Part shown: positions 1 through 64,000 of the stretch, piece by piece | Layout: every line of letters begins with the position of its first letter | Position numbering within the stretch: position 1 is the stretch's first letter | Source of the DNA: Kiritimatiellia bacterium | GTDB taxonomy: Bacteria > Verrucomicrobiota > Kiritimatiellia > RFP12 > UBA1067 | Reading direction: 5' to 3' | DNA length: 64,000 nt | Assembly (NCBI GenBank): GCA_017454745.1 | Contig: JAFTCL010000048.1 | Coordinates: 22,534-86,533 of the forward strand | Made by a program: the position numbers and the translations under genes | The notes under the pieces: generated by a model | Seen by the model: the letters and a program-made list of their open reading frames with translations, nothing else | The model's database searches: none | Told to the model about the DNA's origin: nothing

Positions 1-786
1 GGGGCATTGCTCGACCTCGACATACCGGAAAGGCATCACTACGCCGATTTCCGGCGGCATCCGGACCGCGGCCCCGGAGGTGTTGCGCTTGTCCGCCATC
101 AGCGGAACGCGGTAAATACCCTGGTCGGTCAGTGCGCCGCGGACTTTGGCGTAGCGGATGGTCAAACCGGGTTTGGTGTCCACGCTGTCCCCGATGGCCT
201 TCTCGCCAATATGCAGCACGTAGTCGCCGCCGCGCCGCATATCTCGGGGCGGGAGCAACTCCACCCAGCCGAAAGCCGCGCGACCGAAATCAACGAACAC
301 CCGCCCCGCCGCGTTGGTGACAATCCGCGCCGGCTCTACGTGGCGCTGGGCCAGCGGATAGCGCAACGGGGTGTCGTCGCCCAATTCCCCTGCGGTCTTA
401 AAGGCGTAATTCAGCGACCACGGGCCCTCTTTGCCCTTGCGGTCCCAAACCTTGACGCGCCAGCAGATCTGGCGGTCGCCCGGCAACGGACCGCCCGCGT
501 ACGGCACGAAGACCGAATTGGGGCTTTCCACCTTGCCGGAGTCCCACAGGTCGGGAGAATCGGTTTTAAACAGCGAAGTGTCGGTGGCCACCTGAATCCG
601 GTAGGCGGTCTGGCAGTCGCCGACGCGGCCGTTCTTGAAGCCCCAGGAAAATTCCGGGGTGCTGTCGGTTACCGCCACCAGTCCCGGTTTGGCCAGCAGT
701 TCGCACATCAGTTGGTCGGGCGTGAGCGCCTGCGCCGTCACGGCGCCAAAAACGCAAAGCGCGAATAATATTCTCCCGTTTTTCAT
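1..786 (-). CDS. Partial (C-terminus off the window) secreted glycoside hydrolase. The N-terminal region resembles the alpha-L-rhamnosidase (GH78) N-terminal domain.
   Basis: Translating the minus strand from the ATG at 786 gives MKNGRILFALCVFGAVTAQA, a signal peptide. It is followed by YRIQVATD...LWDSGKV...CWRVKVWDRKGKEGPWS, which matches the rhamnosidase N-terminal domain pattern. The reading frame stays open to the window edge. Confidence 0.45.
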   Translation of the reverse strand, partial: MKNGRILFALCVFGAVTAQALTPDQLMCELLAKPGLVAVTDSTPEFSWGFKNGRVGDCQTAYRIQVATDTSLFKTDSPDLWDSGKVESPNSVFVPYAGGPLPGDRQICWRVKVWDRKGKEGPWSLNYAFKTAGELGDDTPLRYPLAQRHVEPARIVTNAAGRVFVDFGRAAFGWVELLPPRDMRRGGDYVLHIGEKAIGDSVDTKPGLTIRYAKVRGALTDQGIYRVPLMADKRNTSGAAVRMPPEIGVVMPFRYVEVEQCP

Positions 787-800
787 TTTGACTCCTTGGT

Positions 801-2069
801 TTACTGGTGTTCGCAAATGTCCAAAAGTTTGGCGAGCGGTTCCCCGAGCCGGGTTTCCAGCCACGGCTTAACCTGCCAAAAATCCCTCAACTCAAGATAC
901 TCGCTTATCGCCGCGCCCAAACCCTTCTTTACGGTAGATTCAGCGCGGAGCAGAATGTTGCGGGCGGTGGCGTCGCGGGAAACGAATTCCATCACCTGTA
1001 CCCGGTACCCCATGATACGCAGCAGTTGGGCGCGGAAAGTGTCGGTGAGCAAATCCGCCAACCGTTCGCGCAGAATGCCGTGGCGCAGCACCCCCTGCAT
1101 TGGGCTCCCGGTTTTTATCGCGCGGTGCAGCTCGTGCTGGCAGCAGGGCACGCAAAGCAGATAATGGCTTTTCCACTCCACCGCGCGGGCGATCGCGGCG
1201 TCGGTCGCGGTGTCGCAGGCGTACAGGCTCACCACCAGATCCGGCTCGAACGGCAATTCGGCGGTGTCGATGTCGCCCTCGATGAACACCGCCCGCTCGC
1301 CGAGGTCCAGATCGGCGGCCATCCGGCGCGCGTCGCTGATGACATCGTGCCGGCGGTCGATTCCGCACACCCGCACCGTGAAATTGCGCACATCGGTCAA
1401 GTACATCAACGCCGCCAAAGTCAGGTACGCCCGGCCGCAGCCGCAGTCCACAATGTTAACCTCCGGCGGCGAGTCCGCCGTTTCGCCGGAATCGCCGTCG
1501 CGGCCGCGGCGGCGGGCGGCGCGCGTCACGGGGTCGTCCGGCAGCGTTTCGTCGATCACCCGCAGAAAAGCGTTGACCTGGTCGTACTTGCCGCGCATCG
1601 ACGCCTTGATCTTGCCGTCGGCATCGGATATCCCCAACACGCGCAGCAGCGTCGCGGAGTGGAAAGTGTTCAACGGGACGTTTTTGGTGCGGTCGTGCGC
1701 CGGGGTCTCGTCCAACTGCCGGGCCAGTTTCCCGCTGCGCGATTGCAATACCTTGCCTTTTTTGGTGACGCGCACGTGAAGGTCTCCGGAAGCGGTGATC
1801 AAGTGCAGTTCCCGCACCCCGTTTTGGGCGATCATCTCTTCCAGTCCGTTCTTGGCGGCGTCAAGGTCGAAGTTCTTGACCTTGGTGCGGCCTTCATCGA
1901 ACATTTCTCCCTGATACTTCATTTCGCCGCGGATCTCCACCGGGCGCAAACTCACCCGGAAAACCTCGCCGCCGCGCCGCACCACCTGGGTTATCCTCAT
2001 GAAACCCGGCTCGCCAAAAACCCGCCGCCGAATCTCGTCCGCCAATTCCACCGGAAGTTCCGCCTGCAT
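801..2069 (-). CDS. Class I SAM-dependent methyltransferase
   Basis: 422-aa ORF with the glycine-rich SAM-binding motif VDCGCGRAYLT. Its length and its non-overlapping arrangement with neighbours fit a real gene. Confidence 0.6.
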   Translation of the reverse strand: MQAELPVELADEIRRRVFGEPGFMRITQVVRRGGEVFRVSLRPVEIRGEMKYQGEMFDEGRTKVKNFDLDAAKNGLEEMIAQNGVRELHLITASGDLHVRVTKKGKVLQSRSGKLARQLDETPAHDRTKNVPLNTFHSATLLRVLGISDADGKIKASMRGKYDQVNAFLRVIDETLPDDPVTRAARRRGRDGDSGETADSPPEVNIVDCGCGRAYLTLAALMYLTDVRNFTVRVCGIDRRHDVISDARRMAADLDLGERAVFIEGDIDTAELPFEPDLVVSLYACDTATDAAIARAVEWKSHYLLCVPCCQHELHRAIKTGSPMQGVLRHGILRERLADLLTDTFRAQLLRIMGYRVQVMEFVSRDATARNILLRAESTVKKGLGAAISEYLELRDFWQVKPWLETRLGEPLAKLLDICEHQ

Positions 2070-2089
2070 AACGCTCTCCTAAATAATCC

Positions 2090-3259
2090 TTACATCTCCA
2101 AAGCGGCCCGCAACCGCCGCACCCCTTCCGCAACAAAACGCCGTGGACAGGCGATGTTGAACCGGATGAACGACGCGTAATGTCCGCCGAAAAACTTGCC
2201 GCCCGAAAAACAAACCCCCGCTTTGGCGAAGCGGTCCTCAAGCTCCGCCTCGGAAAAACCGTACGCCGCCAAGTCAATCCAGCACAGATATGTCGCCTCC
2301 AGCGGCGACATGACCGCCCGCGGCAACTGTTCCGCCAGCAACCGGGCCAACTCGTCGCGGTTGCCCTGCAAATACTCCAGCAAACCGTCCAGCCACGCAT
2401 CGCCGCAATTGTAAGCGGCGCGGGTGGCGACCAGCGCGAACAGGTTGCCGCAGCGGACTCCGGCGGCGTTGATCTCATCGCGAATCGCCGCCCGCAACTC
2501 CGGGTCGCGGCAGAAACATACCGCCTGATGAAGTCCGGCCAGATTGAAGGTTTTGCTGGCCGCGGCGAGCGACACCACCCGCGCTGAAGCCAGCGAAAGC
2601 ATGGGGTGGAATTCCGCGCCGTCGTAAACGAAATCGGCGTGAATCTCGTCGGAAATCAAGGTGGCGCCGTGCCGGGCGACGGTTTCGTAAAGGCGCGACA
2701 GCTCCTCCCGCGTCCAAAGTCGGCCCACCGGATTATGCGGGTTGCAGAGCATAACCGCCTTGGCACCGTCCGCCAGCGCCGCCTCGATCGCGGGATAATC
2801 CATCCGGTAGCGGCCGTCTTCCTGGCGAACCAGCGGGCAGTCGACGATCCTGCGCTTGGTGGCGGTCACCGATGACATGAACGGCCCGTAAACCGGAGTC
2901 ATCAAGACCACCCCGTCGCCCGGGGCGGTCGAAGCGCGGATCGCCACTTTAAGCCCGGTGATTACGCAAGGCAGCAGGGTGATTTCGTTTTGCGACAACT
3001 CCAGCCCGTGGCGGCGCCGCCAGAACCCGGAAACCGCCTCATAATCGTCCCGCCGCGGGTCGGTGTAGCCGTAGGTGGGGTGCGCGGCGCGAACCAGCAG
3101 CTCCCGCGTCACCTCCGGCGGCGACGGGAAATCCATGTCGGCCACCCAAAGCGGCAAAGTGTCGGGCCGAACCGCCGACTCGCGCATCGTGTCCCATTTC
3201 TCGCACCGGGTACCCACGCGGTTCAACCCCGCATCGAAGTATTCGTAATCGTAGCGCAT
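2090..3259 (-). CDS. PLP-dependent C-S lyase of the MalY/PatB family (aminotransferase class I/II fold; cystathionine beta-lyase-like)
   Basis: 389-aa protein with the MalY/PatB-like N-terminus (CEKWDTM, LPLWVADMDFP) and the PLP-lysine region SLAAASKTFNLAGL. Confidence 0.7.
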   Translation of the reverse strand: MRYDYEYFDAGLNRVGTRCEKWDTMRESAVRPDTLPLWVADMDFPSPPEVTRELLVRAAHPTYGYTDPRRDDYEAVSGFWRRRHGLELSQNEITLLPCVITGLKVAIRASTAPGDGVVLMTPVYGPFMSSVTATKRRIVDCPLVRQEDGRYRMDYPAIEAALADGAKAVMLCNPHNPVGRLWTREELSRLYETVARHGATLISDEIHADFVYDGAEFHPMLSLASARVVSLAAASKTFNLAGLHQAVCFCRDPELRAAIRDEINAAGVRCGNLFALVATRAAYNCGDAWLDGLLEYLQGNRDELARLLAEQLPRAVMSPLEATYLCWIDLAAYGFSEAELEDRFAKAGVCFSGGKFFGGHYASFIRFNIACPRRFVAEGVRRLRAALEM

Positions 3260-3371
3260 TGCTCAAACTCCAAAAACGGGTTGAATTATAATGTAAGCAA
3301 CGCGCCAAAGCAAACCCAAAGTGGCGATTCTTTTCTTCGCGGCAAAATCGGTTGATACGGGATGTAAAGCA

Positions 3372-3419
3372 AGGAGGACAGGGTGGGAGGTACGAGATAG
3401 GGAGGGACGCGCCCCGTCG
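3372..3419 (+). repeat. REP-like G-rich repeat GGACAGGGTGGGAG..AGATAGGGAGGGACGCGCCCCGTCGCGAC
   Basis: The same ~35-nt core recurs at 19141-19170. Its 3' part matches the RAYT-flanking arms GGGAGGGTCGCGCTCCGTCGCGAC at 5266 and 5858. Confidence 0.6.
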
Positions 3420-3572
3420 CGACTCCGGGTGGTCCGCCCGGTCCGGGACCTGTCCAGCGGTGACGGACGGAAACAAATCTCTTCCGCTTTTTCAAGGTCT
3501 GGGTCGGCGACGCCCCGATCCCGGCCGAGCCGAAAATGCCAGGTGAGTTTAGATCATGAGCGAAAGGCATAT

Positions 3573-3601
3573 TGACGTTGCAAGGAAAGTGTGGTACTAT
3601 A
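3573..3601 (+). promoter_or_regulatory. Putative sigma70 promoter: TTGACG, 17-nt spacer, TACTAT. It sits ~200 nt upstream of the FISUMP gene start.
   Basis: Near-consensus -35 and -10 hexamers at the optimal spacing. A long leader follows before the ATG at 3808. Confidence 0.4.
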
Positions 3602-3807
3602 TTGTTCAATGGATTGAGTAAATTTGCTCATTGCGATTGGCAAATGACGAATAGAGGAGTGATCCCAGATTCCTCACTTGGGGGTTTCACGCAAACCCTT
3701 GCCGCTCAGCGTCGCTGTGCCTCTGCGTGAGATAGAAATCCTTGTCTAGAAAGCGTAACCGAGGAATTAAGGTTAATGTCCGCAGAAAGACGACGGAAGG
3801 AGAAACC

Positions 3808-5151
3808 ATGAAAACACCAACGACAAAACGCATGCTCGCCGCAGTCGCGGCGGTAACCTGCATCGTAACAGCCGCCCGCGCCGGCAGCGTTCCGGACCAA
3901 TGCCTGGACGCCTGCACGGGCGGCGAGGGCGCCATCCACGTTCAGGGCTGGGCCTATGACCCCGACGCCTCGTCGCAGTCCATCAATGTCCACGTCTATT
4001 TCTATGCCGACTCGGGCTGCACGATCCAGTACGGGGACGTCCGCATACTCACGGCCAACGTGTCGAGGCCCGACGTGAACCAGGCGAAGGGAATCACGGG
4101 CGACCACGGCTTTGCCGCCGACATCCCCGTCTCCAACGCCGGAGACTACTGGGTCAAGCTCTTCGCCATCGACGCCACCGGCGACGGCAATCCGCAGATC
4201 GGCTAGACGAGAAGCGTGACCGTGACGGCGACCGGCTCGCCGTCCGGCGGCTCGTCGGCGGAATCCGGCTGCACCGTCAAGGTCACGAAGTTCCACCAGT
4301 CGTATCCCTACTCGGGCAGGGCGACGGTCGAATACATGGTCGGCGGGACGCTCCCCGCGAACGCCGTCGCGGAAATTATCCTCAATACCGACGACGCGAC
4401 CGCGACCTTCGTCCAGAGCAACGTCGTCGCGGGCGCGAATACGCACGTGATCGACTTCGCCTCGTCCTTCGGCGGCGCGATGCTGCTCACCAATGCCTCG
4501 TTTGTGGTGACGATCACTGGAGAACGGGCTCTCGGCGGCGTGCAACTTTGGGAGAACGGGCCCTACTGGGCGGAGTGCAACGTGGGTGCCACAAAGCCTG
4601 AAGAATACGGTTACTACTTCTGGTGGGGCGACACGGTGGGCTACAAGCGCGAGAACGACGCCTGGGTTGCAGCGGACGGCTCGACGTCCAGCTTCTCGTT
4701 CAACAGCGACAACACGCCCACCTACGGCAAGGACAACGCGACGCTTCTCTCGGAGGGCTGGATCGACTCGACGGGTAACCTCGTGGCGGCGCACGACGCG
4801 GCGACGGCGCACCTCGGCGCACCCTGGCGAATGCCGACGGACGCGGAGTTCTCCGCGCTCCTCGACAACTGCACCACCGAGTGGACGACGCGGAACGGCG
4901 TATCGGGGCAGCTCGTCACGGGCAAGGGCGCATACGCGGACAAGAGCATCTTCCTTCCTGCGGCCGGCTACGGCAACGACTCGCGCCTCTACGGCCTCGG
5001 CTCGTACGGCTTCTTCTGGTCCTCTACGCCGTATTCGGGCAATTCGAACTACGCGTGGAACCTCTACTTCCTTTCGGGCCACATCGACTGGAGCTACGGC
5101 AGCCGCTACGACGGGGTGTCCGTCCGGCCTGTGCGAGGATTTGCCCAATAG
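3808..5151 (+). pseudogene. Secreted FISUMP-domain (Fibrobacter succinogenes major paralogous domain) protein interrupted by an in-frame TAG at 4204-4206. This may be one gene carrying a nonsense codon or readthrough site, or two ORFs (3808-4206 and 4216-5151, the latter starting at GTG).
   Basis: The N-terminal part has a signal peptide (MKTPTTKRMLAAVAAVTCIVTAARA) and an RBS (GGAAGGAG). The C-terminal part (LWENGPYWAECNVGA...YGYYFWWGD...APWRMPTDAEF...YAWNLYF...GVSVRPV) is the FISUMP fold and lacks a signal peptide of its own. Both parts are in the same frame, separated only by TAG. Confidence 0.55.
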
Positions 5152-5199
5152 CGCGCGAATCTCGGGAACAACCTACGGAGAGCAAGAGAGGCGTTCATT

Positions 5200-5778
5200 A
5201 TGAACAACCGGAAACACGAAGGACATGCGGACGCGACGGAGCGCGTCCCACCCCGGGCGGATGTGGGAGGGTCGCGCTCCGTCGCGACCGCCACCACGCG
5301 CGTCCTGCCCGCACGCAAACACCCTTCGCGCAATTCAATCCTGACAACTTGCGACAACCGGGCTATCATTCTTTTCGTCACGGTGGTTACGTGCAATCGG
5401 CAGTGCGTGTTGGCCGATTGCAAGGTGCAATCGGTTATTCTGGACGTATGGAGAAGGACCAAGGGCTGGATCGTTGGGCGTTATGTGATCATGCCGGACC
5501 ATATCCACTTCTTCTGTGCGCCGACGTGCTATCCGCCGTCCGACTTCCATGCCTGGATGGCGTGCTGGAAACGCATGGTGTCGAACCGCTTTCCTTGCCG
5601 GCATTCGTTGCCGTTGTGGCAAAGGGATTGCTGGGATACGCAGTTGCGCCGCAGCGAGAGCTATGCCGACAAATGGGAGTATGTACGCAACAATCCCATA
5701 CGCAAGAGGTTGACAGAGGATGCGGATTCGTGGCCGTTTCAGGGAGAATTGAATGTTTTGCAGTGGCACGACAGATGA
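5200..5778 (+). mobile_element. REP-associated tyrosine transposase (RAYT), an IS200/IS605-family Y1 transposase. The true start is uncertain because the annotated N-terminus overlaps a REP hairpin.
   Basis: HuH motif VIMPDHIHFF, an N-terminal ILFVTVVTCNRQ (YFVT.CT.NR-like) block, and the catalytic-Tyr region SYADKWEYVRNNPIRKRL. Flanked by palindromic REP arms at 5226-5290 and 5797-5884. Confidence 0.75.
5226..5290. repeat. REP hairpin on the 5' side of the RAYT. Its two arms are GGACGCGACGGAGCGCGTCCC and GGGAGGGTCGCGCTCCGTCGCGACC.
   Basis: Imperfect inverted repeat read directly. The same arms recur on the 3' side. Confidence 0.7.
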
Positions 5779-5796
5779 TGTATGGGATGTGCGGAC

Positions 5797-5884
5797 GCGA
5801 CGGAGCGCGCGTTGGATGGGGGTGGACGCGACGGAGCGCGTCCCTCCCGAGACGTGTGTGGGAGGGTCGCGCTCCGTCGCGACC
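5797..5884. repeat. REP cluster on the 3' side of the RAYT: two GGACGCGACGGAGCGCG arms followed by one complementary arm, GGGAGGGTCGCGCTCCGTCGCGACC.
   Basis: Inverted and direct repeats matching the 5'-side element. This gives the REP-RAYT-REP arrangement of a REPtron. Confidence 0.7.
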
Positions 5885-5913
5885 TATGACAAATAGTAAA
5901 GGACATTAATGCG

Positions 5914-7053
5914 ATGAAGATGAACAATTTGATGAGTTGTAAATTGCTGGTGACGTTGTTGCTGCTGCTGGTGGGGCGAGCCGTTTCGGGCGCGCCGCTG
6001 GCGCGGCAGAGCGGCGCGGTGGGCGTCGTCACCTACGACCCGTCGGAAACGCAGACGACGCCGGTCCCGGTTCCGTATGCGTGGCTGGACGGCTATCCCG
6101 AACTGCTCGCGGGGCAGTCCGGCGACTACGAGGTCGCCGCCAACGCGACGGCGGCGAACGGGCGCAAGGTGTGGGCGTGCTATGTGGTGGGGCTGGATCC
6201 GTCCGATCCGCTTGACAACTTCCGCATCACGCGCTTCTGGATGGACGGCTACATGCCGATGTTCGTGGTGAGCCCCACGACGAACGGAAGCGGCCGTTCG
6301 ATCCTGCCCTACGTGAGGCCGCTCGGCAAGGCGGAACTGACGGGCGCGTGGCTGCACGTGCCCGACGGCGGCAGCCCCGCTTTCCGGTTCTTCGCGGCCG
6401 AGGTCGTGCCGCCGGGATGCGAATCCGCCGTTGACGACGGCGTCCAGCTCTGGGCGGACGGGCCCTACTGGGCGAAGTGCAACGTGGGCGCCGCGGCGCC
6501 AGAGGAATACGGCTGCTACTTCTGGTGGGGCGACACCGTGGGCTACAGGCGCGAGAACGGCGCCTGGGTCGCGGCGGACAGCTCGACGTCCGGTTTCCTG
6601 TTCAACAGCGACAACACACCCACCGACGGCAAGGACGACGCGGCGCTTCTGTCGGCTGGGTATATCGACGCGACCGGCAACCTCGTGGCGGCGTATGACG
6701 CGGCGACGGCGCACCTCGGCTCGCCGTGGCGCATGCCGACGGACGCGGAGCTTTCCGCGCTTATCAACAATTGCACAACCAAGTGGATCACCACCAATGG
6801 CGTGTCGGGGCGGCTTGTCACGGGCAAGGGCGCATACGCGGACAAAAGCATCTTCCTTCCCGCGACCGGCTACGGCGACGGTTCGTCCCTCCTCACCACC
6901 GTCAACGGCTGCTGGTCCTCCACGCCAGCCGGTTCGGACAGGGCGTGGCACCTCTTTTTATCTTCGGTCTCCATCGGTGCGTTCGGCTTCGGCCGGTCCG
7001 ACGGGAACCGTTACAAAGGGTTTCCCGTCCGTCCCGTCCGGGACGCCGACTAG
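5914..7053 (+). CDS. Secreted FISUMP-domain protein, a paralog of 3808-5151
   Basis: Signal peptide MKMNNLMSCKLLVTLLLLLVGRAVSGA. The C-terminal ~150 aa are ~85% identical at the nucleotide level to 4541-4985 (LWADGPYWAKCNVGA...YGCYFWWGD...SPWRMPTDAEL...GFPVRPV). Confidence 0.75.
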   Translation: MKMNNLMSCKLLVTLLLLLVGRAVSGAPLARQSGAVGVVTYDPSETQTTPVPVPYAWLDGYPELLAGQSGDYEVAANATAANGRKVWACYVVGLDPSDPLDNFRITRFWMDGYMPMFVVSPTTNGSGRSILPYVRPLGKAELTGAWLHVPDGGSPAFRFFAAEVVPPGCESAVDDGVQLWADGPYWAKCNVGAAAPEEYGCYFWWGDTVGYRRENGAWVAADSSTSGFLFNSDNTPTDGKDDAALLSAGYIDATGNLVAAYDAATAHLGSPWRMPTDAELSALINNCTTKWITTNGVSGRLVTGKGAYADKSIFLPATGYGDGSSLLTTVNGCWSSTPAGSDRAWHLFLSSVSIGAFGFGRSDGNRYKGFPVRPVRDAD

Positions 7054-7138
7054 CGCGCGAACCGCGCGGAATGCCCACGGCGAGGAACGATGAACGGGCT
7101 GATGAGTTGCTGATGGGGCGGCGGAGTCCGCAAATACC

Positions 7139-7184
7139 GCAACTGCCACAATGAAAACGCCACAACTGCCACAATGAAAACGCC
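7139..7184 (+). repeat. Tandem direct repeat, 2 x 23 nt (C[G/A]CAACTGCCACAATGAAAACGCC)
   Basis: Two adjacent, almost identical 23-mers in the 530-nt region upstream of fabH. Possibly an operator or regulator-binding site. Confidence 0.7.
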
Positions 7185-7586
7185 GCAAGTGACATAATGC
7201 TTGCAATGCCGATGGGGATATGCTATCATTTTTGCCATGAAACAGTAAGGAATCGGTCATCATGAAAAAAACAGCTTACACGATTATGGTTGCGGTTGCG
7301 ATGGCGGCGAGAAGCACCGCGAGCGCCGCAGTGTTTGTTTCGCGGAGATGACGTACAACCCCGACGGAACCATCCGGCAGCTGCTCTGGTGGGCCGACAT
7401 CCAATAGCGCGTCCTATACACGAGGTACCGCAATCATGCGGCCGGGCGGGTTCCCGCTGCCGGAATTTCACACCCGAAAAATTGATTGGGGAACCTCCAG
7501 TAATTTCGGTATTGAATTTTTGCCCCGGTTTTGATATGATATGGCTTTCTTTTGGGATAGGTGTGTTGATCGAACAGGGACACAGT

Positions 7587-8570
7587 ATGAGCGGACAGAA
7601 TCTTTCGGCAAAAATCGCCGGTACCGGGATGGCGGTGCCCGCGAAAGTTTGGGATAATTTTAAGTTGGCGACTTTGGTGGAAACCAGCGACGAGTGGATT
7701 ACCCAGCGAGTCGGCATCAAGGAACGCCGCATCGCCGAAGATAACGAGTACACCTCCGATTTTTCCACCAAGGCCGCGCTGCAGGCGCTGGAGCGGGCCA
7801 ACATGACCGCCGACCAGCTGGACCTCATTCTGGTGGCGACCTCCACCCCGGACATGATCTTGCCCAACACCGCCTGCCTCGTCCAGAAGAACATCGGCGC
7901 CGTCAACGCCGCCGCCCTGGACATCTGCAGCGCCTGCTCCGGATTCATTTACGGGTCGGCAATCGCCTGGGGAATGATAAAGTCCGGCATCATGAAGAAC
8001 ATCCTGTTGATCGGCGTCGAGCTGAACAGCCGCATCCTCAACTGGAAAGACCGCGGAACCTGCATCCTCTTCGGTGACGGCGCCGGTGCGGCGGTGTGGA
8101 CGGCCTGCGACGCCTCGGAGGGCGGAATGCTCGGCTTCGTGATGGGCGCGGACGGCAACTACGCCGACCTGCTGACGCTGCCGAACAGCGGTTGCCGGAA
8201 ATACCCGGAGTACGACGGCACCTACATCACCATGCACGGGAACGAGACCTTCAAACAGGCGGTGCGCACCATGAACGAATGCGCCCTCGAAGTGCTGGAG
8301 AAGGTCGGGCTGAAACCGGAAGACGTTGACCTGCTGATCCCGCACCAAGCGAACATCCGCATTATCGAGGCGGTCCAGAAACGGCTGAACCTGCCGCCGG
8401 AAAAAGTTTTCGTGAATATCCAGAAATACGGCAACACCACCGCCGGCACCATACCGATCGCGCTGCACGAGGCACTGGACCAGGGTCTCGTAAAGAAAGG
8501 CGACATCCTGCTGATGGATGCCTTCGGCGCCGGACTGACCTGGGGCGCGTTTGTGATGAAATGGGCATAA
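7587..8570 (+). CDS. fabH: 3-oxoacyl-[ACP] synthase III (FabH)
   Basis: Start MSGQNLSAKIAGTGMAVP. Carries the FabH signatures SDEWITQRVGIKERR, active-site Cys in ACSGF, HQANIRII and GNTTAGTIP. The ORF as tracked from 7290 has a spurious N-terminal extension. Confidence 0.85.
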   Translation: MSGQNLSAKIAGTGMAVPAKVWDNFKLATLVETSDEWITQRVGIKERRIAEDNEYTSDFSTKAALQALERANMTADQLDLILVATSTPDMILPNTACLVQKNIGAVNAAALDICSACSGFIYGSAIAWGMIKSGIMKNILLIGVELNSRILNWKDRGTCILFGDGAGAAVWTACDASEGGMLGFVMGADGNYADLLTLPNSGCRKYPEYDGTYITMHGNETFKQAVRTMNECALEVLEKVGLKPEDVDLLIPHQANIRIIEAVQKRLNLPPEKVFVNIQKYGNTTAGTIPIALHEALDQGLVKKGDILLMDAFGAGLTWGAFVMKWA

Positions 8571-8611
8571 CGGTTGCGGCGGTTCCGCAATCCGAATTGG
8601 GAGAAAATACC

Positions 8612-8830
8612 ATGGAAGAGAAAATTAAAGCCAAACTCGAAGAACTGCGCGGAATGCTCCAAGCCGACGGCGGCGATTTGGAACTGGTTTCCATCGAGGA
8701 CAAAGTGGTCACGCTCCAACTGCGCGGCGCCTGCGGCAACTGTCCCCACGCGACCATGACGCTGAAACAGGGCATCGAACGCATCCTCCGCGAAACGATC
8801 GACCCCGAAATCGTTGTTGAGCGCGCCTAA
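8612..8830 (+). CDS. NifU-like Fe-S cluster assembly domain protein (Nfu C-terminal domain type)
   Basis: Roughly 72 aa with the CxxC motif GACGNCPHATMTLK and the conserved LE.VRP.LQADGGD.ELV-type pattern. The start at MEEKIKAKL is preceded by an RBS (GGGAGAAAA). Confidence 0.65.
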   Translation: MEEKIKAKLEELRGMLQADGGDLELVSIEDKVVTLQLRGACGNCPHATMTLKQGIERILRETIDPEIVVERA

Positions 8831-8855
8831 TCGCGACACCTTTGGAGACCTGCGC

Positions 8856-10472
8856 ATGAAATTGCCGATTCTGCCGTTTCTGGTTTTTGCCGCCGGTATC
8901 GCGGCGGCGGCGCCGTCGTTTAAAGCAGAAAAACCCTATCCGGCGATAGGCCTGAAATTCAAGACCTTGAGCGGCGGCAATCCCGAACCGCTCAAACAGG
9001 CGCAAACGCACACTTACACCCGCACCGACAACCAAACCGGCGCCACCGACGAGCTGGAACTGTTCAGCGCCCGCGAACTGTGGTACGCCACGCAGCATCT
9101 CGGGCAGTGGCGCGACAAGGCGGGGAACCTGATGATTCTCGGGCGGGCCGACTACGCATTGCCAAAGGTACGCGTAACCGCCGGAACACACGTAAGCCGC
9201 GAAGATTTCGAACAGGCGGCGGCGGATAACAATCTGCGAATCGGACAAGTCGATATCACCGACAACCGGCTGCTTTCTTGGGTGGGGGATTTCGCCGACG
9301 CCAAACCCGGCGAACCGGAAAAGATCCGCTGTCCCTTCCGGATTCGCGATGCCGCATTCGTCCCCACCGACCATCCCCAGCAGGTTGCCTGCCTTTTCCG
9401 GATCAAATCGCAGCTTCCCGCCGCCGATGACTGGTATTGCCTGATTATCGAGATTGCCGACGGCACCCCGACCGCCAAGGTGCGCAAAGACATCGAAACC
9501 CAGTTCCTCGCCACCATCTCCGCCATTCCGCGCTCATCCACTACAACCCGCGCCGACAACAAGGAGCTGAAGACCTTTACTCCCGGAACGCGGACTCCGG
9601 AAAAGATCGCCGACCATCCCAGCCGCGACGCCGCTAAAAAAAGCATTGCCAACATGGCTGGCTGGTGGTACGCCGAAACCGCGGACTACATATTCCTCTC
9701 TGACGTTCGCAGTTCGCTCGGCAAAAATCTGGTTAAGACCTTCCAAACCATACTTCCCGACTACCGCAAGGCGCTCAAAAAGCTGGTACCCCCGTTTGTT
9801 GAGCAGACCGACGTGAACGTGGTGCGGATATTCGAGAACGAAGCCGACTACAAACGCCATGTCGGGCCTAAACACGAATTCAGCGACGGCATCTGGAATC
9901 CGGCGCTTCGCGAACTGGCAATCCTATCCTGCGGCAACAAAAAAGCCGAAGAGACCATGGACATCATGCGCCACGAAGGGTTCCACCAGTACCTCTTTTA
10001 CGCCGCCGATAAAATCATCGTCTCGACCTGGCTCAACGAGGGCTACGCCTGTTTCTGCGAAGGCGCGGTAATAAAGGGCGGACGGGTCTCGTTCCCGGAG
10101 ACCGGACGGGTTGACCAGCTGTTGCGCGAACTGCCCGCCGCCACCGCGTTGATCCCCAAACTGATAAAAACCAGCCACGAGGGTTTTTACGCCGGAAACG
10201 ACCAGCAGATCAGCTTGAAATACGCCACCGCGTGGGGAATTGTGTACTTTCTGTGCAAGGGGGTCCCCTCCAACCGCAAATACGAAGCATACGCCACGAT
10301 TTTGCCCGACTACTGGAAAACGCTAAAGGAAACCCGTGATTGCGAAAAGGCCAACGCGGCCGCGTTTGAGGGCGTGAGCATGGAGAAATTCCAAAAGGAT
10401 TTCTCCGAATTCTGGCAAAAAGGCCGCAACGCCGCCCGCAGGATCGACCCGCTGGCGGCGAACCCAAAATAA
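8856..10472 (+). CDS. Secreted putative zinc-metallopeptidase-like protein (HExxH motif; resembles DUF1570)
   Basis: Signal peptide MKLPILPFLVFAAGIAAAAP. HExxH appears as MRHEGFHQY, with NEGYACFCEG downstream. The RIFENEADY block is typical of DUF1570 proteins. Confidence 0.5.
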   Translation: MKLPILPFLVFAAGIAAAAPSFKAEKPYPAIGLKFKTLSGGNPEPLKQAQTHTYTRTDNQTGATDELELFSARELWYATQHLGQWRDKAGNLMILGRADYALPKVRVTAGTHVSREDFEQAAADNNLRIGQVDITDNRLLSWVGDFADAKPGEPEKIRCPFRIRDAAFVPTDHPQQVACLFRIKSQLPAADDWYCLIIEIADGTPTAKVRKDIETQFLATISAIPRSSTTTRADNKELKTFTPGTRTPEKIADHPSRDAAKKSIANMAGWWYAETADYIFLSDVRSSLGKNLVKTFQTILPDYRKALKKLVPPFVEQTDVNVVRIFENEADYKRHVGPKHEFSDGIWNPALRELAILSCGNKKAEETMDIMRHEGFHQYLFYAADKIIVSTWLNEGYACFCEGAVIKGGRVSFPETGRVDQLLRELPAATALIPKLIKTSHEGFYAGNDQQISLKYATAWGIVYFLCKGVPSNRKYEAYATILPDYWKTLKETRDCEKANAAAFEGVSMEKFQKDFSEFWQKGRNAARRIDPLAANPK

Positions 10473-10493
10473 ACCGTTCCCTAGGGAGGGAAT

Positions 10494-11645
10494 ATGAAAG
10501 AAATCTCCGCCGCGCCGGCAAAGCGGCAGATTGTCTGGCTGGACGCAGCCAGATTCTTGGCGATGTTGTTTGTGTGCGTGTCGCACGCCGGCGACACGTT
10601 TAACTGCAACCCGCCCGCCGGGGAAGAGGCGCTGTACAATTTCTGGGGGGCGATCTGGGGGTCGCTCTCCCGCTTTTGCGTGCCGGTGTTCGCCATGATC
10701 ACCGGGTATCTGCTGTTGCCGGTGCGGACCGGCCACGCCGAGTTTTACAAAAAACGCATCGGGCGGGTGTTGCCGCCGTTCCTTTTCTGGTCGGTCATCT
10801 ACTGCCTGCTGCCGGGGGTTATCGGACTGATCGGGGGCGACCTTAAGACCCTCAAAGTGCTCATCCCGTTCGCCGAAGAACAGCCGTTGACTTTCGCCGC
10901 CTGTCTGCCGAATATCGCCAAGATCCTGTTCAACTTCAACTGGATCACCACCCATATGTGGTACGTCTATATGCTGATCGGCCTCTATTTGATTCTGCCG
11001 GTGGTTTCCGCCTGGTATCATACCGCGTCGGAACGCGCCAAATGGGGGTTCGTCGGGCTGTGGGGAGTAACGCTCTTCATCCCCTACCTGCGCCACCTGC
11101 TCGGCGGGATGAACCTTTGGGGGGTGTGCGAATGGAACGACACCGGAATGTTCTACGGTTTCGCCGGTTTTACCGGCTACCTGCTGTTCGGTTCGCTGCT
11201 CGGACGCATGAAACCCTGGTCCTGGGGCAAGACCGCCGCCATCGCCGCGCCGCTTTTCATCGCCGGTTTTCTGACGGTGTTTTTCGGGTTCCGCCACTTC
11301 CAGCTCGCCAACCCCGAATACAACGCGGACTGGGAACTTTTCTGGTGGTACTGTTCGCCGCAGGTCGCGGCAATGTCCGCTGCCGTGTTCCTTTTCGCCA
11401 AGAAATTCGACCGCCTTCCACCCCGTTTGGCGGGATTTCTCGGGGAGGTCAACCGCTGCGGGTTTGGCGTGTACCTTTGCCACTACGCGCTAATCGGGCT
11501 TTGCAACCGGTTTTTGGTCCGGCCGCTGCGTCTGCCTGCGTGGCTGCAACTGCCGCTGATGGCCGCGCTGGCCTTTATCGCGGCGTTTTCCCTAATCCAT
11601 TTCGTCCGGCGCATACCAGGCGTCGGGCGTAAAATCACAGGCTGA
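10494..11645 (+). CDS. Membrane acyltransferase of family 3 (OafA/YrhL-like)
   Basis: N-terminus WLDAARFLAMLFVCVSHAGD and roughly 10 predicted transmembrane segments. This is the typical acyltransferase-3 architecture. Confidence 0.75.
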   Translation: MKEISAAPAKRQIVWLDAARFLAMLFVCVSHAGDTFNCNPPAGEEALYNFWGAIWGSLSRFCVPVFAMITGYLLLPVRTGHAEFYKKRIGRVLPPFLFWSVIYCLLPGVIGLIGGDLKTLKVLIPFAEEQPLTFAACLPNIAKILFNFNWITTHMWYVYMLIGLYLILPVVSAWYHTASERAKWGFVGLWGVTLFIPYLRHLLGGMNLWGVCEWNDTGMFYGFAGFTGYLLFGSLLGRMKPWSWGKTAAIAAPLFIAGFLTVFFGFRHFQLANPEYNADWELFWWYCSPQVAAMSAAVFLFAKKFDRLPPRLAGFLGEVNRCGFGVYLCHYALIGLCNRFLVRPLRLPAWLQLPLMAALAFIAAFSLIHFVRRIPGVGRKITG

Positions 11646-11654
11646 GGTACCGCA

Positions 11655-13988
11655 ATGTCCAACACCGCCTTCAACCGCGTTTTAATCCGAATCGCCGCGT
11701 TGGGTTTCGCCGCCGCCGCGTTGGCGGACCCGGAACCCGCCGCGCAGACATTCGGCCTTTCAGTAACCCCGTCCGGCTCTACCAACGCCGTCGCGCTGCC
11801 GTTCCAAATGCCGCTCGCCTTCCCCGGTGAAGCCAGCTGCACTCTGGCCGCGACCAACACCTCGTTTTGGCTGGACGCCGACTCGTTGCGGCTGGTTCTG
11901 GCGTGGCCGGAGGGTGCCCCGCGCTACTCCGGCGGGTTGGTGTGGCTAAAAGACCGCGACGACATCTGGCACCAGCAGGTTTTCGCAAAACATCTCTCCG
12001 CCGGCGCCACCAACGTCATCGAAATCCCATTCGGGGCAACGGCGGCGGGCTGGACCACGCCCGGCCATTCGCTGGCTTGGCACTACCGCGCCCGGCTGAA
12101 CCCGCAGTCGATTGGCTTCCGGGTATTCGCGGACAACACCTTCACCGGCCGTTGCGAAGTGGTGTCCGCGACCTTGACCGTCAAACCGCCGGCGGGGGTG
12201 CCGCAGATTATGCGCGTCAGAGCGCTGACCTCCGCACCGCGGGTTCTGGAGAAATTTGAACTGCGGTTTGACCTTCCGGACCGTTACGCCAACCCCTTCG
12301 ACCCCGAAACCATCGATGCCGGGGCAAAAATAATCACCCCGTCCGGCACCACCAACACCATCACCGCCTTCTACTATCAGCCTTACTACCGGCTGGAAGA
12401 CGAACTCGGCGAACCGGTCGAACCCGCCGGCCGACCGGAGTGGCGCATTCGCTACTGCCCGCGCGAGCCGGGAGAATACCGCGTGTCGCTCTTCGCCAAA
12501 GACCGCTGGGGCGAAGCGTCGGCGGAATCGGCCGCCACCTTCTCGGCCGCACCGGCGGGGACCGACCCGATGCGGTTTGTGCGGGTCTCGGCAAAAGACC
12601 GCCGGTTTTTCGAGTTCGACAACGGTGACCTTTACTACCCGATCGGCCACAACACTCGGTCCGCCAACGATGCCCGCATGAACGACAAATTCCCGTGGAT
12701 TTTCCGCAAGGAAGAGAGCACCGCAGTCTATCGCCGCTACTTCCAGCAAATGCAGGCGTCGGGCGAAAACTGGGCGGAGGTGTGGATGAGCGCGTGGTCG
12801 CTGGGTCTGGAATGGACAGAAGGCATTGGCGGCTACCACGGCGCAGGCGACTACCACTCCGGCAACGCCTGGGAGCTGGACCGGGTGCTGGAACTGGCCG
12901 AAAAACACCGCATCCACATCAACCTGGTGCTGAACTACCATGGGCGGATGAGCAGCTGGTGCGATCCGGAATGGCATCTCCACCCGTATAACAAGCGGAC
13001 TCCCGGCGGATGGCTGGAAATGCCGCTGCAATTCTTTGACGATCCCAAGGCCGTGGCGATGCAAAAGCGCTTTATCCGCTACACCCAGGCCCGTTGGGGA
13101 TGGTCTCCGGCCATCTTCGGCTACGAACTGTGCAGCGAGCTTAATCTGACCGGGCACGAATCGCACCACCGCACCAATTTCGACCCCCGCGTGGTTAACT
13201 GGTGCAAGGTGATGAGCGAATACTTTGAGGAGATCGACCCCTACCGGCACCTTGTATCGGCGCACGTCTCCAACGACTATAACTTCATCTGCCCGGAACA
13301 CGCCAAACTTCCGACGCTCGACTTCAACCCGCTCGACGCCTACCACCACACCCAGCCGGAACGCATCATCGCGCTGGCCGCCGAAACCGCCAACTTCGGT
13401 TTGCAGTTCGACAAGCCGATTCTGATCACCGAGTTTGGCGGCTCCCCGATGGCGGCGGGAAAGGAGCACTTGAAGATCGAGCTGCACGCCGCGCTTTGGA
13501 CCGGGGTGTGCGTACCGCTCGCCGGAACCCCGATGTTCTGGTGGTGGCGGGTGGTGGAGGAGAACAACCTTTACCCGTACTACGCCGCCGTCGCCAAATT
13601 CATGGAGGGGGAGGATCCCCGCGACCCAGCCGCGAAAATGGTCAGGCCCGCCATCGGCGCCGTGGAAGGGAAAACCGCCCCGCAGGCCGCCAACTACCTT
13701 TGCATCGGCACGGTGTCGCCGCGTTCCGCCCGCTGTTACGTCTATCCCAAATCCTTCCCGCGCCCGCCCGCAAAACCGATCGCCGCGGAATTCCTGACCG
13801 CCACCATCAAGGATTTGGAGCCGGGAACCTACCGGGCGGAGTTCTTCGACACCCGCACCGGGAAATCCATCGCCAAGCGCGATACCCGCGCGGAAAACGG
13901 AACGCTGGTGCTGTCGGTTCCCAAATTCAGCAATGACTGCGCCTTCAAATTGCACCAAGTCACCGCCATTGCCCCGAAAGCGAACTGA
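11655..13988 (+). CDS. Secreted putative glycoside hydrolase with a clan GH-A-like TIM barrel (DUF5060/DUF4038-like)
   Basis: Signal peptide. Candidate acid/base motif YELCSELN and nucleophile motif PILITEFGG. At 777 aa it carries extra N- and C-terminal beta-rich domains. Confidence 0.45.
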   Translation: MSNTAFNRVLIRIAALGFAAAALADPEPAAQTFGLSVTPSGSTNAVALPFQMPLAFPGEASCTLAATNTSFWLDADSLRLVLAWPEGAPRYSGGLVWLKDRDDIWHQQVFAKHLSAGATNVIEIPFGATAAGWTTPGHSLAWHYRARLNPQSIGFRVFADNTFTGRCEVVSATLTVKPPAGVPQIMRVRALTSAPRVLEKFELRFDLPDRYANPFDPETIDAGAKIITPSGTTNTITAFYYQPYYRLEDELGEPVEPAGRPEWRIRYCPREPGEYRVSLFAKDRWGEASAESAATFSAAPAGTDPMRFVRVSAKDRRFFEFDNGDLYYPIGHNTRSANDARMNDKFPWIFRKEESTAVYRRYFQQMQASGENWAEVWMSAWSLGLEWTEGIGGYHGAGDYHSGNAWELDRVLELAEKHRIHINLVLNYHGRMSSWCDPEWHLHPYNKRTPGGWLEMPLQFFDDPKAVAMQKRFIRYTQARWGWSPAIFGYELCSELNLTGHESHHRTNFDPRVVNWCKVMSEYFEEIDPYRHLVSAHVSNDYNFICPEHAKLPTLDFNPLDAYHHTQPERIIALAAETANFGLQFDKPILITEFGGSPMAAGKEHLKIELHAALWTGVCVPLAGTPMFWWWRVVEENNLYPYYAAVAKFMEGEDPRDPAAKMVRPAIGAVEGKTAPQAANYLCIGTVSPRSARCYVYPKSFPRPPAKPIAAEFLTATIKDLEPGTYRAEFFDTRTGKSIAKRDTRAENGTLVLSVPKFSNDCAFKLHQVTAIAPKAN

Positions 13989-13991
13989 ACC

Positions 13992-14966
13992 ATGTCCGCC
14001 CGCCCAACCACCTTCGTCGCTTTAGTGCTGCTGGCCGCCGGAGCGGTCGCGCAGTCGGTAGGCGGCATTGGGGGTATGAGCGTGTCCGACGACCGGGTCC
14101 GACGCCGCTCCGTGCCCGACCCGGTTGCCGCCAGCGGGGAACTGCGGATGCGGAGTCTGCAAATTACCGTATCGCCGCCGCAAATGTACCTCAACGTGGG
14201 CACCGACCGGCGGTTCGGCCCCTACGCGCTTTCGGACGGCACGGAGATCGGCGTCGCCCAGCCGCCGTACAAACTAACCGCCGTGCGGGACGGCAGTTTT
14301 TCCGTGCGGGGGCCGGATCAAACGGTTTACGGCCCGTTCAGCAGCGCCGACGGCACCGCGATAACGATCGGCCGCCAGAGCGCCGTTGTGCTGCGGCCGA
14401 CCGTCGACCTCGCGGTGCGGTTGGAATGGAACGGCATGAAACGGCAGAAACCGGTCATCGGCGTCGCCGTCGCCAACCAGCCGCTTTATCAGGCGCTTTA
14501 CGAACTTCGGGACCACTTCGCGACGGTGATAAACCGCGTAAATTACGAAACCGCCGACCGGGAGATACAAGGCGTGCCGCGCCGCATCCACTACCCCAAC
14601 GGACGCAGCAACGCCGGGAACGTCGTGTCGGTTTCCAAGCGCGACAAGGAAAACTCCGAATGGCAGGCCGAACGCAGTTGCGTCAACGCGGTGGAAAGGC
14701 TTTTTAACCAACGTTTCCATATCAAGTCCTACGCGTTAACCGACCGTTTCACCAGCCACTTCCGGATGCCGGCGGGACGGTATCTGCTTTGCGCCATGCA
14801 GCGTTACAGCGACCCAAGGCAATCATCCACCTTCGCCGGATCAAAAACCGCCATCTGGTGGACGGAATTCACTTTCGACGGACAAAGCGGACTAAGCCTG
14901 GAGTTGACGCCTGAAAACGCCGTCAGCTGGAGAGAAATTTTCCCGTTCCAAACAATCAGCGAATAA
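13992..14966 (+). CDS. Secreted hypothetical protein
   Basis: Signal peptide MSARPTTFVALVLLAAGAVAQS. 324 aa with no recognisable motifs. Lies directly downstream of 11655-13988 on the same strand. Confidence 0.5.
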   Translation: MSARPTTFVALVLLAAGAVAQSVGGIGGMSVSDDRVRRRSVPDPVAASGELRMRSLQITVSPPQMYLNVGTDRRFGPYALSDGTEIGVAQPPYKLTAVRDGSFSVRGPDQTVYGPFSSADGTAITIGRQSAVVLRPTVDLAVRLEWNGMKRQKPVIGVAVANQPLYQALYELRDHFATVINRVNYETADREIQGVPRRIHYPNGRSNAGNVVSVSKRDKENSEWQAERSCVNAVERLFNQRFHIKSYALTDRFTSHFRMPAGRYLLCAMQRYSDPRQSSTFAGSKTAIWWTEFTFDGQSGLSLELTPENAVSWREIFPFQTISE

Positions 14967-15169
14967 CCGCGCCCGGATTGACTATTGCCCCGGTTTTTGC
15001 TAAACTGTTTTTGATTTTCTTTGGCGGTGTATGCCCTTGAAAGAAAAGCGAGGACGGAATGACGGCGAGAGCAAGATATTTCGCATCAATTGCGGCGATG
15101 TAAAGGTGGCAAACGTGACCTTTGCGGGAGTCATTGTTTGTCGTTTCCATGCCTGAGGAAGGAGACTTT

Positions 15170-16285
15170 ATGAATGAGTTGAAGTATGTCGATCCCAAAG
15201 CCGATCTGACTTTCAAGAAGGTTTTTGGCGAACACCCGGACTTGATAACAAGTCTGTTGAATGCGTTGCTGCCCTTGCCGGAGGATGGCCGGATTGTCTC
15301 TATCGAATATCTTACCCCGGAGATTGTTCCCGATGATCCGCTTCACAAGGACAGCATTGTGGATGTCCGCTGCAAGGATCAGAAAGACCGCCAGTTCATT
15401 GTAGAAATGCAGATGATATGGTCTCCGGACTACAACCAGCGCGCTCTTTTCAACGCCGCAAAGGCGTACTCCCGCGAACTTCCGGCGGGCGGGGACTACT
15501 GCAACCTCAAAACAGTCTATTCGCTGAATCTTTTGAACGACAACCTTGATCTTGATGTTCCGCAGTGGTATCACCTTTATCGTCTGGAACACCACAAGGT
15601 CAAAGGCGAGACGATAGACGGAATCCAGCTTGTTTTCGTTGAACTCAAGAAGTTCGAGCCGCACACCTGGCCGGAGCGAAAGATGGCGGTGCTGTGGCTT
15701 CGTTTCCTTACGGAGATTGACGGCAACACGCGCAAGGCCCCGCCGGAACTGGAGGCGAATCCGGAAGTCAGGAAAGCCCTGGAAATGGTGGAGGTTGCCG
15801 CCCTCACCCCGGAAGAGCGGGCGAGGTACGACGGATTTCAGGACTGGCTCTGCCGCGAAACGCGGCGCGCCAACGCCGAGAAAAGACTAAAGGACGCCGA
15901 GAAAGATCTGGAAAGACTTCCCGAGCTTAAGGCGGAGCTTGACGCGGCAAAGTCCGAGCTTGACACGGCAAAGTCCGAGCTTGACACGGCAAAGTCCGAG
16001 CTTGACACGGCAAAGTCCGAACTTGACACGGCAAAGTCCGAGCTTGACACGGCGAAGTTCGAGCTTGACACGGCGAAGTTCGAGCTTGACACGGCAAAGT
16101 CCGAGCGCGACGCGGCAAAGTCCGAACTTGACGCGGCAAAGTCCGAGCGCGACGCGGCGGTAGAAAAGATGCGGCAAGACAAACTCCGGACCGCCCGGAA
16201 CCTAAAGGCCATGAATCTTGCCAACGAGCAAATCGCGGCGGCAACCGGTCTTACCGCCGCTGAAATCGACGCGCTCCAACCTTAA
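15170..16285 (+). CDS. Rpn-family recombination-promoting nuclease / putative transposase (PD-(D/E)XK; YhgA-like), with an internal heptad-repeat coiled-coil insertion
   Basis: Rpn-like N-terminus KYVDPKADLTFKKVFGEHPDLITSLLNALL. Rpn-type C-terminal tail LANEQIAAATGLTAAEIDALQP. Strong RBS (GAGGAAGGAGAC) before the ATG at 15170. Confidence 0.7.
   Translation: MNELKYVDPKADLTFKKVFGEHPDLITSLLNALLPLPEDGRIVSIEYLTPEIVPDDPLHKDSIVDVRCKDQKDRQFIVEMQMIWSPDYNQRALFNAAKAYSRELPAGGDYCNLKTVYSLNLLNDNLDLDVPQWYHLYRLEHHKVKGETIDGIQLVFVELKKFEPHTWPERKMAVLWLRFLTEIDGNTRKAPPELEANPEVRKALEMVEVAALTPEERARYDGFQDWLCRETRRANAEKRLKDAEKDLERLPELKAELDAAKSELDTAKSELDTAKSELDTAKSELDTAKSELDTAKFELDTAKFELDTAKSERDAAKSELDAAKSERDAAVEKMRQDKLRTARNLKAMNLANEQIAAATGLTAAEIDALQP
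15927..16166 (+). repeat. About 11 tandem copies of a 21-bp unit (GCAAAGTCCGAGCTTGACACG) encoding [SELDTAK]n inside the Rpn gene
   Basis: Near-perfect in-frame 21-bp tandem repeats. The last copies are degenerate (TTC/CGC variants). Confidence 0.9.
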
Positions 16286-16331
16286 TCCCCTTTCGCGGAT
16301 TTTATTGTTCCGGCCAGGATTAATGCCAGGA

Positions 16332-17669
16332 TCAGCCGTTCTCCTCAAGCTGCTCTGCGGGCGCCTTCCACATCATCAGCACCACCAGCCCTCCAGCTAT
16401 GGCCGCCGCGAGAATCGTGGCGTATGCGGCATCCCAGCCCCAGTTCTGCGCCATCCATCCAAATCCGATGCCGCTGATGATTGTGCTCAAGTAGCCGAGT
16501 ACCCCAAGGATGCCGCCTGCGGTAGCCGCTGCTCGCGGAGTGGCCTGCTGCGTTGACGATATCCCAAGCAACGCCTGCGGGCCGTACAGGAAAAAGCCGA
16601 TCATCGCGAACGGAACCAGTTTCGCCGCAAACGGCGCGGACACGGGCACAGCCCAGAACCCCGCGACCGATAGCGCAATGCCGAGGAAGCAGAACACGCA
16701 GGTACGGTGCGTGCGGCTGCCGAATATGTGATCGCTTGCCCAGCCCGCCGCGAGCATGCCCAGATTGCCGCCGACAATCTCAAACGTGAAACAAAGCGTC
16801 GTTGCCGCCGCGAGGGTCAGACCCTTCGACTCCATGAGCAGCGTCGGGCCCCAGTCGAGGGCGGCAAAGCGCACCGTGTTCACGAAGAAGTTGGAGATGG
16901 CAAGAATCCAGATGTACGGATTCCTCAGCACGTGGTCGCGCACAAACGCCTTGTGGGCCTCGCTCTCCTCCTTCGTCCTGACAACCGTCACCTTGCGTCC
17001 GGGAATAGGCGGCAACCCGACATCATCGGGCGAGTCCTTCATCGCGAAAAGCAGCCCCAACGAACCGGCCATCGCAATGCCGGCCGGCACGAGGAAACAT
17101 AGCCGCCAGGCGTTGAAGTGCGGGATGATCCACCATCCGAGGAGCGCGAACACGCCGCCCGCGCCGATTGAGTGCGAAAGATTCCAGATGGCCTGCTTCG
17201 TGGCGAGCTGGTTGGGCGGAAACCATAGCGGCAGCGTCTTCACGCACGGTCCCACGCCCATGCCCTGGAAATAGCTGTTTACGATGTAGAGGATGCCCAT
17301 CGTCCAGACGAGCGCCGACGCTGCGGAGACGCCCTTGGCAACCGCCGGCGCCGCGCCGCCCAGCGCGATGAAATCGCTCACGCCGAAAACGACGTTAACG
17401 ACGGAGCAGACGAAGAGGCCGAAGGACATCACCTTGCGCGCGCTGTTGCGGTCGGTGATGATGCCGTTCGTGAAGCGCGCCAGACCGTAGAGCATCCCGC
17501 CCGCCGTGAGGAACGCGCCAAGCTGCACCTTGCTGATGCCGATTCCGCCCAGAAGCGGCATCGCCAGCGAGAAGTTTTTGCGGATGATGTAGTAGAGGGC
17601 GTAACCGCCCATCGTCACCAGCAGCGTCTCCCACTGCCACCAGCCGAGCGATCTTTTAGTCTTAGCCAT
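16332..17669 (-). CDS. MFS transporter of the organophosphate:Pi antiporter family (GlpT/UhpT-like)
   Basis: 445 aa with 12 predicted transmembrane segments. N-terminal region (YYIIRKNFSLAMPLL...YGLARFTNGIITDR) matches the GlpT/UhpT family. Confidence 0.65.
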   Translation of the reverse strand: MAKTKRSLGWWQWETLLVTMGGYALYYIIRKNFSLAMPLLGGIGISKVQLGAFLTAGGMLYGLARFTNGIITDRNSARKVMSFGLFVCSVVNVVFGVSDFIALGGAAPAVAKGVSAASALVWTMGILYIVNSYFQGMGVGPCVKTLPLWFPPNQLATKQAIWNLSHSIGAGGVFALLGWWIIPHFNAWRLCFLVPAGIAMAGSLGLLFAMKDSPDDVGLPPIPGRKVTVVRTKEESEAHKAFVRDHVLRNPYIWILAISNFFVNTVRFAALDWGPTLLMESKGLTLAAATTLCFTFEIVGGNLGMLAAGWASDHIFGSRTHRTCVFCFLGIALSVAGFWAVPVSAPFAAKLVPFAMIGFFLYGPQALLGISSTQQATPRAAATAGGILGVLGYLSTIISGIGFGWMAQNWGWDAAYATILAAAIAGGLVVLMMWKAPAEQLEENG

Positions 17670-17681
17670 GTTTCCGGTTCC

Positions 17682-19034
17682 TTACTTCACTTCCCACACG
17701 CCGCCGGGGCCGAACAGGCGGTCGAGGAGTGCGGGCATGAGACCAAGGCGCTGCACCAAGTCCGCCCCGAAATACCTCGCGCGCATATAGGGAATACCGG
17801 CGTACGTCTCGCGGAAGCGCGCGCGGGAGACGCCGATCTCCTCCGGCTCCGCCGGCGCACCCACCTTGCGCAGATTCTCCTTAACTTCCGCGAAAGGCAT
17901 GAGCTGCGCGCGGATCTTCGCGGCGAGGTCGCCCCAGTTGTCGCGGATCGCCTTCAACTCCTTGCGGAGCGAGTCCTTGGACGGAAACTTCTTCGCGTAT
18001 TCGAGTTCCGCGCGCGTGACGTGCGCGGGACGGCCCGGAAAAACGGACGGGAAAGTTGCCTTCACGGCATCGAACGACGGCCACCACGCGGCGACCTTTT
18101 CCTCCACATCCATTTTCGAGAGGTCGTGCTCCAGTAGGAATTCGAGCGTGGCGGTGGAGACGAGAGTGCCGATGCCCACCTTGAAACCGTGCGACACGAA
18201 TCTACCGTTGAAGGAGAGGTCCTCCATGTCCCAATAGTGCGACACCTGATGCTCGGTGCCGCTCGCCGGGCGCGAGGAACCCATCGCCTGCATGGCAAAC
18301 GCGCTCATCACGAGGCCTTCGCAGAGTTTGCGCACTTCGCGCTCGTCTCCGGAAGCGCAGCCGGAGGGATTGGAGAGCGTGTCGCGCAGGGGATCTTGTA
18401 CGAGCCTCCACGCAAGGGGGTGTATGGCTTCGGCCCCGACGAGGTCGGCGATTATCCAGTCCGCCCCGGCGGGGATCTTCGCGATGAGGTCCGCGTATCC
18501 GCTCGCGGTCATCTCCTTCGGCGCGGCCGCCGCGACGGCGCTGTCCACGATGCAACCGAGCGGCGCCTTGCAGTCCATCGTCTGTTTCATGCCGTCTTTC
18601 GTAATGGCGGCGCCGTATGCGGTGTAGCCGTCCATCGAGGCGGCAGTGCCCACGACCATGTACCGAAGACCCAGTTCGCCGCAGGCGCGTTTGGTGAGAT
18701 CATTGATGACGCCGGAGCCGACGGCCACGGGAATCGCGCCGTCTGCGGCGGCTATAGCCCCGCGCACTTCCTCCACCTTCCCGTAGGTGGCGTGAAAGTC
18801 GGAACCGTCGGGGTTGATGACATACTCGGTCACCTCGCGTCCGGCCGCCTTCAGGATTTCGTTCACGCGGATTCCGGCCACAGCCCGCGTATTCGGGTCG
18901 TCTATCACGATAGCCTTGCCCGCCTCCGGGAACAGCTCGCCGAACATACGCGCGACGGCCTCGGTAGCCCCCGGACCGACCTCGCACGCCTTCGTATCGG
19001 TGGTCTTGGTCAACGCCTCTTCTATCATCGTCAT
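17682..19034 (-). CDS. Iron-containing alcohol dehydrogenase / dehydroquinate synthase-fold enzyme resembling sn-glycerol-1-phosphate dehydrogenase (AraM/EgsA family)
   Basis: Glycine-rich NAD-binding segment VAVGSGVINDLTK. G1PDH-like overall length and architecture. The ATG at 19034 has an AGAGGA RBS, whereas the track start at 19082 is a TTG. Confidence 0.5.
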   Translation of the reverse strand: MTMIEEALTKTTDTKACEVGPGATEAVARMFGELFPEAGKAIVIDDPNTRAVAGIRVNEILKAAGREVTEYVINPDGSDFHATYGKVEEVRGAIAAADGAIPVAVGSGVINDLTKRACGELGLRYMVVGTAASMDGYTAYGAAITKDGMKQTMDCKAPLGCIVDSAVAAAAPKEMTASGYADLIAKIPAGADWIIADLVGAEAIHPLAWRLVQDPLRDTLSNPSGCASGDEREVRKLCEGLVMSAFAMQAMGSSRPASGTEHQVSHYWDMEDLSFNGRFVSHGFKVGIGTLVSTATLEFLLEHDLSKMDVEEKVAAWWPSFDAVKATFPSVFPGRPAHVTRAELEYAKKFPSKDSLRKELKAIRDNWGDLAAKIRAQLMPFAEVKENLRKVGAPAEPEEIGVSRARFRETYAGIPYMRARYFGADLVQRLGLMPALLDRLFGPGGVWEVK

Positions 19035-19140
19035 TTTGCAGTCCTCTTGTGTTTGCCTAAAAATCTCCGAACTTGAAACCAATATATATTTTTAGCACAA
19101 CACGGCCGCTTGAGTCAACAATGACTTGCAAAACACGGCG

Positions 19141-19170
19141 GACAGGGTGGGAGATAGGGAGGGACGCCCC
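19141..19170 (+). repeat. Second copy of the REP-like G-rich repeat (GGACAGGGTGGGAGATAGGGAGGGACGCCC)
   Basis: Matches 3372-3416. Lies in an AT-rich leader upstream of the giant gene. Confidence 0.55.
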
Positions 19171-19296
19171 CACGCGAAAAATACGGGGCGAATCGGTTTC
19201 GGCTTGACGGGTAAGGCATACAAATGTTATCTTCATAATATTTTTCTTTTTTCTGTTGCACGTTAAGTTAACGATTGTCAGGAAAGGTTATTAATC

Positions 19297-22200
19297 ATGA
19301 TGAACGGTTTTTTGCGTTTTGTGCAAACGGGATGTCTAGTTTTCACATCTCTAATTCTCCTGATGGCGGACAACGCAAATGGGTTGACCGCCTACTCTTA
19401 TGTCCAGAAGGGGCTGGCCGCCTGTTGGGACGGTATCGACAACGCAGGGTCCGGGTCGCACGATTCTTCCGTCCGCACATGGAAAGATTTGACCGGAAAC
19501 GGCTACGACGGCATATTATCGGATATCGTTTCGTGGGAGGACAATTGCTGGTCCACCGCAGTGAGCGGCCGCCCCGTTAAGCTTCCGAATTCGTTCTCCT
19601 ATCTCACCGCCGCACGGACTTTCACCGTGGATTGCGCATTCAGCCCGTCCAGGGCCGAGAAGAGCGCTTCGGCTCGCGAAACGGTTTTCGGACAGTACGA
19701 CGGCAGCTACAACGGCACATTCAACATCGAACACAACCACAACAACCATCCCGCCGGATGCCTTCGTTTTTACATGAATAAAGGGCAGATCGACAAATAC
19801 AGCACGGGTGTGGTTCTGGCCAACCAGAACGCGACGGTCGCGCTGACGGTCACGCCGGCAAAGCAGGTTCTATACATCGACGGCGCGAGCGACACCGTCT
19901 CCACAACCAGTCTGTCCACATTGTACTCCAGCAAAGACACTTACATCGGTGGCGAAACGTCTCGAGAAAGCTTTGGGTTCCGGGGGCGCTACTACGGTTG
20001 CCGCTTCTACGACCGCGCGTTGACTGCGGAAGAGGTGGCGGTGAACCACGCCGTTGACGCCATCCGTTACTGGGGCGCCTCCCCAAACGATTTCACGCTC
20101 TCCGGCGGATACTGCTTTGACGCAGAAGGCGAGTTGCTGATCGACGTAACCGCCAATGTGACCGACGGAGGCGGCAAAGTCTGCGTCGGCACGGGTGGCG
20201 ACGCCTCCGATGCCATCTCCGCAACCATCAACCAGAACGGCACGGAATCCGTCACCTTCACGGCCGTGCCCGACGAGGGCTACGAATTCGCCACATGGGT
20301 GCTGGAGGACGGTGCGATGCTGGACGAAGGCAGCAGTCTCACCGACCCGACAATCAGCATATACGCAAAATGGCCGCTCGCCGTCACGGCGACGTTCCGC
20401 GAGAAAGGCAAGCTGACCGCCTACTCGTACGTGCAGAAGGGGCTGGTCGCCTGCTGGGACGGCATCGACAACGCAGGCACCGGCGAACATGACGAGGAAA
20501 CCCGCGTTTGGAAAGACCTGACCGGAAACGGCTATAACGGTACGCTCGGCAGCGACGTTACCTGGGCGGAGAATGGTTGGCAGAACGAAGCAAACGAAAA
20601 GCCCGTCTCGCTTGGCTACGGATTCTCCACCGTCACCGAACCGTGCAACTTTACAATCGATTTCACCGTCACGCCGTCACGCGCCCCCTGCCGCGAAATC
20701 TTTTTCGGCCAGTTCGGCTGGGACTACGGCTCAATCAACCTGGAACGGAAGGCAAACGGACGGCTGCGCTGCTATTACAACTATGATGAAGTCGATTTCG
20801 AAAGCACACAGGCGATTGCCGCCAACGAAACGGCGAGCTTCACCGTCACCACCACGCCCGGCAAACAGGCCGTGTGGAAGAACGGCGTGAAAGATGTAGA
20901 GCAGACCGACAAGGCGATCAGCGCCATGTCCGGCGGCAAGCCCACCTATATCGGCGCGGACGGGACAGGAAACAGCAACCGGAAGAGCTTCAACTTCCAC
21001 GGCACCTACCACGGCTGCCGCGTATATGACCGCGTACTGACCGACGCCGAAATCGCCGTAAACCACGCGGTCGACGCCATCCGCTACCGTGGGGCGTCCG
21101 CCGGCTCGTTCACACTCTCCGGCGGTTATTCCTTCAACAATTCGGGCAACTTGTTAATCGACCTGACCGCGACGGCCTCGGCCGGCGGCAAGGTCTGCTC
21201 CGGAACGGCGGACGTGGCGGCGGCTACCGCCGTCGCCACCATCAGCCAGGACGGAACCGTTTCCGCCGCCTTCACCGCCGTGCCGGACAATGGCTACGAA
21301 TTCGTAGCGTGGGACGTGGAAAATGGCGGCACGATCATCGGAGGTTCGACGTCCGACGCGACGATCAACATCTCCGCCCGGTGGCCGCTCGTTCTGACCG
21401 CAGTCTTTCGTCCGGCCCGAGCGGCATTCCCCGCGACAACGGTCGCAGACTACGTGAAAGACGGGCTGGTGATGTGGTTCGACGGCGTGGACAACGCGGG
21501 CGCAGGTCGGCACGACGGTGCGGCGGCGGCGTGGGCCGACCTCTCCGGCAACGGCAACGACGCCGTTGCGGTGGGGCCGGGCCTGGGATGGGCGGACAAC
21601 TCCTGCACCAACGCCATCGACGGCAAGCAGACGGGCGAAGCGGGCCTGTTCAGGCTGAACGGCGCCGTGGCGCCGGTTATCGCCAACCGGACCTTCACGC
21701 TGGAAATGGCCATTCGCCCCGGCTTCGTCAAAAACCGCAAAGTGCTCTTTGGCTCGTACGACGGCGCTAGCGGGTTCAACCTGGAAGAGAACGATTCGGG
21801 AATGTTCCGCGTCTTCTACAACAACACGCCGAACGTCGTGACCACCGTGCCGATGGTGAAGGACGAGGAAGCCGTATTCTCCGTTGTCAGCACGGCGGAC
21901 GGGGTTGCCGTCTATAAGAACGGCGTTCCGGTCTATCGCTACGAAGGGGCGATCGACGCCAAAGGCACGATTGCCGCGCTTGAAGATTCCGTCTATTATC
22001 TGGGCGGAGAGCGGCAGCGCGAAGGCTTCACGTACCGCGGCGCCATCTATTCTTTCCGGCTGTACAGCCGCGCCCTGACCTCGGCAGAGGTGTTGCGCAA
22101 CACGCGGCTCGACCAGCAGCGGCTTCTGGCGAATACGACGCTCTGGTCGGACGCGACGGGCGGATCGTGGATGGATAGCGCCTCATGGAGCGGAGGACTG

Positions 22201-24021
22201 CCCAACACGCTGGCACCGGCAATCGCCACGCTGGCCGGGGCGGACGTGCGGATGGGCTTGGCGCAGACGGCCCCGAACACCGCCAACGTCACGCTGGCCA
22301 ATCCGGACGGCACCTCCGTGCTGACGCTTGCAAGCGGCGCGACGCTTCCGGTGCCGGACAACTCCCTGGCCATCGGCGGCGGCGGCGAATTGCGCGTGGA
22401 AACGGGCGGCACACTCGCGCTGGACGTCACCGGTAACAACCCGACCCCGCGCCTGACCGTGGCAGACGGCGGCAAACTTACCGTTGACGGCGGCACCGTG
22501 AAGTTGACGAAATCTCCCGTCTCCATCAACGTTTTCGGCAGCGAAGGCCGTACCGGCACGCTGGAAATCGTTTCCGGTCGAATGGAAACCACAGTCAGCA
22601 ACACCGGACAGGACGGCGTGGCCGTGCTGAAGGGCGGACTCCTGCGAATGACCGGGGGAAATCTCACGCTTAACCGCACTGGGAGCTATAACAACGGCGG
22701 CAATCTTGTGGATGACGGCGGAGCGGTAGACCTTTCCGGAGACGCGGCTCTGATTGCGCACAAGACCGGAATCACCATCGGTTCCGGCACGTTCCGCATG
22801 GCCGATGCCTCCCACATCGACTTCCTTACGGACACGGGCAAGGATGACACTGTCTATAGAGTTCTATTGCAGCCGGGCGTTGGGCGGGAAACGGTCATGA
22901 CGGTCGACGATTCCGCAACGATCACCCCCGATCCGCTTTCCGGCCAGATGCAGTTCTTCGTCGGCTACCAGAACGCAGGATCGCGCACCATCCTGAACTG
23001 GAATTCGACCCAAACGCTGAAAGCTTTGCGTACGTTTGCCGTCGGTTTTGTCAAAGGATACGGCGAACTGAATATATCGCGGGGACAGATCATCGGCGGA
23101 TACAACGGATTCCGCGTCGCGCAGAACTACGCAAATCCGTCCGCCGACGCATGCGTTACGGGTGTGGTGAACGTAATCGGCGGCAGCGTGCGTAACATAG
23201 ACACCGAAAACGACTCCTCGACGTTCCAAGGGCTGATCATCGGTTCTGGCGGATGCGTAAAGATCGCCAACCCCGGCTATTTCTGGGGCACGCTGAACCT
23301 GTACGACGGCGGCGCGGTGACGAACTCCAGCGAATACTTCGGCATCGGCATCGGTTACGCGGAGGGCGTCCTGAACCAACACGGCGGCGAGGTAATCCAC
23401 AACAACAGCTCCAATAACGAATTCGTGATCGGGGCGTGGGGCGGCAAAGGCTCAATGGTCATGGATGGCGGCAGGGCGTGGTCGAAACGCGACGTCTATG
23501 TGGGCGGCGCCACAACCAACAACCTGTACTACAAGCGCTGGAAACTCTACACCCAATGCCCGGTGGACAACCACTGCGCCACCGGACTCCTGCGCGTGGC
23601 GGCGGGCAGATTCGACACGGCGGGCTCCATCTGGGTCAGCCAGGACGGACAGGGGACATTGGAAATCGGCCCCGCCGGACAGGTCTCCGCGAACAACGTC
23701 ATCCTGACCAACACGGTCGCGGAGCTGACCGGCACCGTTGACCTCGCCGCAAAACTCGCCTTCGTTCTGGACGAGGACGGCGCCGGGCTGCTTACCGTGA
23801 CCAACGCGCTGACCATCGGCCAGGGCGTGACCATGGAGGTGGATGCCACCGAAAGGAAAGGGCGGGGCGGAAACATCCCCCTCATCCGCTTTGGGGAGAG
23901 CGAGGGCGAGTTCAGCGCCATCACCGTCAAAGGCGGCGGCACGGTCAAAAAGTTGACCGTTGACGGGATGTCGGGTTACTGGTACCAATTCAGCCCCGGT
24001 ACCATCATCACCATCCTATAG
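19297..24021 (+). CDS. Giant secreted surface protein: three tandem LamG-like (concanavalin A-like, Laminin_G_3) modules, followed by a beta-helix / autotransporter-associated-like repeat region
   Basis: Signal-like N-terminus. The LamG signature DLTGNGYDG / DLTGNGYNG / DLSGNGNDA appears three times, each with a downstream RFYDRALTAEEVAVNHAVDAIRY-type block. The modules recur at DNA level with ~1026-bp periodicity (19381, 20407, 21433). The C-terminal third is rich in G/T/N beta-strand repeats. Confidence 0.7.
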   Translation: MMNGFLRFVQTGCLVFTSLILLMADNANGLTAYSYVQKGLAACWDGIDNAGSGSHDSSVRTWKDLTGNGYDGILSDIVSWEDNCWSTAVSGRPVKLPNSFSYLTAARTFTVDCAFSPSRAEKSASARETVFGQYDGSYNGTFNIEHNHNNHPAGCLRFYMNKGQIDKYSTGVVLANQNATVALTVTPAKQVLYIDGASDTVSTTSLSTLYSSKDTYIGGETSRESFGFRGRYYGCRFYDRALTAEEVAVNHAVDAIRYWGASPNDFTLSGGYCFDAEGELLIDVTANVTDGGGKVCVGTGGDASDAISATINQNGTESVTFTAVPDEGYEFATWVLEDGAMLDEGSSLTDPTISIYAKWPLAVTATFREKGKLTAYSYVQKGLVACWDGIDNAGTGEHDEETRVWKDLTGNGYNGTLGSDVTWAENGWQNEANEKPVSLGYGFSTVTEPCNFTIDFTVTPSRAPCREIFFGQFGWDYGSINLERKANGRLRCYYNYDEVDFESTQAIAANETASFTVTTTPGKQAVWKNGVKDVEQTDKAISAMSGGKPTYIGADGTGNSNRKSFNFHGTYHGCRVYDRVLTDAEIAVNHAVDAIRYRGASAGSFTLSGGYSFNNSGNLLIDLTATASAGGKVCSGTADVAAATAVATISQDGTVSAAFTAVPDNGYEFVAWDVENGGTIIGGSTSDATINISARWPLVLTAVFRPARAAFPATTVADYVKDGLVMWFDGVDNAGAGRHDGAAAAWADLSGNGNDAVAVGPGLGWADNSCTNAIDGKQTGEAGLFRLNGAVAPVIANRTFTLEMAIRPGFVKNRKVLFGSYDGASGFNLEENDSGMFRVFYNNTPNVVTTVPMVKDEEAVFSVVSTADGVAVYKNGVPVYRYEGAIDAKGTIAALEDSVYYLGGERQREGFTYRGAIYSFRLYSRALTSAEVLRNTRLDQQRLLANTTLWSDATGGSWMDSASWSGGLPNTLAPAIATLAGADVRMGLAQTAPNTANVTLANPDGTSVLTLASGATLPVPDNSLAIGGGGELRVETGGTLALDVTGNNPTPRLTVADGGKLTVDGGTVKLTKSPVSINVFGSEGRTGTLEIVSGRMETTVSNTGQDGVAVLKGGLLRMTGGNLTLNRTGSYNNGGNLVDDGGAVDLSGDAALIAHKTGITIGSGTFRMADASHIDFLTDTGKDDTVYRVLLQPGVGRETVMTVDDSATITPDPLSGQMQFFVGYQNAGSRTILNWNSTQTLKALRTFAVGFVKGYGELNISRGQIIGGYNGFRVAQNYANPSADACVTGVVNVIGGSVRNIDTENDSSTFQGLIIGSGGCVKIANPGYFWGTLNLYDGGAVTNSSEYFGIGIGYAEGVLNQHGGEVIHNNSSNNEFVIGAWGGKGSMVMDGGRAWSKRDVYVGGATTNNLYYKRWKLYTQCPVDNHCATGLLRVAAGRFDTAGSIWVSQDGQGTLEIGPAGQVSANNVILTNTVAELTGTVDLAAKLAFVLDEDGAGLLTVTNALTIGQGVTMEVDATERKGRGGNIPLIRFGESEGEFSAITVKGGGTVKKLTVDGMSGYWYQFSPGTIITIL

Positions 24022-24073
24022 CGACGGCTCGGCATACCGCTTCCGCCCGCAGTAAAAATGACTGTTTAGCGGT

Positions 24074-24102
24074 TTGACTTTTGTCCCTAAAAATGCTATA
24101 TT
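24074..24102 (+). promoter_or_regulatory. Putative sigma70 promoter: TTGACT, 17-nt spacer, TATATT
   Basis: Near-consensus hexamers ~75 nt upstream of the citrate synthase ATG. GGAGG RBS at 24166-24170. Confidence 0.5.
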
Positions 24103-24177
24103 ACCTTAATTCCATTCGTGGGGTTCAGACCTTATTTTTGCCGAGGCTGGATCCCGAATGGAGTTAGGAGGTTTCTA

Positions 24178-25554
24178 ATGTTGATGACGCAATCCGCGAG
24201 TCCGCAAATTGATGCGGAGTTGCTAAAAGGTTACGCGGATAAAATCCGGGTTACCGGCAAGATCGCCCCCGAACTCTACCAAAAGTACGATGTCCGGAGG
24301 GGGCTACGCAACCCGAACGGTTCTGGTGTGCTGGTCGGACTGACCAATATCGGTTCCGTCCACGGCTACGTGACATCCGAGAGCGAAAAGGTCTCGGTGC
24401 CGGGCCAGCTTTTCTACCGCGGCATCAACGTGGCGGATTTCGTTAAAGGCTTCCAGAGCGAACACCGGTTCGGCTTCGAAGAATGCGCGTACCTGCTGCT
24501 GATGGGCGAGTTGCCTAAGCGCGAGGAGCTGGTGGTGTGGAAATCCGAGCTGGGTGCGCTGCACCGGCTCCCGGACGGTTTCAAAGAGACCGCTATCATC
24601 CGTTCGCCGGGCGTGGACATCATGAACAGCATCGCCCGCGCGGTGTTGACGGCCTATATCTTCGACCCGGCGCCGGATCGGCTCGACCTGGAGACAACGC
24701 TGCGCCAGAGCATTGAGCTGATCGCGCAGTTCCCGACCATCGCCGCCTACGCCTATCAGGCCAAGGCACACTACCACCTGGGGCAGTCAATGGTCCTGCG
24801 CTATCCCGACCCGGAACTTTCCACCGCCGAGAATTTTTTGCGGCTGATCCGGGCCGACGGCTACTATTCCAGGTTCGAGGCGGAGGTGCTGGACCTGTGC
24901 CTGGTGCTCCACGCCGAACACGGCGGCGGCACCAACTCGACCTTCACCACCCACGTGATGTCGTCCGCGTTCACCGACACTTACGCCGCCATCGCGTCCG
25001 CCGTACTCTCGCTCAAAGGGCTGCGCCACGGCGGCGCCAACCTGCGGGTGATGAAACAGATGTCTGAGGCCAAGAAGAAGATCAAGCATTGGGACAACGA
25101 AAACGAGGTGGCGGACCATCTGTGGAACATTCTCAAGCGCGAGGCGGGCGACGGCACCGGGTTGATTTACGGTTTGGGCCACGCGGTTTACACCCTCTCC
25201 GATCCCCGTGCCGAGATGTTGCGCGACTGCGCCCGCGCGTTGGCCAAGTCAAAAGGCCGCGAGGAAGAGATGGGTCTGTACGAAACCGTCGAGCGGTTGG
25301 GCCCGGAAATCTTCAACCAGTTCCGGGGCGGCAAACACGACCTGTGCTGCAATGTCGATTTCTACTCCGGGTTTGTTTACGATATGCTGAACATCCCCAA
25401 CGACCTCTTCACCCCAATCTTCGCGGTGGCCCGTGTGGTGGGCTGGTGCGCCCACCGGTTGGAAGAGCTGATTAACGGCGGCCCTATCATCCGCCCCGCC
25501 TACAAGGCGTTGACCCAGCCCAGAAAGTATGTGCCGCAGGCCGAACGCGGTTAA
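24178..25554 (+). CDS. Citrate synthase
   Basis: Citrate synthase catalytic and oxaloacetate-binding regions LVLHAEHGGGTNSTF and GLGHAVY, plus LFYRGI, with a CoA-binding-like C-terminus. Starts at MLMTQSASP just after the RBS. Confidence 0.8.
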   Translation: MLMTQSASPQIDAELLKGYADKIRVTGKIAPELYQKYDVRRGLRNPNGSGVLVGLTNIGSVHGYVTSESEKVSVPGQLFYRGINVADFVKGFQSEHRFGFEECAYLLLMGELPKREELVVWKSELGALHRLPDGFKETAIIRSPGVDIMNSIARAVLTAYIFDPAPDRLDLETTLRQSIELIAQFPTIAAYAYQAKAHYHLGQSMVLRYPDPELSTAENFLRLIRADGYYSRFEAEVLDLCLVLHAEHGGGTNSTFTTHVMSSAFTDTYAAIASAVLSLKGLRHGGANLRVMKQMSEAKKKIKHWDNENEVADHLWNILKREAGDGTGLIYGLGHAVYTLSDPRAEMLRDCARALAKSKGREEEMGLYETVERLGPEIFNQFRGGKHDLCCNVDFYSGFVYDMLNIPNDLFTPIFAVARVVGWCAHRLEELINGGPIIRPAYKALTQPRKYVPQAERG

Positions 25555-25590
25555 TGAGTTTGGCATTTTTTACAAGAAAGGATCGCAACA

Positions 25591-26508
25591 ATGTTGGCAG
25601 AATTGATTAGTACGATGGCTCCGGAAGCGGCGGACACCGCCGCCAAAGTGGCGGAACAGACTACGGCGGCAGTCGAAAGCAATGTCGCGGAAACCAAGAC
25701 GATACTGGACACCGCCACGCAATGGCTGACCCAGAACGGGATGGCGTTCGCAATCAACGTCTTATGGGCGCTGATTATCCTGCTGGTCGGCTGGATTGTG
25801 ATCAAGGTGCTTTGCGCCACGTTGCGCAAAACTCTGGACAAAACCCCGAAAATCAACCCGCTGCTCAAGGAGTTCTTCATCAGCATCGCGAGAAAATCCT
25901 GCTGGGTGCTGCTGCTGATGCTGGCGCTGCGGAGGCTTGGAATCGACATCGCCCCGCTGATCGCCGGACTCGGCGTCACCGGATTCATTCTGGGTTTCGC
26001 GTTCCAGGAATCGTTGGGCAATCTAGCCTCGGGCGTGATGATCGCCATCAACCAGCCCTTCAACGTGGGGGACTACGTTAACATCGGCGGCAACGAAGGG
26101 TCGGTGCTGGAGCTTAACATGATGGCGGTGACCATCGCCACCGCAGACAACAAAAAGGTCGTGGTGCCGAACAAGGTTGCTTGGGGCGCCCCCATCACCA
26201 ACTTCGCCGCGCTCGGCACCCGCCGTGTCGAAGTGACCATCGGCATCGCCTACGGCGAAGACATCGGGAAAGCGCGCGAGGTGATTCTGTCCGCGGTCAA
26301 GGCCAACCCGCTGGTGCTGCAGGACCCCGCCCCGATTGCCGAAGTGGTGGCGTTCAAGGACAGCGCCGTGGTCTTCGCGGTGCGCCCGTGGTCGAAGTCG
26401 TCCGACTACTGGTCGGTGTATTTCCAGGTTGGCCAGCAGGTCAAAGAGGCACTGGACAAGGCCGGAATCAAGATCCCGCTGCCGCAGCTTGAAGTGCGCA
26501 ACGTTTAA
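25591..26508 (+). CDS. Small-conductance mechanosensitive channel (MscS family)
   Basis: Three transmembrane helices followed by the MscS beta-domain motifs GDYVNIGGNEGSVLELNMMAVTIATADNKKVVVPN. Confidence 0.8.
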   Translation: MLAELISTMAPEAADTAAKVAEQTTAAVESNVAETKTILDTATQWLTQNGMAFAINVLWALIILLVGWIVIKVLCATLRKTLDKTPKINPLLKEFFISIARKSCWVLLLMLALRRLGIDIAPLIAGLGVTGFILGFAFQESLGNLASGVMIAINQPFNVGDYVNIGGNEGSVLELNMMAVTIATADNKKVVVPNKVAWGAPITNFAALGTRRVEVTIGIAYGEDIGKAREVILSAVKANPLVLQDPAPIAEVVAFKDSAVVFAVRPWSKSSDYWSVYFQVGQQVKEALDKAGIKIPLPQLEVRNV

Positions 26509-26535
26509 CGGGCTTCCGCGTCGGCCCCGACCGGA

Positions 26536-27840
26536 TTGGAGAAAAGCATGAAAACCAGAGCAGAAGAGTTTCTTAAGCGGCACGGCCTGTCCGTTGACGG
26601 CATCGACCGCGAAGGCTTGCTGAAAAATTTCGCAGTGCAGATGGCCGACGGACTGGCGGGGCGGAAATCGTCGCTGATGATGATCCCGTCGTTTGTCTCG
26701 CCGGACAATCCGGTCAAGACCGGCACCCCGGTGGTGGTGCTGGACGCCGGCGGCACCAACCTGAGGGCCGCAGTGGTGCAAATCTCGGCGGAAGGCCGCC
26801 CGGAAATCGGCTCGTTCTTCAAGCGTCCGATGCCGGGATCGCAAGGTGCGTTGAGCGCCGACGCTTTTTACGACGCGTTCGCCGAGTTCCTGATGCCGGT
26901 GGTTGAGGCTTCCGACACCATCGGCTTCTGCTTCTCATACCCGGCGGAAATCACCCCGGACTGCGACGCCCGGTTGCTCCACTGGAGCAAGCAAATCGAG
27001 GTGCCGGCTGTAGTGGGCACGATGATCGGAGCGGGGCTGCTGGAACACCTGCGCAAGCGCGGTTACGAGCGGCGCACCGTGGTCCTCAACGATACCGTGG
27101 CCACGCTGCTGGCGGGCAAAAGCGCCGGCGTGGCGCGCGATTACTCCACCTATGTCGGCTTCATCCTCGGCACCGGCACCAACATCGCCTACACGGAGCG
27201 CAACGAGCGCATCACCAAGCGCAGCGACCTAAAGCCCGGCGGAACGATGGTAATCAACTGCGAGACCGGCGCGTTCAACGGCGCGGAACAATCCTTCTTC
27301 GACCGCCAGATGGACGCCGACACCAACGACTGCGGCCACTACACCTTTGAGAAGATGATTTCCGGCGCGTACCTCGGACGGATCGGCTTGACGGTACTCC
27401 GCCAGGCAGTCGCCGAGGGGTTCTTCTCCGAACCCGCCGCCGCCCTGATCAACAGTTGGCGTACGGTCTCCAACAAAGACCTCGACGATTTTTGCGGCGG
27501 CTCCCCAGCCGAGGACAACCCGTTCCTCGACCCGGCGTTCAACGAGCCGGACCAGGCGGCGGTGGTGGCGCTATGCACCCCGGTTTACCAGCGCGCCGCC
27601 GTGCTGGCGGCGGTCAACATCGCCGCCGCCGTGATCCAGACCGGCGAGGGACACAACCCCGCGCGCCCGGTTTGCGTAAACATCGACGGCTCCACCTACC
27701 ACCGCACCCGCACCGGGCAGTTCCGCAACCGGGTTCAGGAAGAGCTTGTGGACATGCTCGGTTCGCGCGGCATCGCGTACGAGCTGATTCGCGTTGACGA
27801 GTCGCCGGTAATCGGCGCGGCGGTGGCGGGTCTGATGTGA
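26536..27840 (+). CDS. Hexokinase (eukaryotic-type hexokinase family)
   Basis: Hexokinase signatures VVLDAGGTNLR (phosphate-1), GTGTNIAY and NCETGAFNG (sugar/adenosine). 434 aa. Confidence 0.7.
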   Translation: MEKSMKTRAEEFLKRHGLSVDGIDREGLLKNFAVQMADGLAGRKSSLMMIPSFVSPDNPVKTGTPVVVLDAGGTNLRAAVVQISAEGRPEIGSFFKRPMPGSQGALSADAFYDAFAEFLMPVVEASDTIGFCFSYPAEITPDCDARLLHWSKQIEVPAVVGTMIGAGLLEHLRKRGYERRTVVLNDTVATLLAGKSAGVARDYSTYVGFILGTGTNIAYTERNERITKRSDLKPGGTMVINCETGAFNGAEQSFFDRQMDADTNDCGHYTFEKMISGAYLGRIGLTVLRQAVAEGFFSEPAAALINSWRTVSNKDLDDFCGGSPAEDNPFLDPAFNEPDQAAVVALCTPVYQRAAVLAAVNIAAAVIQTGEGHNPARPVCVNIDGSTYHRTRTGQFRNRVQEELVDMLGSRGIAYELIRVDESPVIGAAVAGLM

Positions 27841-27887
27841 CATTACGGCGCCGGCCCGCCGGTCGGCGCCAAAAAGGATTTTAAGCA

Positions 27888-30506
27888 ATGAGCGACGAGA
27901 TTCAGGACCCAGGAGCGGTTGTGTTGGAGCAAGGTGTCGAGGACATCAACATCGAAAAGGAGATGAGTTCCTCGTACATCGATTATTCGATGAGCGTCAT
28001 CGTGGGCCGTGCACTGCCCGATGCCCGTGACGGGTTGAAGCCCGTACACCGCCGGGCGCTGTTCGCGATGAACGAGCTAAACAACGTTTCGACCCAGCCT
28101 CACAAAAAGTCGGCACGCGTGGTGGGCGAAGTTATCGGTAAATACCACCCGCACGGCGATGTCGCCGTTTACGAAACCATCGTCCGCCTGGCGCAGGATT
28201 TCTCGATGCGCTACAAACTGGTGGACGGGCACGGAAACTTTGGCTCTATCGACGGTGACAAACCAGCCGCCATGCGTTACACCGAAGTCCGCATGGACAA
28301 GCTCGGCGAAGAGATGCTGGTGGATCTCGAAAAAGACACGGTGGACATGACCCCCAACTACGACGGCTCCTGCCTGGAGCCGACCGTGTTGCCGTCGCGG
28401 CTGCCCAACCTGCTGTTAAACGGATCGATGGGCATCGCCGTCGGGATGGCGACCAACATACCCCCGCACAACCTCGGCGAGCTGGTGGACGGCATAACAC
28501 ACTACATCGACCATCCCGGCTGCACGATCGACGACCTTATGCAGTTCGTCAAAGGCCCGGACTTCCCGACTGGCGCGACCATCTGCGGAACCCGCCAGAT
28601 TGAGGCGATGTACAAACTGGGGCGCGGGCAGCTGGTGGTGCGCGGCAAGGCCGAGATTGTCGAGGACAACAAACGCCATTCGATCATCATCACCGAAATC
28701 CCATTTACCGTAAACAAGGCCGCGATGATCGAACGCATGGCCGATCTGGTGAACGAAAAGGTGATCGACGGCATCTCCGACATCCGCGACGAAAGTTCCA
28801 AGAAGGACGGTTTGCGCGTGGTGGTGGATCTCAAGCGCGGCGCGATCGGGGAAGTGGTGCTTAACAATCTGTACAAGCACACGCAGCTGCAAACCACCTT
28901 CGGGGCGATCATGCTGGCGCTGGATCAGGGCCGCCCGAAGATTATGAACCTTAAGGATCTCTTCCGCTGCTGGGTTGACCACCGCTTCGAGGTGCTGACC
29001 CGCCGCACCCAGTTCGAGCTGAAAAAGGCCGAGGCCCGCAAGCACATCGTCGAAGGTCTGCTCATAGCGTTGGATCACCTTGATGAGGTGGTTTCCATCA
29101 TCCGCAACTCCCCCAACCGCGACGAAGCCAAAGCCAGGCTGATCGAACGCTTCGGTTTCTCCGACCGTCAGGTCACCGCTATCCTCGAAATGCGGCTCTA
29201 CCAGTTGACCGGACTGGAGCGCGAAAAGGTCGAGGCCGAATTCAACGACCTGTGCGCCAAGATCGAATACTACAAGGGGCTGCTGGCCGACCCGGTCAAA
29301 ATCTACGGGCTGATCAAGGACGACCTTGCCGACCTCAGGGCCAAATACGTCGAAGGCAAGAAACTCTCAAACCGCAGGACGGAGATCGTACCGATGGAAG
29401 GCGAGGTCAACATCGAGGATCTCATCGCCGATGAGCCTTGCGTGATCACCCTGAGCCACCGCGGCTACATCAAGCGCGTCGCGCTCTCGGTCTATCGCGA
29501 ACAGCGTCGCGGCGGCCGCGGCATCACCGGCGCCGCCGTCAAAGAGGAAGATTTCATCACCACGGTGTTTGTGGCGGAAACCCACGACACGCTGCTGTTC
29601 TTCACCAACACCGGAAGGGTCTTCGCGGAACGCGCCTTCGAGATTCCGGAGGCCCCGCGCACCTCCTTCGGCAAACCGATCATCAACCTCATCCAGTTCC
29701 AAGAAGGCGAGAGCGTCGCCGCGCTGCTGCCGATCCGCGCCTTCTCCCCGGACGTGGACGTGTTCTTCGCCACCGAGCAGGGCACGGTCAAGAAAACCGC
29801 GCTGTCCGACTATCGCAACATCAACCGTAACGGCATCCGGGCCCTGAACATCGACGAGGGCGACCGGCTGGTACAGGTGTTGCTCACCCATTCCGGCGAT
29901 GACGTGCTACTGATCACCGCCAACGGGCGGGGCATGCGCTTCTGTGAAGACCAGGTACGCCGTATGGGCCGTACCGCGACCGGCGTACGGGGCATCCGCC
30001 TTCAGGACGGCGATATCGTGCGCGGTTTCGCTGTGGTTGAGAAGGGCGCGACCTTCCTGATCGCCACCGAAAACGGTTTTGGAAAGCGCTCCGAATTTTG
30101 CGACTTCACCCCGCACCACCGCGGCGGTCAGGGGATGATCGCCATCAAGGACGAATCCGGCCGCAACGGGAAGGTGGTTGCCGCCTTCGCCGTACACAAC
30201 GGCCAGTCGATGGTCTCCATCGCCTCCAACGGCATGATGGTGCGTTCGCCGGTGGCGGACATCCGCGTTTGCGGACGTTCCGCGCAGGGCGTGCGTCTGG
30301 TGCGGCTGTCCGATGGTGCCAAGCTAGTCTCCGTGAGTATAGCAGATGCCGAAGAAGTGCCGGAAAACCCGCTGAACGGCGTTGCTCCGACCGACGAACC
30401 GGTGGCCTCAGAAACCACCGCAGACGCCGAAACCCCAAACAGCGGCGACAATACCCCCGAACCGGACGCGTCGCCGGAAGGGGCAAACGGCGGGTCAGAC
30501 GAATAA
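27888..30506 (+). CDS. gyrA: DNA gyrase subunit A
   Basis: N-terminus [27 protein letters not shown] with active-site Tyr region, the YHPHGD motif, and a GyrA C-terminal beta-pinwheel with an acidic tail. Confidence 0.9.
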
Positions 30507-30590
30507 AGTGACTCCGGTTGACCGTCGGGCGGTTCCCGGCCCGGCGGCTGGCGGATACCGTAATCCCGGCCCAAATGAAAGGAACCACTT

Positions 30591-31976
30591 ATGGGCACCT
30601 TTTTGTTTCTGATTATGTACCTTGTTCTAATGGGTCTGGTGGTGCTGGTTCCGCATTCGTTACGCCGCTTCCACGTGCCGTCGGTGGTGGCGATCATGCT
30701 CACCGGCATCGTCATTGGCCCGAACGCCCTGGACTTGCTCGGGCACCTAGCCAAATGGATGAACGGCGCGTACTCCGCCGAACAGCTGCGGACCGTGATT
30801 GAGGCTTTCGGGCTGCTGGGGCTGGTGTTCCTTATGGCACTGGCCGGCATGGAGGTTGACCTCCGGCTCCTGACGGTGGAAAAAAAGGCGGTAACGCTGC
30901 TGAGCATCTTGACCTTTGCGTTGCCCGCTGCCGCCGGTTACGGGGTTTACCACCTCTTCCGGCCTGAAGACGAAATCGGGAAATGGGTTTACGCCTCGCT
31001 GTTCGCCTCGCACTCGGTCGGCATCGTCTTTCCGGTTATCCGGGAACTCGGCGTTTCCCGAACCCGTTTCGGAGTTTCGATTCTCGGTTCCACCGTGGTC
31101 ACCGACGTCTTAAGCTTGATTCTGCTCGCCGTCACTATCCAGTACAAGCGGATGCAAACCCATGCCGGGCCAATGACCTCATTCTCGCTGTTCGACCGCA
31201 TCGACGCATCATCGCTCGGCAACTGGTTCGGAGTGGTGTTTGTCGGCGTGGTAATCATTTACATGCTACTCTGCATCTGGCTGCTGCCGATCGTTTGGAA
31301 ACGGGTGCTTACCGCCTTCAACGCCAAAGACGACATACACGTGACCTACTTCCTCTTCGCCGTATTGATCGTGGTCGCGGTGGGCGAGTTTCTGGGCGTG
31401 AACCTGATCGTGGGCGCGTTCATCGCCGGTCTGGCCGTGATCCGGTCCGAAGGGTTCGAACACCTCGGGCGCCATCTGCACCGCAAGCTGGAAGGCGTGG
31501 GTTTCGGGCTGATGATTCCGTTCCTGTTTCTGATGATCGGCATGGACAGCCAGCCCAAAGTGCTGGTCGAAAACTCCGGCAACCTGGCCATCGCGCTGAT
31601 GACCGTGGTCGGGCTGGTCGCCAGCAAGGTCTTCTCCGGCTGGCTCGCGATGCGGTTGTCGGGCTTCTCCAACCTCAAGGGCATCTGCGCCGGACTGATG
31701 ACCGTGCCGCAGCTTTCCGCCACCCTGGCGGCCGCCGCCGTGGCGTTGGAACTGCAGATGCTCGACACCAGCTTCTTCAACGCCATCGTGGTGCTCTCGA
31801 TGGCCACCACCATTCCGGTTCCGACCCTGGTACGCTACATCATCTACAAGTTCAACGTCAAGTTTGACGACGCCTTCCAGCCGCTGCCCGGCACCAGCGG
31901 GTTCACCCCGGCCATCCCGCTGGACGACAACATCAACCGGTCCCAGCTGCTCCAGCAAGACCCACGGAGACGATAA
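30591..31976 (+). CDS. Cation:proton antiporter (CPA family Na+/H+ or K+/H+ exchanger)
   Basis: 461 aa with ~12 predicted transmembrane segments. N-terminal region (GIVIGPNALDLLGH...) is typical of Na_H_Exchanger proteins. Confidence 0.7.
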   Translation: MGTFLFLIMYLVLMGLVVLVPHSLRRFHVPSVVAIMLTGIVIGPNALDLLGHLAKWMNGAYSAEQLRTVIEAFGLLGLVFLMALAGMEVDLRLLTVEKKAVTLLSILTFALPAAAGYGVYHLFRPEDEIGKWVYASLFASHSVGIVFPVIRELGVSRTRFGVSILGSTVVTDVLSLILLAVTIQYKRMQTHAGPMTSFSLFDRIDASSLGNWFGVVFVGVVIIYMLLCIWLLPIVWKRVLTAFNAKDDIHVTYFLFAVLIVVAVGEFLGVNLIVGAFIAGLAVIRSEGFEHLGRHLHRKLEGVGFGLMIPFLFLMIGMDSQPKVLVENSGNLAIALMTVVGLVASKVFSGWLAMRLSGFSNLKGICAGLMTVPQLSATLAAAAVALELQMLDTSFFNAIVVLSMATTIPVPTLVRYIIYKFNVKFDDAFQPLPGTSGFTPAIPLDDNINRSQLLQQDPRRR

Positions 31977-33416
31977 ATGCGCAATTTTTCCATTTCCCTG
32001 TTGCTAATAATGGCACTAACCTCAGCCGCCGCGCCGCAGGCAGGCGCGGATAACGCCGCAGCCAACTCCAAAATGATGGTCGAACGGTTCATCAACACCC
32101 GCAGCGCGGGCAGCGCGGAAGACTTTGCCGCCGCCGCTAAATTGGTGCGGGCGCGGGCCGACGAGGGACAGCCCTTTTTCCGTTTTTTGCTCGCCCTCTA
32201 TTCCGGGCAGGACAAGCTCTGCGAATTGCCGGACGACAAACGGGAAGCCTATCTGGAGCAGGGCCGGCCTTGGGTGCGCGAACAGGCGAAATCGGGTAAC
32301 GCGCTGGCGCAGTATCTGATTGCGTTGGACGCGCTATTAAACCGCGAGGCTCTTGACGAGGCGCTGGATATGCTGGAGAGGGCGGCGGAGCAGGACCAGC
32401 CGCTGGCGATGAACACTTTGGGCATGATGTATTTCAACGGCAGCGGAGTGCGTCGCGACCCCGCCAAGGCGGCCGGTTATTTCCGCCGCAGCGCCGCGTC
32501 CGGCGACATGATCGCGGAATACAATCTGGCCGGGCTGTACCATCAGGGCATCGGGGTGCCGAAAGACCAGGAAATGGCGTTGGTGCTATACCGCCGCGCC
32601 GCCGGTCAGGGACATTCCAACGCCATGAACAACCTTGGGTGGGTTTTGCAGCACGGCGAGCATCCCGATCCCGCCAAAGCGCTGGAGTGGTACCGCAAAT
32701 CGGCCGAAGCGGGCAACAGGGACGGCCAGTACAATCTAGCCTACTCGCTGATGCACGGGATCGGATGTGCGCGCAATCCCGCCGAAGCCGCGCCCTGGCT
32801 GAAAAAATCCGCCGATCAGGGGCAGCTGGAAGCCCAAACCATGCTTGGCACTTTGTACCGCGACGGCGAGGGCGTAGCCAAAGATCCCGCGAAAGCGTTC
32901 GCGCTGTTTTCCGGCGCGGCGGAACGGGGTCACGCCGGCGCCAGGTACCAGCTGGGGCAATGCTACGAATTCGGGACCGGCACCGCGACCAATATGGTCA
33001 AGGCGATCGAAAGTTACCGGCAGGCGGTTGCCGCCGAAAACCCCGACGCCCAACACGCCCTGGGATTGTGCCACTACCGCGGCAAAGGGGTGGAAAAGGA
33101 TTACTCCAAAGCGTTTGAACTGTTCAGCCAAGCCGCCAAAAACAATTTCCCGCCGGCGCAGGACAGCCTCGGAATGCTCTATGTGCGCGGCGAAGGCTGC
33201 AGCCGTGACTACGCCAAGGCGGCCGAACTCTTCACCACGGCATGGGAAAGGGCGCACCTGCCCGATGCCGCCTACAATCTGGCCATGCTTCATGAATTCG
33301 GACAAGGCGTAAAACAAAGCCACACCAAAGCGGTGAACTATTGCCGCGAAGCCGCCAACCGCGGCCATATCGCCGCGACCGAATGGCTAATCGCCAACGG
33401 TTACACCCCCCGTTGA
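31977..33416 (+). CDS. Secreted Sel1-repeat (TPR-like) protein
   Basis: Signal peptide. Roughly 10 Sel1-like repeats (A.YNLG.MY..G.GV..D...A..WY.KAA). Confidence 0.75.
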   Translation: MRNFSISLLLIMALTSAAAPQAGADNAAANSKMMVERFINTRSAGSAEDFAAAAKLVRARADEGQPFFRFLLALYSGQDKLCELPDDKREAYLEQGRPWVREQAKSGNALAQYLIALDALLNREALDEALDMLERAAEQDQPLAMNTLGMMYFNGSGVRRDPAKAAGYFRRSAASGDMIAEYNLAGLYHQGIGVPKDQEMALVLYRRAAGQGHSNAMNNLGWVLQHGEHPDPAKALEWYRKSAEAGNRDGQYNLAYSLMHGIGCARNPAEAAPWLKKSADQGQLEAQTMLGTLYRDGEGVAKDPAKAFALFSGAAERGHAGARYQLGQCYEFGTGTATNMVKAIESYRQAVAAENPDAQHALGLCHYRGKGVEKDYSKAFELFSQAAKNNFPPAQDSLGMLYVRGEGCSRDYAKAAELFTTAWERAHLPDAAYNLAMLHEFGQGVKQSHTKAVNYCREAANRGHIAATEWLIANGYTPR

Positions 33417-33440
33417 GAACAAAACGCTTCTTTGTTTCTG

Positions 33441-33704
33441 TCAATACAAAAAGCCAAACAGCCAGAAAGGTATTTTGTTGCCTACGCCAGTCTCGATACC
33501 ATCGGCCGCGATGAAACTTTCAGGGATATTCTTGATCTGAGAAAACCCCTTGCCAGCTCCTCCGACTTCAATAATATAGCGTCCGTCCACTTTGAAATCG
33601 CCTTGCGCCGGATACAAAACTTCATGACCGGCAGAACGAAGCTGATTCAAAACAAAGGTCTCACGTAAGCATCCGGTATCTAAATCTCTGACCATCGCAT
33701 GCAT
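33441..33704 (-). pseudogene. Remnant: the C-terminal fragment of an AAA-ATPase with a DUF4143 domain
   Basis: The 87-aa ORF ...RETFVLNQLRSAGHEVLY....DFKVDGRYIIEVGGAGKGF...IPFWLF matches the DUF4143 C-terminus (E.FV.N.L...G...YY.....EVDF....IEVK). It lies in an AT-rich ~300-bp patch, with no N-terminal ATPase portion. Confidence 0.5.
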
Positions 33705-33726
33705 AAGGTTAACAATCAGTGGCGGT

Positions 33727-36700
33727 TTAGTTTGCCGTTTGGCCGCTTCTCACCATAACAGGGCCGATAAGCCCGGAGGGCAGTAGCGCGTCTTCTTTGG
33801 ACCAGTGTTTCCACGTGGTGAAGGTGTGACGCCCGGTTGGGGATTTCTTGCCCTGTTTCACCCATTCGGGGATTTCTTTAACCCCGTACTCTTTTACGCC
33901 CTTGCGCGGTACGCCCTGCCACACGCAGTCTTCCTTGTATAGCCGGTCGTCGCCGATCAGGCGGTTCGCCCAAAGGTTCGTAACCCTGATTTCAAGGTCG
34001 ATGGCGTCCTTGCCCTTAACGGCGTCGGTGATGTCAAGGCGGAAGGGCGGTTTCCACAGTACCGGGAACTTGTTGCCGTTTACCGTGACCTCCGCGAAGT
34101 TCTTGACAACGCCGAGATCAAGCATCACGCGGTCGCCGGACCCGATAAGCGAGCGCAAGGCGTCGCCTTCGATGCGTTTCGCGTAGGTGGCGGTTCCTGA
34201 GAAATAGCATATCCCGGGATCGGAATGCTCGTCCCACGGGATGAGCGAATCAAAGGTGGTTTTTCCCGGAGCTTCCCATCCCGCCGGGAAGGATACCTGC
34301 CAAGGACCGGGAACGACCAGCGCCGCCGCGGGTTGCGCGGAGAGTTTGCTGCTCGTTCCGTTGCTGTCCGTAAGTGTCGCCGTGAGCGGCTGCCAGGCGA
34401 CAATCTTTCCGTCGCGCCATTCCCAGCTCGGCGGCGGTTGCGGGGTTTCCCTGTTGTCGGGAAGTTTGAACCAACCGTGTTCGTTGAAGGTCGATGTTGT
34501 CTCGAATCCGTCGTACACGTAGGTCACGCGCAGCTGCTTGACCGTCTTGAAGAGCGGGTCGCGCCCGGCCAGACTGTTCTCCGCCTGCACCGCGATTTTG
34601 CCGTTTTTCACGGCGGCGGCGATTTTAGCGGTCACGTCGAAAACCGTCGGTTCGGCGGGGGGATTCCAGTCGGGGTCGATTATGCCGTACCACGCGCTTT
34701 GGAGTTTCGCGCCTTCCGGCAGCTTGTAGGACTTGCCCTCTTTGACGATATCGCGCGTAGCGCGGCCGTTCAAGGTGTATCGCACTTCTAGCGCTTTCAC
34801 CTTTTGGGAGGCGGGATCTTCGCCCATTACGGAGTTTTTCACTTCGACCGTCACGCCGGGCTTGATACGCCCGGAAACTTCGATGCATTCCGGACGGATG
34901 CCGTTAAACACGCCGTATTCCGCCTTCTTGATGGTAAGGGTGTGGGGTTTTTCTGGGAGCGCGGGATCGTGGCGCGCGTTCACCTTGGCGTCAACGGTAA
35001 CGAAGTGGTTGCCTGCCGCCGGGCGGCGGAACACCACGAACGAGGATCCGCTCACCGGATAGTCCAGCTTTACAATCGTGCGTCCTTTTTCTTCGCGCCA
35101 GACGTTGGCTGCGGCGATTTTGCCTGTTTCCGCGTCCCATATTTCCGGGGTGCGGCCGGTCTGGCGGAAGGAGGCCTCGAAGGTCGCGTTGGTGGCGTTG
35201 TCGAGCGCGACGAAATACCAGTCCGTACCATCCGCCTGCCGGTGGATCCAGGATGCCGTGGGCTCGCCGGTCGTGAAGTCGGGGGCCACTCCCAGTTTAA
35301 CGAGCGCATCGCCGGCGTTGCTTTCGATGACGCCCTTTGCCCATACTTTGGCGACGAGCGCCTTCATGTTGGTGTCCGACTGCGGCCAGCCGCGCAATCC
35401 GGGCGCGCGCGACGGACGCGACACGCTGCTAACCTTTGCGCCGGCATCGAGCAGTTCGCCGACCTTCCTGACGCATGCCTCGCTCATAGTGTCGGTTTTC
35501 GGGAGAACCAGCAATGCGTACGAAACGCCGCCCGGCGCCACCACGCGCCCGTTCTTTACGGTAAGCGCCATTAGCACCTTGGTGGCGCAGTAGTCGTAGT
35601 CGTAGCCGGCGGGGAGTTTTGTGTCAGTGCCGCCCAGCGGGACGGCTTCGCCGCACCAGAACAGGACATCCGCCGCGAAGGTGCCTTCCTGAAGCATCCA
35701 TTGGCAGCGCGTCTGGTAGCGGAACCAGTCGTTGGCGTATTTCCACCACGTTTGGGTGCGGTCGAGGTGCATTCCCCAGCGGCCCATCGTCATGCCGGGC
35801 AGGTACTTGTCGCCCGGCCAGGGCTGGTGCGTGAAGCGGTGGTAGATGATGCGGTTGATGCCGGCGGCGAACACCTTGTCGCCTTGGCTTTTGATCGTGT
35901 ACGGGGTGGTGCGCCAGCGTCCGCCGATCACCGGGTTGGCGGTGAAGGATTCGGTGGCGGCGTAGCGGCGGCCCCACACGTGCGCGATAGTGGCGGCGAG
36001 CCGCGAGTTGCCGATACCGGCCACGCCATGCTCTCCGCGCTCGGCGGCCGACCAAAACTCGGCCATGGGGATGTCGATGTCCTGACCGTACTGGAGGTTG
36101 TCCGCCGTACAGTTTCCGTACGGCTCGATGGAGCAGAGCAGACCGTGGCGGTGGCAAAGTTCCGTGAGCCGTCCGGCGTAGTTCTCCGCAAAGAGGTCGG
36201 CCACGACGCGGCGGAAATCTTCAAGGAAACGTTCGGTCTCTTCGACGCTGCCGACGATCCGCCCGGCAAACACCGGGAGATAACGGACGATGGAGTATCC
36301 CATGCGCTTCTCGAAGGTCTTGTCGAAGTTCTGGGTCCAGTTTTGGGTGTTGACCTCGTAGCTGTCCACCAGAATGTTGTTGAAGCCGGTCTCGCCGATT
36401 TTCCCCGGTTCGATGCCAAGGGTGTTGCAAAGCCTGGTGACATATTGGTCGAAGTGGTAATCCATCGCCTCGGCGGAGAGTTTGTCCACCTCAAGTCCGC
36501 GCCCCTTCTCCGACGCGGGGTGGTTGCAACGCCCGTTGCAGATGTAACCGATGCGCAATATCGTCCATTCGCCGACGGGGACGTCCCATTCGAGCGATCC
36601 GTCCGCTTTCATCCGCGCCGTCAGCTCCACCACGGAATCCTTTGCCACGACCGTTCCGGCAGCGGCGGGTTTTGTGTCGCGGTTCACCTTGCCGCGCTCG

Positions 36701-37299
36701 GCGAAGGTCTTTTCCGCGAGATTGCTGAGCGTGGCCCCGGGTTTAGGCGTGGGGTAGGCGAGCACCGCGATATCTTCGTAGAAGCCGTTGTCTTTTGCGG
36801 TGCGCGGCAGGATGCCGGAAAAACGGGTTGGCCCTTTGGCGGCGGTCTCGGTGAACACGACACGTTTCATGCCGTTCTTCGGCGGGTTCCACGGGCCGCC
36901 GGATGAGGACCACCCGGAGCAGTTGGGAATGCAGATTTCAAGGCCGAGCCTTTTAGCCTCGGAATGGGCGTGACGGAACATGTCGAACCATTCGGGCGAG
37001 TTGAATTTGAGCGGCCCGGGCGGGATGGCGCATCCGGCGTCAAACATTTGAACTCCGCCGATCCCGGCTTTGGCGAGCGCCTCGAAGTCGCAGGTGATGC
37101 CTTCCTTCGTTACGTTGCCGTTCATCATGTGGTACCAAGTGTGCGGCTTGGCGGAGTCTGGCGGAGCCTTGAATCCCTCCTCCAGCGTCAACGCGAAAAG
37201 CGGCAATGCCGCTACACAGGCAACGGCGCCGAGAACTGCTATTCTAACTTCTTTAGTCATAAGGCTGACCTTTCTTTTGGTTTTCGCCGATTCCGGCAT
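33727..37299 (-). CDS. Large secreted glycoside hydrolase, GH106-like (alpha-L-rhamnosidase family), with a GH2-type sugar-binding-like C-terminal domain
   Basis: Signal peptide. The N-terminal HTWYHMMNGNVTKEGITCDFEALAKAGIGGVQMFDAG block is GH106-like. C-terminus FAEVTVNGNKFPVLWKPPFRLDITD...LEIRVTNLWANRLIGD. The start may be the ATG at 37260 (MTKEV) instead. Confidence 0.45.
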   Translation of the reverse strand: MPESAKTKRKVSLMTKEVRIAVLGAVACVAALPLFALTLEEGFKAPPDSAKPHTWYHMMNGNVTKEGITCDFEALAKAGIGGVQMFDAGCAIPPGPLKFNSPEWFDMFRHAHSEAKRLGLEICIPNCSGWSSSGGPWNPPKNGMKRVVFTETAAKGPTRFSGILPRTAKDNGFYEDIAVLAYPTPKPGATLSNLAEKTFAERGKVNRDTKPAAAGTVVAKDSVVELTARMKADGSLEWDVPVGEWTILRIGYICNGRCNHPASEKGRGLEVDKLSAEAMDYHFDQYVTRLCNTLGIEPGKIGETGFNNILVDSYEVNTQNWTQNFDKTFEKRMGYSIVRYLPVFAGRIVGSVEETERFLEDFRRVVADLFAENYAGRLTELCHRHGLLCSIEPYGNCTADNLQYGQDIDIPMAEFWSAAERGEHGVAGIGNSRLAATIAHVWGRRYAATESFTANPVIGGRWRTTPYTIKSQGDKVFAAGINRIIYHRFTHQPWPGDKYLPGMTMGRWGMHLDRTQTWWKYANDWFRYQTRCQWMLQEGTFAADVLFWCGEAVPLGGTDTKLPAGYDYDYCATKVLMALTVKNGRVVAPGGVSYALLVLPKTDTMSEACVRKVGELLDAGAKVSSVSRPSRAPGLRGWPQSDTNMKALVAKVWAKGVIESNAGDALVKLGVAPDFTTGEPTASWIHRQADGTDWYFVALDNATNATFEASFRQTGRTPEIWDAETGKIAAANVWREEKGRTIVKLDYPVSGSSFVVFRRPAAGNHFVTVDAKVNARHDPALPEKPHTLTIKKAEYGVFNGIRPECIEVSGRIKPGVTVEVKNSVMGEDPASQKVKALEVRYTLNGRATRDIVKEGKSYKLPEGAKLQSAWYGIIDPDWNPPAEPTVFDVTAKIAAAVKNGKIAVQAENSLAGRDPLFKTVKQLRVTYVYDGFETTSTFNEHGWFKLPDNRETPQPPPSWEWRDGKIVAWQPLTATLTDSNGTSSKLSAQPAAALVVPGPWQVSFPAGWEAPGKTTFDSLIPWDEHSDPGICYFSGTATYAKRIEGDALRSLIGSGDRVMLDLGVVKNFAEVTVNGNKFPVLWKPPFRLDITDAVKGKDAIDLEIRVTNLWANRLIGDDRLYKEDCVWQGVPRKGVKEYGVKEIPEWVKQGKKSPTGRHTFTTWKHWSKEDALLPSGLIGPVMVRSGQTAN

Positions 37300-37419
37300 T
37301 CACAGACAAAAAATCCATCCCCCCGAAACACCACAATGATACCAAAACGCCTTGAGTTGCGCAAGGGGTTTTGGTATCATGACGGGGTTTTTAATGGTTT
37401 CTGGGGAGGTCGCGTTGCG

Positions 37420-38583
37420 ATGACGGAGTGGATGCTGATGGCCGCGTTTGCGCTGGCGGCGTTTTTTTCGGGGCGGGATGCCGAATCGCGGATGATTTGT
37501 TTTGTCGCTTGCACCACCGTGGTCGCGGGCCGTGCCGCCACCGTCGGCGGACGCGTGATCGTGGGCCACAACGAGGATGACAACGGCTGCCCGGATGTGC
37601 GCCACGGCTACGTGCCGCCGCGCTCATTCGCGCCCGGCGCGGCGATGCCGGCCGAGGCCGGCCATGCGTCCGTTCCGCAGGTGGAGCGCACCCTCGGCTT
37701 CTACTGGAGCGAATTCAAATACGTGACAAAGGGCGGGTCTTCGTTCTGCGACTCCTTTGTAAACGAAAAAGGGGTGCTGGTGTGTTCGAACAGCGCGCGG
37801 ACGGAAAACGCGTGTGACCCCGACGGGCTGGTGGACGGAGGGATAGGCTACAATCTGCGCCGGGCGGTTGCGGAGCGCGCCGTCAGCGCCAGAAACGCCG
37901 TGGAGGTATTAACCGGGCTAGTTTCCCATTGGGGGTATGCCTCGCCGGGGCGACTCTACACGGTGACCGATTCGCGGGAAGCTTGGATTGTGCAGGTGGT
38001 TTTTGGCCGCCGAAGCTGGGTGGCGAGACGGGTTCCGGATGATGAGGTGGCGCTGCTGCCGAACTGTTACACCGTGCGCAGGCTGGAGTCGGGCGATGTG
38101 TTTCCGCCTGAACTTGAGGGGCGGGGTACCGACTTTGATTTCGCCAGGACTTTTCAGAGGGAGTCGAAATGGAAAGCGCCGGTTAACCAAGGCCGTTGGC
38201 GCAATCTGGTACGGATATTCGCCGGCGTGGAGTGGCCGGACGATGATTACCCATTTAGCGTGAAGCCCAGGAATAAGGTGGACGAGGCGTTGGTGCGCAA
38301 GGCACTGGGCACGCACTTTGAAGGCACGGAGGATGAAGTACCGGTGGGGGAAGACGGCACGCGCCACGGAGAATCCCGTTTTGCTCCGGTGTGCCGCCGG
38401 ACCACAGCGGAATCAGCCGTTTACATCTTTGGGGAGAAACCTTGCGATTTGCGCGTGGCGCGTTGCAAAGGGCCGCCGTGCCTCGGACGGTACGAGACGG
38501 TATTCCCGCTGGCAAACCCGACGGTTGACCCTACAGTAGTGGAGCGTCTTGAACGTCATCATCTTCCCGACATATCGGGATGA
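37420..38583 (+). CDS. Peptidase C69-family dipeptidase (Ntn hydrolase with Cys nucleophile)
   Basis: Signal-like N-terminus, then ACTTVVAGRAATVGGRVIVGHNEDDNG, which is the C69 N-terminal nucleophile region. RBS GGGGAGG before the ATG at 37420. The tracked ORF from 36964 is over-extended. Confidence 0.6.
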   Translation: MTEWMLMAAFALAAFFSGRDAESRMICFVACTTVVAGRAATVGGRVIVGHNEDDNGCPDVRHGYVPPRSFAPGAAMPAEAGHASVPQVERTLGFYWSEFKYVTKGGSSFCDSFVNEKGVLVCSNSARTENACDPDGLVDGGIGYNLRRAVAERAVSARNAVEVLTGLVSHWGYASPGRLYTVTDSREAWIVQVVFGRRSWVARRVPDDEVALLPNCYTVRRLESGDVFPPELEGRGTDFDFARTFQRESKWKAPVNQGRWRNLVRIFAGVEWPDDDYPFSVKPRNKVDEALVRKALGTHFEGTEDEVPVGEDGTRHGESRFAPVCRRTTAESAVYIFGEKPCDLRVARCKGPPCLGRYETVFPLANPTVDPTVVERLERHHLPDISG

Positions 38584-38601
38584 TTCGGCGTTCTGCCGCC
38601 G

Positions 38602-39534
38602 TCACGTTCTTTTAGGAGCTTGCGCCACCCGGCGCAGTTTGGCTATGCCGGTGGCGAGCATTTCGTCAACCGGAAGCTTCCAGTATTCCGGGTTGAACAG
38701 TTCCAGCGAGAGCCAAGGGTAAACCGCGTTGGTTCGGAAGTGGCCAAAAATCTTCGCCATCGGGGCGATGCCGTCCCCCGGCCACACCCGGTCGCTGTCC
38801 TGGGCTTTTCCTCGCGGCGGATCCGCGGGGTAGTCGTTCATGTGGAACACTTGCGACATGGAAGAGGTGAGTGCCCGCAGATTGTCAAACCCGCTGTTCC
38901 CCATGTACATGTGGAAAACATCGGCCAAAACGCAGGCTTTGGGATGCGAGGCGGCAATTGCCACGTACAGGGCTTGCGCGAGGGTGCTGATATTGGCGGA
39001 CTTCCCCCAGAACTCGACCTGCGGTATTACCCCGGTTTTGTCTCCCAGTTCCAACACCAGGCGGTAACGTTCGGCGGCGGCGTCCAGCTCCAGTTTCACC
39101 TCTTTGTTGTAAACGCCGGCCGGCGGAGCGGCGATTCTCTGTCCGCCGATCTTGGCGACCAACTCCATGTCGCGTTTCATCTGCTCCAAACCCTTGGCGC
39201 GTTCCGCCGGATCGTTTACCGCCCATTGGGCGAATCCGATGGCGCTAACCACCTGCAAACCAGAGTCCGAGCACATCTTTCGCGCGTCTTCCAGCGCACC
39301 GGGGGTTTTTTCTGCAGCGGCAAGGTCGGACACCCACGGCTCAATTCCCTCAAACCCCGCCCGAACCGCGGCGGAAATCTGCTCTTTGAGCGGCAAACGG
39401 TAGCCACGGATGGTGGCGGTGTTGAGCGCGAAGGCAAAAGCCCGGCTGCCGTCGCGTCCGGAGGCTGCCGCGGCAACCGCCGGCATCGCCGCCGATGCGG
39501 CGGCGAGCTTGACAAATGAACGTCGGGAGATCAT
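38602..39534 (-). CDS. Tat-secreted sugar-phosphate isomerase/epimerase (xylose isomerase-like TIM barrel)
   Basis: Tat motif MISRRSFVKLAAASAA. The AP-endonuclease-2 / xylose-isomerase-like barrel pattern is present (GFEGIEPW...). Confidence 0.55.
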   Translation of the reverse strand: MISRRSFVKLAAASAAMPAVAAAASGRDGSRAFAFALNTATIRGYRLPLKEQISAAVRAGFEGIEPWVSDLAAAEKTPGALEDARKMCSDSGLQVVSAIGFAQWAVNDPAERAKGLEQMKRDMELVAKIGGQRIAAPPAGVYNKEVKLELDAAAERYRLVLELGDKTGVIPQVEFWGKSANISTLAQALYVAIAASHPKACVLADVFHMYMGNSGFDNLRALTSSMSQVFHMNDYPADPPRGKAQDSDRVWPGDGIAPMAKIFGHFRTNAVYPWLSLELFNPEYWKLPVDEMLATGIAKLRRVAQAPKRT

Positions 39535-39543
39535 GGCCGTTTT

Positions 39544-40770
39544 TTAAAGCGTTACTTTGGCGGCGTCGGCCCATGGAACCTGCGCCGCACCGGGGCCGTA
39601 GGCGATACAGAGCGCAGCGGTCGCGTCGGCGCGAATGTCGGCGAGCAGGTCTTGCTTAAACTGGCCGTTTTCGCATGCGGCGGCGACGTCAAACCATACC
39701 ACCCGTTTGCCTTGGGCGCGGAACGCCGAGTCCAGCGCCATGCGCCATTCGCGCCACGGGAATGTCTCGGGGCCGTCGCAAAGCGCGGTGGCGGCGTCGC
39801 CGATGGCGATCATCGCTTCGGTGGCTTTGGCGATGGTGGCATTGTCAGCGGTGCCGGGGATGATTTCGGCCGGATTAACCAGCGTTTGGGATAGCGCTGC
39901 GCCGCAAACCGACGCCTGTTCGCCCATTTCGCACTTTTTAATCGCGATGGTGCGGGTTACGCGCTTGGCGAGTTCGACCTCGAAGGTTGGGATGAAAAGA
40001 TCCCAACCCATCGCCAGATTGCCGCCGATCACAAATGCTTCGGTCTGGAACAGCTCCAGCCACGGGGCTACGCACTCGGCCAGGTTGGCGCCGTAACGGC
40101 GATAAATCTCCAGCGCCGCCGGGTTGCCCGCATCAGCGGCGTTCGCCACCTCTTTGCCGCCCGGCACGTCCTCGCCGGTGGCGAGTTTCCACTCTTTGAC
40201 CAGCCAGCGGGTTGAAAAGTAATCGTCGGCAATCCCGTCCTGATAGGGGATATGCCACAGTTCGCCGTCTTTGGGCACATCGTCGCCGGTGGTTTGGGGG
40301 CGGCCGTCACGGATGAAGGACGCGCCGAAACCGGTTCCGAGCGTCACCACCACGGCCCGTTTGTACCCCTTCGCCCCGCCGTTGAAATACTCGCCCAGCG
40401 CGAAACAGGCGGCGTCGTTGTTAAACACCACCGGCTTGTCGGCTCCGAGGGCATGGCAGAGGTACTGGCGGAAATTCACGCCGAAGAGCTGTTCGTACTT
40501 GTTCTGCTGCGGGGTGATTCGGCAGATGCCTTCGGGGTAGTTGAACGGTCCGGGGAAGGCCAGCCCAACCCCGAGGATATTGTCACGGCCCACGGTGTCG
40601 GCGATTTCGCGGATAGCCTGGTCGAACACCTCAAGCACTTTGGTCGGCTCGACATGGGTGTTGAGCGGTTTGCGCAGCGACATTCCTTCGAGGATTGCGA
40701 AAGTTTCCGAATCCACCAGGTTTAGCGTGATGTGGGAACCACCGACATCCACTCCAAGATAATAAGCCAT
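39544..40770 (-). CDS. ROK-family sugar kinase or regulator with a ~100-aa C-terminal extension
   Basis: MAYYLGVDVGGSHITLNLV ATP-binding N-terminus; ROK-like core. A start further upstream at 40995 is possible but less likely. Confidence 0.55.
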   Translation of the reverse strand: MAYYLGVDVGGSHITLNLVDSETFAILEGMSLRKPLNTHVEPTKVLEVFDQAIREIADTVGRDNILGVGLAFPGPFNYPEGICRITPQQNKYEQLFGVNFRQYLCHALGADKPVVFNNDAACFALGEYFNGGAKGYKRAVVVTLGTGFGASFIRDGRPQTTGDDVPKDGELWHIPYQDGIADDYFSTRWLVKEWKLATGEDVPGGKEVANAADAGNPAALEIYRRYGANLAECVAPWLELFQTEAFVIGGNLAMGWDLFIPTFEVELAKRVTRTIAIKKCEMGEQASVCGAALSQTLVNPAEIIPGTADNATIAKATEAMIAIGDAATALCDGPETFPWREWRMALDSAFRAQGKRVVWFDVAAACENGQFKQDLLADIRADATAALCIAYGPGAAQVPWADAAKVTL

Positions 40771-40862
40771 CCTAACTCTCCTTATTGTAGTTTTGCGCGT
40801 TGCGCCGGATCGTGTCCTAAACAAAAAAGGGGTCCCGCCGTTATTGGCGAGACCCTTCAAAC

Positions 40863-41042
40863 TCAATCGAACCGATTCAGATAACCGCTCGGAAGCGGCA
40901 TGGTTCCCTCCCATGCTGACGGGGCGGACCACGGCATATCCGTTTCCGCCGGGCGGCTGGCCATGCAACCTGCCGCCGCCAGCAACGCTGTACATGACAG
41001 CGCGGCGAGGGCGCGGGCGACGGTCTTAGAAGAAGACCACAT
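40863..41042 (-). CDS. Possible small lipoprotein (~59 aa)
   Basis: MWSSSKTVARALAALSCTALLAAAGC: a signal peptide plus a lipobox-like LAAAGC. Overlaps the 3' end of the neighbouring gene by ~17 nt. Weak evidence. Confidence 0.25.
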   Translation of the reverse strand: MWSSSKTVARALAALSCTALLAAAGCMASRPAETDMPWSAPSAWEGTMPLPSGYLNRFD

Positions 41043-42162
41043 CACCCTTCTCCACAGCGGTCTGCTGCCAATCATTCAAGATGTCCGCCACCACGATATT
41101 CTTGCCGCGAACCGCCTGGCGCAGTTTAATGCGGGTAACGAACTCGCCGGAAGCGCTCTGGCGGCCCGCACGGCGGATACTCATTTCCAGCTGCGGCAGC
41201 GGATTCTCGCGCTCCGGACCCATCATTTCGGCGATGGCGGCCGGGGAGAACTCGATGATGCAGAACTTCATCTCGTCGTTGGCGGAGATGATCTTGCCCT
41301 TGTCGCCGGCCGTCATCTGCGCGGCGGCAACCGCGCCGTCTACATACTGACCGGGACGGTCGTTGGTGCCGTTCAGGCGCTTTTTCATCTCCTCAATCGT
41401 CTTCTGGGCGTTTGCCAAGTCGTCGGTGAGGGTCAGCTTATCCTCATTCAGCTTCTCGACTTCGTTCTTGGTCTCCGCCAGCTCGGCGGTCAGCTCTTTC
41501 TTCTCGTTGTTCAGCTTGGCGATACGGCCTTCGAGGACTTCCTTTTCGTCGTTCAAACGGACAATGTCAGCTTTGCGCTCGGTCAAGTCCTTCTTGACCA
41601 GACGGCCGTCAATCTTCAGCTTGTTGATTTCTTCAACCGCGGTGGTGAAGCGGTCGCGCATCTTGTGAAGTTCGCCGCGGGTTTTGTTCAGGTTAGCCTG
41701 CTGAGCCTTCGCCCGGTCAAACACCTTGTCCAGCAGCTCGGCCATCGTGCCCTCGCCGGTCGTGGACGGCTTCTGGGTGAGCGAATCCAGCACGTACTTG
41801 CCATCGGTGCCGACCTTATAGAAGGTACGGAGCTGGCTGCGGGAGTCGTTGTCGCCGATTTCGAACGTGGGCTGATTCTCCGATTCCAGCTGAAGCGCGT
41901 AACCCTCCAGCGGGGAATCGGTTTCCGGGTTGTCCAGTACCCGGTCTTCCACCGCTGAGACGTCCTGTTTCAGCTCCGGAGCGGTCTGCTCCTCCGCGTT
42001 CTTCATCTCAATCGTCTTGGCCAGCTTTACGATGCTCTCTTCCAACGCATAGTTGCGCTGCATCAACAGCTCACGCTTGCCGAACAGCAAGTTCGCAAAA
42101 ACCAAAGCGGCAATACTCAGTGCCAAAATTACAAAAACCAAACCACGTAGTGCATTACCCAT
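41026..42162 (-). CDS. Membrane-anchored coiled-coil protein (hypothetical)
   Basis: N-terminal transmembrane helix LRGLVFVILALSIAALVFANLLF, followed by ~250 aa of K/E-rich heptad coiled coil. Confidence 0.5.
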   Translation of the reverse strand: MGNALRGLVFVILALSIAALVFANLLFGKRELLMQRNYALEESIVKLAKTIEMKNAEEQTAPELKQDVSAVEDRVLDNPETDSPLEGYALQLESENQPTFEIGDNDSRSQLRTFYKVGTDGKYVLDSLTQKPSTTGEGTMAELLDKVFDRAKAQQANLNKTRGELHKMRDRFTTAVEEINKLKIDGRLVKKDLTERKADIVRLNDEKEVLEGRIAKLNNEKKELTAELAETKNEVEKLNEDKLTLTDDLANAQKTIEEMKKRLNGTNDRPGQYVDGAVAAAQMTAGDKGKIISANDEMKFCIIEFSPAAIAEMMGPERENPLPQLEMSIRRAGRQSASGEFVTRIKLRQAVRGKNIVVADILNDWQQTAVEKGDVVFF

Positions 42163-42398
42163 CGCAATAACCTCAAATGCTGTTATTCAACACTCCTAGC
42201 TACACTCATGTGTACGGGAATAATTTACCCCATTAGCGGTGCAAACTGCAACCTTAAAATGATAAAAATGTGAAAAAAAATGTTCGATGAGTCTAAATTG
42301 CCATTTTTTACCCCAAATCGGTGAAATCGGGCGTGACTTTTGGGCGCAAATCTCACATAATATAAGAGTTCTTTCAGTTTATTAGGAGAAGTGTCCGA

Positions 42399-44258
42399 AT
42401 GAAACAGACGAAAACTTCCGGAACCGCTGCCGGGAAAACGCGGATCCGAATCACCGACACCACTTTGCGCGACGCGCACCAGTCGCTTTGGGCGACCCGG
42501 TTGCGCACAGACGATATCCTTGCCATTGCCGAGGCGGTTGACCGGGCCGGCTATTATTCGCTGGAGTGCTGGGGCGGGGCGACTTTCGACGTTTGCATGC
42601 GTTTCCTGCGCGAGAATCCTTGGGAGCGGCTCCGCCAAATCAAGGCCGTGTGCAAAAACACGCCGTTGCAAATGCTGCTACGCGGCCAGAACCTGCTGGG
42701 GTACAAGCACTATCCCGATGATGTGGTGGAGCGCTTCGTCGCTTTGGCCTGCGAAAACGGCATGGACATCTTCCGGGTCTTTGACGCGCTGAACGACCCA
42801 CGCAATCTGGAAAAGGCGATTTCGTCGGTCAAGAAATACGGCGGGCACGCCCAGGGCACCATCAGCTACACCACCAGCCCGGTCCATACCGTTGAGAGTT
42901 TTGTCCAGTTGGCGAAGCAGATGGAGTCGATGGGCATCGACTCGCTGTGCATCAAGGATATGGCGGGTATCATGACTCCCGCCGAGGCGTCCACGCTGGT
43001 CGGGGCGCTGGTCAAGTCGATCAAGGTCCCGGTTCAGGTTCATTCCCACATGACCAGCGGTATGGCGGCGGCGATGTATCTCTCGGCGGTCAAGGCCGGC
43101 GCCGGCGCGGTTGACACCGCGATTTCCACCATGTCCAGCTTTTCCTCCCAGCCGCCCACCGAGACTATGGCGGCGATTTTCGAGGCCGAAGGATACGACA
43201 CCAACCTTGACCACGCCAAGCTGGCGGAAATCAACGCCTATTTTAGAGGGCTTAAGAAGGACCGCGCTCCTCGCACCACTGCCACCGAGCCGGTTGACGC
43301 CGGGGTGCTGGAACACAAGATTCCCGGCGGCATGATTTCCAACCTCCGTTCCCAGCTTGACCAGCAGGGGGCGCTGGATCGGTTGCAAGAGGTGATGGAC
43401 GAGCTTCCCAAGACCCGCGCCGACATGGGATATCCGCCGTTGGTGACCCCCACCAGCCAGATTGTAGGCATCCAGTCGGTGCTGAATGTGCTGCAGGGCC
43501 GTTACAAGATGGTTACCCAGGAGACCAAGAATTACGTCAAGGGCCTCTACGGCCGCGCACCGGCTCCGATCAACCCCAAAGTGGCAAAGAAGATCCTTGG
43601 CGGCGAGAAGCCGATTACCTGCCGCCCGGCGGATCTGCTGAAACCGGGTTTGGCCGAGGCCGCAAACCAATTGGAACCCAAGCTGGTTCAAAAGGAAGAG
43701 GATATCCTTTCTTATTGCCTCTTCCCGGAGGTGGCTCTCGGCTACTTCAAGTGGCGCGCCCAGCCCGAAGGCCAGCGCGACCCGATCCCCGCCGATTTGG
43801 AGCGCCAGTCCGCTCCGGCGGCGGCCCCGGCTCCCGCGTCGGCTCCGGCGGCTGACGAGTCAACCGAGCGATTCGCCGAGATCGGCCAGTTGGTGGCGGA
43901 ATTGGCGAACCGCCTTGGCATGACCGCCGGATCCGTTCCCGCCGCGCCGTTGCCCAAGAAGTCGGCTCCGGCCCCCGAGGCGGTGCCCGCTCCGGCGGCA
44001 GAGAAGCCGGACGAAGTTTCCGGTCCGACCGTCAATGCCCCGTTCAACGGCACTTTCTTCCGTTCCGACGGCCCCGGCAAGCCGGAGTTGGCCCAAGAGG
44101 GCGGCGCGGTTAAGGCCGGCGATTCGGTATGCGTGATCGAGGCGATGAAGATGTTCAACCCGATTAAGGCTGACAAGCCGCTGACCGTGGTCAAATTCCT
44201 GGTCAAGCACGGCGACAACGTCGCCAAAGGCCAGCCTTTGGCGGTGGTTAAGTATTAA
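42399..44258 (+). CDS. Biotin-dependent carboxyltransferase: oxaloacetate decarboxylase alpha subunit or pyruvate carboxylase subunit B-like (5S carboxyltransferase + biotinyl domain)
   Basis: Pyruvate carboxyltransferase TIM-barrel N-terminus (RITDTTLRDAHQS, VHSHMTSGMA), an Ala/Pro-rich linker, and a C-terminal biotin attachment motif EAMKM. Confidence 0.75.
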   Translation: MKQTKTSGTAAGKTRIRITDTTLRDAHQSLWATRLRTDDILAIAEAVDRAGYYSLECWGGATFDVCMRFLRENPWERLRQIKAVCKNTPLQMLLRGQNLLGYKHYPDDVVERFVALACENGMDIFRVFDALNDPRNLEKAISSVKKYGGHAQGTISYTTSPVHTVESFVQLAKQMESMGIDSLCIKDMAGIMTPAEASTLVGALVKSIKVPVQVHSHMTSGMAAAMYLSAVKAGAGAVDTAISTMSSFSSQPPTETMAAIFEAEGYDTNLDHAKLAEINAYFRGLKKDRAPRTTATEPVDAGVLEHKIPGGMISNLRSQLDQQGALDRLQEVMDELPKTRADMGYPPLVTPTSQIVGIQSVLNVLQGRYKMVTQETKNYVKGLYGRAPAPINPKVAKKILGGEKPITCRPADLLKPGLAEAANQLEPKLVQKEEDILSYCLFPEVALGYFKWRAQPEGQRDPIPADLERQSAPAAAPAPASAPAADESTERFAEIGQLVAELANRLGMTAGSVPAAPLPKKSAPAPEAVPAPAAEKPDEVSGPTVNAPFNGTFFRSDGPGKPELAQEGGAVKAGDSVCVIEAMKMFNPIKADKPLTVVKFLVKHGDNVAKGQPLAVVKY

Positions 44259-46043
44259 TTGGGCTTCGGGGTTGAAGGAGGTGCGTTTTTGGCTCCGAGG
44301 TCTTGGATAACCCCGGATTTTGACATAGCCGCCGCAGACCGGCTGGCGGCGGAGCTTGATTTGCCGAAGCCGCTGGCCGGAATATTGGTTAAACGGGAAA
44401 TATCCGACCCGGCGGCTGCCAGAAAATTCCTTAACCCCAATTTTCGCGATCTGGTGCCGCCGGACGCCTTGCCCGGTGTCAGCGATGCCGTCCGGTTGAT
44501 TTGGAACGGTATCCGTTCCAACGCACATTTCGTGGTGTTCGGCGATTTTGACACCGACGGGGTCTGTTCCACCGCCATTATGGTGCGGATTTTGCGGCTG
44601 CTCGGGGCCCGGGCGGACCATTTCCTGCCACAGCGCCAGACCGAAGGGTATGGTCTCACCCCGGCGGCGATCGGCCGTTGCCGTGCCGAATGCGGCGATC
44701 CCGATTTTTGGATTACCGTCGATTGCGGCATCACCGCCGTGGACGAGGTCGCGGCGTTGAAGAAACTCGGTTGCCGCGTGGTGTTGACCGACCACCACCA
44801 ACGTATCGAGCGGTTGCCGGAGCCGGACGCGCTGATCGACCCGACGTTGCCCGGAACCCCGGAGCCGTTGCGATATCTTTGCGGGGCGGGGGTGGCGTTC
44901 AAACTGGCGCAAGCCTTGGTTGAATATGGCCGCACCAATGGTTGGTATTCTGACAACAGAAGTATCGCCAAACGGATAATAGCCGAAGTGGCGGTAGCCA
45001 CCGTGGCGGACATCGTTCCGCTGGTGGGGGAAAACCGCATTATCGTCTCCAATGTCACCAATCGCTGGGGTTCCTTCCATACCAACGGGCTGGACCGGCT
45101 GCTTGCCCACCGGAACAAGGGTGGCGACCCCGATACCGAGACCTTCGGGTTTTTCGTCGGCCCGATGATTAACGCCGCCGGACGGATGGAGTCGGCGGAG
45201 ATTGCCTATCAACTGCTTTCCACCGACAATCCCGACCTTGCCCAACAGTTGGCGAGGAAGATGGCGGAGCTTAACCGCTGTCGCAAAGAGACCGAGGGCG
45301 AGATTTTTGACGCCGCCATGTGCGGTTGCGGTTTGGACGGTTACACGGAATCCCCGTCGGCCGCCGTGGTTGTCGCCCGGCACGGCTGGCACAAGGGCGT
45401 GATCGGGATTGTGGCGGCGCGGTTGTGCGAAAAATTCTGCCGCCCCGCCGCGGTGGCGGTGTTTGATACGCCTGATGAATCTAACGCGGTCGCTCGCGGT
45501 TCGGTCCGGGCGGGGGCAGGGTATAACGTGGTGGCGGCGCTGTCAGAAACCGCCGACCTGTTGAGCATGTTCGGTGGCCACGAAAGGGCGGGCGGTTTTA
45601 CGGTAAAACCCGGAAAATTCCCCGAATTCCGCCAGCGTTTTGAGGCCGTTTGCCGGGCGCAGCGCGCCGTTGCCAAGGTGGAGACCGAGTCATTGGTCGT
45701 GGACGGTATCCTAGCGCCAGACCGCTTGACGCTGGAATTTTACCGCGAACAACAGCGGCTCGCGCCGTTCGGTTTCGGCAACCCCAAACCGTGCTGGGCG
45801 GTCGCAAACGCGAGAATCGACCGGATCAACAAAATCGGTGCAGACGAAAAACACCTTTCGCTCACGGTTGCCGCCGGCAAACATAAGTTTCGCGCCGTCT
45901 GGTTCAACCGCGGCGAAGATGCGGATAAGTATCGCTGCGGCGATTTGGCGGATATCGCGTTTGAACTCGCGATAGACGATTACATGGGTGACCAGTCAAT
46001 CGAACTGCTGGTAAAAGACATCATTAGCCATACCGACAAATAG
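44259..46043 (+). CDS. recJ: Single-stranded-DNA-specific exonuclease RecJ
   Basis: DHH motifs (FGDFDTDGVCS, LTDHH) and DHHA1 (GGHERAGGF). The true start may be the TTG at ~44289 after a GGAGG RBS. Confidence 0.8.
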   Translation: MGFGVEGGAFLAPRSWITPDFDIAAADRLAAELDLPKPLAGILVKREISDPAAARKFLNPNFRDLVPPDALPGVSDAVRLIWNGIRSNAHFVVFGDFDTDGVCSTAIMVRILRLLGARADHFLPQRQTEGYGLTPAAIGRCRAECGDPDFWITVDCGITAVDEVAALKKLGCRVVLTDHHQRIERLPEPDALIDPTLPGTPEPLRYLCGAGVAFKLAQALVEYGRTNGWYSDNRSIAKRIIAEVAVATVADIVPLVGENRIIVSNVTNRWGSFHTNGLDRLLAHRNKGGDPDTETFGFFVGPMINAAGRMESAEIAYQLLSTDNPDLAQQLARKMAELNRCRKETEGEIFDAAMCGCGLDGYTESPSAAVVVARHGWHKGVIGIVAARLCEKFCRPAAVAVFDTPDESNAVARGSVRAGAGYNVVAALSETADLLSMFGGHERAGGFTVKPGKFPEFRQRFEAVCRAQRAVAKVETESLVVDGILAPDRLTLEFYREQQRLAPFGFGNPKPCWAVANARIDRINKIGADEKHLSLTVAAGKHKFRAVWFNRGEDADKYRCGDLADIAFELAIDDYMGDQSIELLVKDIISHTDK

Positions 46044-46051
46044 AGACGACC

Positions 46052-47356
46052 CTATCCGCGGGTTACCTGACTAATCACCGACTCCACGGTCATCGATTCG
46101 TCCGCCGCCCGCACAAAGCTGAACTTGAACGCCTCACCGCCCGGCGGCACGTCCAGCACCACGTGTTTCGGCTCGTACAGCGTTTCCGGGATATCTTTGA
46201 TCCAAGCTTTCCCGGCGTCTTCCTTCCGGCGTTCCTTGGTGAACACGCCCGGACATAGCAAACGCGGCTCCGGGTAAAGGTTGCGGTCCGCTAACCGCTC
46301 CATCGTGTCGGCGGTCATGTGCAGCTGATCCCACATGCAGGCGACGTAAACCTGTCCTTTTAGCGCTTTTACCAGTCCGGGGAACATCGAGTGGTGGCCG
46401 TGGTGATTGACCTTGACCACATTCGCCGTGCCGCAGGCTTCGGCCATCAGGTCCTCAATCTGCACCGCCGTCCCGTCCGCCTTTTTAATGCGGTCGGAAA
46501 AGTCCCCGGCGGTGTAGAAACGGAATTTTCCGTAGTTGAAGACCATCCCCAGCGACATTCCGTTTTCATTAAGTGCTTTCGGGTGGTTGCGCTCGATCAG
46601 GTCTTTGTACAAGTCTTTTATCGTGCCGTCCGGCAGCATGATTCTGCCATTGGCGCAAAGCGGACGGATACTGAACCCGTCGGTTTTTTCATGCAGCGGA
46701 TTCAGCTGGGCGGAACCTTTCTCCAACCGGAATTTTTCGACCTTTGATCCGCGCCGGATCATCTCTTGGTAAACTTCCTTGAGGTTGGCGCACATGTGGC
46801 TGTCGTCATTGTCCAGCTTGACGATCGGGTCGTCGTAGGTCGGGTACGCGCGGTCTATCGCCTTGCCGATATCCAGAAAGTCGATTGCCTGCCCCAACCC
46901 GGATTTGTAATATTTCCCGTTTTCCGACAGTCCCGCATGGTAGGAACGCGACCCTCCGTGGTCGGAGTGGTAGTGCGAGAGCATGAAGTAATCGACCTTG
47001 CGCCCGTTGGGGTTTACCCGGGTTACGTACCGGGAAATCCATTCGCCCGCGTGGCGCGACATATCCGGCAGGATCGGTATTTGCTTTTCCCCGCGCATGT
47101 GCGCCGGATGGTCCCCGACATCCAGCAGCAGCGTGGTGCCGTCGGGATAGATCATAAACATCGATTCCGCCACCCCGGTGTAAATGAAATGCACTTGGAA
47201 GTGGCCTTTTTCCCATCGTCCCAGCGGTTTGCCGACGGCGGGATCCGCCTCGCCCTCGGCGAATGCCTTCATGAAATCCGCCAATACTGCGGTTACTGTC
47301 GCTGCTACCGAATGTTTGACAAAAGCCCTGCGCCGCATAAATGCCTCCCTTTTCAT
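46052..47356 (-). CDS. Tat-secreted MBL-fold metallo-hydrolase
   Basis: Tat-like MRRRAFVKHSVAATV and the HxHxDH motif LSHYHSDHGG. Overlaps the upstream cdd by 4 nt, suggesting an operon. Confidence 0.6.
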   Translation of the reverse strand: MKREAFMRRRAFVKHSVAATVTAVLADFMKAFAEGEADPAVGKPLGRWEKGHFQVHFIYTGVAESMFMIYPDGTTLLLDVGDHPAHMRGEKQIPILPDMSRHAGEWISRYVTRVNPNGRKVDYFMLSHYHSDHGGSRSYHAGLSENGKYYKSGLGQAIDFLDIGKAIDRAYPTYDDPIVKLDNDDSHMCANLKEVYQEMIRRGSKVEKFRLEKGSAQLNPLHEKTDGFSIRPLCANGRIMLPDGTIKDLYKDLIERNHPKALNENGMSLGMVFNYGKFRFYTAGDFSDRIKKADGTAVQIEDLMAEACGTANVVKVNHHGHHSMFPGLVKALKGQVYVACMWDQLHMTADTMERLADRNLYPEPRLLCPGVFTKERRKEDAGKAWIKDIPETLYEPKHVVLDVPPGGEAFKFSFVRAADESMTVESVISQVTRG

Positions 47357-47787
47357 TTGTTTTTCTTGCTGTCCAAGCGAAAAGCCTTTGGCAGCAATTC
47401 ACCCAACGTGACTGCCGTCACTCGTCGTCCGGTCAGTCCCGCCACAAAAATTTGCAGTCCGTCTCTCACGAATTCCGCCATCACCTGCCGGCACGCGCCG
47501 CAGGGCATCGCTGGATCGCGCGAGGTTCCTCCGGTCACCGCGATCGCCGCCAGTTCGCGGCAGCCGGAGCTGACGGCCTTAAACATTGCGGTGCGTTCGG
47601 CGCACACCGTGAGTCCTGATGACGCGTTTTCCACGTTGCAGCCGGTGAAGATCTGTCCGTCGGATGTAAGCGCCGCCGCCCCCACGGGATACCCGGAGTA
47701 TGGACAGTAAGCTTGTCCCGCCGCTTCGCGGGCGGCTTTTATCAGCAAATCAACCACCTGTTTAGGGATAACCGGTTCTTGTCGCAT
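47353..47787 (-). CDS. cdd: Cytidine deaminase
   Basis: Zinc-binding motifs CAERTA and PCGACRQ. 144 aa. Confidence 0.8.
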   Translation of the reverse strand: MRQEPVIPKQVVDLLIKAAREAAGQAYCPYSGYPVGAAALTSDGQIFTGCNVENASSGLTVCAERTAMFKAVSSGCRELAAIAVTGGTSRDPAMPCGACRQVMAEFVRDGLQIFVAGLTGRRVTAVTLGELLPKAFRLDSKKNK

Positions 47788-47800
47788 CGCATTCCCTTTC

Positions 47801-50038
47801 TTAATTGTCCGTTTCCGTGAACTTCAGTTCCACAGCAACCGTCCGTGTTTCCGGCGTTTCCACTGTCACCGCATAAATCTCGCCGTACGATTCCGGTTTT
47901 CCCCGCAGAACTGCGCCCGGCACCTGTGTCACTCCCGCGCATGAAAATCCTTTTGGCACCGCGAACCGCAGGGCCAGCGGGAAACCGCCTACCGCCTCTA
48001 CCTCTGTTGTGAGCTTCCCGTTATCCCAACGGCTGTCTTTCAATTCCACCGCGCCTTGGGTGAGGTGGCGGTCGCTGGTGAGAAACTGCGGCCGCCCGGC
48101 ATCCGGTTGCAACGCCACCAGCCGCACTGAACGCGGCGGCACTTCCAGCTCCAGCCGCGACTGAAGACGTCCCAGCCATTTGCCTTCCCAAAACTCCCAG
48201 CCCAAAAAGTTCTTTTCCGGATCCTCTCCGATTTCGCCCCAGTCCACGCCTATCCGCTGTGGATGGTCACTCCAATTGAACAGTGCCGTCACGTGCCACG
48301 AGCCGAATTTGCGCCGCACCGCCAAATCCCATACCGGCAAATGTCCGAACCTTGGGCACAGCGCAACCGGGTGGATGTCGCAGACCGGCAGCGACTGTTG
48401 CAGCAGCCGGATGCGGTCGGGCGCGAGTTCGCCCAGCTTGTCGCCGGCGAACATCTGTTGGCCTGGCAGTGCCACGATTGTGGTTTCGACCCGCGCTTGT
48501 TCGATATCCAGCGCTTGCTGGCTGATCATCATACAGTCGGGATCGGACCAGAAGACCACGTTGTGGGCGAAGATCTGGTTGATGGTGCATCGCGCTTGCA
48601 GCAGAATGTTCGCCCATTTCACCGGCTGGTTGGGGTGGACGATATCCGCGCCGGTGCGGGAAGCGTCGGCGTATGCCGCTTCCGCCCCGGTGAAATGCCC
48701 CTGGCACGCCAGCAGGATCCGATCGGTGCCGATACCGTCGCGGAAGGCTTTAACGCACAGCTCAAAGGGGTTTGGGCATGACGGGTCGCTGAAACATTTG
48801 CGGATTTCCGGGCGTTCGTACAGGTGGGCGCAGTAACCCGGCCCGCGACCGCTCATGCCGTCGATTTTAAAGAACTCGTATCCCCAGTCGTGCGATGCCT
48901 TGTCGAAGATGCCCCGCAGATGTTCGCGCGCCGCCTTGACCGTCGGGTCGAGCGTGTATTTGCCGTTCCAGCAACCAACCGGGGAACCGTCGCCCCGGTG
49001 CAGGAACCAATCCCGGTGCGCCCGGTAAAACTCTTCGTTGCCGGTACCGAACGGCGCCACCCAAAGACCGGGGCGAAATCCGAGTTTCCTGATTTCGCCC
49101 GCCAGCCATTTCATGCCCTCTGGGAACTGTTCCGGATGGTGTTCGAGATTCATGTTGTGGAACTTCGAGACCGGCAATTCGCTGGAATTGGCCTGCCAGG
49201 ACTCGATTGACCAGATTTCCAGCCCGAACGGTTTTAGGAACTTCGCGCCCAACCGCGCCTCGGCAAGGTTTTCCTTTGAGCCAGCTTTGTCGAAGTAGGT
49301 GTTCCAGCTCATCCAGCCGGTTGGCGGGCGCGGGGCGCGGGAACGGTCGATCGGCCTGTAGTACGGTACCCAGCGGTTTTTGTAGTAATCCCGTTCCAGC
49401 GCGATGGTAAACTCCGCCTTCGCCGCGTCGTCAATACGCCCCTCGAATCCGAAGTCCCAGCCGCCGCCGGGATGTGCGGACAACGTTAGCTTTGCGGCAT
49501 CCAACCGCAACGCGCAGTCGTTTTCCGGGGAAAACAGCGTGTCGTTCAACAGCGAGTCGGCATCGCCCGCCGCCAATTGCAACACCCGTCCGCCCGGCGA
49601 TCTGGTGCGGGCGGCAAAGGCGTCTGGGAAAAATTTCGCCGTTCCTTGAAACGACAGCGTTCCGGGGTAGGCAAGCGCGGTACGGTGATATACTAACAGC
49701 CGGAGCCGCCCGCCGTCGGGTTGAAATGTCACGTACCCCTGTGCGTCGCCGTTGGGGTCGATTAACGCCAGCCGTTGCCTCGCTCCGTCGCGTGGATCTT
49801 CAATCCGCCATTTGCGGTCGGCCGGAACCTCGTGCCCAATGGTTTCGGAAGCGTTGGCCTTGGCCGGGCCTAAAAACGACAGCGTCCCGGAAAGTTCGGT
49901 TCCGGTGGCGGGGTGGGAGAGTTTGAGGGATTCGGACGATGGCGAAAAATCCACCCGCCATTCGCCGGCGTCAAAAACGGTGTCACCGTTGACGGTCGCA
50001 GCGATCATCAATAGCGTAAAAAAAAACGTTCCGCGCAT
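47801..50038 (-). CDS. Secreted alpha-galactosidase-like glycoside hydrolase (clan GH-D; GH36-like)
   Basis: Signal peptide. Candidate nucleophile region GYEFFKIDG (KxD) and GFRPGLWVAPFGT, equivalent to GLW.EPE in GH36. Confidence 0.5.
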   Translation of the reverse strand: MRGTFFFTLLMIAATVNGDTVFDAGEWRVDFSPSSESLKLSHPATGTELSGTLSFLGPAKANASETIGHEVPADRKWRIEDPRDGARQRLALIDPNGDAQGYVTFQPDGGRLRLLVYHRTALAYPGTLSFQGTAKFFPDAFAARTRSPGGRVLQLAAGDADSLLNDTLFSPENDCALRLDAAKLTLSAHPGGGWDFGFEGRIDDAAKAEFTIALERDYYKNRWVPYYRPIDRSRAPRPPTGWMSWNTYFDKAGSKENLAEARLGAKFLKPFGLEIWSIESWQANSSELPVSKFHNMNLEHHPEQFPEGMKWLAGEIRKLGFRPGLWVAPFGTGNEEFYRAHRDWFLHRGDGSPVGCWNGKYTLDPTVKAAREHLRGIFDKASHDWGYEFFKIDGMSGRGPGYCAHLYERPEIRKCFSDPSCPNPFELCVKAFRDGIGTDRILLACQGHFTGAEAAYADASRTGADIVHPNQPVKWANILLQARCTINQIFAHNVVFWSDPDCMMISQQALDIEQARVETTIVALPGQQMFAGDKLGELAPDRIRLLQQSLPVCDIHPVALCPRFGHLPVWDLAVRRKFGSWHVTALFNWSDHPQRIGVDWGEIGEDPEKNFLGWEFWEGKWLGRLQSRLELEVPPRSVRLVALQPDAGRPQFLTSDRHLTQGAVELKDSRWDNGKLTTEVEAVGGFPLALRFAVPKGFSCAGVTQVPGAVLRGKPESYGEIYAVTVETPETRTVAVELKFTETDN

Positions 50039-50061
50039 TTCTGCCTCTCCATTATTATAGG

Positions 50062-50451
50062 TTAATCCATCGCGCCCGCCTTAGGATCGGGGCCGAAACG
50101 GTTAGCTCCGAGAGTGCCTTCGCGGATCAGTAGGAGGAGGCATAGCCAGATTGGTCCGATAATCGGAATCAGGAAAATAAAAAACCACCAACCACTTTTG
50201 TCGCAGTCATGCAACCGGCGTACTGTCACCGCGAGTCTAGGCAAAAGCACCGCCAACGAGTAGAATGTGGACAAAGATCCGATAGCGGTAGGAAGAATAG
50301 ATCCCCGCAAGCGGTGGGACACAAAACCGATAGCCACAATGATAATAAAATCAAACAGTGTGAAACCCCAATATTCTTTGCGGCGGGCCCGGCCGCTGAA
50401 ATCCAAATACTTTGTCGTGACTGCTTGTACAAAAAAATCAAACAGATTCAT
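50062..50451 (-). CDS. DUF805-family inner-membrane protein
   Basis: GRARRKEYWGFTLF...RRLHDCDKSGWW...G.NRFGPDP matches the DUF805 pattern. Confidence 0.6.
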   Translation of the reverse strand: MNLFDFFVQAVTTKYLDFSGRARRKEYWGFTLFDFIIIVAIGFVSHRLRGSILPTAIGSLSTFYSLAVLLPRLAVTVRRLHDCDKSGWWFFIFLIPIIGPIWLCLLLLIREGTLGANRFGPDPKAGAMD

Positions 50452-50597
50452 TTACGACCTCCTGGTTTCCCCCGTCATATCCCGGCGCGCCAAGCGCCAC
50501 AACCATCAAAACTGCGAATATGGTACAATTTACCGCGAAAACAAGCAAGGCGAAATTTTGAACAACGAATAAGGTCGAAATCGCCCCGAAGGCGGGG

Positions 50598-50626
50598 TTG
50601 ACAACATGTTACTCCTTTGCTAAAAT
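50598..50626 (+). promoter_or_regulatory. Putative sigma70 promoter: TTGACA, 17-nt spacer, TAAAAT
   Basis: Consensus -35 at the optimal spacing to a good -10. Lies in an AT-rich region ~120 nt upstream of the giant gene ATG. Confidence 0.5.
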
Positions 50627-50744
50627 TTTAACAGTTTTTTGTTAAGTGGTTTTGTGTCTTTTTGTGTTTATTCGTCGCAAATGAGAGTGCGCTGACGGTT
50701 AAACGATAAATGACAAAAAACATGGGAAGGGAAAAAGATGGGAG

Positions 50745-53700
50745 TTGTCTATGACTGACTTGAAATGTTTGAGCGGCGCGGTGGCGCTTTTCGCGCTTAC
50801 GCTTGGCGCGGTGGAACTTGAGACCGCCGGTGAGCTGCTGGTGGATCTCGACGCATCGACGCTGTCGGGATATTCGGAAGGTGACGGTGTTAGGGTGTGG
50901 CCCAATGCGGGCAGTCAGGCCGACTTCGTCTATGTTGACACCCACAGCAAGAATACTCCCCCGACCTACCGCCTCCGCAACGGTGCGCCGGCTCTGCGCT
51001 TCCTCGGCTCCGCATCGGGCAGCATGACGAACAACGTGCCCATGCCCGATTCGCTCACGGGCAACAGCGCCTGGACGGTTGAAGGATGGATCGCGCCCAC
51101 GCAAGAGAGAACGGATTTCCGCTACTTCCTGAGCATGCCGTATTATAAGGAAGGCACTTCCTCCACGCCCGAAGCCTACAAGCGCTGGGCGTTCCGCATG
51201 GACATGAAGACCGACCTCTATGCCGTGGAGCACAACTCATATCAGCTCTACTGGGGCCGTCGCAGTCCGGAGAATGCGATTTACCGCCCCGAGGTCGGGA
51301 AGTGGCACCACATCTGCGTTGTGCACGAGGCATCGGGCTACGAGCGCGTCTATGTGAACGGCCGTGTCGCCTCGGTGGGAAACACCGCGCTCAACCTCTC
51401 AAACGCGGATCCGAGCTTTTTCATCATCTCCGGCATCTACCGCCAGTCGACCGGCGCATGGGAGCGCCAGAACTATGCCGACTACGGACGCATCCGCATC
51501 CAGACCGGGGCGCTCATGACCGCGCAGGTGATCAGCAACTACAATGCCGAGAAGGAGCATTACGGCGTGACCGACGTGCCGGACACGCTCTGGACCGACG
51601 GCGCCACCTGGTACAACGGCAAGGCGCTCGCGCTTGACGACAATCTCATCATCGAGGGAGACCAGCCGCTTGTGATCGACAACGGCGCGAGCAACGCCGT
51701 GCACTTCATCACGGTGAACGCGGCGAAGAACACGGGGCTCACGATCGACAACGGCAGCATGCTCACGGTCGCCTACGGCAACGACCTTGTCCAGCTCGGC
51801 AACGTCGCCGGCGGCACGTTCTCGCTTCTGGTTCCGAACGGAACATTCGCCACCCCGAACAATTCGATCACGCTCGGCCTCTACAACAGCGGCGTGGGCG
51901 TGATTGGCGGCCGCGAGGACGCCTTGGGCATCGTCAACTGCGGCAGCTCCCTGCGCGTGGGGCACTATCCCGGCGGTTCGGGCGAATTCACCATCAAGAC
52001 GAACGGCATCGTGAACATTGCAAGCACCATCCGCATTGCCGACGGCAATGATGCCGAGGGTCATATAACGGTGGAGGAGGGCGGCGAGCTCACGGTTCTG
52101 GGCGACACGTACATCTGCTCCGGCACCGGGACGGGCGTTCTCGACGTGTACGGCACGTTCACCCACGGCACGGCCGACACCACGCCGACCTGCTACATTG
52201 CGGGCAGTGCGACCGGCGTCGGCACGCTTAACTTCCATCCCGGCTCCGTCGCCAACATCCAGATCTTCCGCAGCACCTCCGGCTCCACCACGAGCACGGT
52301 CAACATCGACGGCGCGACCTTGCGCACAATGCGCGGGCGCACATCGATCGTCGAGCCGCCCGTCATATTCAACATCAAGAACACGGTGACGTTCGACATC
52401 CCCGCGGGCATGAACGGCACGATCCGCACCACGGTCAACGACCTGACGGAGAACGGCGCGGCCACCATTGTCAAGACTGGCGGCGGCATTTTGTTCCTTA
52501 CGCCAAACGACGGTCAGACGCCAAGCGACATCTCCTCGACGTTCATCGTAAGGGAGGGCCAAGTCACGATCGGCAACGCAAACGCGCTCGCCGCCAGCTC
52601 CACGGCCACCTTCAAGCTCGAGGGCGGCACGGTGAGCGCCGACTACGTAGGCGGCGCGGCGGCGCTTCTCGCGCGCATCGACAAGTCGTCCGTGGGCAAC
52701 TTCATGCTCCACGGCAACAACGTGGCGGAGAATCTCGACTTCTCCGAGTATCCCGGTCTCACCATCATCCCCAATGGTACCTTCACGTACACGGGAACGA
52801 TAACGCCTTACCAGAACAAGTACATCTTCCGCCCCACTAATGGTCTCATGGTCTATGCCGGCAACATCTCCGACAAGGACGGGTTCCCCGCGTCAGTCGA
52901 AATCTACGGCGCGACAGATACGGACGGCGTGACGCTTTCCGGCCTTAACGACGGCATGAGCGGCAACATCAGCGTGTACAAGGGCATCCTCGGCATCTCC
53001 GGCTCGTCGTATGCGGCGGGTAACCCAGACTTGACGAAACTCTATTTCGCGGAAGGCACCTCCTTCAAGCTTGACGCGCTTGTGGGCTCGACCTTCTTCA
53101 CTTCGCGGATTGCCGAAGGCTCTAAGCCGGCGGCGATTCTGCTCACCGACAACTCCGCGAACTGCAGCGTCGATCTTTCCCGTTTCCCCGGCTGTCGCCT
53201 GGGTACCGACAAGACCGGTTCGGTCATGATTCAGACGGGCTCGATTTTCCCGAACGCCGACAATGTCTTCCTGCTTGGTGGCGGTGCCGTGCCGTATTAC
53301 CAGACGAGCCATCCGGGCTTCCAGCCCTCAGTTATGTCGGACAACTCCGCCGGCGCGGCTCGCGTTGAGGTGGGGACGGTCGGTATCGTCAACCTTTCGA
53401 ATGCGGCAAACACCTATTCCGGCGGCACGTCGATTCTCGACGGCGGCACCGTCTTCGTGACGGCGGACGGATTCGGCGCCATCCCGGCGGAATTCGATGA
53501 GGACAACATCTACATCAACGGCGGTATCCTCCGCAACGGCAACACCGTTTTCTCCCTTGCCCCGACGCGCGGCGTTAAAATCGGTCCGGACGGCGCGATA
53601 CTCCATCCTTGGGGTACCTACTCAATTGAAATCCCCGGCGGCTTGACCGGCGCCGGACCGGTCCAGATCACCGACGGCGGCTTTATCATTCTGTCGGGCG

Positions 53701-56000
53701 CCAACAACACCTTCCAGGGTCCGGTGACGGTAACCCAGGCCAATCAGGTGTTGACGATCGGCGGCGACGAGAACTTCTCGTGGGCTTCGACGGACGGCAT
53801 CTCCACTCCCGGCAAGGTGGTCCTCAAGAACTCGGATGACGATACGTTCAACGATGTCGTTTCCGGAACTGGCAGCCTAGAGAAGCAGGGTGAAGGGCGT
53901 ATGACGCTCACTAAATCCCAGTCCTATTCGGGCGCGACCTCCGTCGAAGCCGGAACGCTCGTTTTCGCTGACGGTGTTAATCTGGCTAATACTTCAACCT
54001 TCCGCAACAACGGGGAGGTCTTCCTCGATTCGTTCGACATACTGGGTACCGGAGCTATTTCCGGTTCCGGGCGTTTCGTTGTCTCCGGCACGACCGATCT
54101 CGACGCGGCCCGCCTTGTCGGAAATCCGGACTTTGAGATCTTGGACGGTGCCTCGCTGGGCATTGATATGCCGGCCTTCAGCGAGAAGACTGAAGTGCGT
54201 CTCGATGACGGATCGAGCGTGACGCTCGGTAGCGGCATTGTAAACCAGGTAAACGGATTCGACCAGTTCTTGTTCAACGGCAGCGCGGTGCTTTCCGAAG
54301 GCAATCTGAAGCTGACACCGTATGCGACAGCCAATGTTGGCTCGGCGTTCTATTCCCGGCGCGTGCGCGTGACAGATCCTTGGGAGGCGACCTTCTCCTA
54401 TCAGGCGGGAGAACATGACGCTTGGACGACGGATCTGCTCGGCGCCGCGCTCGTCCTACAGAACGAAGTGGCGGGACCAAACGCGATTGGCAACGCATCG
54501 TCGGGTTCGACTTTGGGGTGCGCCTTTACCAAGTCCATCGGTATCATCATGCGTGTCGGCGTCGAATCCGATACCCGTGACCGTTACGGCTTCAGCAATG
54601 CCGGCACGATCTCGGACACCACCTCTTCGCGCTCCAACGCTATCGCGGCCGATGGCGGCAACGTGATCAAGATTACCGTGAGCTATGACGGCGCGGTCCT
54701 TAGTGCGTCGTGGGATTGCAACGGTACCGTTCGCCCGACAAGTGGCCCGATGACATGGACGGTTGACCTAAAGTCGATTCTCGGCAGCGAATACGCGTGG
54801 ATCGGCTTCACGGGTACCACGGGCGCTTCGACCGGATGCGAGCAGACGATCAGCGGCTTCTCGTTCCGCAGCATCTCGGATGGCGCAAGCATTCCCGGCA
54901 TCGGCGAAACGGGCTGGACGCATACGAAATACGCGCCGACCTACACGACGGTCGACGACAAGCCGGCGTTCCAGTTAACGCCGTATGCGGAATCCACCCG
55001 GAGTGCGACTTGGAACTCGACGCGCGTATATGTGAACCGTCCTTTCCGTGCGACATTCAAGTATCGCGTGACCCAGCACACTGCCTCCCCGGCGGACGGC
55101 ATGGCGATTGTTCTCCAGAACTTCTCGTCCAACGCTGCGGACTGCTACGGTCAGACGGGTGGAAAACTCGGCATCGTCTATAACGATGGTTCCGATCGCA
55201 CGAAGACGGCGGGCTGGGGTATCAACCTCTACCCGAGCCAAAACGACCAGTGCTTCAAGTATGTGTTGGACGGCCTCTTCTCCGGCGATACCGTTCCCCT
55301 TACGGCATGGGATCTCGCTGACGGCGAAGATACCGAATTCACGCTGTCGTATGATTTGCGCGAGCTGACGCTGACGGCGACCCGTGGCAATTCCTACGTT
55401 TCCGCTTCGCGCGAAGTCAATTTGGCGTCGGTAATGGGTGACAACACGGCGTGGATCGGCTTCACGGGTGCTACGGGCGGATCGTATGCCTGCCAGATTG
55501 TGTACGATTTCTCGTTCGCCTACGAGGAGATGGATATCTCGCGTTATGCCAACCCGTTCGTGGTTGATGGTGCGGTACAGATGAATCTCGGCATGGGCAC
55601 GGTAGGTTTCTCCGATTTGATCCTGCAAGATGGCGCAAATCTCTCAATCGGTTCGGCGTCCGCCCCGGCGGTTGAACTGGCCGGTACGACGCTTTCGGGC
55701 GGAGCGACGGTCTCGTCGGTCGCCGCTGTGCCGATCATTCTCGGGGACACGATTTCGTTCGATTCTTCCACCGGCGTTCTCAAGCTGGTGGGCGATGTGC
55801 GCGCGAACGGCAAGGTGAAACTGGAACTCTCGTCCTTCAATGGTACGCGCAACCTCATCGATCTTACTGAGGCGACAACGTCGCTTACGGCAGACGATTT
55901 TGAGGTGACGGGTGAGGTTCCCCCGCTGTTGCATCTCGACATCAAGGACGGAATGGTCCGCATCTGGCGCGATGTTTCGACGATTATGATTCTCCGCTAA
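50745..56000 (+). CDS. Giant secreted lectin-like surface protein: N-terminal LamG-like domain, a long autotransporter-associated beta-strand (PATR) repeat region, and two L-type (legume-like) lectin domains
   Basis: Signal-like N-terminus. PATR units such as GTGSLEKQGEGRMTLTKSQSYSGATSVEAGTLVF. Two lectin domains marked by AWIGFTGTTG / AWIGFTGATG and ATFSYQ / ATFKYR. 1751 aa. Confidence 0.7.
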   Translation: MSMTDLKCLSGAVALFALTLGAVELETAGELLVDLDASTLSGYSEGDGVRVWPNAGSQADFVYVDTHSKNTPPTYRLRNGAPALRFLGSASGSMTNNVPMPDSLTGNSAWTVEGWIAPTQERTDFRYFLSMPYYKEGTSSTPEAYKRWAFRMDMKTDLYAVEHNSYQLYWGRRSPENAIYRPEVGKWHHICVVHEASGYERVYVNGRVASVGNTALNLSNADPSFFIISGIYRQSTGAWERQNYADYGRIRIQTGALMTAQVISNYNAEKEHYGVTDVPDTLWTDGATWYNGKALALDDNLIIEGDQPLVIDNGASNAVHFITVNAAKNTGLTIDNGSMLTVAYGNDLVQLGNVAGGTFSLLVPNGTFATPNNSITLGLYNSGVGVIGGREDALGIVNCGSSLRVGHYPGGSGEFTIKTNGIVNIASTIRIADGNDAEGHITVEEGGELTVLGDTYICSGTGTGVLDVYGTFTHGTADTTPTCYIAGSATGVGTLNFHPGSVANIQIFRSTSGSTTSTVNIDGATLRTMRGRTSIVEPPVIFNIKNTVTFDIPAGMNGTIRTTVNDLTENGAATIVKTGGGILFLTPNDGQTPSDISSTFIVREGQVTIGNANALAASSTATFKLEGGTVSADYVGGAAALLARIDKSSVGNFMLHGNNVAENLDFSEYPGLTIIPNGTFTYTGTITPYQNKYIFRPTNGLMVYAGNISDKDGFPASVEIYGATDTDGVTLSGLNDGMSGNISVYKGILGISGSSYAAGNPDLTKLYFAEGTSFKLDALVGSTFFTSRIAEGSKPAAILLTDNSANCSVDLSRFPGCRLGTDKTGSVMIQTGSIFPNADNVFLLGGGAVPYYQTSHPGFQPSVMSDNSAGAARVEVGTVGIVNLSNAANTYSGGTSILDGGTVFVTADGFGAIPAEFDEDNIYINGGILRNGNTVFSLAPTRGVKIGPDGAILHPWGTYSIEIPGGLTGAGPVQITDGGFIILSGANNTFQGPVTVTQANQVLTIGGDENFSWASTDGISTPGKVVLKNSDDDTFNDVVSGTGSLEKQGEGRMTLTKSQSYSGATSVEAGTLVFADGVNLANTSTFRNNGEVFLDSFDILGTGAISGSGRFVVSGTTDLDAARLVGNPDFEILDGASLGIDMPAFSEKTEVRLDDGSSVTLGSGIVNQVNGFDQFLFNGSAVLSEGNLKLTPYATANVGSAFYSRRVRVTDPWEATFSYQAGEHDAWTTDLLGAALVLQNEVAGPNAIGNASSGSTLGCAFTKSIGIIMRVGVESDTRDRYGFSNAGTISDTTSSRSNAIAADGGNVIKITVSYDGAVLSASWDCNGTVRPTSGPMTWTVDLKSILGSEYAWIGFTGTTGASTGCEQTISGFSFRSISDGASIPGIGETGWTHTKYAPTYTTVDDKPAFQLTPYAESTRSATWNSTRVYVNRPFRATFKYRVTQHTASPADGMAIVLQNFSSNAADCYGQTGGKLGIVYNDGSDRTKTAGWGINLYPSQNDQCFKYVLDGLFSGDTVPLTAWDLADGEDTEFTLSYDLRELTLTATRGNSYVSASREVNLASVMGDNTAWIGFTGATGGSYACQIVYDFSFAYEEMDISRYANPFVVDGAVQMNLGMGTVGFSDLILQDGANLSIGSASAPAVELAGTTLSGGATVSSVAAVPIILGDTISFDSSTGVLKLVGDVRANGKVKLELSSFNGTRNLIDLTEATTSLTADDFEVTGEVPPLLHLDIKDGMVRIWRDVSTIMILR

Positions 56001-56020
56001 AGAGTGGACGGCTTGCAAGT

Positions 56021-56047
56021 CGGGCGGGGCTTTTTTGGCCCCGCCCG
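56021..56047. terminator. Rho-independent terminator-like hairpin, GGGCGGGGC-TTTTTT-GGCCCCGCCC, just downstream of the giant gene
   Basis: Perfect 9-bp GC stem with a T-rich loop/tail, 21 nt after the stop codon. Confidence 0.55.
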
Positions 56048-56279
56048 TTTGTCTTAAGGATAACACTGACGCCGCGATCAGCATTTGTGATGGTACTGGA
56101 CCAGATGGAAAGTAGATACAATGGCGGAGATACATACGGCCGGCTTCGGCGATGTTTTGCTTCGCCCGCGCCTCCTATTATCGGGATTGGTGGGCTGTTG
56201 CCATTATCTGATCTGCTGGAACCGGTTTCCGTAGCAACCCGCCCCGTAAGGATTAAGCGTGGGAATGGGATCGCATAGG

Positions 56280-58715
56280 ATGAACAACGTTTATCTGGCC
56301 ATCTTGTTTTCAACCGTTGCGACGCTCCGGGTTACGTCGGCGGTGATGGTTGACGTATGGGGCGCCGAGGACGGGCTCCCCCATAACACGATCACCTGTC
56401 TGAAACAAACCCAAGACGGGTATCTATGGATCGGAACCAACCACGGCGCCGCCCGTTTTGACGGCATCCGCTTCACCCTCTTCGGCGCGCAGAACACGCC
56501 CGAATTGAGAAGCAACCGGATTGTCGCCTTTGAGGAGCTGGTTCAAGGCGGCAAGTCGGAGCTTTGGTTGGGTACGGACGGCGGCGGCGTCATGCGGCTC
56601 ATGGGCGGGCCGCACATGTCGATCACCAGTTGGGAGGGCCTTCCTGACGATACGATCGAATCGTTGGGGACGGACACCCAAGGACATCTGCTGATTGTCA
56701 CGGCAAAGGGATCCGTCATCTTGGATAACGGTCGGATCAGGCCCGTCACGGTGCCCCTCGGTCCGACAGACGCACAGACGGGAGACATCCCCCATGTGAC
56801 CGATCACCGGATACTCTGCACGCTGAAGGACACGGACGGGGTTTTATGGGTCGGGACCGAAGGCGGGGGATTGCTTCGGATTCGGCCTCGCCTGCTGGAT
56901 CCCGATTCCCGGCCGGACACAAAGGCGCTTCCGTCCTTTGATTTTCCCTCCGGTTTCCCTGAAAAGAGTGAAGTGACCGCATTCTGCCGCGATGCGGAAA
57001 ATAGGCTCTGGATCGGGACGCGCAACCGGGGCGTTTTCCTCCAAGAAGGGGGAACCATTCAAAACTTCGGGCCAAACGAGGGTTTCCCCGCGCGGATGGT
57101 TTCCGCGATCGTCCAGGATCGGGATGGCGATATTTGGGTAGGCTCCGACGGCATGGGACTCTATCAATTCGCGAACGGGCGGGTCTCCTATTATTGCCGC
57201 CGCGAGGGCTGGGGCAGCGAATGGATTCGTTCGCTCTTCATCGATTCCGACGGTGCGCTCTGGATCGGGAGCGGCGGGAATGGCCTGACGCGGATGCGGG
57301 ACGGCTGGTTCCACACCATCACCAAGCGGGAAGGGTTGAATGACGATATCGTCTCACAGATCCTGGAGGATGATTTCGGCAACATCTGGATCGGGACCAA
57401 TTCGGGATTGGCGGCCTTTTCGAAGCGGGATTTTGACCTGTTCGCGCAAGGAATGAAAAAGACGGTTCCGATAACCACGTATGGCCGCTGCGACGGCATG
57501 CCCGCCCTTGAATGCTGCGAAGACATAAAGATGCCGGCGGTCAAAGATCAAAACGGGCGGCTCTTCTTTGCGACCATTGCGGGGTATGTCTGTGTGGATC
57601 CCCATCAGCTGCGCGGGGCGATCAACAAAACCGCCTCGTTCAACACGATGATCGAAGAGGTCGAACTGGACGGGAAACGGATCCCCTCCCCGATTCGGGA
57701 CGTGGTCCTTGTGCCACCCGAAACGGGAGCGGTCTCCTTCCGATGGACGGGTTGCAATCCGGGGTATGCCGACAAGGTCCGTTTCCGGTACCGGCTGAAC
57801 GGATATGACCGCGAATGGATTGAGCAGAACACGCTGCGCTCCATACGGTATGTCAACCTCCCTCCCGGAAAATACACATTTGAAGTGGCGGCCTGTAATC
57901 CTGCGGGCATCTGGTGTCCGCGTCCCGCCATGATTCACCTGACGGTCAAGCCGCATCTTTGGCAGACGTTGGGATTCCGCATTGTTTTCCTCCTGTCGCT
58001 CGTTTCCGGCGGCGCGGCGTTGGCCTGGTGGTTTGTGCGGCGGCGGACGAAGGCCAAGATCGAACTCTTCAAACACCGCCATCTTCTGCTCGCCGAACGG
58101 GCCAGAATCGCCAGCGACATCCACGATGATATCGGGGCGCGTCTGACCCGGATCGCGCTTTTGGGTTCCCTTGCGGAGCGGGAACTGCCCGCCACCATTC
58201 CCGCTTCAACCAAGAATCGGCTCGCCGAGATGACCGTGGCCGTGCGGGAAGTGACCAACGCACTTGAAGAGGTGGTTTGGGCCGTTGAGCCGCGCAATGA
58301 CACCCTCGACAAGCTCGCGACCTATCTTTGCAGTTACTCGGAGCGTTTTTTAGAAGGAACCCACGTTCGTCTGCGGCTGCGGATCCCGACGCTCTTGCCC
58401 GCAGTCACGCTCTCCAGCTCATTGCGCCATGATGTGGTCCTGTCGGTCAATGAGGCGTTGAATAATGTGGTGCGGCACGCCAACGCCTCAACGATCATCC
58501 TCTATCTCACATGCGACGATCTCTTCTGCACCATCAAGGTGGAGGATGACGGATGCGGCATCACCGCAGTCCGTGAACATGGAAACGGGTTAAAGAACAT
58601 GGCTGAGAGGATGAGCCGGCAACATGGCTCAATTCGGTGTTCACAGCGGGAGGGACACGGTACCGTGATCGAGCTTTGTTTCCCCATCAAGCCGGGAGAT
58701 GGCAATGACAGATGA
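56280..58715 (+). CDS. Sensor histidine kinase with a periplasmic two-component-regulator beta-propeller, a Y_Y_Y domain, one transmembrane helix, and cytoplasmic HisKA_3 + HATPase_c domains
   Basis: Reg_prop repeats (DGYLWIGTNHG, GVLWVGTEGGGL, RLWIGTRNRGV, DIWVGSDGMGL, ALWIGSGGNGL, NIWIGTNSGL). Transmembrane segment IVFLLSLVSGGAALAWWFV. HisKA_3 box ERARIASDIHDDIGARLTRI. ATPase G-boxes. Confidence 0.8.
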   Translation: MNNVYLAILFSTVATLRVTSAVMVDVWGAEDGLPHNTITCLKQTQDGYLWIGTNHGAARFDGIRFTLFGAQNTPELRSNRIVAFEELVQGGKSELWLGTDGGGVMRLMGGPHMSITSWEGLPDDTIESLGTDTQGHLLIVTAKGSVILDNGRIRPVTVPLGPTDAQTGDIPHVTDHRILCTLKDTDGVLWVGTEGGGLLRIRPRLLDPDSRPDTKALPSFDFPSGFPEKSEVTAFCRDAENRLWIGTRNRGVFLQEGGTIQNFGPNEGFPARMVSAIVQDRDGDIWVGSDGMGLYQFANGRVSYYCRREGWGSEWIRSLFIDSDGALWIGSGGNGLTRMRDGWFHTITKREGLNDDIVSQILEDDFGNIWIGTNSGLAAFSKRDFDLFAQGMKKTVPITTYGRCDGMPALECCEDIKMPAVKDQNGRLFFATIAGYVCVDPHQLRGAINKTASFNTMIEEVELDGKRIPSPIRDVVLVPPETGAVSFRWTGCNPGYADKVRFRYRLNGYDREWIEQNTLRSIRYVNLPPGKYTFEVAACNPAGIWCPRPAMIHLTVKPHLWQTLGFRIVFLLSLVSGGAALAWWFVRRRTKAKIELFKHRHLLLAERARIASDIHDDIGARLTRIALLGSLAERELPATIPASTKNRLAEMTVAVREVTNALEEVVWAVEPRNDTLDKLATYLCSYSERFLEGTHVRLRLRIPTLLPAVTLSSSLRHDVVLSVNEALNNVVRHANASTIILYLTCDDLFCTIKVEDDGCGITAVREHGNGLKNMAERMSRQHGSIRCSQREGHGTVIELCFPIKPGDGNDR

Positions 58716-59349
58716 GGTGATTAAAGTCGCTTTGGTCGAGGACGATCTGGGTATCCGCGAGACCCTTGCGGAGCTGCTTGAGGTTTCGGAGGGATTTTCC
58801 TTTTGCGGTTCCTTCGCGGACGGCGAATCCGCTTTGGAGCAGATACCGAAACTGAACGCGGACATCGTGCTGGTGGATATCAACCTGCCGGGCATATCCG
58901 GCATCGATGTCATCATGACGCTTCATGCGGAGTGCCCGGGTCTCCAGTTCCTTGTCCTGACGGTCTATGAGGATAGCGACCGGATTTTCCGCGCCCTCGC
59001 CGCCGGGGCCGGCGGATACCTGCTCAAGCGCGAGGCGCCCAGTAAGTTGCTGGAATCGATCACGGACATCAAGCACGGCGGTGCGCCCATGTCGGCGTCG
59101 ATCGCGCGCCAGGTTGTCCAGTCGTTCCACAAGATGGGAACGGTCAAGGAGCCGTCGGAGAACCTCTCGTCGCGGGAAGAGGAGATTTTGAAGATGCTGG
59201 TGGAGGGGGACCTCTATAAGGAAATCGCGGACAAACTCGGCATCCATCTGGAAACGGTTAAAACGTACATCAAGCGGATCTATGCGAAACTGCATGTCCG
59301 TTCGCGGACCGAGGCGGTCGTGAAACGGTTGCGGCGGGAAAACGATTGA
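58699..59349 (+). CDS. Response regulator of the NarL/FixJ family (REC + LuxR-type HTH)
   Basis: Receiver residues VEDD and VLVDINLPG. C-terminal HTH: LSSREEEILKMLVEGDLYKEIADKLGIHLETVKTYIKRIY. Overlaps the kinase gene by ~17 nt. Confidence 0.8.
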   Translation: MAMTDEVIKVALVEDDLGIRETLAELLEVSEGFSFCGSFADGESALEQIPKLNADIVLVDINLPGISGIDVIMTLHAECPGLQFLVLTVYEDSDRIFRALAAGAGGYLLKREAPSKLLESITDIKHGGAPMSASIARQVVQSFHKMGTVKEPSENLSSREEEILKMLVEGDLYKEIADKLGIHLETVKTYIKRIYAKLHVRSRTEAVVKRLRREND

Positions 59350-59371
59350 TGGCGGAAAGGATTCTCAAAAG

Positions 59372-60322
59372 GTGAAGGCTGTTGTTTACGGATGTCTGAC
59401 GGTGCTCGCGATTCTCCTTTCGGGTTGTCGGGAGAACACGCCGGTCGAGCCGGTTAACGGGATTGTGGCGGTTTCGCTGGTGACGGACACGAATCCCCAT
59501 TTTTTGAAGATCGCCGAGGCGATCGAGCGCGATGCGCGGCGATACGGTTACCAGGTCGAAGTCGATTCCTGCGAGTTTAATGTGGACCGGCAGATCGAGC
59601 AAGTGAGACGGTTCATCACCTTGGGCGTGAAGGCGATGGTCCTGACGCCCTGCGACGCCAAGAAGATCGCGCCCGCCGTCCGGGCGGCCAATGAGGCGGG
59701 GATACCTGTCTTCACGGCCGACACGGCCTGTTCCGCGGAGGGTGTGCATATTACCGCGCATGTCGCGACGGACAATCGCGGCGGCGGGACACAGATCGCC
59801 CACGCGACGATCGAGACGTTGGGGGAGAAAGGCGGAACGGTCGGCTTGATCAACCATTCCCCGCTTGAGGCGTGCGAGCAACGGGTCAAGAGTTTCCTCG
59901 AAGTGCTGGCGCGCCACAACGAGTCCCACACCAACGCGCAGATCAAGGTGCTCTTCTGCGAACCCTGTGGCGCGAACCGGAAAGGGGGCGCGGCGGCCGC
60001 CGAAAAGATCATCCGAAAGCCCGTCCTTCCCGACGTCATCTTCGCCGTCAACGATCCCTCCGCCGCAGGGGCGTACTCGGTCCTGAAGAAACTCCCCCAA
60101 GAGAAGTGCCCCAAGATCATCGCCTTTGACGGTTCCAAAGAGGGTTGCCGGGCCGTGGACGAGGGCCATTTCCTGGCGACGGCCATCCAGTATCCGGAAC
60201 GCATCGGCGCTGAGGTCATGCGGGCGATCGTGATGAATGCCCGCAATGACCCGATTCCCGCCGAAATCCTCATTCCGACCTCGCTCTACCAGCCCTCCCG
60301 GAAGCGGATCGGCGAACCGTAA
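59372..60322 (+). CDS. Lipoprotein sugar-binding protein of the periplasmic-binding-protein (LacI/RbsB-like) fold. It has no adjacent ABC permease or ATPase genes.
   Basis: Lipobox LAILLSGC. PBP type-I pattern (VDSCEFNVDRQIEQVRRFITLGVKAMVL, IIAFDGSKEG). Confidence 0.65.
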   Translation: MKAVVYGCLTVLAILLSGCRENTPVEPVNGIVAVSLVTDTNPHFLKIAEAIERDARRYGYQVEVDSCEFNVDRQIEQVRRFITLGVKAMVLTPCDAKKIAPAVRAANEAGIPVFTADTACSAEGVHITAHVATDNRGGGTQIAHATIETLGEKGGTVGLINHSPLEACEQRVKSFLEVLARHNESHTNAQIKVLFCEPCGANRKGGAAAAEKIIRKPVLPDVIFAVNDPSAAGAYSVLKKLPQEKCPKIIAFDGSKEGCRAVDEGHFLATAIQYPERIGAEVMRAIVMNARNDPIPAEILIPTSLYQPSRKRIGEP

Positions 60323-60333
60323 CGCCCGGACGG

Positions 60334-62712
60334 CTAGAACGGATTGGTCGGGGCGATCTCCCACATGTCGAGCCGCGCGCAGACGGCGGACTCGCCCTTC
60401 GCCCCCAAGCGGATGTTCCGACCCTCTTTCCGCGGGTAACTGCGGCGGCAGATCGCCTGCCGGTCATTGGCGAACACCTCAATAACACTACGGTCCACAT
60501 AGACGCGCAGGGTCAGGGTCTCGCCCGGCCGCAGCCGGAACGGCGCCCGCTCGACAAGGGCGTGGGGCGTGATCATCCCGGATGACGCGGTCCCGCCCTG
60601 GCTTCCATCCAGAACAAGATGCCCCGTCTCCGCGTCGTAATGGATGACCGTCTTTTCGCTGCCGTCATCCGAGGCCAGAACCGACAGGACGAAACGGGGG
60701 GCGTTCTCCGGATCGAACGTCAGCTGGATCTCGCAATCATCCCCGGGAAGACCGGCAAACGGCTGACCCGTCTCTTCCGCAAGCCGGAGGCTCTCCACGG
60801 CCTTGTGGTTCCGGCGCAACCGTTTCAACTCCTCGACGGGGGCGATGCCGAGCGTCCCGTCATCCGCCAGCCAAAGCGATCGCGGCAGGCCGTAGACACC
60901 CGACCACCCGTATGTGATGTGGTCATTCTCAAGATTGTCGATCAGCCAGGCCCAAATGATCTGGCGGCCCTGTCCGTCCATCAGGCACTCCGGCGCGAAG
61001 TAGGTGTTGTCCTCCCACGTCATTCTGCCGTGACTTTCGGGATAGAAGCGGTCATCCGCATACCGCCCGATATAGTATTGGCAGCCCCGGTTGTGGCTGA
61101 TGCTGACCAGCAGGTGTTTGTCGCTTAAGGCGCCGCCGTCGGCACTGCGCGGCAACGGCAGGAAACTCGGACACATGTTGTCCTCATCGGGATCGGTCCA
61201 GCCGGACGCGCGCGTCTCATCGGTTCTGCGCTGGTAGAAGGGATGCTTGTAAACCCAGCTCTTCAGGTCCGCCGACTCGAAGAGGTAGACGCAGTCGCCC
61301 TTCATCGCCTCGGGCGAATCCGCCGCCCGTCCGTTGTCATTCAGCAAGGGTAGGTTTCCGGCGACCATGTAATACTTGCCGTTCTTTTTCCAGATGTTCG
61401 ACGGGTCCGCGCTGGCGTACTTCACCTCGTTCCCATCCGCGTCCTTCGCCAGGGTCCATCCCCACCGTGTGCTTTTGATGACGGGGTTTTCCGCGAATTT
61501 CTCCCAGCGGTCAAAGCGGGAATCAAGACTCTTGGCGATGCCGAGCCCCTTCGCGCCCCAGAGCATCCAGTAGGTGAGATAGGCGGTGCCGTCATCATCA
61601 ACAAAACCGCCGCCGCTGAAGACCCCGCTGTCATTCGGCCCGACACGAAGCGCGTCGGGATGGTGCCGCCAATGGAGCAGGTCCGCGCTGGAGACATGTC
61701 CCCAGCAGAAGCCGGAATGGGCGCGCGCGTAAAGATACATCAGATGATACCGCCCGTTGTGCCAGAAGCAGCCGTTGGGGTCACCCGGCTTCCCGTTCCC
61801 CTCTGGAACGCAGAAGTGGTAGAGCGGCCGGTAGGGATCCGCCAACAGCTTTTCACGCAGCCGGCGGGTGGTCGCCAGCACGGTATCGGGCACATCCCCC
61901 CGTCCGTTCCACGGTGACGCCGGAACCGTCGTCGCCCCGCCCTCTTCCTCGATGGACAGCGTCGAATCGGCAAGGGAGACCAGAAAGGTGTCGCCCTCGT
62001 CCATCAGGGTCAAAGCGCCGTCGGCCACCTTGGCGTTGCCGATCAGACGGCTCGCGCGGAAACGGCCCATCCGCTCAAATGTGCCCGTCGTACAGAACGG
62101 CCACCAGGCCCAAAGCGGCAACTCCCCCGCGACACCGGGCTTGAGTTTGCGCAGGGCGGCGCCGTCGAGCGCCGAGTCGTAAATCCGCGCGTCGCTAATC
62201 CGCCCTTTAAAGCTGACGCCGTCTTTCGCCCCGCGATGCCGTTTACCGAAGAGCACAAGGGTCTCGTTTCCGAAACGGACGGGATCAACCGTTGCGGTGT
62301 ACCGAGTCAGCTGTTCGCCATTGCGGTAGATGGTAATCTCACGGCCTTTATAACTGATCGCTAATTGGATGAACCGGTCAGCGGCGACGCTCTCTTCTGG
62401 GGCCCCATCCTGTTCGCGGCGGGTCCGTTTGTAATAATCGCTTCCCGCCATCCAAACCTTTTCTTTGAGTTCGCCCAAAACGATCGCGTCAAAGACCCCC
62501 TTGGCCGATTCCATGGTCAGGCAGGAGCCGCCCTGTTGCGTCAAATCCGCGGGGGAGACCCACGCCACAAGCGTCTTATCCACGATACTCTCGTTTTCGC
62601 TTGGAATCGGCTTTTGCCCGCCGTTTAACGTCACCGTGGTTTGGGCGACCGCTTGTCCCGCGCAACAGGCGCACCCGATAAGAACCATGTATCCCGCTCG
62701 AAACGTCATCAT
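60334..62712 (-). CDS. Secreted GH32 beta-fructofuranosidase / levanase-like hydrolase with an N-terminal LamG-like domain
   Basis: Signal peptide. A LamG-like ~200-aa N-terminal domain. The GH32 motifs are GDPNGCFWHNGRYHLMYLY (the NDPNG equivalent), WGHVSSADLLHW, FSGG, and YFAPEC (the EC catalytic motif). Confidence 0.75.
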   Translation of the reverse strand: MMTFRAGYMVLIGCACCAGQAVAQTTVTLNGGQKPIPSENESIVDKTLVAWVSPADLTQQGGSCLTMESAKGVFDAIVLGELKEKVWMAGSDYYKRTRREQDGAPEESVAADRFIQLAISYKGREITIYRNGEQLTRYTATVDPVRFGNETLVLFGKRHRGAKDGVSFKGRISDARIYDSALDGAALRKLKPGVAGELPLWAWWPFCTTGTFERMGRFRASRLIGNAKVADGALTLMDEGDTFLVSLADSTLSIEEEGGATTVPASPWNGRGDVPDTVLATTRRLREKLLADPYRPLYHFCVPEGNGKPGDPNGCFWHNGRYHLMYLYARAHSGFCWGHVSSADLLHWRHHPDALRVGPNDSGVFSGGGFVDDDGTAYLTYWMLWGAKGLGIAKSLDSRFDRWEKFAENPVIKSTRWGWTLAKDADGNEVKYASADPSNIWKKNGKYYMVAGNLPLLNDNGRAADSPEAMKGDCVYLFESADLKSWVYKHPFYQRRTDETRASGWTDPDEDNMCPSFLPLPRSADGGALSDKHLLVSISHNRGCQYYIGRYADDRFYPESHGRMTWEDNTYFAPECLMDGQGRQIIWAWLIDNLENDHITYGWSGVYGLPRSLWLADDGTLGIAPVEELKRLRRNHKAVESLRLAEETGQPFAGLPGDDCEIQLTFDPENAPRFVLSVLASDDGSEKTVIHYDAETGHLVLDGSQGGTASSGMITPHALVERAPFRLRPGETLTLRVYVDRSVIEVFANDRQAICRRSYPRKEGRNIRLGAKGESAVCARLDMWEIAPTNPF

Positions 62713-62725
62713 CTTTCCCCCACGA

Positions 62726-64000
62726 TCAGAATTTGATATCCTCCAGCACCTTCCCCTTTGTTTCGGGAACCAGCGTGAGGATCCAGACGAGATGGATCAC
62801 CATCATCACCAGAAAGAACGCGAAAATGGCACTCTGCGAAAAACTTTCCGCCAGTTTCGGGAAGGTGAACGCGATCAGCGCGGCGAAGATCCAGTGGGTG
62901 GAACTGCCGAGCGATTGGCCCGCCCCCCGGAAACGGTTGGGAAAGATCTCGGAGATCAGGACCCAGATGACCGTTCCCTGCCCCAGTCCGTGCGCCGCGA
63001 CGAACGCGAAGAGGAACCAGGGGATCAGGCTGCCGTGGCCCGTCGAGAAGCCCCACACGCAGAGGGCGAGCGAGACCACATAGCCGATCCCGCCGATCAG
63101 CAGCAGGGTTTTCCGTCCCAGCACGTCGATCAGCGCCACGCCGATCCACGTCCCGATGAACATCACGATGCCGATGCCGGCGGATTGGAAGAGCGCGTCA
63201 TGCGTGGCGAATCCCGCCTCCCCGAAGATTCGGGGGGCGAAGTAAAGGACCGCGTTGATCCCCGACATCTGGTTAAAGAACGCGACAAAGAACGCCAGAA
63301 GGATCGGTTTGACGAGCGCCTTGGAGAAGAACCGCTCGCGCTGACCGGCGGAAGCCGTCTCCTTTGCCGCGCACTCGGCGCGCACGCCATCCACCATCGC
63401 GTCAATATCCCGGGCGTCGAGCGCGGGATTGATCTCGGCAAAGACCTTGCGGCCCCCTTCGCTGTCCCTGCGCTTGACGATCAGCCAGCGGGGGCTTTCG
63501 ACCAGGAAGGGACAGAGTACGGTAAAGAGAAACGCCGGAATCGCCTCGCTGCCCAGCATGAAGCGCCAGGAGTTGTCGCCGATACGCGCCATGAAGTAGT
63601 TCGAAATGTAGGCTACGCACATACCGAAGATGACATTGAACTGGAAAAGTCCCGTCAGGGTTCCCCGGTATTTCGGAGGCGCGATCTCCGAGTTGTACAG
63701 CGGGACCACCACGGACGAGATGCCCACCCCGAATCCGCCGATCAGCCGGGCGACGGTCATAGTGTACGGTCCGGCCGGAAAGGCGGACCAAACTGCGGAG
63801 ACGAAAAACATCACCCCTGACCAGAAGAGGATTTTACGTCTGCCGAAAAAGTCGCTCAACCATCCTCCGATCAACGCGCCGATGACCGTCCCCCAAAGCG
63901 CGGAACTCATCACCAGCCCGTGCGTCCAACTGTCGGTTTGCCAAAGCGCCTGCATGGGCTTGTCCGCCCCGCTGATGACTGCCGTGTCATACCCGAAAAG
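62726..64000 (-). CDS. MFS sugar porter (sugar:H+ symporter), N-terminus beyond the window
   Basis: The ORF stays open upstream of the M at 63955 (LFGYDTAVISGADKP...). Sugar-porter motifs PESPRW and GRRKILFWSG are present. Confidence 0.75.
   Translation of the reverse strand, partial: LFGYDTAVISGADKPMQALWQTDSWTHGLVMSSALWGTVIGALIGGWLSDFFGRRKILFWSGVMFFVSAVWSAFPAGPYTMTVARLIGGFGVGISSVVVPLYNSEIAPPKYRGTLTGLFQFNVIFGMCVAYISNYFMARIGDNSWRFMLGSEAIPAFLFTVLCPFLVESPRWLIVKRRDSEGGRKVFAEINPALDARDIDAMVDGVRAECAAKETASAGQRERFFSKALVKPILLAFFVAFFNQMSGINAVLYFAPRIFGEAGFATHDALFQSAGIGIVMFIGTWIGVALIDVLGRKTLLLIGGIGYVVSLALCVWGFSTGHGSLIPWFLFAFVAAHGLGQGTVIWVLISEIFPNRFRGAGQSLGSSTHWIFAALIAFTFPKLAESFSQSAIFAFFLVMMVIHLVWILTLVPETKGKVLEDIKF

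Follow-up and report, generated by a model that had tools for sequence, protein, structure and literature searches.

The window, the whole 64-kb stretch of DNA that was analyzed, comes from a Kiritimatiellae bacterium of the rumen and carries on its minus strand an operon of two genes, that for an Fe-ADH_2 dehydrogenase coming first and that for an OPA antiporter second (Table 1). The two genes had been predicted to be co-oriented and 12 nt apart, and both ORFs were indeed found on that strand with this gap between them; the short spacer implies that they are co-transcribed. The dehydrogenase ORF has an alternative start, TTG at 19082, but the true start is the ATG at 19034, as the homologues begin with MTMIEE and a ribosome-binding site (AAGAGGA, 19048–19042) lies 7 nt upstream of it. 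The promoter and terminator scan of the operon strand (minus) returned nothing that reached the thresholds, and a weak sigma-70-like candidate, TTGACT (19118–19113) followed after an 18-nt spacer by TAAAAA (19094–19089), was noted by eye below the level called by the scanner. Scans of the window for Rfam families and tRNAs found nothing.

Table 1. Features of the dehydrogenase–transporter operon and its surroundings
Feature	Position	Strand	Basis
Long-form AraM/EgsA-like dehydrogenase gene, 450 aa	17682..19034	-	ORF, Pfam, NCBIfam, phmmer, Foldseek
MFS transporter gene, OPA family (GlpT/UhpT/PgtP), 445 aa	16332..17669	-	ORF, Pfam, NCBIfam
Intergenic spacer GGAACCGGAAAC, exactly 12 nt, from the dehydrogenase stop codon (ends 17682) to the transporter ATG (17669)	17670..17681	-	
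Divergent intergenic region 5' of the operon, 262 nt, holding the ribosome-binding site	19035..19296	-	

Both genes are real and not chance ORFs, given that a record of an identical protein exists (P0001) and that the differences between the window and its orthologues fall mostly at third codon positions. Among orthologues of 83–92% identity we counted 157–202 third-position changes against 18–58 at codon positions 1 and 2, and purifying selection acts on the dehydrogenase and transporter genes both. The window genes flanking the pair (a PDDEXK_2 nuclease, a LamG giant protein and citrate synthase) are unrelated to it, and Pfam scans of 29 other ORFs in the window gave unrelated functions and no ether-lipid genes.

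The original prediction saw in the first gene product a protein of the DHQS/Fe-ADH fold resembling AraM/EgsA, and this was borne out by its match to the Fe-ADH_2 family (PF13685, E 1e-29) and by the top rank of AraM in both profile and structure searches. A family profile run against the PDB retrieved AraM at E 3e-52, archaeal sn-glycerol-1-phosphate dehydrogenases (G1PDHs) at ~1e-22 to 3e-20 and GldA at 1e-15 or weaker, every G1PDH structure ranking above those of GldA; phmmer gave E 1e-37 for the dehydrogenase against Bacillus subtilis AraM. With an AF2 model built from a shallow alignment (pLDDT 75.9, residues 130–160 disordered or of low confidence), Foldseek placed AraM (9h4x) first in the PDB, ahead of the further Fe-ADH-fold matches listed (GldA, 3ce9 and archaeal G1PDH). 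The best NCBIfam match was the G1PDH model, at 150.3 bits and over residues 18–293 only; against the equivalog cut-off of 413 bits of this archaeal-based model (NF002022), the protein's 150 bits make it, by that criterion, a family relative and not a certified equivalog. The HMM comparison put forward along with the original prediction nevertheless came out in its favor, with 150 bits for G1PDH against 28 for GldA and no DHQS match. From these matches, the dehydrogenase belongs to the AraM/EgsA branch of G1PDHs and not to GldA or 3-dehydroquinate synthase, with which it shares the superfamily fold and the metal positions, and it is best described as a putative NAD(P)-dependent sn-glycerol-1-phosphate dehydrogenase (EC 1.1.1.261 family). 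Three other identities were considered and rejected: GldA (27.9 bits in NCBIfam, where the cut-off is 336; profile E 1e-15 or weaker), DHQS (no match at all in the NCBIfam search) and glycolaldehyde reductase (NF053832, 22 bits against a 550-bit cut-off).

The protein contains the motifs GTAASMDGYT, SGYADL, SSRPASGTEHQVSHYWDMEDL and VSHGFKVGIGT. Three of its residues, D182 (in SGYADL), H262 (in TEHQ) and H282 (in SHGF), fall on the GD, EH and HG positions when aligned with AraM and the Methanocaldococcus jannaschii and Pyrobaculum calidifontis G1PDHs, and these positions are invariant across 14 family members; by comparison with published GldA and G1PDH structures, they are the predicted metal ligands. 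The motifs (S/T)xDG and SRPxSGxEH, common to the dehydrogenase, AraM and archaeal G1PDH and different in GldA, are likewise invariant in the 14 members and read SMDG and SSRPASGTEH here, so at the motif level the residues expected of a G1PDH are conserved. B. subtilis AraM (EgsA/YseB; a Ni2+-dependent G1PDH, PDB 9h4x), the best match in both sequence and fold, has in common with the dehydrogenase the Fe-ADH_2 fold, the GSGxxxD nucleotide loop, the xDG loop, the Asp/His/His positions and an SRPASGxEHxxSHW motif that runs into an 'ME' segment, whereas the archaeal enzymes are without this segment. The dehydrogenase nevertheless represents a distinct long subfamily, being 33% identical to AraM over 263 aligned residues, scoring below the equivalog cut-off and measuring 450 aa against the 394 aa of AraM, the extra length coming from a helical insertion of ~55 aa at residues 305–375. 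Some 700 clusters (50% identity, E<1e-30) lie nearer to the dehydrogenase of the window than AraM does. The archaeal G1PDH/EgsA enzymes (M. jannaschii 4rgq/4rfl, P. calidifontis 5fb3) share the superfamily branch and catalytic motifs but are ~100 aa shorter than the window dehydrogenase, and they are essential, biosynthetic and coupled to GGGPS/DGGGPS.

The partner had been proposed to be an MFS organophosphate:Pi antiporter, and the evidence agrees. The transporter matches MFS_1 (PF07690, E 1e-29), its best NCBIfam matches are models of the OPA family (PgtP-subfamily, UhpC and GlpT) and it scores 279 bits over residues 21–415 with the OPA subfamily model TIGR00881. In the alignment to GlpT (1pw4; E 3e-56, residues 12–432), its segments YIIRKNF, VRFAALDW and WNLSHSIG hold the conserved equivalents of R45, R269 and H165, which in published work on GlpT are the substrate-binding Arg pair and the His that goes with it. 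The protein scores under all equivalog cut-offs (GlpT 236/633, UhpC 239/564, PgtP 170/750 and UhpT 131/497 bits), and we thus assign it to the OPA family of the MFS (TC 2.A.1.4) at family level, the substrate not being assignable from sequence.

We counted same-strand genes at 50 related loci, the majority of them from Kiritimatiellae of the gut and rumen; these come from phylogenetically related MAGs, and the counts below are not independent events. In 21 of the 50, an OPA transporter is encoded on the same strand no more than ~6 kb away, and in about 10 it is the direct neighbor, a pairing more frequent than chance. The transporter type of the window is directly downstream of the dehydrogenase in all seven loci that have it (L001–L004, L006, L017 and L033; orthologues of 81–93% identity), and in two of these the transporter is still 90% identical although the dehydrogenase is one of a different clade (70% identity); a second OPA type stands beside the dehydrogenase gene in 12–14 further loci. 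Level with the OPA transporter as the commonest partner is a gene for an AraL-like HAD-IIA phosphatase (same strand, 21/50), from a group with glycerol-3-phosphate phosphatases among its members (4i9f, 7po7). Fifteen loci have, on the same strand, a ~830-aa fusion of GlpO-type-2-like, BFD and Pyr_redox_2 parts with the glycerophosphate oxidase of Mycoplasma pneumoniae as its best PDB match (E 4e-51). Glycerophosphodiesterases number 11 in total, GDPD in eight loci and a GDPD–HAD fusion in three, the GDPDs having signal-peptide-like N-termini as in Escherichia coli GlpQ, and AraC-type regulators with a periplasmic-binding domain occur in 3 of the 50. This glycerol-phosphate context spans most clades of the dehydrogenase tree, one of them basal, and the clade of the window is nested within. 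In that clade, the next conserved gene is AraD (L-ribulose-5-P 4-epimerase; 349 bits, cut-off 257): AraD and a glycoside hydrolase continue the operon in L003, L004, L006 and L033, and the HAD-IIA gene is also present in L033 and L017. By tblastn, none of the GDPD, GlpO-like, HAD, AraD and AraC-type partners is found in the 64-kb window.

Farther away in the family, four representatives are GDPD–Fe-ADH_2 fusions, one is a DUF1667–Fe-ADH_2 fusion and one (P0154) is fused to a cytidylyltransferase-like domain; a relative of 46% identity has a GDPD directly upstream, while others show an RpiB fusion or NanE/MurQ-like neighbors. Distant representatives on short metagenome contigs contributed little context. 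Upstream neighbors were discarded as a source of context, as they are not conserved among the closest orthologues of the window dehydrogenase; they include GH78-like, GH39-like, radical SAM and PgpA-domain proteins and an amidase.

The arrangement resembles, by analogy, a catabolic layout of the glpTQ/glpABC type. Like the E. coli genes, the sister loci combine a signal-peptide GDPD, a GlpT-like antiporter and a flavin enzyme of the G3P-oxidizing kind; they differ in adding the AraM-like NAD(P) dehydrogenase and the HAD-IIA phosphatase and in having the GlpO-type-2-like/BFD/Pyr_redox_2 fusion in place of GlpABC, and of this set the window has kept just two genes, the transporter and the AraM-like one. 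The company also recalls that of AraM itself, which in the B. subtilis operon araABDLMNPQ-abfA is accompanied by a HAD-IIA protein (AraL) and by AraD, as in some of our loci; but the partners of the present family are an OPA antiporter, GDPD and a GlpO-like enzyme, and that of AraM is an ABC arabinoside transporter.

We see about an even chance that the operon serves to import glycerol phosphate and to oxidize its sn-1 enantiomer to DHAP in an NAD(P)+-linked reaction. What we observe is how the genes are arranged, which families they belong to, and that the catalytic motifs and the neighborhood are conserved; G1P as the substrate, the oxidative, catabolic direction and the cargo of the transporter are what we infer. 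In such a route, glycerophosphodiesters outside the cytoplasm, possibly deacylated phosphatidylglycerol, fragments of lipoteichoic acid or other glycerophosphate polymers, would release glycerol phosphate; the antiporter would bring it in and Pi out; and the dehydrogenase would turn the sn-1 enantiomer into DHAP for glycolysis. Flavoenzymes of the GlpA/GlpD/GlpO type are not known to use sn-1 glycerol phosphate. A full sister locus, with secreted GDPD, GlpO-like flavoenzyme, HAD-IIA and dehydrogenase, would on this view deal with either enantiomer, whereas the window would represent a reduced module of transporter and dehydrogenase only. Lipoteichoic acid and the head group of phosphatidylglycerol consist of sn-glycerol-1-phosphate, and GlpQ-type enzymes are specific for G3P (PMC7086022).

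Several observations speak against this catabolic reading. The dehydrogenase, whose role is putative like that of its whole long subfamily, is only 33% identical to AraM and falls far below the equivalog cut-off, and a haloarchaeal protein annotated as G1PDH is a glycolaldehyde reductase. Oxidizing glycerol phosphate with NAD is unfavorable thermodynamically, and the G1PDHs characterized so far are held to be biosynthetic, although GldA faces similar energetics and acts in catabolism. The GDPD, GlpO-like and HAD genes are all missing from the window, and AraD as the next gene in its clade would point to pentose-phosphate metabolism rather than to glycerol phosphate. Furthermore, this reading does not explain what the accompanying HAD phosphatase does, distant relatives are found in other sugar-phosphate contexts (the RpiB fusion, the NanE/MurQ-like neighbors) and the related MAGs behind the locus counts are not independent.

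Some of the same observations would suit a dehydrogenase that is not a G1PDH but acts on a small aldehyde or polyol, in free or phosphorylated form, in a setting linked to AraD and the AraL-like phosphatase, with the OPA transporter carrying a sugar phosphate. Candidate substrates would be glycolaldehyde, lactaldehyde, glycerol/DHA or a by-product of pentose-phosphate metabolism. We regard this as rather unlikely, but the four operons continuing with AraD and a glycoside hydrolase, the recurrence of the B. subtilis AraD/AraL/AraM triad in a distant phylum (with the HAD-IIA of L033 and L017), the RpiB and NanE/MurQ-type contexts and the score under the G1PDH equivalog threshold all agree with it. 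That a database label can be wrong is demonstrated by VNG_6270G of Halobacterium salinarum (NF053832), a Fe-ADH_2, G1PDH-like homologue annotated as G1PDH that is a glycolaldehyde reductase without G1PDH activity (PMC9700705). However, the window dehydrogenase reaches 22 bits with that model, against its cut-off of 550 and the 150 bits obtained for G1PDH, and keeps the SRPxSGxEH and xDG motifs that are invariant and typical of proven G1PDHs; AraM, itself from an ara operon, is a proven G1PDH; and in most loci the genes adjoining the dehydrogenase are glycerol-phosphate genes, not ara genes.

The original prediction had also left room for synthesis of G1P for unusual lipids or teichoic-like polymers. 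On such a reading, the dehydrogenase would reduce DHAP to G1P, like AraM and EgsA, for archaeal-type ether lipids, heterochiral acyl lipids or a CDP-glycerol-derived surface polymer, the transporter supplying G3P or triose phosphate or being unrelated. The only characterized relatives, AraM and archaeal EgsA, are biosynthetic, P0154 has its cytidylyltransferase-like domain, and a GlpO-like enzyme together with a G1PDH could in principle turn imported G3P into G1P via DHAP. PlsY and PlsC moreover accept G1P in vitro (PMC13400652). We nevertheless hold this to be unlikely. Using B. subtilis PcrB (sequence checked against 3vzx) as the query, we found no PcrB/GGGP/HepGP-synthase homologue in the window and 54 loci, 617 kb in all (phmmer, E<=10), which within that span would count against a biosynthetic role. 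No link to a PcrB-type prenyltransferase showed there, in contrast to AraM, although in B. subtilis, too, pcrB is not adjacent to araM. No lipid- or polymer-synthesis genes recur beside the dehydrogenase gene in the examined loci. The partners that do recur are catabolic in type (secreted GDPD, GlpT-like importer, AraC-type regulator, phosphatase), and the GDPD fusions fit breakdown, not synthesis. Compared across the loci, the context speaks more for a probable uptake and conversion of glycerol phosphate than for the production of G1P as a precursor of lipids or polymers.

Two more elaborate schemes also run from DHAP to G1P. In one, the neighboring HAD-IIA phosphatase would take G1P on to glycerol, the route consuming NAD(P)H as a redox or overflow valve and the transporter balancing phosphate, much like the yeast Gpd/Gpp route with the other enantiomer. 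The 21 loci with HAD-IIA, a pairing as common as that with OPA, the similar AraL–AraM pairing of B. subtilis and the glycerol-3-phosphate phosphatases among the HAD-IIA members (4i9f, 7po7) are in line with this, but the operon of the window is without a HAD gene, overflow needs no importer, and the secreted GDPDs, GDPD fusions and G3P-oxidizing flavoenzyme would be left unexplained; we find it very unlikely. Equally a long shot is a two-step glycerophosphate 'epimerase', in which the GlpO-like enzyme would oxidize imported sn-G3P to DHAP and the dehydrogenase would reduce this to sn-G1P, so that gut Kiritimatiellae would have a pool of archaeal-chirality glycerol phosphate going into heterochiral membrane lipids or a G1P-containing surface polymer; if true, ordinary bacteria would straddle the lipid divide with no GGGPS-type genes nearby. 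Finally, that two unrelated genes are merely co-transcribed in the window, as their unrelated flanks and the variable upstream neighbors of the closest loci might suggest, is already disfavored and hardly credible with the same transporter type directly downstream in 7/7 loci, including the two with a dehydrogenase of another clade, and the second OPA type in the 12–14 others.

Overall, bacterial AraM/EgsA homologues are commonly taken, in surveys of the 'lipid divide', as a sign of the capacity for lipids of archaeal chirality, and here a long-form branch of ~700 clusters at 50% identity is found in what appears to be a glycerophosphodiester-scavenging locus. If the dehydrogenase does oxidize imported sn-1 glycerol phosphate, the recurrence of AraL-like and AraD genes in a phylum remote from Bacillus would suggest a real functional link behind the puzzling inclusion of araL and araM in the B. 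subtilis arabinose operon. A dehydrogenase that turned out to be a common biosynthetic G1PDH, or else an aldehyde reductase, would make this a routine finding. If the uptake and oxidation of sn-1 glycerol phosphate is true, on the other hand, it would be, as far as we have found, the first described dedicated catabolic route for the 'wrong' enantiomer of glycerophosphate, one that is abundant in lipoteichoic acid and phosphatidylglycerol head groups and is not a substrate of GlpQ- and GlpD-type enzymes, and it would caution against treating every G1PDH homologue as a marker of lipid biosynthesis.

The original prediction had placed the two genes 12 nt apart in the same orientation, and both this and its coordinates proved exact: they are tandem minus-strand open reading frames, with the dehydrogenase stop ending at 17682 and the transporter ATG at 17669. 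Because all homologues of the dehydrogenase start with MTMIEE or a near variant, and because a ribosome-binding site lies 7 nt upstream of the ATG, we consider that codon, and not the more distal TTG, to be the real start. Against the orthologues from three related loci (L001, L004 and L006; 83-92% protein identity), 157-202 differences fall at third codon positions and 18-58 at codon positions 1 and 2, and this third-position excess indicates that both genes are genuine and under purifying selection. The G+C content is ~60% throughout the window, and scans for terminators, Rfam families and tRNAs found none in or near the gene pair.

Upstream of the operon lies a 262-nt region followed by a divergent gene, whose product consists of three ~380-aa modules, each a Laminin_G_3 domain plus an InlB-B-repeat-like domain, and, C-terminally, a long stretch that matches nothing in Pfam. 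At its 3' end, the operon converges on a nuclease gene whose C-terminal part contains a tandem repeat; the repeat unit encodes the heptad ELDTAKS, and the tail is coiled-coil-like. Other genes of the window encode an Acyl_transf_3 protein, a DUF5060 protein, citrate synthase, MscS, hexokinase, GyrA, GH106 and GH32 enzymes, FabH and others, and besides the pair we found no glycerol-phosphate metabolism genes within the 64 kb.

Features of the operon and its surroundings, in window coordinates unless a locus is named
Feature	Position	Strand	Length	Remarks
AraM-like dehydrogenase gene	19034..17682	-	450 aa	ATG start; 19082..17682 if TTG start
Ribosome-binding site	19048-19042			AAGAGGA
Organophosphate transporter gene	17669..16332	-	445 aa	ATG start
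PDDEXK_2 nuclease gene	15122-16285	+		Rpn / 'transposase_31'-like
Tandem repeat in nuclease gene	15935-16148			21-nt unit, 10.2 copies, 92% match
Divergent gene with LamG modules	19297-24021	+	1574 aa	
Frames without any Pfam match	8814-10472; 13992-14966; 3706-5148; 46052-47356; 59270-60364		324-552 aa	
Gene for PgpA-domain protein	L004 2944-4104	+	386 aa	two genes 5' of dehydrogenase

The dehydrogenase was predicted to resemble AraM/EgsA enzymes, and its best sequence, profile and fold matches bear this out. It matches Pfam PF13685 (Fe-ADH_2, E 1e-29), and its best NCBIfam model is the equivalog for NAD(P)-dependent glycerol-1-phosphate dehydrogenase (G1PDH), at 150 bits against a cut-off of 413. 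Glycerol dehydrogenase (GldA) or 3-dehydroquinate synthase (DHQS) as best matches would have refuted the original prediction; both are rejected on score, GldA scoring 28 bits and DHQS giving no match among the NCBIfam models, and the haloarchaeal glycolaldehyde reductase model reaches 22 bits. The best PDB sequence match is 9h4x (E 1e-37), the entry that a fold search gives as the Ni2+-dependent G1PDH AraM of Bacillus subtilis, and a profile built from 14 diverse family members ranks AraM (3e-52) before the G1PDHs of M. jannaschii (1e-22) and P. calidifontis (3e-20) and GldA (1e-15). AraM is also the top fold match of the AlphaFold2 model (target-normalised TM 0.67), which has a pLDDT of 75.9 and is poorly predicted over residues 130-160. 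Invariant in family alignments are the nucleotide loop VAVGSGxxND, the xDG loop GTAASMDGYT and the predicted metal aspartate D182 (SGYADL), as well as two motifs common to AraM and the archaeal enzymes, SSRPASGTEH(262)QxSH and VSH(282)GFKVG, the latter with the predicted last metal histidine. With fold, metal triad and branch motifs all present, the protein belongs to the AraM/EgsA branch of the superfamily.

An identical protein in a Kiritimatiellae MAG is named 'sn-glycerol-1-phosphate dehydrogenase' at NCBI. Halobacterium VNG_6270G carries the same G1PDH annotation, yet is a glycolaldehyde reductase without G1PDH activity (PMC9700705), and this precedent is a warning against trusting the name. 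The protein falls short of the equivalog cut-off, and its defining activity is a prediction; we place it in a long-form subfamily of AraM-like enzymes and do not certify it as a G1PDH. It is no close orthologue of B. subtilis AraM (33% identity over 263 residues): its residues 305-375 correspond to only ~16 residues in AraM, and this ~55-aa insertion, modelled by AlphaFold2 as confident helices (pLDDT 84-97), explains its 450 aa against the 394 aa of AraM. Among 1.84 billion cluster representatives, 3591 are related with E<=1e-3, of which 712 reach E<=1e-30, and the best 150 of the 3591 are mostly full-length, at 430-460 aa; from these counts and lengths we conclude that the long form is a large family of its own, for which we found no characterised member.

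Nine of the best 150 representatives exceed 550 aa, and eight of these (P0123, P0131, P0144, P0161, P0153, P0130, P0154 and P0152) are fusions. In four, a glycerophosphodiesterase (GDPD) domain is joined to Fe-ADH_2, leaving no space for a signal peptide, so these would be cytoplasmic and UgpQ-like. Single cases combine Fe-ADH_2 with RpiB (RpiB/LacAB), a cytidylyltransferase-like domain, a SorC-type sugar-binding domain or DUF1667, known as the small subunit in operons of GlpO-type/Pyr_redox_2 glycerol-3-phosphate dehydrogenases; the ninth protein, P0210, has no recognisable extra domain. Further afield, a metagenomic relative at 46% identity has a GDPD gene directly 5', and one at 38% identity stands with NanE, MurQ-like and BadF-type kinase genes and, read divergently, a HAD-IIA gene.

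The transporter is an MFS protein of the organophosphate:phosphate antiporter (OPA) family. It scores 279 bits with the OPA subfamily model TIGR00881, 239 with UhpC, 236 with GlpT, 170 with PgtP and 131 with UhpT, all under the curated NCBIfam cut-offs, and can be aligned over the whole length with 1pw4, the structure of GlpT (E 3e-56), retaining the equivalents of GlpT R45, H165 and R269. Its sequence does not give the cargo.

For the genomic context we used 51 loci of species-representative genomes, 50 of them with a usable match; nearly all are from rumen or gut Kiritimatiellae MAGs (58-92% identity), plus two from Bacteroidales (~50%). Neighbouring genes were mapped through ORF clustering, tblastn and Pfam/NCBIfam. 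On the same strand as the dehydrogenase, 21 of the 50 loci have an OPA transporter, 21 a HAD-IIA (NagD/AraL-type) phosphatase, usually directly 3', and 15 an ~830-aa fusion of a type-2 glycerol-3-phosphate-oxidase-like, a BFD [2Fe-2S] and a Pyr_redox_2 domain (311 bits with NCBIfam glycerol3P_ox_II; in the PDB it matches M. pneumoniae GlpO best, at E 4e-51). Eight loci have a GDPD gene overlapping the dehydrogenase start, three a GDPD-HAD fusion directly 3' of the dehydrogenase, and three an AraC-type regulator with a periplasmic-binding domain; the N-termini of the GDPD and of its HAD fusion are both signal-peptide-like. The transporters are of two types: the window's own, 81-93% identical and immediately 3' of the dehydrogenase in L001-L004, L006, L017 and L033, and a second, 36-40% identical to it and more GlpT-like. 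In a neighbour-joining tree, the glycerol-phosphate context extends over most dehydrogenase clades, the basal L038 included, and the window clade, with its own transporter type, is nested among context-bearing clades. Three MAGs carry two paralogous loci, UBA3841 (L006, L027), RGIG2266 (L015, L022) and RUG14632 (L014, L023), and copies in different locus types suggest sub-functionalisation.

Other settings occur. In L039-L043 (dehydrogenase ~59% identity), a 369-aa APH-type (aminoglycoside/choline-kinase-like) phosphotransferase gene is always 5' of the dehydrogenase, itself preceded by the gene for peptide-chain release factor 2, and these loci contain no glycerol-phosphate genes. In L029, L032 and L005, the dehydrogenase is 3' of genes for a poly-ferredoxin-like protein and for an aldo/keto reductase that ends in a 4Fe-4S dicluster domain; L032 also has a Wzy_C/O-antigen-ligase-like membrane protein. 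Proteins of 1260-1400 aa with PATR repeats (autotransporter-passenger-like) are encoded just 5' of the GDPD-dehydrogenase pair in L018, L024, L025 and L036. A protein whose C-terminal domain is PgpA (phosphatidylglycerophosphatase A) is encoded in the L004 locus only. L047 (CAVJWR010000067.1), filed as Limosilactobacillus gorillae, has a 72%-identical dehydrogenase adjoining a GlpO-like fusion and an AraC-type regulator as in Kiritimatiellae, and is probably a mis-binned contig.

The sister loci share with E. coli glpTQ/glpABC a secreted diesterase, a GlpT-like phosphate antiporter and a flavin glycerol-3-phosphate dehydrogenase, and in addition encode an NAD(P) dehydrogenase resembling AraM. 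The rumen is rich in sn-glycerol-1-phosphate: lipoteichoic acid is poly(Gro1P), the phosphatidylglycerol head group is Gro1P, and enzymes of the GlpQ type act strictly on Gro3P (PMC7086022). In a glp-like setting, a G1PDH-type enzyme would most simply oxidise the enantiomer that the flavoenzyme cannot take. What is observed is the structure of the genes, their families, their motifs and their neighbours; substrate, direction and cargo we infer. Given these loci and this supply, we propose that the transporter would exchange external glycerol phosphate for phosphate, and that the dehydrogenase would convert sn-glycerol-1-phosphate to DHAP, a proposal that we judge evenly balanced. Counting against it, oxidising glycerol phosphate with NAD is an uphill reaction, although GldA runs catabolically at similar energetics. 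Nor does the proposal explain what the HAD phosphatase does, and the next conserved gene in the window clade is araD, not a glycerol-phosphate gene.

That gene, for L-ribulose-5-phosphate 4-epimerase (349 bits against a 257-bit NCBIfam cut-off), lies 3' of the window-type transporter in L003, L004, L006 and L033, and in L004 an ~840-aa glycoside hydrolase (MGH1-like and GH32N-like domains) comes next. HAD-IIA is 5' of the dehydrogenase in L017, whose fetched contig stops ~1.4 kb after the transporter, and in L033, where AraD, AraL-like and AraM-like genes are thus all present. The set parallels araD-araL-araM in the arabinose operon of B. subtilis (araABDLMNPQ-abfA), and to our knowledge the logic of that arrangement has never been explained. 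AraL of B. subtilis, a sugar phosphatase of low specificity, leaves glycerol 3-phosphate unhydrolysed, glycerol 1-phosphate being outside the substrates assayed (PMC3207120). This recurrence across phyla is striking and unexplained, and could tie the dehydrogenase to pentose-phosphate metabolism; we regard a different substrate as doubtful.

AraM and EgsA are known for supplying glycerol 1-phosphate for lipids or polymers, a role at which the cytidylyltransferase fusion hints. We consider it unlikely here, as the 617 kb examined (the window plus 54 loci) contain no PcrB/GGGPS homologue and no biosynthetic genes recur near the dehydrogenase. A redox valve, running from DHAP through glycerol 1-phosphate to glycerol, appears very improbable, and a purely incidental adjacency of the two genes is scarcely credible, the window-type transporter adjoining the dehydrogenase in seven of seven loci, even next to dehydrogenases of another clade.

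As EgsA/AraM homologues are known from 14 of 44 bacterial phyla, Verrucomicrobia included (PMC5059525), and the protein was already annotated, the bare finding is not new. Our literature search found no paper linking Kiritimatiellae to glycerol 1-phosphate metabolism. What is new is that the AraM/EgsA branch has a distinct long form, that this form occurs in GDPD fusions and within a scavenging locus of glp-like layout, and that AraD, AraL and AraM are associated across phyla.

What the first reader, a model, noticed from the sequence alone, without database searches (positions are those of the whole stretch)
19297..24021. A 1574-aa surface protein built from three tandem ~1026-bp LamG modules plus a beta-helix region
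The DNA-level module periodicity (19381, 20407, 21433) shows recent intragenic tandem duplication. Each module pairs a LamG lectin-like domain (DLTGNGYDG...RFYDRALTAEEV) with a small Ig/beta-sandwich domain. Modular, duplicating lectin domains suggest rapidly evolving glycan-binding adhesins, which fits the rich glycoside-hydrolase complement of this genome.
Basis: seen in the sequence. Interest (0 to 1): 0.5.

Follow-up and report, generated by a model that had tools for sequence, protein, structure and literature searches.

The report
Kiritimatiellae LamG–beta-helix surface protein
This is a large exported protein of a ruminant-gut Kiritimatiellae bacterium with three old, diverged lectin-like (LamG) domains on an adhesin-like beta-helix stalk; the repeats are not recent, and the most notable feature is an unannotated stalk family that ends in a conserved eight-residue tail, possibly a sorting signal.

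Summary
The ORF (19297-24021, +, 1574 aa) is real. After a Sec-type signal peptide come two 343-aa modules, each a LamG domain, a linker helix and an InlB-B-repeat-like domain. A third LamG follows without the small domain, then about 620 aa that Pfam does not recognise.

"Recent duplication" is refuted:
- M1 and M2 are 53% identical in protein and 61% in DNA, with third codon positions near chance. M3 is 32% identical to either.
- TRF finds nothing.
- In a module tree the LamG copies group by position across orthologs that are 60-66% identical.

Related proteins carry 1-4 LamG copies, and the first LamG occurs in two swapped types among orthologs.

The C-terminal module defines a family of at least 1152 clusters at 50% identity. 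Every named member sampled is a Kiritimatiellia "hypothetical protein". The family nearly always ends in P-G-T-h-h-h-h-[R/K]-COOH. An unrelated lectin protein in the same window (50745-56000) has the same tail.

Best reading: an exported, multivalent binding protein displayed on a beta-helix stalk, with a candidate new C-terminal sorting tag. Glycan binding and surface location are inferred, not shown.

The parts
19204..19233 (+). sigma-70-like promoter candidate (TTGACG-18-TATCTT, TG before the -10 hexamer)
   Evidence: a consensus match only. It lies in the 214-bp AT-rich intergenic region upstream of the gene.
19280..19287 (+). ribosome-binding site AGGAAAGG, 9 nt before the ATG at 19297
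   Evidence: Read from the sequence. It supports the 19297 start over the Met23 start used in the database entry P0001.
19297..24021 (+). complete CDS, 1574 aa including the stop codon TAG
19297..19383 (+). Sec-type signal peptide (aa 1-29; MMNGFLR / hydrophobic core / ANG|L); no lipobox
   Evidence: Hydrophobic N-terminus. Orthologs have canonical signal peptides that end A-x-G just before LTAxSYVQ. The cleavage site is inferred.
19384..20082 (+). LamG domain 1 (aa 30-262) with the conserved YVQkGL..wDGIDNAG.G.H..W.DLtGNG start and a C-terminal RFYDRALTAEE motif plus linker helix
   Evidence: Pfam Laminin_G_3. AF2 pLDDT 96. Foldseek matches to ConA-like lectin domains. Family HMM.
20083..20409 (+). 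InlB-B-repeat-like small beta domain 1 (aa 263-371)
   Evidence: Pfam Flg_new_2 E=5.4e-8. All-beta in the AF2 model.
20410..21099 (+). LamG domain 2 (aa 372-601)
   Evidence: Sub-threshold Pfam 'Sialidase N-terminal' hit at aa 480-587 (22.4 bits, below the cutoff of 26).
21100..21438 (+). InlB-B-repeat-like small beta domain 2 (aa 602-714)
   Evidence: Pfam Flg_new_2 E=1.1e-6
21439..22131 (+). LamG domain 3 (aa 715-945). A distinct type, 32% identical to domains 1 and 2, with no following small domain.
   Evidence: It clusters with the beta-helix-proximal LamG of P0009, P0010 and P0013. AF2 model.
22132..23994 (+). C-terminal module (aa 946-1566). It has an N-cap motif (W..GG.W.D...WS.G.P), a right-handed parallel beta-helix (about aa 948-1414) and a terminal all-beta subdomain (about aa 1428-1565).
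23995..24018 (+). extreme C-terminal tail PGTIITIL. Family consensus is P-G-[TM]-h-[IL]-[IL]-[VIF]-[RK]-COOH. Here the last codon is CTA (Leu) where relatives have Arg or Lys.
   Evidence: Not packed in the AF2 model (no secondary structure from model residue 852; the last 3 residues have pLDDT <50).

Best explanation
The gene encodes a Sec-exported protein of about 165 kDa from a ruminant-gut Kiritimatiellae bacterium. It appears to be transcribed on its own.

After signal-peptide removal, the mature protein begins directly with three concanavalin-A-like LamG domains. The first two are spaced by a linker helix and an InlB-B-repeat-like domain. These sit on a rigid right-handed beta-helix of about 470 residues, followed by a small beta subdomain and a hydrophobic octapeptide tail.

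The most likely working model treats the beta-helix module as a non-enzymatic stalk. It is a lineage-specific scaffold used by more than a thousand Kiritimatiellia protein clusters to carry different N-terminal heads. The three LamG domains would then be the ligand-binding heads, giving multivalent binding to a polysaccharide or other surface ligand. The conserved C-terminal tail would be the signal that directs export across, or retention at, the outer membrane. This resembles an autotransporter passenger without its barrel.

Shown here: the architecture, the folds, the age of the duplications, the extent of the family and the conservation of the tail.
Inferred: surface location, glycan binding and the sorting role of the tail.
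For: ORF, start and expression signals:
- ORF, RBS and signal peptide.
- Promoter-like sites lie before this gene and before the next gene.
- Flanking genes are not syntenic in the related genomes L001 and L004.

Domains and folds:
- Pfam finds LamG x3 and Flg_new_2 x2.
- AF2 of module 1 has pLDDT 96. Its nearest structures are lectin-type ConA-like domains: trans-sialidase lectin domain, BoNT Hc-N and GH43 AbnA domain 4.
- With LamG3 in the query, CBM40 domains and pentraxins also match.

The module looks like a scaffold:
- Across 145 diverse members the conserved columns are almost all Gly, plus a W/W/P cap and a few Asn, Gln and Asp. There is no catalytic constellation.
- The module family has 1152 clusters at E<=1e-3.
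- The four of ten sampled clusters that carry a name are all Kiritimatiellia hypothetical proteins.
- The module is C-terminal in 126 of 151 proteins. Heads are variable: LamG in 10 of 44, PATR in 6 of 44, most unannotated.

The tail looks like a signal:
- It is conserved in 79 of 95 and 130 of 151 relatives.
- It occurs after unrelated last domains: B-repeat, LamG, beta-helix and legume lectin.
- It is absent from other signal-peptide proteins and from spurious ORFs of the window.
- It is unstructured in the model.
Against: - No ligand, localisation or processing data exist for any member.
- LamG folds also mediate protein-protein binding, so glycan binding is not established.
- The gene is not next to carbohydrate-active enzyme genes or any secretion gene. 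Its neighbours are an MFS transporter, an Fe-ADH, citrate synthase, MscS and hexokinase.
- The tail has only 4-5 hydrophobic residues, so it cannot span a membrane. No cognate machinery was identified.
- In this particular protein the otherwise conserved terminal Arg/Lys is Leu.
Confidence: 0.55

Rival explanations
1. The beta-helix is the functional part: a polysaccharide lyase, hydrolase or epimerase. The LamG domains would then act as appended carbohydrate-binding modules that target it to substrate, as in many CAZymes of polysaccharide-degrading PVC bacteria.
For: - The genome window encodes a GH106 rhamnosidase.
- LamG resembles domain 4 of the GH43 arabinanase AbnA.
Against: - The top structural matches are non-enzymatic passenger adhesins.
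- No Pfam pectate-lyase, Beta_helix or GH28 model matches even at E<=10.
- Columns conserved at 70% or more across 145 members are glycines plus one Glu, one Asp, two Asn and one Gln, scattered over 260 residues. There is no Asp/Glu/Lys/Arg/His cluster.
Confidence: 0.12
2. It is a structural envelope or matrix component, such as an S-layer-like coat, a fibril or a biofilm-matrix subunit. The C-terminal hydrophobic tail would then be a strand-donation or oligomerisation motif rather than a sorting signal, and the LamG domains would mediate protein-protein contacts.
For: - The tail is a short beta-prone hydrophobic run that is left unpaired in the monomer model.
- Thirty of 137 family members with a complete module consist of the module alone behind a signal peptide, as expected for a self-sufficient structural unit.
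- Family expansion is very large.
- LamG domains often bind proteins.
Against: - The tail is found after unrelated terminal domains, including proteins without the beta-helix module. This fits a portable signal better than a fold-specific donor strand.
- No acceptor groove or partner was identified.
- Head domains are diverse and lectin-like.
Confidence: 0.15
3. One reading: a rapidly evolving adhesin whose lectin modules are being amplified by recent intragenic tandem duplication.
For: - The modules are tandem and in register.
- Copy number differs among family members, from 1 to 4.
- The first LamG has two types among orthologs.
Against: - M1 and M2 are 61% identical in DNA, and third codon positions are 47% identical against 35% by chance.
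- TRF finds nothing.
- Modules cluster by position across orthologs.
- All eight orthologs keep three LamG domains at the same positions.
- LamG domains are as conserved as the rest of the protein.
Confidence: 0.05

Closest known systems
Classical (type Va) autotransporter adhesins such as UpaB, Ag43, pertactin and Vag8
   Different: There is no C-terminal 12-stranded beta-barrel translocator. The protein ends in a small beta subdomain of about 140 aa plus an 8-residue tail, and no Autotransporter or PATR model matches. The functional heads are N-terminal LamG domains, which are not typical of autotransporters.
Laminin_G_3 (PF13385) ConA-like lectin domains: trans-sialidase lectin-like domain, CBM40, GH43 AbnA domain 4, clostridial neurotoxin Hc-N, pentraxins
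   Different: Sequence identity is only 10-20%. This subfamily has its own invariant N-terminal segment, YVQ.GL...DGIDNAG.G.H...W.DL.GNG, and a conserved linker helix. Ligand specificity is unknown, and the CBM40/Sialidase model scores below its cutoff (22.4 against 26).
Tripartite C-terminal sorting signals (PEP-CTERM/exosortase, LPXTG/sortase, GlyGly-CTERM/rhombosortase, PGF-CTERM/archaeosortase)
   Same: The tail sits at the extreme C-terminus of signal-peptide-bearing proteins. The order of elements is the same: a small motif (P-G-T), then a hydrophobic run, then a basic residue. It is portable across unrelated domain architectures and restricted to one lineage. The comparison to these signals rests on my own knowledge of those families.
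   Different: The hydrophobic run is 4-5 residues, not the ~20-residue transmembrane helix of those signals. There is a single terminal Arg/Lys. No NCBIfam sorting-domain model matches. No sortase-like partner was identified.
PATR / 'autotransporter-associated beta strand repeat' proteins of PVC bacteria (PF12951, TIGR02601)
   Same: Both are beta-helical, glycine-punctuated repeats with a W..G..W...NW..G.P-type N-cap. Six of 44 members of the same C-terminal-module family, and the neighbouring giant protein at 50745-56000, do match PATR.
   Different: This protein's beta-helix does not match PATR or TIGR02601 at any reported threshold.

Membership tests
Laminin_G_3 (PF13385) / ConA-like lectin superfamily | Profile HMM score above the Pfam gathering threshold | tested here: met
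   107.9 bits against a cutoff of 27.6, in three stretches.
Laminin_G_3 (PF13385) / ConA-like lectin superfamily | Beta-sandwich jelly-roll fold | tested here: met
Laminin_G_3 (PF13385) / ConA-like lectin superfamily | Carbohydrate (or Ca2+-dependent ligand) binding | not testable with these tools
The conserved loop DGIDNAG.G.HD is only a candidate site.
Flg_new_2 / divergent InlB B-repeat (PF18998) | Profile HMM score above the gathering threshold | tested here: met
   47.7 bits against 23.6 for the whole protein. The two copies score E=5.4e-8 and 1.1e-6. There is no copy after LamG3.
Type Va autotransporter | Beta-helical passenger domain behind a Sec signal peptide | tested here: met
Type Va autotransporter | C-terminal beta-barrel translocator domain of about 250-300 aa | tested here: not met
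Two-partner secretion TpsA exoprotein | N-terminal TPS secretion domain and an adjacent TpsB gene | tested here: not met
   The mature N-terminus is a LamG domain. The neighbours are MFS, Fe-ADH and citrate synthase genes, and there are no conserved neighbours.
PATR / autotransporter-associated beta strand repeat (PF12951, TIGR02601) | Repeat HMM match | tested here: not met
   No hit for this protein, although the ORF at 50745-56000 does hit.
PEP-CTERM and other tripartite sorting signals | Signature motif, then a transmembrane helix, then a basic cluster, matched by NCBIfam/TIGRFAM models | tested here: not met
   The tail is 8 residues with 4-5 hydrophobic residues. No NCBIfam hit.
T9SS cargo | C-terminal beta-sandwich CTD of about 80 aa (Por_Secre_tail) | tested here: not met
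   No Pfam hit. The tail also follows a LamG domain directly in some relatives, for example P0045 and P0047.
Recent intragenic tandem duplication | High DNA identity between copies, and copies grouping by gene rather than by position | tested here: not met
   TRF returns 0 rows. DNA identity is 61%, 47% and 50%. Modules form position-specific clades across orthologs.
CBM40 / sialidase N-terminal lectin domain (PF02973) | HMM score above the gathering threshold | tested here: not met
   22.4 bits against a cutoff of 26, in LamG2 only. The similarity is at fold level only.

The most novel reading that the evidence does not exclude
The C-terminal octapeptide [P/R/K]-G-[T/L/M]-h-h-h-h-[R/K]-COOH is a previously undescribed, Kiritimatiellia-specific protein-sorting signal. 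It would be much shorter than any exosortase- or sortase-type signal. The ~620-aa glycine-ruled beta-helix module would be the standard display stalk of this pathway, a 'barrel-less autotransporter' system that exports or anchors hundreds of different head domains, here three LamG lectin-like domains.
Probability: 0.3. Interest if true: 0.7.

Novelty: new variant of a known kind. Interest (0 to 1): 0.4.

Why it matters
Kiritimatiellia are abundant but poorly understood polysaccharide degraders of guts and anoxic sediments, and almost nothing is known about how they build their cell surface.

The LamG repeat architecture that prompted the finding is ordinary. It does, however, lead to a large, unannotated, lineage-specific family: at least 1152 clusters at 50% identity, with no Pfam or NCBIfam model. 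These are beta-helix stalk proteins with a sharply conserved extreme C-terminal tail that is also shared by unrelated lectin proteins.

If the tail is a sorting tag, it would define a new export or anchoring route in the PVC group. It would also give a simple sequence rule for listing the surface proteome of uncultured Kiritimatiellia. If it is not, the family still deserves a domain model so that these proteins stop being annotated as 'hypothetical'.

Tried and rejected
- Tandem Repeats Finder on 18000-25500 found nothing.
- A whole-protein self-BLASTP returned only the identity hit, so the modules were cut out and compared pairwise.
- The word-indexed homolog search with the C-terminal region alone found only 10 proteins. 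The exhaustive profile search found 1152 clusters.
The single-protein scan gave only two goat-omasum MAG orthologs.
- Five literature searches on Kiritimatiellia with LamG, PEP-CTERM, surface proteins or signal peptides found nothing relevant.
- The NCBIfam 'TafC fimbrial protein' hit (26.5 bits against a cutoff of 410) and the 'spike_base' hit (13.4 against 28) were rejected as sub-threshold, LamG-level or chance similarity.
- I checked whether the short tail is an artefact of a recoded or read-through stop. The downstream frame reads RRLGIPLPPAVKMTV* with no hydrophobic continuation, and relatives end at the same point, so this was rejected.
- I looked for conserved neighbours as candidate partners and found none.
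Full report
**1. The observation**

Window 19297..24021 (+) is a single ORF of 1574 aa. An AGGAAAGG ribosome-binding site lies 9 nt upstream of the ATG, and a sigma-70-like promoter match sits at 19204-19233. The next gene, a citrate synthase, has its own promoter-like site at 24074-24102.

Pfam finds three Laminin_G_3 stretches (107.9 bits, cutoff 27.6) and two Flg_new_2 (divergent InlB B-repeat) stretches (47.7 bits, cutoff 23.6). Register offsets are 343 and 341 aa, or 1029 and 1023 bp, so the ~1026-bp period is correct.

Cut into modules:
- M1 (aa 29-371) against M2 (aa 372-714) gives 51% identity, E=8e-110.
- M1 or M2 against M3 (from aa 715) gives about 32% identity, E about 1e-30 to 1e-32, and only over the LamG part.

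Periodic self-similarity is therefore real at the protein level. The third repeat is a LamG domain alone.

**2. 'Recent duplication' is refuted**

Four results argue against it.
- Tandem Repeats Finder reports nothing.
- Blastn detects only two partial M1/M2 segments at 70-77% identity, and nothing for M3.
- On a codon alignment, M1/M2 are 61% identical in DNA, with 47% identity at third positions. The composition-based chance level is 35%. M3 against M1 or M2 gives 47-50% overall and 39-40% at third positions.
- Eight orthologs that are 60-66% identical, all from Kiritimatiellae metagenome assemblies, keep three LamG domains at the same coordinates. Two of them trace to goat-omasum MAGs.

In a neighbour-joining tree of 100 LamG modules, L2 and L3 each form one clade across the orthologs. 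L1 forms two, the type A and type B sets described below. The copies never group by protein. The duplications therefore predate the divergence of these species.

The LamG domains are also not fast-evolving. Mean pairwise identity among orthologs is 62% for L1, 75% for L2 and 69% for L3, against 66% for the beta-helix.

Two kinds of modular evolution do exist:
- LamG copy number ranges from 1 to 4 across the 85 relatives.
- The N-terminal LamG comes in two types among the orthologs. Type A is in the window protein and P0002-P0005. Type B is in P0006-P0008. The two types are 46-48% identical to each other, while the rest of the protein is 55-78% identical. Type B is nearer to LamG modules of paralogous families, at 50-53%. 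This looks like head replacement, not amplification.

**3. Anatomy**

Signal peptide:
- The N-terminus (MMNGFLR, a 16-residue hydrophobic core, then A-N-G|L) is a Sec signal peptide without a lipobox.
- Orthologs have textbook versions that end A-x-G immediately before LTAxSYVQ.
- The database twin P0001 starts at Met23 and lacks the signal peptide. That is probably a start-codon miscall.

Module 1:
- AlphaFold2 on a 28-sequence alignment gives pLDDT 96 and pTM 0.92.
- The model shows a jelly-roll, a conserved linker helix (model residues 216-231) and a small all-beta domain.
- The nearest solved structures are the lectin-like domain of trypanosomal trans-sialidases, the Hc-N domain of clostridial neurotoxins and domain 4 of the GH43 arabinanase AbnA.
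- With LamG3 in the query, CBM40 domains and pentraxins also appear.
- The subfamily's most conserved segment is the N-terminal YVQ.GL...DGIDNAG.G.H...W.DL.GNG (invariant columns). I could not examine its geometry because model coordinates are not exposed.

**4. The C-terminal 630 aa**

Pfam reports nothing even at E<=10, and NCBIfam reports nothing meaningful.

AlphaFold2 of aa 715-1574 gives pLDDT 85 and pTM 0.86. The model is a long run of short strands followed by longer strands, and the last residues are unstructured.

There is no barrel translocator, no TPS domain and no PATR match, so the protein is not an autotransporter or a TpsA in the family sense.

**5. The C-terminal module is a large unannotated family**

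- A profile of aa 946-1574 with ten relatives (alignment A3), searched against 1.84 billion representatives, finds 1152 clusters at E<=1e-3 and 339 at E<=1e-30.
- Of ten sampled clusters, the four that carry a name are all Kiritimatiellia/Kiritimatiellae 'hypothetical protein'.
- Among the best 151 proteins, the module reaches the C-terminus in 126, and 118 have a signal-peptide-like N-terminus.
- Thirty consist of the module alone, and 86 carry more than 400 aa in front of it.
- Those heads are LamG in 10 of 44, PATR in 6 of 44, and mostly without any Pfam match.
- Columns conserved at 70% or more across 145 members are almost exclusively glycines. The others include a W/W/P cap and single Glu, Asp and Gln plus two Asn positions.

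This is the signature of a scaffold rather than an active site.

**6. The tail**

Conservation:
- Of the 95 proteins from the first two searches, 79 end in five uncharged residues plus Arg or Lys.
- Among those 79, Gly is at -7 in 60, Thr or Met at -6 in 50, Ile/Leu/Val/Phe at -4 to -2, and Arg (59) or Lys (20) at -1.
- In the wider module family, 130 of 151 end this way.

Portability:
- The tail follows different last domains: B-repeat (P0011-P0021), LamG (P0045, P0047), the beta-helix module, and a protein whose module is N-terminal (P0130).
- A second giant protein in the window carries it. ORF 50745-56000 (1751 aa) has LamG, PATR and two legume-lectin domains. It shares no significant similarity with the protein under study.
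- That protein ends STIMILR, and its orthologs end ATMITIR, STLMILH and STVLIFR.

Specificity:
- A strict tail pattern hits no other ORF of 100 aa or more in the window or in L001.
- Eight other signal-peptide proteins in the window lack the tail.
- In the AF2 model the tail is not packed against the fold.

This protein's own tail:
- It ends PGTIITIL. The last codon is CTA (Leu), one transversion away from CGA (Arg), and is followed by TAG CGA CGG.
- A few relatives also end in Leu, Gln, Phe or Trp.

The pattern fits a portable C-terminal sorting or retention tag. It does not fit any tripartite signal I know of, because the hydrophobic run is too short and no NCBIfam model matches. No partner gene was found, since flanking genes are not conserved.

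**7. Interpretation**

The protein is best read as an exported, probably surface-displayed, multivalent binding protein. Three lectin-like heads sit on a rigid adhesin-like stalk, with a candidate lineage-specific sorting tail.

Glycan binding is suggested by fold neighbours and by the lifestyle of the host, but it is unproven. The gene is not in a polysaccharide-utilisation context.

The rival readings are an enzymatic beta-helix, a structural or oligomerising subunit, and a recently amplifying adhesin. They are weighed in the structured fields, and the last is contradicted by the data.

**8. Novelty and score**

The LamG/B-repeat/beta-helix architecture is a new variant of a familiar kind of bacterial surface protein.

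The value lies in the unannotated Kiritimatiellia-wide stalk module and its conserved C-terminal tail. Five literature searches found no description of either. Interest is 0.4. If the tail proves to be a new sorting signal, it would deserve about 0.7.

Noticed in passing
window 50745-56000 (+): A second giant exported protein of 1751 aa carries Laminin_G_3, PATR/TIGR02601 beta-strand repeats and two legume-lectin domains. It is unrelated in sequence to the protein under study but ends in the same tail (STIMILR). Three orthologs end ATMITIR, STLMILH and STVLIFR.
   Followed up: partly
window 24013-24027: The last codon of the gene is CTA (Leu) where nearly all relatives have Arg or Lys; CGA would be one transversion away. 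The stop codon TAG is followed in frame by CGA CGG (Arg Arg). This may be a recent point change in the otherwise conserved terminal residue.
   Followed up: partly
window 19297-19365; protein P0001: The identical database protein P0001 is annotated from Met23 (1552 aa) and so lacks the signal peptide. The RBS before the ATG at 19297, and the signal peptides of all orthologs, indicate a start-codon miscall in the public record.
   Followed up: yes
window 19384-20082 versus P0006-P0008 aa ~28-262: The first LamG domain exists in two types among otherwise 60-78% identical orthologs. The types are 46-48% identical to each other, and type B is closer to LamG modules of paralogous families. This suggests replacement of the distal head by recombination.
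   Followed up: partly
window 15122-16285 (+): A PD-(D/E)XK nuclease-family transposase-like gene (PDDEXK_2, E=1.9e-43) lies 3 kb upstream. The flanks of the LamG gene are not syntenic with related genomes (L001, L004), so local rearrangement is possible.
   Followed up: no
window 56259-58715 (+): A hybrid sensor (Reg_prop beta-propellers, Y_Y_Y, HisKA_3 and HATPase) lies directly downstream of the 1751-aa lectin protein. It has the architecture of polysaccharide-sensing regulators.
   Followed up: no
window 33730-37299 (-): A 1190-aa GH106 alpha-L-rhamnosidase with a signal peptide also has an unexpected Pfam match to DnaJ-like_C11_C (E=2e-9) at aa 867-947. It has no C-terminal tail motif.
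   Followed up: no
L001 21412-22158 (-): A rhomboid-family protease gene lies about 7 kb from the ortholog P0006 in a related MAG. It is not adjacent and is absent from the window's neighbourhood, so it is probably unrelated to tail processing. I note it because rhombosortases process some C-terminal sorting signals.
   Followed up: no

Follow-up and report, generated by a model that had tools for sequence, protein, structure and literature searches.

A strictly terminal heptapeptide tail on giant lectin/beta-helix proteins of Kiritimatiellae, a candidate C-terminal sorting or anchoring signal

In the rumen and in sediments, Kiritimatiellae are abundant and degrade polysaccharides. For the many giant lectin/beta-helix proteins in their genomes, annotation goes no further than "autotransporter-associated beta strand repeat-containing" or "hypothetical". 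The stretch of DNA analysed here (64,000 nucleotides, designated as the window) carries two genes for giant secreted proteins, G1 and G2, both of which have a hydrophobic extreme C-terminus. The initial annotation described a motif, DGM..W.......TI.IL, shared by the two termini, regarded the proteins as otherwise unrelated in this region and proposed that the motif acts as a sorting or anchoring signal. This raises the questions of whether the likeness is real, which residues carry it and what such a terminus may do.

The terminal sequences and coordinates reported initially for both proteins are correct: the G1 frame closes with TAG at 24019–24021 after ...LTVDGMSGYWYQFSPGTIITIL, and the G2 frame with TAA at 55998–56000 after ...LDIKDGMVRIWRDVSTIMILR (Table 1). 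The intrinsic-terminator-like hairpin directly 3' of G2 shows that its reading frame truly ends at the tail, with no plausible read-through extension. G1 opens with a signal peptide, continues with three tandem LamG (+InlB B-repeat) units and a beta-helix, and closes with the C-terminal tail. Pfam matched Laminin_G_3 three times, together with Flg_new_2, and internal repeats relate aa 30–368, 373–705 (51% identity) and 715–942 (32% identity). The beta-helix region of G1 is common to most family members and is autotransporter-passenger-like. In G2, the signal peptide is followed by LamG, PATR repeats and two legume-lectin domains, and the protein closes with a short beta-helix end module and the tail. 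A database look-up of the exact G1 sequence gave no record, and the database relative P0004 corresponds to G2 at 100% identity.

Table 1. Features of the two giant proteins and further proteins bearing the tail
Feature	Position or locus	Strand	Basis or remark
G1, secreted giant protein, 1574 aa	19297..24021	+	ORF
G1 predicted N-terminal signal peptide, about 28 aa, MMNGFLRFVQTGCLVFTSLILLMADNANG	19297..19380	+	translation; approximate boundary
G1 conserved C-terminal beta-helix region, aa ~975-1567	22219..23997	+	
G1 terminal module, aa 1494-1567, homologue of the G2 end	23776..23997	+	hhalign, family vs family
G1 heptapeptide tail GTIITIL	23998..24018	+	sequence and family matrix score
G2, secreted giant protein, 1749 aa, NCBI MBQ9431714.1	50751..56000 (alternative start 50745)	+	
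G2 terminal module, aa 1674-1744 (numbered from 50745), homologue of the G1 end	55764..55976	+	
G2 heptapeptide tail STIMILR	55977..55997	+	sequence and family matrix score
Intrinsic-terminator-like hairpin directly 3' of G2	56021..56047	+	11-bp stem, 10 GC pairs, then T run
Homology-independent tail carriers	G3 in L019; 1636-aa protein in L023; neighbours in L008, L011, L012, L013, L014		

Only pairwise BLASTP, run on the last 200 aa (E 0.46), agrees with the view that G1 and G2 are unrelated here. Family profiles do not: when the G1 and G2 families were compared with hhalign, 78 columns aligned up to the last residue with a probability of 92.6% and an E-value of 4.7e-7. Of the proposed motif, the hydrophobic extreme C-terminus stands, while the exact string and its DGM/W half do not. 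TI.IL does not literally fit G1, which reads TIITIL, and the spacing from W to TI is not the same in the two proteins, with a difference of 2. The DGM triplets lie two residues out of register when the profiles are aligned, and both DGM and W are missing from P0002, G1's own homologue (...SSGYVLDRSSGTMVIVR); the DGM..W half is therefore coincidental. MSGYWYQF forms the last strand of the G1 terminal module (DSSP strand E314–321 of the model).

The conserved part is a terminal heptapeptide, G-T-x-Φ-x-Φ-[R/K]-COOH. Among 89 distinct tails, G occupies position -7 in 87% and T position -6 in 71%; positions -4 and -2 are hydrophobic in 100%; position -3 accepts T, S, Q, R and K; R/K is found at -1 in 91%; and polar residues predominate at position -9. 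About 9% lack the terminal R/K, including G1, which ends in L where the family carries R/K. The tail has a hydrophobic run of 4–5 residues followed by a single R/K before the stop codon. Most of the 89 tails were gathered with a tail-containing profile, which makes their conservation partly circular, and this is mitigated by the ORF scan and the seven homology-independent cases described below.

A profile of 10 tails was searched against 1.84 billion (1.84e9) representative proteins. The alignment ended three or fewer residues from the C-terminus in 62 of the 71 matches, and 66 of the 71 carry the tail strictly at their last residues; a word-indexed homology search with the tail alignment returned fragments only. 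With a position matrix trained on 44 more distant family tails, G1 (10.5 bits) and G2 (7.8 bits) ranked first and second among the 33 gene termini of the 64-kb window, and across the family matrices the scores were 10.5–12.9 bits for G1 and 7.8–9.0 bits for G2. Internal 7-mers reach the G1 score at a frequency of 5e-5 and the G2 score at 5e-4. When 925 six-frame ORFs from the window and related loci were scored, 27–28 termini reached at least 8 bits, every one of them belonging to a large secreted protein, and the next best scored 6.1. The hydrophobic extreme C-terminus of G1 and G2 is real and far beyond chance.

Recurrence on other large secreted proteins had been suggested as a check on the motif, and the tail is present on at least seven further ones. 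Seven neighbouring genes, none picked by homology, encode tail-bearing giant secreted proteins, one of them about 80 bp outside the window. Six of the seven give no score with the HMMs of the C-terminal module, and BLAST of the last 150 aa detected no mutual similarity among the seven. The tail is portable between otherwise dissimilar giant proteins. Signal peptides are found on G1, G2, G3 and most full-length members; the carriers contain LamG, legume-lectin or PA14 domains, and several tail-bearing paralogues occur per genome, as tandem arrays and beside sugar-utilisation genes. G1 and G2 belong to a Sec-exported class of giant lectin/beta-helix proteins of Kiritimatiellae, mostly from rumen MAGs, in a related-locus survey that was seeded by a narrow G1-like alignment and whose taxonomic sampling is biased to close relatives.

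AF2 models were made as monomers of the last 330 residues of G1 and the last 165 of G2. In the G1 model, residues 322–330 are coil, and the final 10-residue block has a pLDDT of 70. In the G2 model, exactly residues 159–165, the seven tail residues, fall below a pLDDT of 50 and are coil, while the strands adjoining the tail score above 88 in both models. Before the tail, the predicted fold corresponds to that of autotransporter passengers and of the IcsA autochaperone region. The tail is predicted to be exposed and unstructured in both of these confident AF2 models.

Neither NCBIfam nor Pfam has a model that matches the tail (full-length proteins at E<=0.1; isolated tails against NCBIfam at E<=10), in agreement with the initial statement that it corresponds to none of PEP-CTERM, Por/T9SS CTD and LPXTG. 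PEP-CTERM, like the tail, sits at the end of PATR/beta-helix proteins, and both follow the same three-part logic of a small motif, a hydrophobic stretch and a basic end. PATR relatives that are proteobacterial or taxon-untyped metagenomic have an autotransporter barrel or PEP-CTERM at the tail's position; P0012, P0014, P0017, P0020 and P0022 end in PEP, a TM helix and an Arg cluster. However, none of the 89 tails contains P-E-P, the sequence reading ...[S/P/D]-x-G-T-Φ4-R instead, and neither TIGR02595 nor a related *-CTERM model of NCBIfam was matched. In place of a TM helix of about 20 residues with an Arg-rich cluster, the tail has 4–5 hydrophobic residues and one R/K, a length that does not allow a helical membrane span.

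The passenger side of a type Va autotransporter, which combines a PATR/beta-helix passenger and an autochaperone region with a linker and a 12-strand barrel (PF03797), is present in these proteins as a beta-helix with an autochaperone-like C-terminal end and PATR repeats. In G1 and G2, however, the chain stops 7 residues past the helix, with neither linker helix nor barrel. PF03797 was not matched in Pfam/NCBIfam scans, and the barrel-containing PATR relatives end in ...RW. The T9SS CTD resembles the tail as a C-terminal feature on many large secreted glycan-active/adhesin proteins, with a hydrophobic last strand and a basic residue near the end. It is, however, a beta-sandwich of 70–100 aa from Bacteroidota/FCB, whereas the tail unit comprises 7 residues in a PVC-group host; TIGR04183/PF18962 was not matched, and the predicted preceding fold is a beta-helix. 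LPXTG and type I secretion signals share with the tail the placement of information at the extreme C-terminus of large adhesin-like proteins. The former requires, in monoderms, a pentapeptide together with a TM helix and a basic tail, whereas neither LPXTG nor a TM segment occurs in G1, G2 or the tails. Type I substrates lack a Sec signal peptide, usually have RTX repeats and keep an uncleaved C-terminal signal; this route is ruled out by the signal peptides on G1, G2, G3 and most members, and Pfam gave no RTX match.

A close likeness is to the beta-signal of outer-membrane proteins (OMPs), for which the consensus polar-x-G-x-x-[aromatic/Φ]-x-[aromatic/Φ] is quoted in bioRxiv 10.64898/2026.09.25.754295. 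The tail keeps this register, with its mostly polar -9, its G at -7 and its fully hydrophobic -4/-2. Both elements lie at the extreme C-terminus and have a glycine five residues before the last hydrophobic residue, a mostly polar residue two before the glycine and a strict hydrophobic dyad around a tolerant position. They differ in that the tail-bearing proteins have no barrel, and in that the dyad of the tail is aliphatic rather than aromatic and is followed by R/K rather than F/W/Y. With no barrel, an aliphatic dyad and a last residue that is R/K in 91%, the tail is not the last strand of a transmembrane barrel and lacks the aromatic end typical of one. A searched literature on the secretome, autotransporters, LamG and PEP-CTERM/exosortase of Kiritimatiellae/Kiritimatiellota yielded no description of the tail.

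These findings are best read as a new, short signal for sorting or anchoring, placed at the C-terminus and in the OMP beta-signal register, a function that we infer. All computable evidence fits the signal role proposed at the outset; the definition of the motif and the supposed unrelatedness of the proteins needed to be corrected. We tentatively favour, at somewhat less than even confidence, a linear C-terminal targeting/anchoring signal that docks on a separate outer-membrane barrel. After Sec export, a passenger-like protein without a barrel or transmembrane anchor of its own would present the free tail, which would add one more beta-strand to an outer-membrane beta-barrel encoded by another gene, for which an Omp85/BAM-type protein or a dedicated anchor is a candidate. 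A precedent is a lectin protein whose unstructured C-terminal peptide can bind strand 1 of BamA through beta-augmentation (PMC13463100). The strand would correspond to the register polar-x-G-x-x-Φ-x-Φ plus one terminal basic residue. Such pairing may bring the lectin domains to the cell surface, or keep them on it, for the capture of glycans; for G2 and G3, given their GH32 locus, fructan is the obvious candidate. The tail would then do the job of the beta-barrel in classical autotransporters and of PEP-CTERM in other PATR proteins. Canonical bacterial beta-signals end in an aromatic residue within a barrel, which speaks against docking of a basic, aliphatic, barrel-less tail, as do the lack of a partner gene recurring near some 20 loci and the tails without R/K.

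A more specific proposal, which we regard as unlikely, is that the tail is a beta-signal-like hand-off strand in a barrel-less ("split") type V-like pathway, in which the passenger docks by beta-augmentation onto a separate Omp85/BAM-family barrel that exports it or retains it at the surface; in a variant, delivery to another cell's BamA would make these proteins giant lectin-guided BAM inhibitors. If the split pathway were true, it would represent a secretion/anchoring route that is not yet described and is apparently specific to Kiritimatiellae.

Similarly unlikely is that the tail is a structural element only, namely a final strand or cap closing the beta-helix, or a strand for swapping or oligomerisation that stacks the proteins head-to-tail, with no sorting role. 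The tail directly follows a beta-helix whose open end needs capping, and among G1-like proteins its conservation only slightly exceeds that of the module's core positions (2.28 versus 1.84 bits per column). Monomeric, truncated AF2 runs could also miss docking in cis or trans. However, both models leave the tail as low-confidence coil next to well-predicted strands, and its retention on proteins whose preceding 150 aa are dissimilar makes a common cis partner unlikely. A strict terminal position with R/K-COOH would also be unusual in a core strand.

Less probable again is a minimal membrane/LPS anchor, in which a stretch of four or five hydrophobic residues reaches into the outer membrane's outer leaflet while the Arg/Lys binds the phosphates of lipid A/LPS, non-covalently and with no protein partner. 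A hydrophobic run that precedes one basic residue and is exposed and unstructured in the models would suit this role, as would the failure to find a partner gene near the loci examined. Six residues are, however, very short for holding a protein of 100–190 kDa, and G at -7, T at -6, the strict -4/-2 and the charge-tolerant -3 suggest recognition of a beta-strand by a protein, not an effect of bulk hydrophobicity.

The tail could also be a BAM-targeting warhead. The giant proteins would then act as lectin-like bacteriocins, attaching to surface glycans of a competitor and inserting the tail into its BamA in the manner of L-type pyocins/Llps. We consider this very improbable. L-type pyocins and LlpA/B resemble G1 and G2 in combining lectin domains with a C-terminal peptide that is unstructured and contains a Φ-x-Φ dyad, and the tail fits the beta-signal register. 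However, Llp peptides are hypervariable and aromatic, have no glycine and carry a cap residue after the dyad, in the motif [aromatic/Φ]-x-[aromatic/Φ]-x-[aromatic/H] (bioRxiv 10.64898/2026.09.25.754295), whereas the tail is conserved and aliphatic, contains glycine and ends one residue past its dyad with no cap residue. The lectins of G1 and G2 are LamG and legume-type in proteins of 1000–2000 aa, 4–7 times larger than Llps, which have an MMBL beta-prism and about 250 aa. No MMBL domain was found, and we did not place G1 and G2 among the Llps/L-type pyocins. A further difference is that a genome has several copies, arranged in tandem and linked to loci for sugar utilisation.

The chances are slimmer still that the tail is a tag read by a PDZ protease or a processing enzyme of the periplasm, serving quality control or trimming rather than targeting. 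Tail-specific proteases and the PDZ domains of DegS/DegP read hydrophobic C-termini, and the tail is exposed in the models. A tag for degradation alone would, however, hardly persist on dozens of proteins that are so large and costly; in addition, a terminal basic residue is atypical of such PDZ ligands and the gene context offers no support. Chance similarity of two unrelated C-termini, to which the non-significant BLASTP and the out-of-register DGM would point, can practically be discarded, as it is refuted by the profile search, the profile-profile homology and the score gap among the 925 ORFs, along with the family-wide conservation and strict terminal position.

A 7-residue, position-specific tag provides a computable marker of the lectin/beta-helix surface proteome of Kiritimatiellae and a concrete handle for tracing its export or anchoring machinery. 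Since no Pfam/NCBIfam model covers the tail, its definition would improve annotation. It is possibly an example of a C-terminal sorting signal that has no transmembrane segment and acts by beta-strand docking.

A co-occurring transpeptidase or translocon, which the initial annotation had suggested looking for, was not found within about 10 kb of any locus examined. No partner gene was found in the window (Pfam, ~40 ORFs), in the same-contig flanks or beside homologues; no Omp85-, sortase-, exosortase- or peptidase-like gene recurred within about 10 kb of some 20 loci, and no exosortase gene was seen in the window or in ~10-kb flanks. The search for a partner gene turned up only housekeeping genes, CAZymes, transporters and transposases. 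Near G2, the gene order is G3-MFS-GH32-PBP-RR-HK-G2, and the tail-bearing G2 and G3 thus flank a GH32/sugar-transporter/sensor cluster.

The two giant secreted proteins of the window, G1 and G2, carry typical N-terminal signal peptides, and their translated open reading frames (ORFs) end in ...LTVDGMSGYWYQFSPGTIITIL and ...LDIKDGMVRIWRDVSTIMILR, respectively; no other window ORF of at least 150 aa has a similar C-terminus. G1 comprises three LamG units with InlB B-repeats; a further stretch of about 600 aa has no family match. The LamG units form three tandem copies of about 340 aa, the first (aa 30-368) being 51% identical to the second (aa 373-705) and 32% identical to the third (aa 715-942). 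G2 (NCBI MBQ9431714.1, annotated as 'autotransporter-associated beta strand repeat-containing protein [Kiritimatiellae bacterium]') combines LamG, PATR repeats and two legume-lectin domains. Behind its stop codon lies a GC-rich terminator hairpin with an 11-bp stem.

Positions of the features discussed (L, fetched genome locus)
Feature	Position	Strand	Details
G1 gene	window 19297-24021	+	1574 aa; stop TAG at 24019-24021
G1 tandem copies (aa 30-942)	window 19384-22122		
G2 gene	window 50745/50751-56000	+	stop TAA at 55998-56000
G3 gene	start ~80 bp past right window end		
G3-to-G2 cluster	window 56259-63955 and L019 5726-9984 (just right of window)		
Borderline tail variant	L003 5304-6467		387 aa
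Tandem giant genes	L008 2876-8690; L011 2-4972; L012 1-4972; L013 247-7285; L014 2-4972		
Lcl_C/DUF1566-like pair	window 4216-5151 and 5914-7053		
ORF between the pair	window 5200-5778		192 aa
PDDEXK_2 gene	window 15122-16285; L022 5349-6272		
GH106 rhamnosidase	window 33727-37299	-	1190 aa

The initial annotation proposed a shared motif (DGM..W.......TI.IL) on otherwise unrelated C-termini. Its hydrophobic extreme end is indeed the shared element and is conserved across the family. The DGM...W half is not: the G1 homologue P0002 (47% identical) reads ...SSGYVLDRSSGTMVIVR, and profile-profile alignment places the two DGM triplets two residues out of register, with the glycine of the G2 triplet aligned to SG-YWY of G1. 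Nor did the supposed unrelatedness hold. BLASTP between the C-terminal regions found nothing significant (E 0.46), and hhalign of G1-family tails (54 sequences) against G2-family tails (14 sequences) aligned both ends with 92.6% probability (E 4.7e-7) over 78 columns, colinear up to the last residue. Therefore, G1 and G2 share a diverged terminal module of ~80-110 aa plus the tail.

Homologues of G1 and G2, which come from Kiritimatiellae MAGs, end in GTFLIVR, GTMVIVR, GLAISFR, STVLFFR, GTVLLLK and GMLFIVR, and more distant PATR matches (proteobacteria or untyped metagenomes) bear a C-terminal PEP-CTERM (PEP, TM helix and Arg cluster) or an autotransporter barrel (...RW). A profile of 111 positions from ten tails, searched against 1.84 billion representative proteins (E<=1e-3), retrieved 71 proteins; in 62 the match stops no more than three residues short of the C-terminus, and the tail is the C-terminal end in 66. 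Over 89 distinct tails, most of them collected with a profile that itself includes the tail, the positions counted back from the C-terminus are mostly polar (-9), G in 87% (-7), T in 71% (-6), hydrophobic in 79% (-5), 100% (-4 and -2) and 85% (-3, where T, S, Q, R and K are tolerated), and R/K in 91% (-1). The terminal Leu of G1 occupies the Arg/Lys position in the profile-profile alignment, and the basic last residue is missing, as in G1, in ~9% of members. Judged from these sequences, the likeness of the two tails is a family feature and not a coincidence. The literature searched, whose coverage is incomplete, contained no earlier description of the tail.

AlphaFold2 models were made of truncated monomers. 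The last 330 aa of G1 form a beta-helix (23-sequence alignment; pLDDT 91.9, pTM 0.92) that ends in the strand MSGYWYQF; SPGTIITIL behind it is coil, with pLDDT down to 70 in the last block of 10 residues. In the model of the last 165 aa of G2 (pLDDT 83), precisely the seven residues of the tail drop below 50 and lack secondary structure, the blocks ahead of them being at 88-95. The conserved heptapeptide is thus predicted to lie outside the fold in the monomer. Where a classical autotransporter would pass into its linker and barrel, the G1 and G2 chains have only seven residues left. That the tail is purely a structural or oligomerisation strand appears unlikely next to these monomer models.

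As the initial annotation held, PEP-CTERM, LPXTG and T9SS signals do not match: no NCBIfam (release 20) or Pfam model hits the tail or the module, or isolated tails at E<=10. PEP-CTERM and LPXTG were rejected by the absent motif, a hydrophobic run of 4-5 residues versus ~20, and one basic residue; a minimal LPS or membrane anchor, with so short a run, is improbable. A T9SS CTD was rejected by the beta-helix fold and the lack of an HMM match, and a T1SS signal because the carriers have Sec signal peptides. We consider it reasonably probable that the tail is a sorting or anchoring signal of some kind, the best-supported reading being a linear C-terminal peptide that targets or anchors autotransporter-like passengers lacking a barrel. 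An outer-membrane barrel partner would most plausibly recognise it as an extra beta-strand, and this docking mechanism, as stated, is tentative. In register, the tail agrees with the consensus of the OMP beta-signal, given in bioRxiv 10.64898/2026.09.25.754295 as polar-x-G-x-x-[aromatic/Φ]-x-[aromatic/Φ], extended by a single basic residue at the end; unlike that signal, it has no barrel, is aliphatic and ends in R/K. Lectin-like bacteriocins, whose unstructured C-terminal peptide beta-augments BamA strand 1 (PMC13463100), offer a precedent for the docking chemistry; their peptides, however, are hypervariable, aromatic and without glycine, and a BAM-targeting warhead of this Llp-like kind is very improbable here. 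A tag for a protease or PDZ domain is also very improbable. Around the examined loci there is no recurrent gene of sortase, exosortase, Omp85 or peptidase type, and a co-occurring transpeptidase or translocon gene, as envisaged at the outset, was not found within about 10 kb of any of them.

Six-frame ORFs of all fetched loci were scanned for the tail, giving seven carriers not chosen by homology: G3, a 967-aa protein with two LamG domains (...FRFIGGTVFMLK); a 1636-aa DUF2341/LamG/PA14 protein adjoining a G2 orthologue (...KPAGLTIMMR); and neighbours of G1-like genes in L008, L011, L012, L013 and L014 (...GTRILLK, ...GLTIVIR, ...GTILVVR, ...GAVIIVR and ...GTSLILR). Six of the seven score with neither module HMM, and none resembles another by BLAST over the last 150 aa. 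By sequence comparison, the tail is portable between proteins. When scored with a matrix derived from 44 distant tails, G1 comes first and G2 second among the 33 gene termini of the window; 5e-5 and 5e-4 of internal 7-mers, respectively, score as high. Scores over 925 ORFs are bimodal: 27-28 termini, all belonging to large secreted proteins, reach >=8 bits, and none of the others exceeds 6.1; a chance likeness is exceedingly improbable. A signal-peptide protein adjoining a G1 orthologue (...GESFTVRIIR, 8.0 bits) is a borderline variant without G-T. Tail-bearing genes are frequently tandem (L008, L011-L014), with 2-3 G1-like paralogues per MAG. Such pairs or arrays of giant genes occur in several rumen Kiritimatiellae MAGs, their upstream partners differing in sequence and sharing the heptapeptide end.

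Among close G1-like relatives, to which the taxonomic survey was confined, all 16 genome loci found with the G1-like alignment come from uncultured MAGs, mostly of rumen or omasum and named Kiritimatiellae, some labelled Lentisphaerae or Verrucomicrobia. A separate Kiritimatiellae MAG is the source of homologue P0016. The remaining window genes are housekeeping and carbohydrate-active, including GH106 rhamnosidase, a melibiase-like protein, GH32, MFS transporters, citrate synthase and gyrase A. From G3 to G2 the order is G3, MFS sugar transporter, GH32 with LamG, periplasmic binding protein, response regulator, Y_Y_Y hybrid sensor kinase and G2, a fructan-type utilisation cluster with a tail-bearing lectin protein on either side. 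The layout is reminiscent of a polysaccharide-utilisation locus, with the giant lectins as putative surface glycan binders; the position of G3 and G2 on both flanks of the transporter/GH32/sensor cluster suggests a role of their lectin domains in glycan capture. Elsewhere in the window, two Lcl_C/DUF1566-like paralogues (55% identical over 294 aa), separated by an ORF without a Pfam match, both end in ...VRPVR, another recurring C-terminal motif. Both in the window and in an unrelated Kiritimatiellae MAG (L022), a tail-bearing giant gene has a PD-(D/E)XK 'PDDEXK_2' transposase-family gene a few kb away, which may be coincidental. For the GH106 alpha-L-rhamnosidase, Pfam gives an additional, unexpected match to DnaJ-like_C11_C (aa 867-947, E 2e-9).

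Follow-up and report, generated by a model that had tools for sequence, protein, structure and literature searches.

Kiritimatiellae, most of them uncultured, are abundant degraders of glycans in guts, rumen and sediments; to our knowledge, their attachment to substrates and their display of surface proteins are poorly known. In the window, i.e., the whole stretch of 64,000 nucleotides analysed here, one gene encodes a protein of 1749 residues (~185 kDa) which the NCBI record MBQ9431714.1 labels only as 'autotransporter-associated beta strand repeat-containing protein', that is, a PATR protein; the question is what kind of protein this is and what it may do for the cell. The explanation favored here, with a probability of roughly 0.55, is a Sec-exported, fibre-like surface protein with stalk-borne binding modules, likely an adhesin, of a gut or rumen bacterium of the Kiritimatiellae. 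Its order from the N- to the C-terminus is a LamG head, a β-helix stalk, two tandem legume-lectin-fold domains and a 154-residue β domain.

Gene structure and predicted transcription unit

The open frame covers 50745..56000 on the + strand, 1751 codons when counted from a TTG, and the sequence-only reading had accordingly proposed a 1751-aa protein. The frame holds, but the length does not: the motif GGGAG at 50740-50744 directly abuts the TTG at 50745 and lies 6 nt upstream of the ATG at 50751, which is also the start in the NCBI record and in all seven homologues, so this ATG is the likely start and the product has 1749 aa. The gene is real and stand-alone, and its elements are the following.

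50598..50626, + strand: sigma-70-type promoter-like site, TTGACA, 17-nt spacer, TAAAAT, with TG before the -10 hexamer
50627..50750, + strand: AT-rich leader of ~120 nt (36% GC), ribosome-binding site GGGAG at 50740-50744
50751..56000, + strand: coding sequence, 1749 aa, stop codon included, 100% identical to MBQ9431714.1
56021..56056, + strand: intrinsic-terminator-like GC hairpin followed by an interrupted T-run, from folding and from collinearity with the closest genome

The intergenic spacer upstream of the gene has 43.5% GC versus 60.3% for the window, in keeping with the AT-rich region described earlier, and the TTGACA-17-TAAAAT promoter placed there is present as well; it is the sole 11/12 match on both strands of the window (0.18 expected per shuffle), as scored on an Escherichia coli-like consensus to which that of Kiritimatiellae is assumed to be similar. 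The closest genome (L001) carries TTGACA-17-TAAACT at the equivalent position. A regulatory RNA in the leader was considered and rejected, since an Rfam search of the whole window, leader included, returned no matches and the leader fold is not significant (z -1.5). At the other end, the hairpin (56021-56047; -31.5 kcal/mol, z -3.5) is closed by a stem of 11 bp, of which 10 are GC; the GC hairpin claimed from sequence is thus there, but the U-tract 3' of it is interrupted (GUUUGUCUU) instead of clean, so the terminator is good and not textbook. The upstream gene is divergent, the stop codon is followed by the hairpin and a ~210-nt gap, and the closest genome ceases to be collinear at 56055, just past the hairpin, all of which fits the monocistronic arrangement already suspected. 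The near-consensus sigma-70-type promoter and the GC hairpin delimit a predicted monocistronic unit, for which high expression might be expected.

Family and genomic neighborhoods

Relatives of the protein occur in four of 185,579 species genomes and its C-terminal domain in just 24 clusters among 1.84 billion representatives, which bears out the description of the architecture as uncommon. The homologues reside in unrelated neighborhoods; housekeeping genes make up most of those read, and no partner gene is conserved among them. In RUG14841 the gene is present as tandem paralogues. According to a Pfam scan of the larger ORFs in the window, the genes downstream encode a Reg_prop/Y_Y_Y histidine kinase, a LuxR regulator and a LamG-GH32 protein; a functional link to them was rejected, since the closest genome is collinear only as far as the terminator and no homologue has such neighbors. 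In the library searched, nothing relevant was found on lectins or surface proteins of Kiritimatiellae or on the archaeal lectin 7elv.

Signal peptide and β-helix stalk

The N-terminal features relevant to export and extension are these.

50751..50828, + strand: candidate Sec signal peptide, residues 1-26, hydrophobic core at residues 6-21, likely cleavage after LETA
51618..54200, + strand: right-handed parallel β-helix stalk, residues ~290-1150, ~25 rungs
53877..53963, + strand: best PATR repeat, residues 1043-1071, one of three matching stretches

A Sec signal peptide at residues 1-26 is probable on sequence grounds, the motif A-x-x-[TK]-A|G being kept in 7/7 homologues. In the AlphaFold model, residues 290-1140 form ~75 short strands, corresponding to roughly 25 β-helix rungs in a stalk of ~860 residues of the autotransporter-passenger type; the nearest β-helices are those of autotransporter passengers, and the top Foldseek match of the stalk is Ag43, a weak one (E 5e-3). 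The Pfam match to PATR (E 1.5e-7) exceeds the gathering score. The count of about 20 PATR repeats given in the sequence-only reading does not survive, as PF12951 and TIGR02601 match just three stretches, even at E<=10, inside a β-helix of ~25 rungs.

LamG head and N-terminal cassette

Two overlapping features occupy the N-terminal part of the protein.

51027..51428, + strand: LamG/ConA-like domain, Pfam Laminin_G_3 (PF13385), residues 93-226, E 4.4e-10
50868..52850, + strand: variable recombinant cassette, residues 40-700, LamG head plus the first half of the β-helix, from comparison with the closest genome and dS

The LamG domain recognized at the outset lies above the gathering score (40.3 bits versus a cut-off of 27.6); the head is poorly modelled by AlphaFold (pLDDT <50 over residues 1-280), and a PDB sequence search with it returned no solved relative. 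Relative to the closest genome, the cassette has 72-80% nucleotide identity versus 93-97% for the remainder of the gene, and dS reaches 0.65-0.76 in residues 40-700 versus 0.14-0.18 elsewhere; among the homologues, identity in this part is mosaic and cuts across lineages. Judged by this pattern, residues 40-700 are a recombinant cassette; the evidence that the distal N-terminal third is swapped between strains is clear, and it points to the part of the protein under ecological selection.

Lectin-fold domains

Beyond the stalk lie two domains of the same fold.

54255..54875, + strand: L-type lectin-fold domain 1, residues 1169-1375, Pfam Lectin_legB E 4e-20
54942..55499, + strand: L-type lectin-fold domain 2, residues 1398-1583, Pfam Lectin_L-type_dom E 1e-24

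The sequence-only reading had called two legume-lectin-like domains and had staked this call beforehand on the alignment of the lectin-like regions to the L-type lectin/concanavalin fold, an alignment which was obtained. Both domains align by sequence, PF18483 (88 bits, cut-off 78.3) and PF00139 (72.8 bits, cut-off 26.3) each matching two stretches, with AWIGFTGTTG at residues 1349-1358 and AWIGFTGATG at ~1566-1575; PHA is matched with E 1.2e-9, and the closest solved relative of the domain 1 profile is the Methanocaldococcus jannaschii legume lectin domain 7elv (E 5.8e-5). Foldseek on the AlphaFold model (pLDDT 82.9) matches pea lectin (E 5e-11, TM 0.74) and 7elv (TM 0.78), a fold match that is not separable per domain because the table does not indicate which of the two aligned.

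The check for Ca/Mn ligands, also proposed earlier, was largely negative. At the Mn2+/Ca2+ loop (VEFDT..N..D..H), domain 2 has AGWGINLYPSQNDQCFKY and domain 1 has IGIIMRVGVESDTRDRY; neither the Glu nor the His of the Mn2+ site is found in any of the 12 family members, and a conserved Asn takes the place of the Asp. Domain 1, which reads LLGAAL at the sugar-binding motif, has neither the sugar-binding Asp nor metal ligands, and its canonical site is degenerate. Domain 2, where the metal-loop Asp has become Asn and the Glu and His are gone, keeps PADG (PADGMAI) and GGxLG (GGKLG); in the homologues P0005-P0007, Tyr replaces its sugar-binding Asp. Retention of PADG and GG-x-LG in domain 2 within the protein's own clade, and in both domains in a more distant clade, suggests a maintained site. 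Nevertheless, the loss of the Mn2+ Glu and His, together with a sugar-loop Asn that cannot be aligned with confidence, makes canonical legume-lectin sugar binding doubtful even for domain 2; a site with Ca2+ only could still be present in these domains.

C-terminal domain and tail

The C-terminal end consists of a domain and a conserved tail.

55536..55997, + strand: family-specific all-β C-terminal domain, residues 1596-1749, 154 aa, model pLDDT ~90
55965..55997, + strand: conserved tail WRDVSTIMILR, from alignments, unstructured in the model

The C-terminal domain had no match in Pfam, NCBIfam or the PDB, and where it occurs it is nearly always at the extreme C-terminus. The protein ends in ...IWRDVSTIMILR, and the consensus of the last eight residues is [GS]-T, four hydrophobic residues and R; in the model, the last block has pLDDT 54 and no secondary structure. 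Pfam and NCBIfam gave no sign of a known module for translocation across, or anchoring in, the outer membrane: the autotransporter β-barrel PF03797 (Pfam, NCBIfam), the TPS domain PF05860 (Pfam) and PF07589, with its PEP motif, transmembrane helix and Arg-rich cluster, all gave no match in the protein. The equivalent position in the other β-strand-repeat and lectin proteins found is taken by PEP-CTERM-like anchors.

A similar tail was seen on unrelated giant LamG proteins, encoded at 19297-24021 of the window and at 4856-9766 of another locus (L003), an observation that is only an unproven hint.

A C-terminal module common to other giant LamG proteins was not borne out: the 154-aa profile had no match among them, and a 45-aa tail profile reached at best E 0.05, for the DUF2341 giant of L003, and gave nothing for the 1574-aa protein of the window. 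Tentatively, and with the odds clearly against it, the C-terminal domain and tail may constitute an undescribed sorting or anchoring module of Kiritimatiellae for giant adhesins with a swappable LamG-stalk cassette. If so, the module would do the work of PEP-CTERM, of the T9SS C-terminal domain or of an autotransporter barrel, swapping of the N-terminal LamG and stalk cassette would change the specificity of giant adhesins, and the similar tails on the proteins of the window and of L003 would mark a wider substrate set.

Proposed function and alternative explanations

As a surface fibre, the protein would be held at the outer membrane by its conserved C-terminal module, and the stalk would extend the binding modules outward from the cell. 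Domain 2 may bind a dietary, host or microbial glycan, perhaps jointly with the LamG head, as suggested by the Asp-Gly sugar elements that it keeps and by the Asn that replaces the shared metal Asp; domain 1, its canonical site lost, could act as a spacer or as a non-canonical binder. Recombination between strains swaps the LamG head together with the first half of the stalk, a behavior in line with an exposed adhesin end that determines specificity. The analysis shows the structure of the gene, the folds of its domains, the motif residues that are present, the rarity of the family and its mosaicism, whereas surface location, C-terminal anchoring, glycan binding, adhesin function and the level of expression are what we infer.

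The lectin folds might instead have protein-protein or structural roles without sugar binding, in an Ag43-like fibre for self-association or cell-to-cell aggregation. The weak Foldseek match of the stalk to Ag43, the tandem paralogues in RUG14841, and the loss of the canonical metal ligands from both domains and of the sugar Asp from domain 1 and from domain 2 of three homologues are all compatible with such a fibre, but the preserved PADG and GG-x-LG elements argue for a maintained site, and this explanation is considered rather improbable. Less probable again is a secreted or surface carbohydrate-active enzyme with a catalytic, pectate-lyase-like or glycosidase β-helix, targeted by the LamG and lectin domains as carbohydrate-binding modules. 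The organism is rich in carbohydrate-active enzymes, and the window has GH106, LamG+GH32 and melibiase-like proteins; nevertheless, neither Pfam nor NCBIfam assigns any catalytic family to the protein, repeats of the PATR type usually belong to passenger stalks, and the ~860 residues of the stalk far exceed the catalytic β-helices among the matches (chains of ~370-730 residues).

The NCBI name would imply a classical substrate of type V secretion (autotransporter or two-partner-secretion exoprotein), and the PATR/TIGR02601 repeats, the passenger-like β-helix and weak partial matches of the protein to the ShdA and fusolisin autotransporter models agree with it. This is, nevertheless, very unlikely and largely refuted by the missing defining domains, the C-terminal β-barrel and the N-terminal TPS domain. 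An autotransporter barrel domain has roughly 250-300 residues, more than the 154 of the C-terminal domain, and the annotated flanks of the four homologous loci that were read include no gene resembling TpsB or BamA; among the neighbors in the window itself, the Pfam scan covered the larger ORFs. Membership in the classical autotransporter, TPS or PEP-CTERM classes was likewise rejected, as the defining domains of each are absent.

The protein would thus be a candidate glycan-binding surface fibre that carries prokaryotic legume-lectin domains with a remodelled metal site and a candidate lineage-specific C-terminal anchoring module. This upgrades the annotation of a protein so far known by its repeats and alters no general principle.

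Comparison with known systems

With autotransporter and TPS passengers (Vag8, UpaB, Hap, Ag43, EtpA) and with PATR proteins (PF12951/TIGR02601), the protein shares the Sec signal peptide, a probable one here, and the long right-handed β-helix with PATR. It differs from the passengers in having neither a β-barrel translocator nor a TPS domain and in its PVC-group host, and adds a LamG head and two lectin domains, its C-terminal module being of another kind. With the legume lectins (PHA, pea lectin), 7elv and PF00139/PF18483 it has the same fold in common (TM 0.74-0.78), and it shares the signatures ...PADG... and GGxLG, kept in domain 2, and AWIGFTGxTG; the Kiritimatiellae domains, however, are without the Mn2+ Glu and His, have Asn in place of the shared Asp and, in domain 1, are without the sugar-binding Asp, whereas 7elv retains the full VEVDT..N..D..DH loop. 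Legume lectins are, in addition, free-standing proteins of ~250 aa, whereas the Kiritimatiellae domains stand in tandem within a 1749-aa fibre.

The PEP-CTERM proteins P0008, P0009, P0026 and P0032 likewise combine PATR or L-type lectin domains with a C-terminal sorting element. Theirs are true PEP-CTERM tails, whereas the Kiritimatiellae protein has no PEP motif, transmembrane helix or Arg cluster and carries in their place the 154-aa β domain with its 8-residue tail. A functional parallel is offered by Llp1 and Llp2 of Lactobacillus rhamnosus GG, L-type lectin adhesins of the cell surface for which mannan or mannose binding and a role in adhesion have been shown, and in which an L-type lectin domain is joined to a C-terminal cell-envelope anchoring domain (PMC4990349), an arrangement to which that of the Kiritimatiellae protein can be likened; Llp1 and Llp2 are, in contrast, Gram-positive and much smaller, with a single N-terminal lectin domain, a WxL anchor, no stalk and no LamG. 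In summary, the Kiritimatiellae protein belongs to a familiar kind, of which it is a rare variant, and is not new in principle.

Domain architecture and beta-helical stalk

On the best-supported reading, the lectin-fibre gene stands alone and encodes a surface fibre or adhesin, beta-helical and Sec-exported, whose ConA-like binding modules are predicted to be one LamG and two L-type lectin domains; the protein is best placed in a lineage-specific family with few members in gut or rumen Kiritimatiellae. The sequence-only reading of the locus reported a real feature and was mostly accurate, its interpretation being partly supported; a remodelled lectin metal site, an unannotated C-terminal module and a recombinant N-terminal cassette are added here. 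The following Pfam domains score above their curated cut-offs:

residues 93-226, Laminin_G_3
residues 1043-1071, PATR (best stretch)
residues 1169-1375, Lectin_legB
residues 1398-1583, Lectin_L-type_dom

The first is the LamG domain that had been proposed. The figure of about 20 PATR repeats over-counts model matches, since three PATR or TIGR02601 stretches in all are found at E<=10. In the AlphaFold model, residues 290-1140 form approximately 75 short strands, corresponding to some 25 beta-helix rungs (pLDDT mostly 75-95; mean 70.5 for residues 1-1150); the model of the LamG head is poor (pLDDT below 50).

Gene boundaries and transcription signals

The open frame at 50745..56000 (+), 1751 codons when counted from TTG, is confirmed, but the length of 1751 aa given to the protein should probably be 1749. 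The true start is almost certainly ATG 50751, because GGGAG (50740-50744) lies 6 nt upstream of this codon, yet immediately adjoins TTG 50745; because the identical NCBI protein, MBQ9431714.1 ('MAG: autotransporter-associated beta strand repeat-containing protein [Kiritimatiellae bacterium]'), is 1749 aa long; and because all seven full-length homologues share this start position.

The AT-rich promoter region described earlier is also borne out: GC content is 43.5% in the spacer upstream of the gene versus 60.3% window-wide, and TTGACA-17-TAAAAT, with a TG-extended -10, occupies 50598-50626. No other 11/12 match to the E. coli sigma-70 consensus is present on either strand of the 64-kb window (block-shuffle mean 0.18), and the equivalent site in UBA1200, the closest related genome, reads TTGACA-17-TAAACT; judged from the promoter, high expression is plausible. 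For the leader of about 120 nt, Rfam returned nothing and the structure is not significant (z -1.5). As to the clean GC hairpin terminator, the stem stands (56021-56047, 3' of the stop; 11 bp with 10 GC pairs, -31.5 kcal/mol, z -3.5), but the U-tract behind it is interrupted. Since the upstream gene (DUF805 small membrane protein, 50062-50451, minus strand) points away and more than 200 nt separate the hairpin from the next gene, the gene is monocistronic by geometry, as had been suggested.

L-type lectin domains

The assignment of two legume-lectin-like domains, which the sequence-only reading would have given up had the regions failed to align with the L-type lectin fold, stands on sequence, profile and model matches alike. 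The lectin regions match phytohaemagglutinins (PHA) by sequence at E 1.2e-9; the domain 1 profile recovers 7elv, a legume-lectin domain of Methanocaldococcus jannaschii (E 5.8e-5), and the domain 2 profile recovers PHA-E (E 1.5e-5); and residues 1100-1749 as modelled by AlphaFold (pLDDT 82.9) match legume lectins, including pea lectin (E 5e-11, TM 0.74) and 7elv (TM 0.78).

In the alignments, the canonical binding machinery survives incompletely. The Ca/Mn-binding residues that the earlier reading had singled out for checking are largely altered: the metal loop VEFDTLYN..D..H of the PHA and 7elv alignments corresponds to IGIIMRVGVESDTRDRY in domain 1 and AGWGINLYPSQNDQCFKY in domain 2, both domains lack the Mn2+ ligands Glu and His in all 12 family members examined, and the shared Asp is a conserved Asn in these members. 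In domain 2, the lectin-fibre protein and its three nearest relatives keep the sugar-site Asp of PADG and the GGxLG loop; this Asp is Tyr in the homologues P0005-7. Domain 1 has lost PADG in every member of the window's clade, and both domains retain it in a more distant clade (P0035, P0036, P0040, P0048). Domain 2 may therefore bind sugar through a remodelled site, at most Ca2+-only, and domain 1 is probably degenerate.

C-terminal module

The all-beta domain at residues 1596-1749 is modelled with confidence (pLDDT ~90), leads into an unstructured tail, WRDVSTIMILR, and has no match in Pfam, NCBIfam or the PDB. A profile of this domain recovered 24 proteins at E<=1e-3 from 1.84 billion representative proteins, nearly all matching at the extreme C-terminus and most ending in G or S, then T, four hydrophobic residues and R or K. 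Five large members (1721-1952 aa) were scanned against Pfam and carry PATR and/or L-type lectin matches; three also have LamG and two have DUF2341, and domain profiles place the tandem lectin-fold pair in all five. An envelope-anchoring or sorting role is proposed for the module by analogy with other beta-strand-repeat or lectin proteins from the searches, which bear PEP-CTERM-like tails at the equivalent position.

Similar tails occur in other giants. The window encodes a second giant secreted protein (19297-24021, plus strand, 1574 aa) that combines three Laminin_G_3 stretches with Flg_new_2 repeats and whose tail ...SPGTIITIL is short and hydrophobic like STIMILR, and a DUF2341+LamG giant at the homologous locus L003 (4856-9766) ends in ...AGLTIMMR. 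A tail profile for a common signal was marginal, with E 0.05 for the L003 giant and no match for the 1574-aa protein.

Recombinant N-terminal cassette

Compared with UBA1200, the flanking genes mostly show 95-97% nucleotide identity, with the DUF805 gene lower at 90%; within the lectin-fibre gene, identity is 91-97% over codons 700-1749 and 72-80% over codons 1-700. The divergent segment is:

window 50868-52850, codons 40-700, N-terminal cassette (LamG head and proximal stalk)

In residues 40-700 dS is 0.65-0.76, about four times that of the rest of the gene (0.14-0.18), and dN/dS is 0.28-0.31 against 0.13-0.21. The high dS implies a much older common ancestor for this segment and favours recombinational import over a mere acceleration of its evolution. 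The identity pattern also cuts across lineages: over residues 700-1749 the window protein shares 93-98% with P0002, its nearest relative overall, versus 54-78% with the homologue P0003, whereas over residues 90-450 it shares 75-95% with P0003 versus 54-87% with P0002. From the dS contrast and this switch, the LamG head and proximal stalk act as a cassette that can be exchanged, which fits an N-terminal end that would be exposed and specificity-determining in a fibre anchored C-terminally.

Distribution and neighbourhood

The architecture is indeed uncommon, full-length relatives forming seven clusters (45-100% identity), plus a few fragments, among 5.8 billion proteins. Relatives occur in 4 of 185,579 species-representative genomes (UBA1200, UBA1211, RUG14841 and one other MAG), in a scan with two peptide patterns only that distant members may escape. 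Organism-named protein records of members refer to Kiritimatiellae, and the UBA genomes are recorded under the title Verrucomicrobia bacterium. In RUG14841 the gene is present in at least three copies, namely a tandem pair (L004, 3-4316 and 4431-9878; the upstream copy shares 59% identity with the window protein across residues 314-1749) and a third on a separate contig (L006), so the family has expanded locally there.

The five loci compared share nothing except another giant protein directly upstream in two, and most of the remaining annotated neighbours have housekeeping roles. In L003, the spacer between two giant genes (9775-9835) holds an imperfect run of CCACGAA-like heptamers, cacgaaccacgagccacgaaccacgaatcacgaataacgaaccacgaaccacgaatc. 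Annotated genes around the lectin-fibre gene include:

33727-37299 (minus), GH106 alpha-L-rhamnosidase (E 1e-186)
47801-50038 (minus), melibiase-like protein, 745 aa (weak)
56259-58715, Reg_prop/Y_Y_Y histidine kinase
58699-59349, LuxR-type response regulator
60334-62712 (minus), LamG-GH32 protein

The window and UBA1200 are collinear between 40740 and 56055 (92.8% nucleotide identity), up to a few bases past the hairpin, and the downstream two-component system and LamG-GH32 gene are not linked to the lectin-fibre gene. These three genes are absent from the ~10 kb read downstream of the UBA1200 gene, and, together with the end of collinearity, this indicates a rearrangement or insertion boundary (window 56055 onward; UBA1200 locus L001, 15307 onward). 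Carbohydrate-active enzymes are plentiful in the window (GH106, melibiase-like, LamG+GH32), which fits a glycan-degrading host lifestyle.

Alternative readings and known systems

Two other readings of the protein, a catalytic beta-helix enzyme carrying carbohydrate-binding modules and a self-associating aggregation fibre whose lectin folds do not bind sugar, have less support than the surface fibre or adhesin. Large beta-helical adhesins bearing lectin modules are a familiar kind of protein, and the lectin-fibre protein is already listed in databases under a generic name. Membership of the type V, TPS or PEP-CTERM classes is rejected because the defining modules are missing, Pfam and NCBIfam finding no autotransporter barrel, TPS domain or PEP-CTERM signal in the protein. 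The nearest characterised analogues are, for the stalk, the passengers of autotransporter and TPS adhesins and, beside these, the L-type lectin adhesins Llp1 and Llp2 of Lactobacillus, which bind mannan or mannose and have a C-terminal anchor (PMC4990349).
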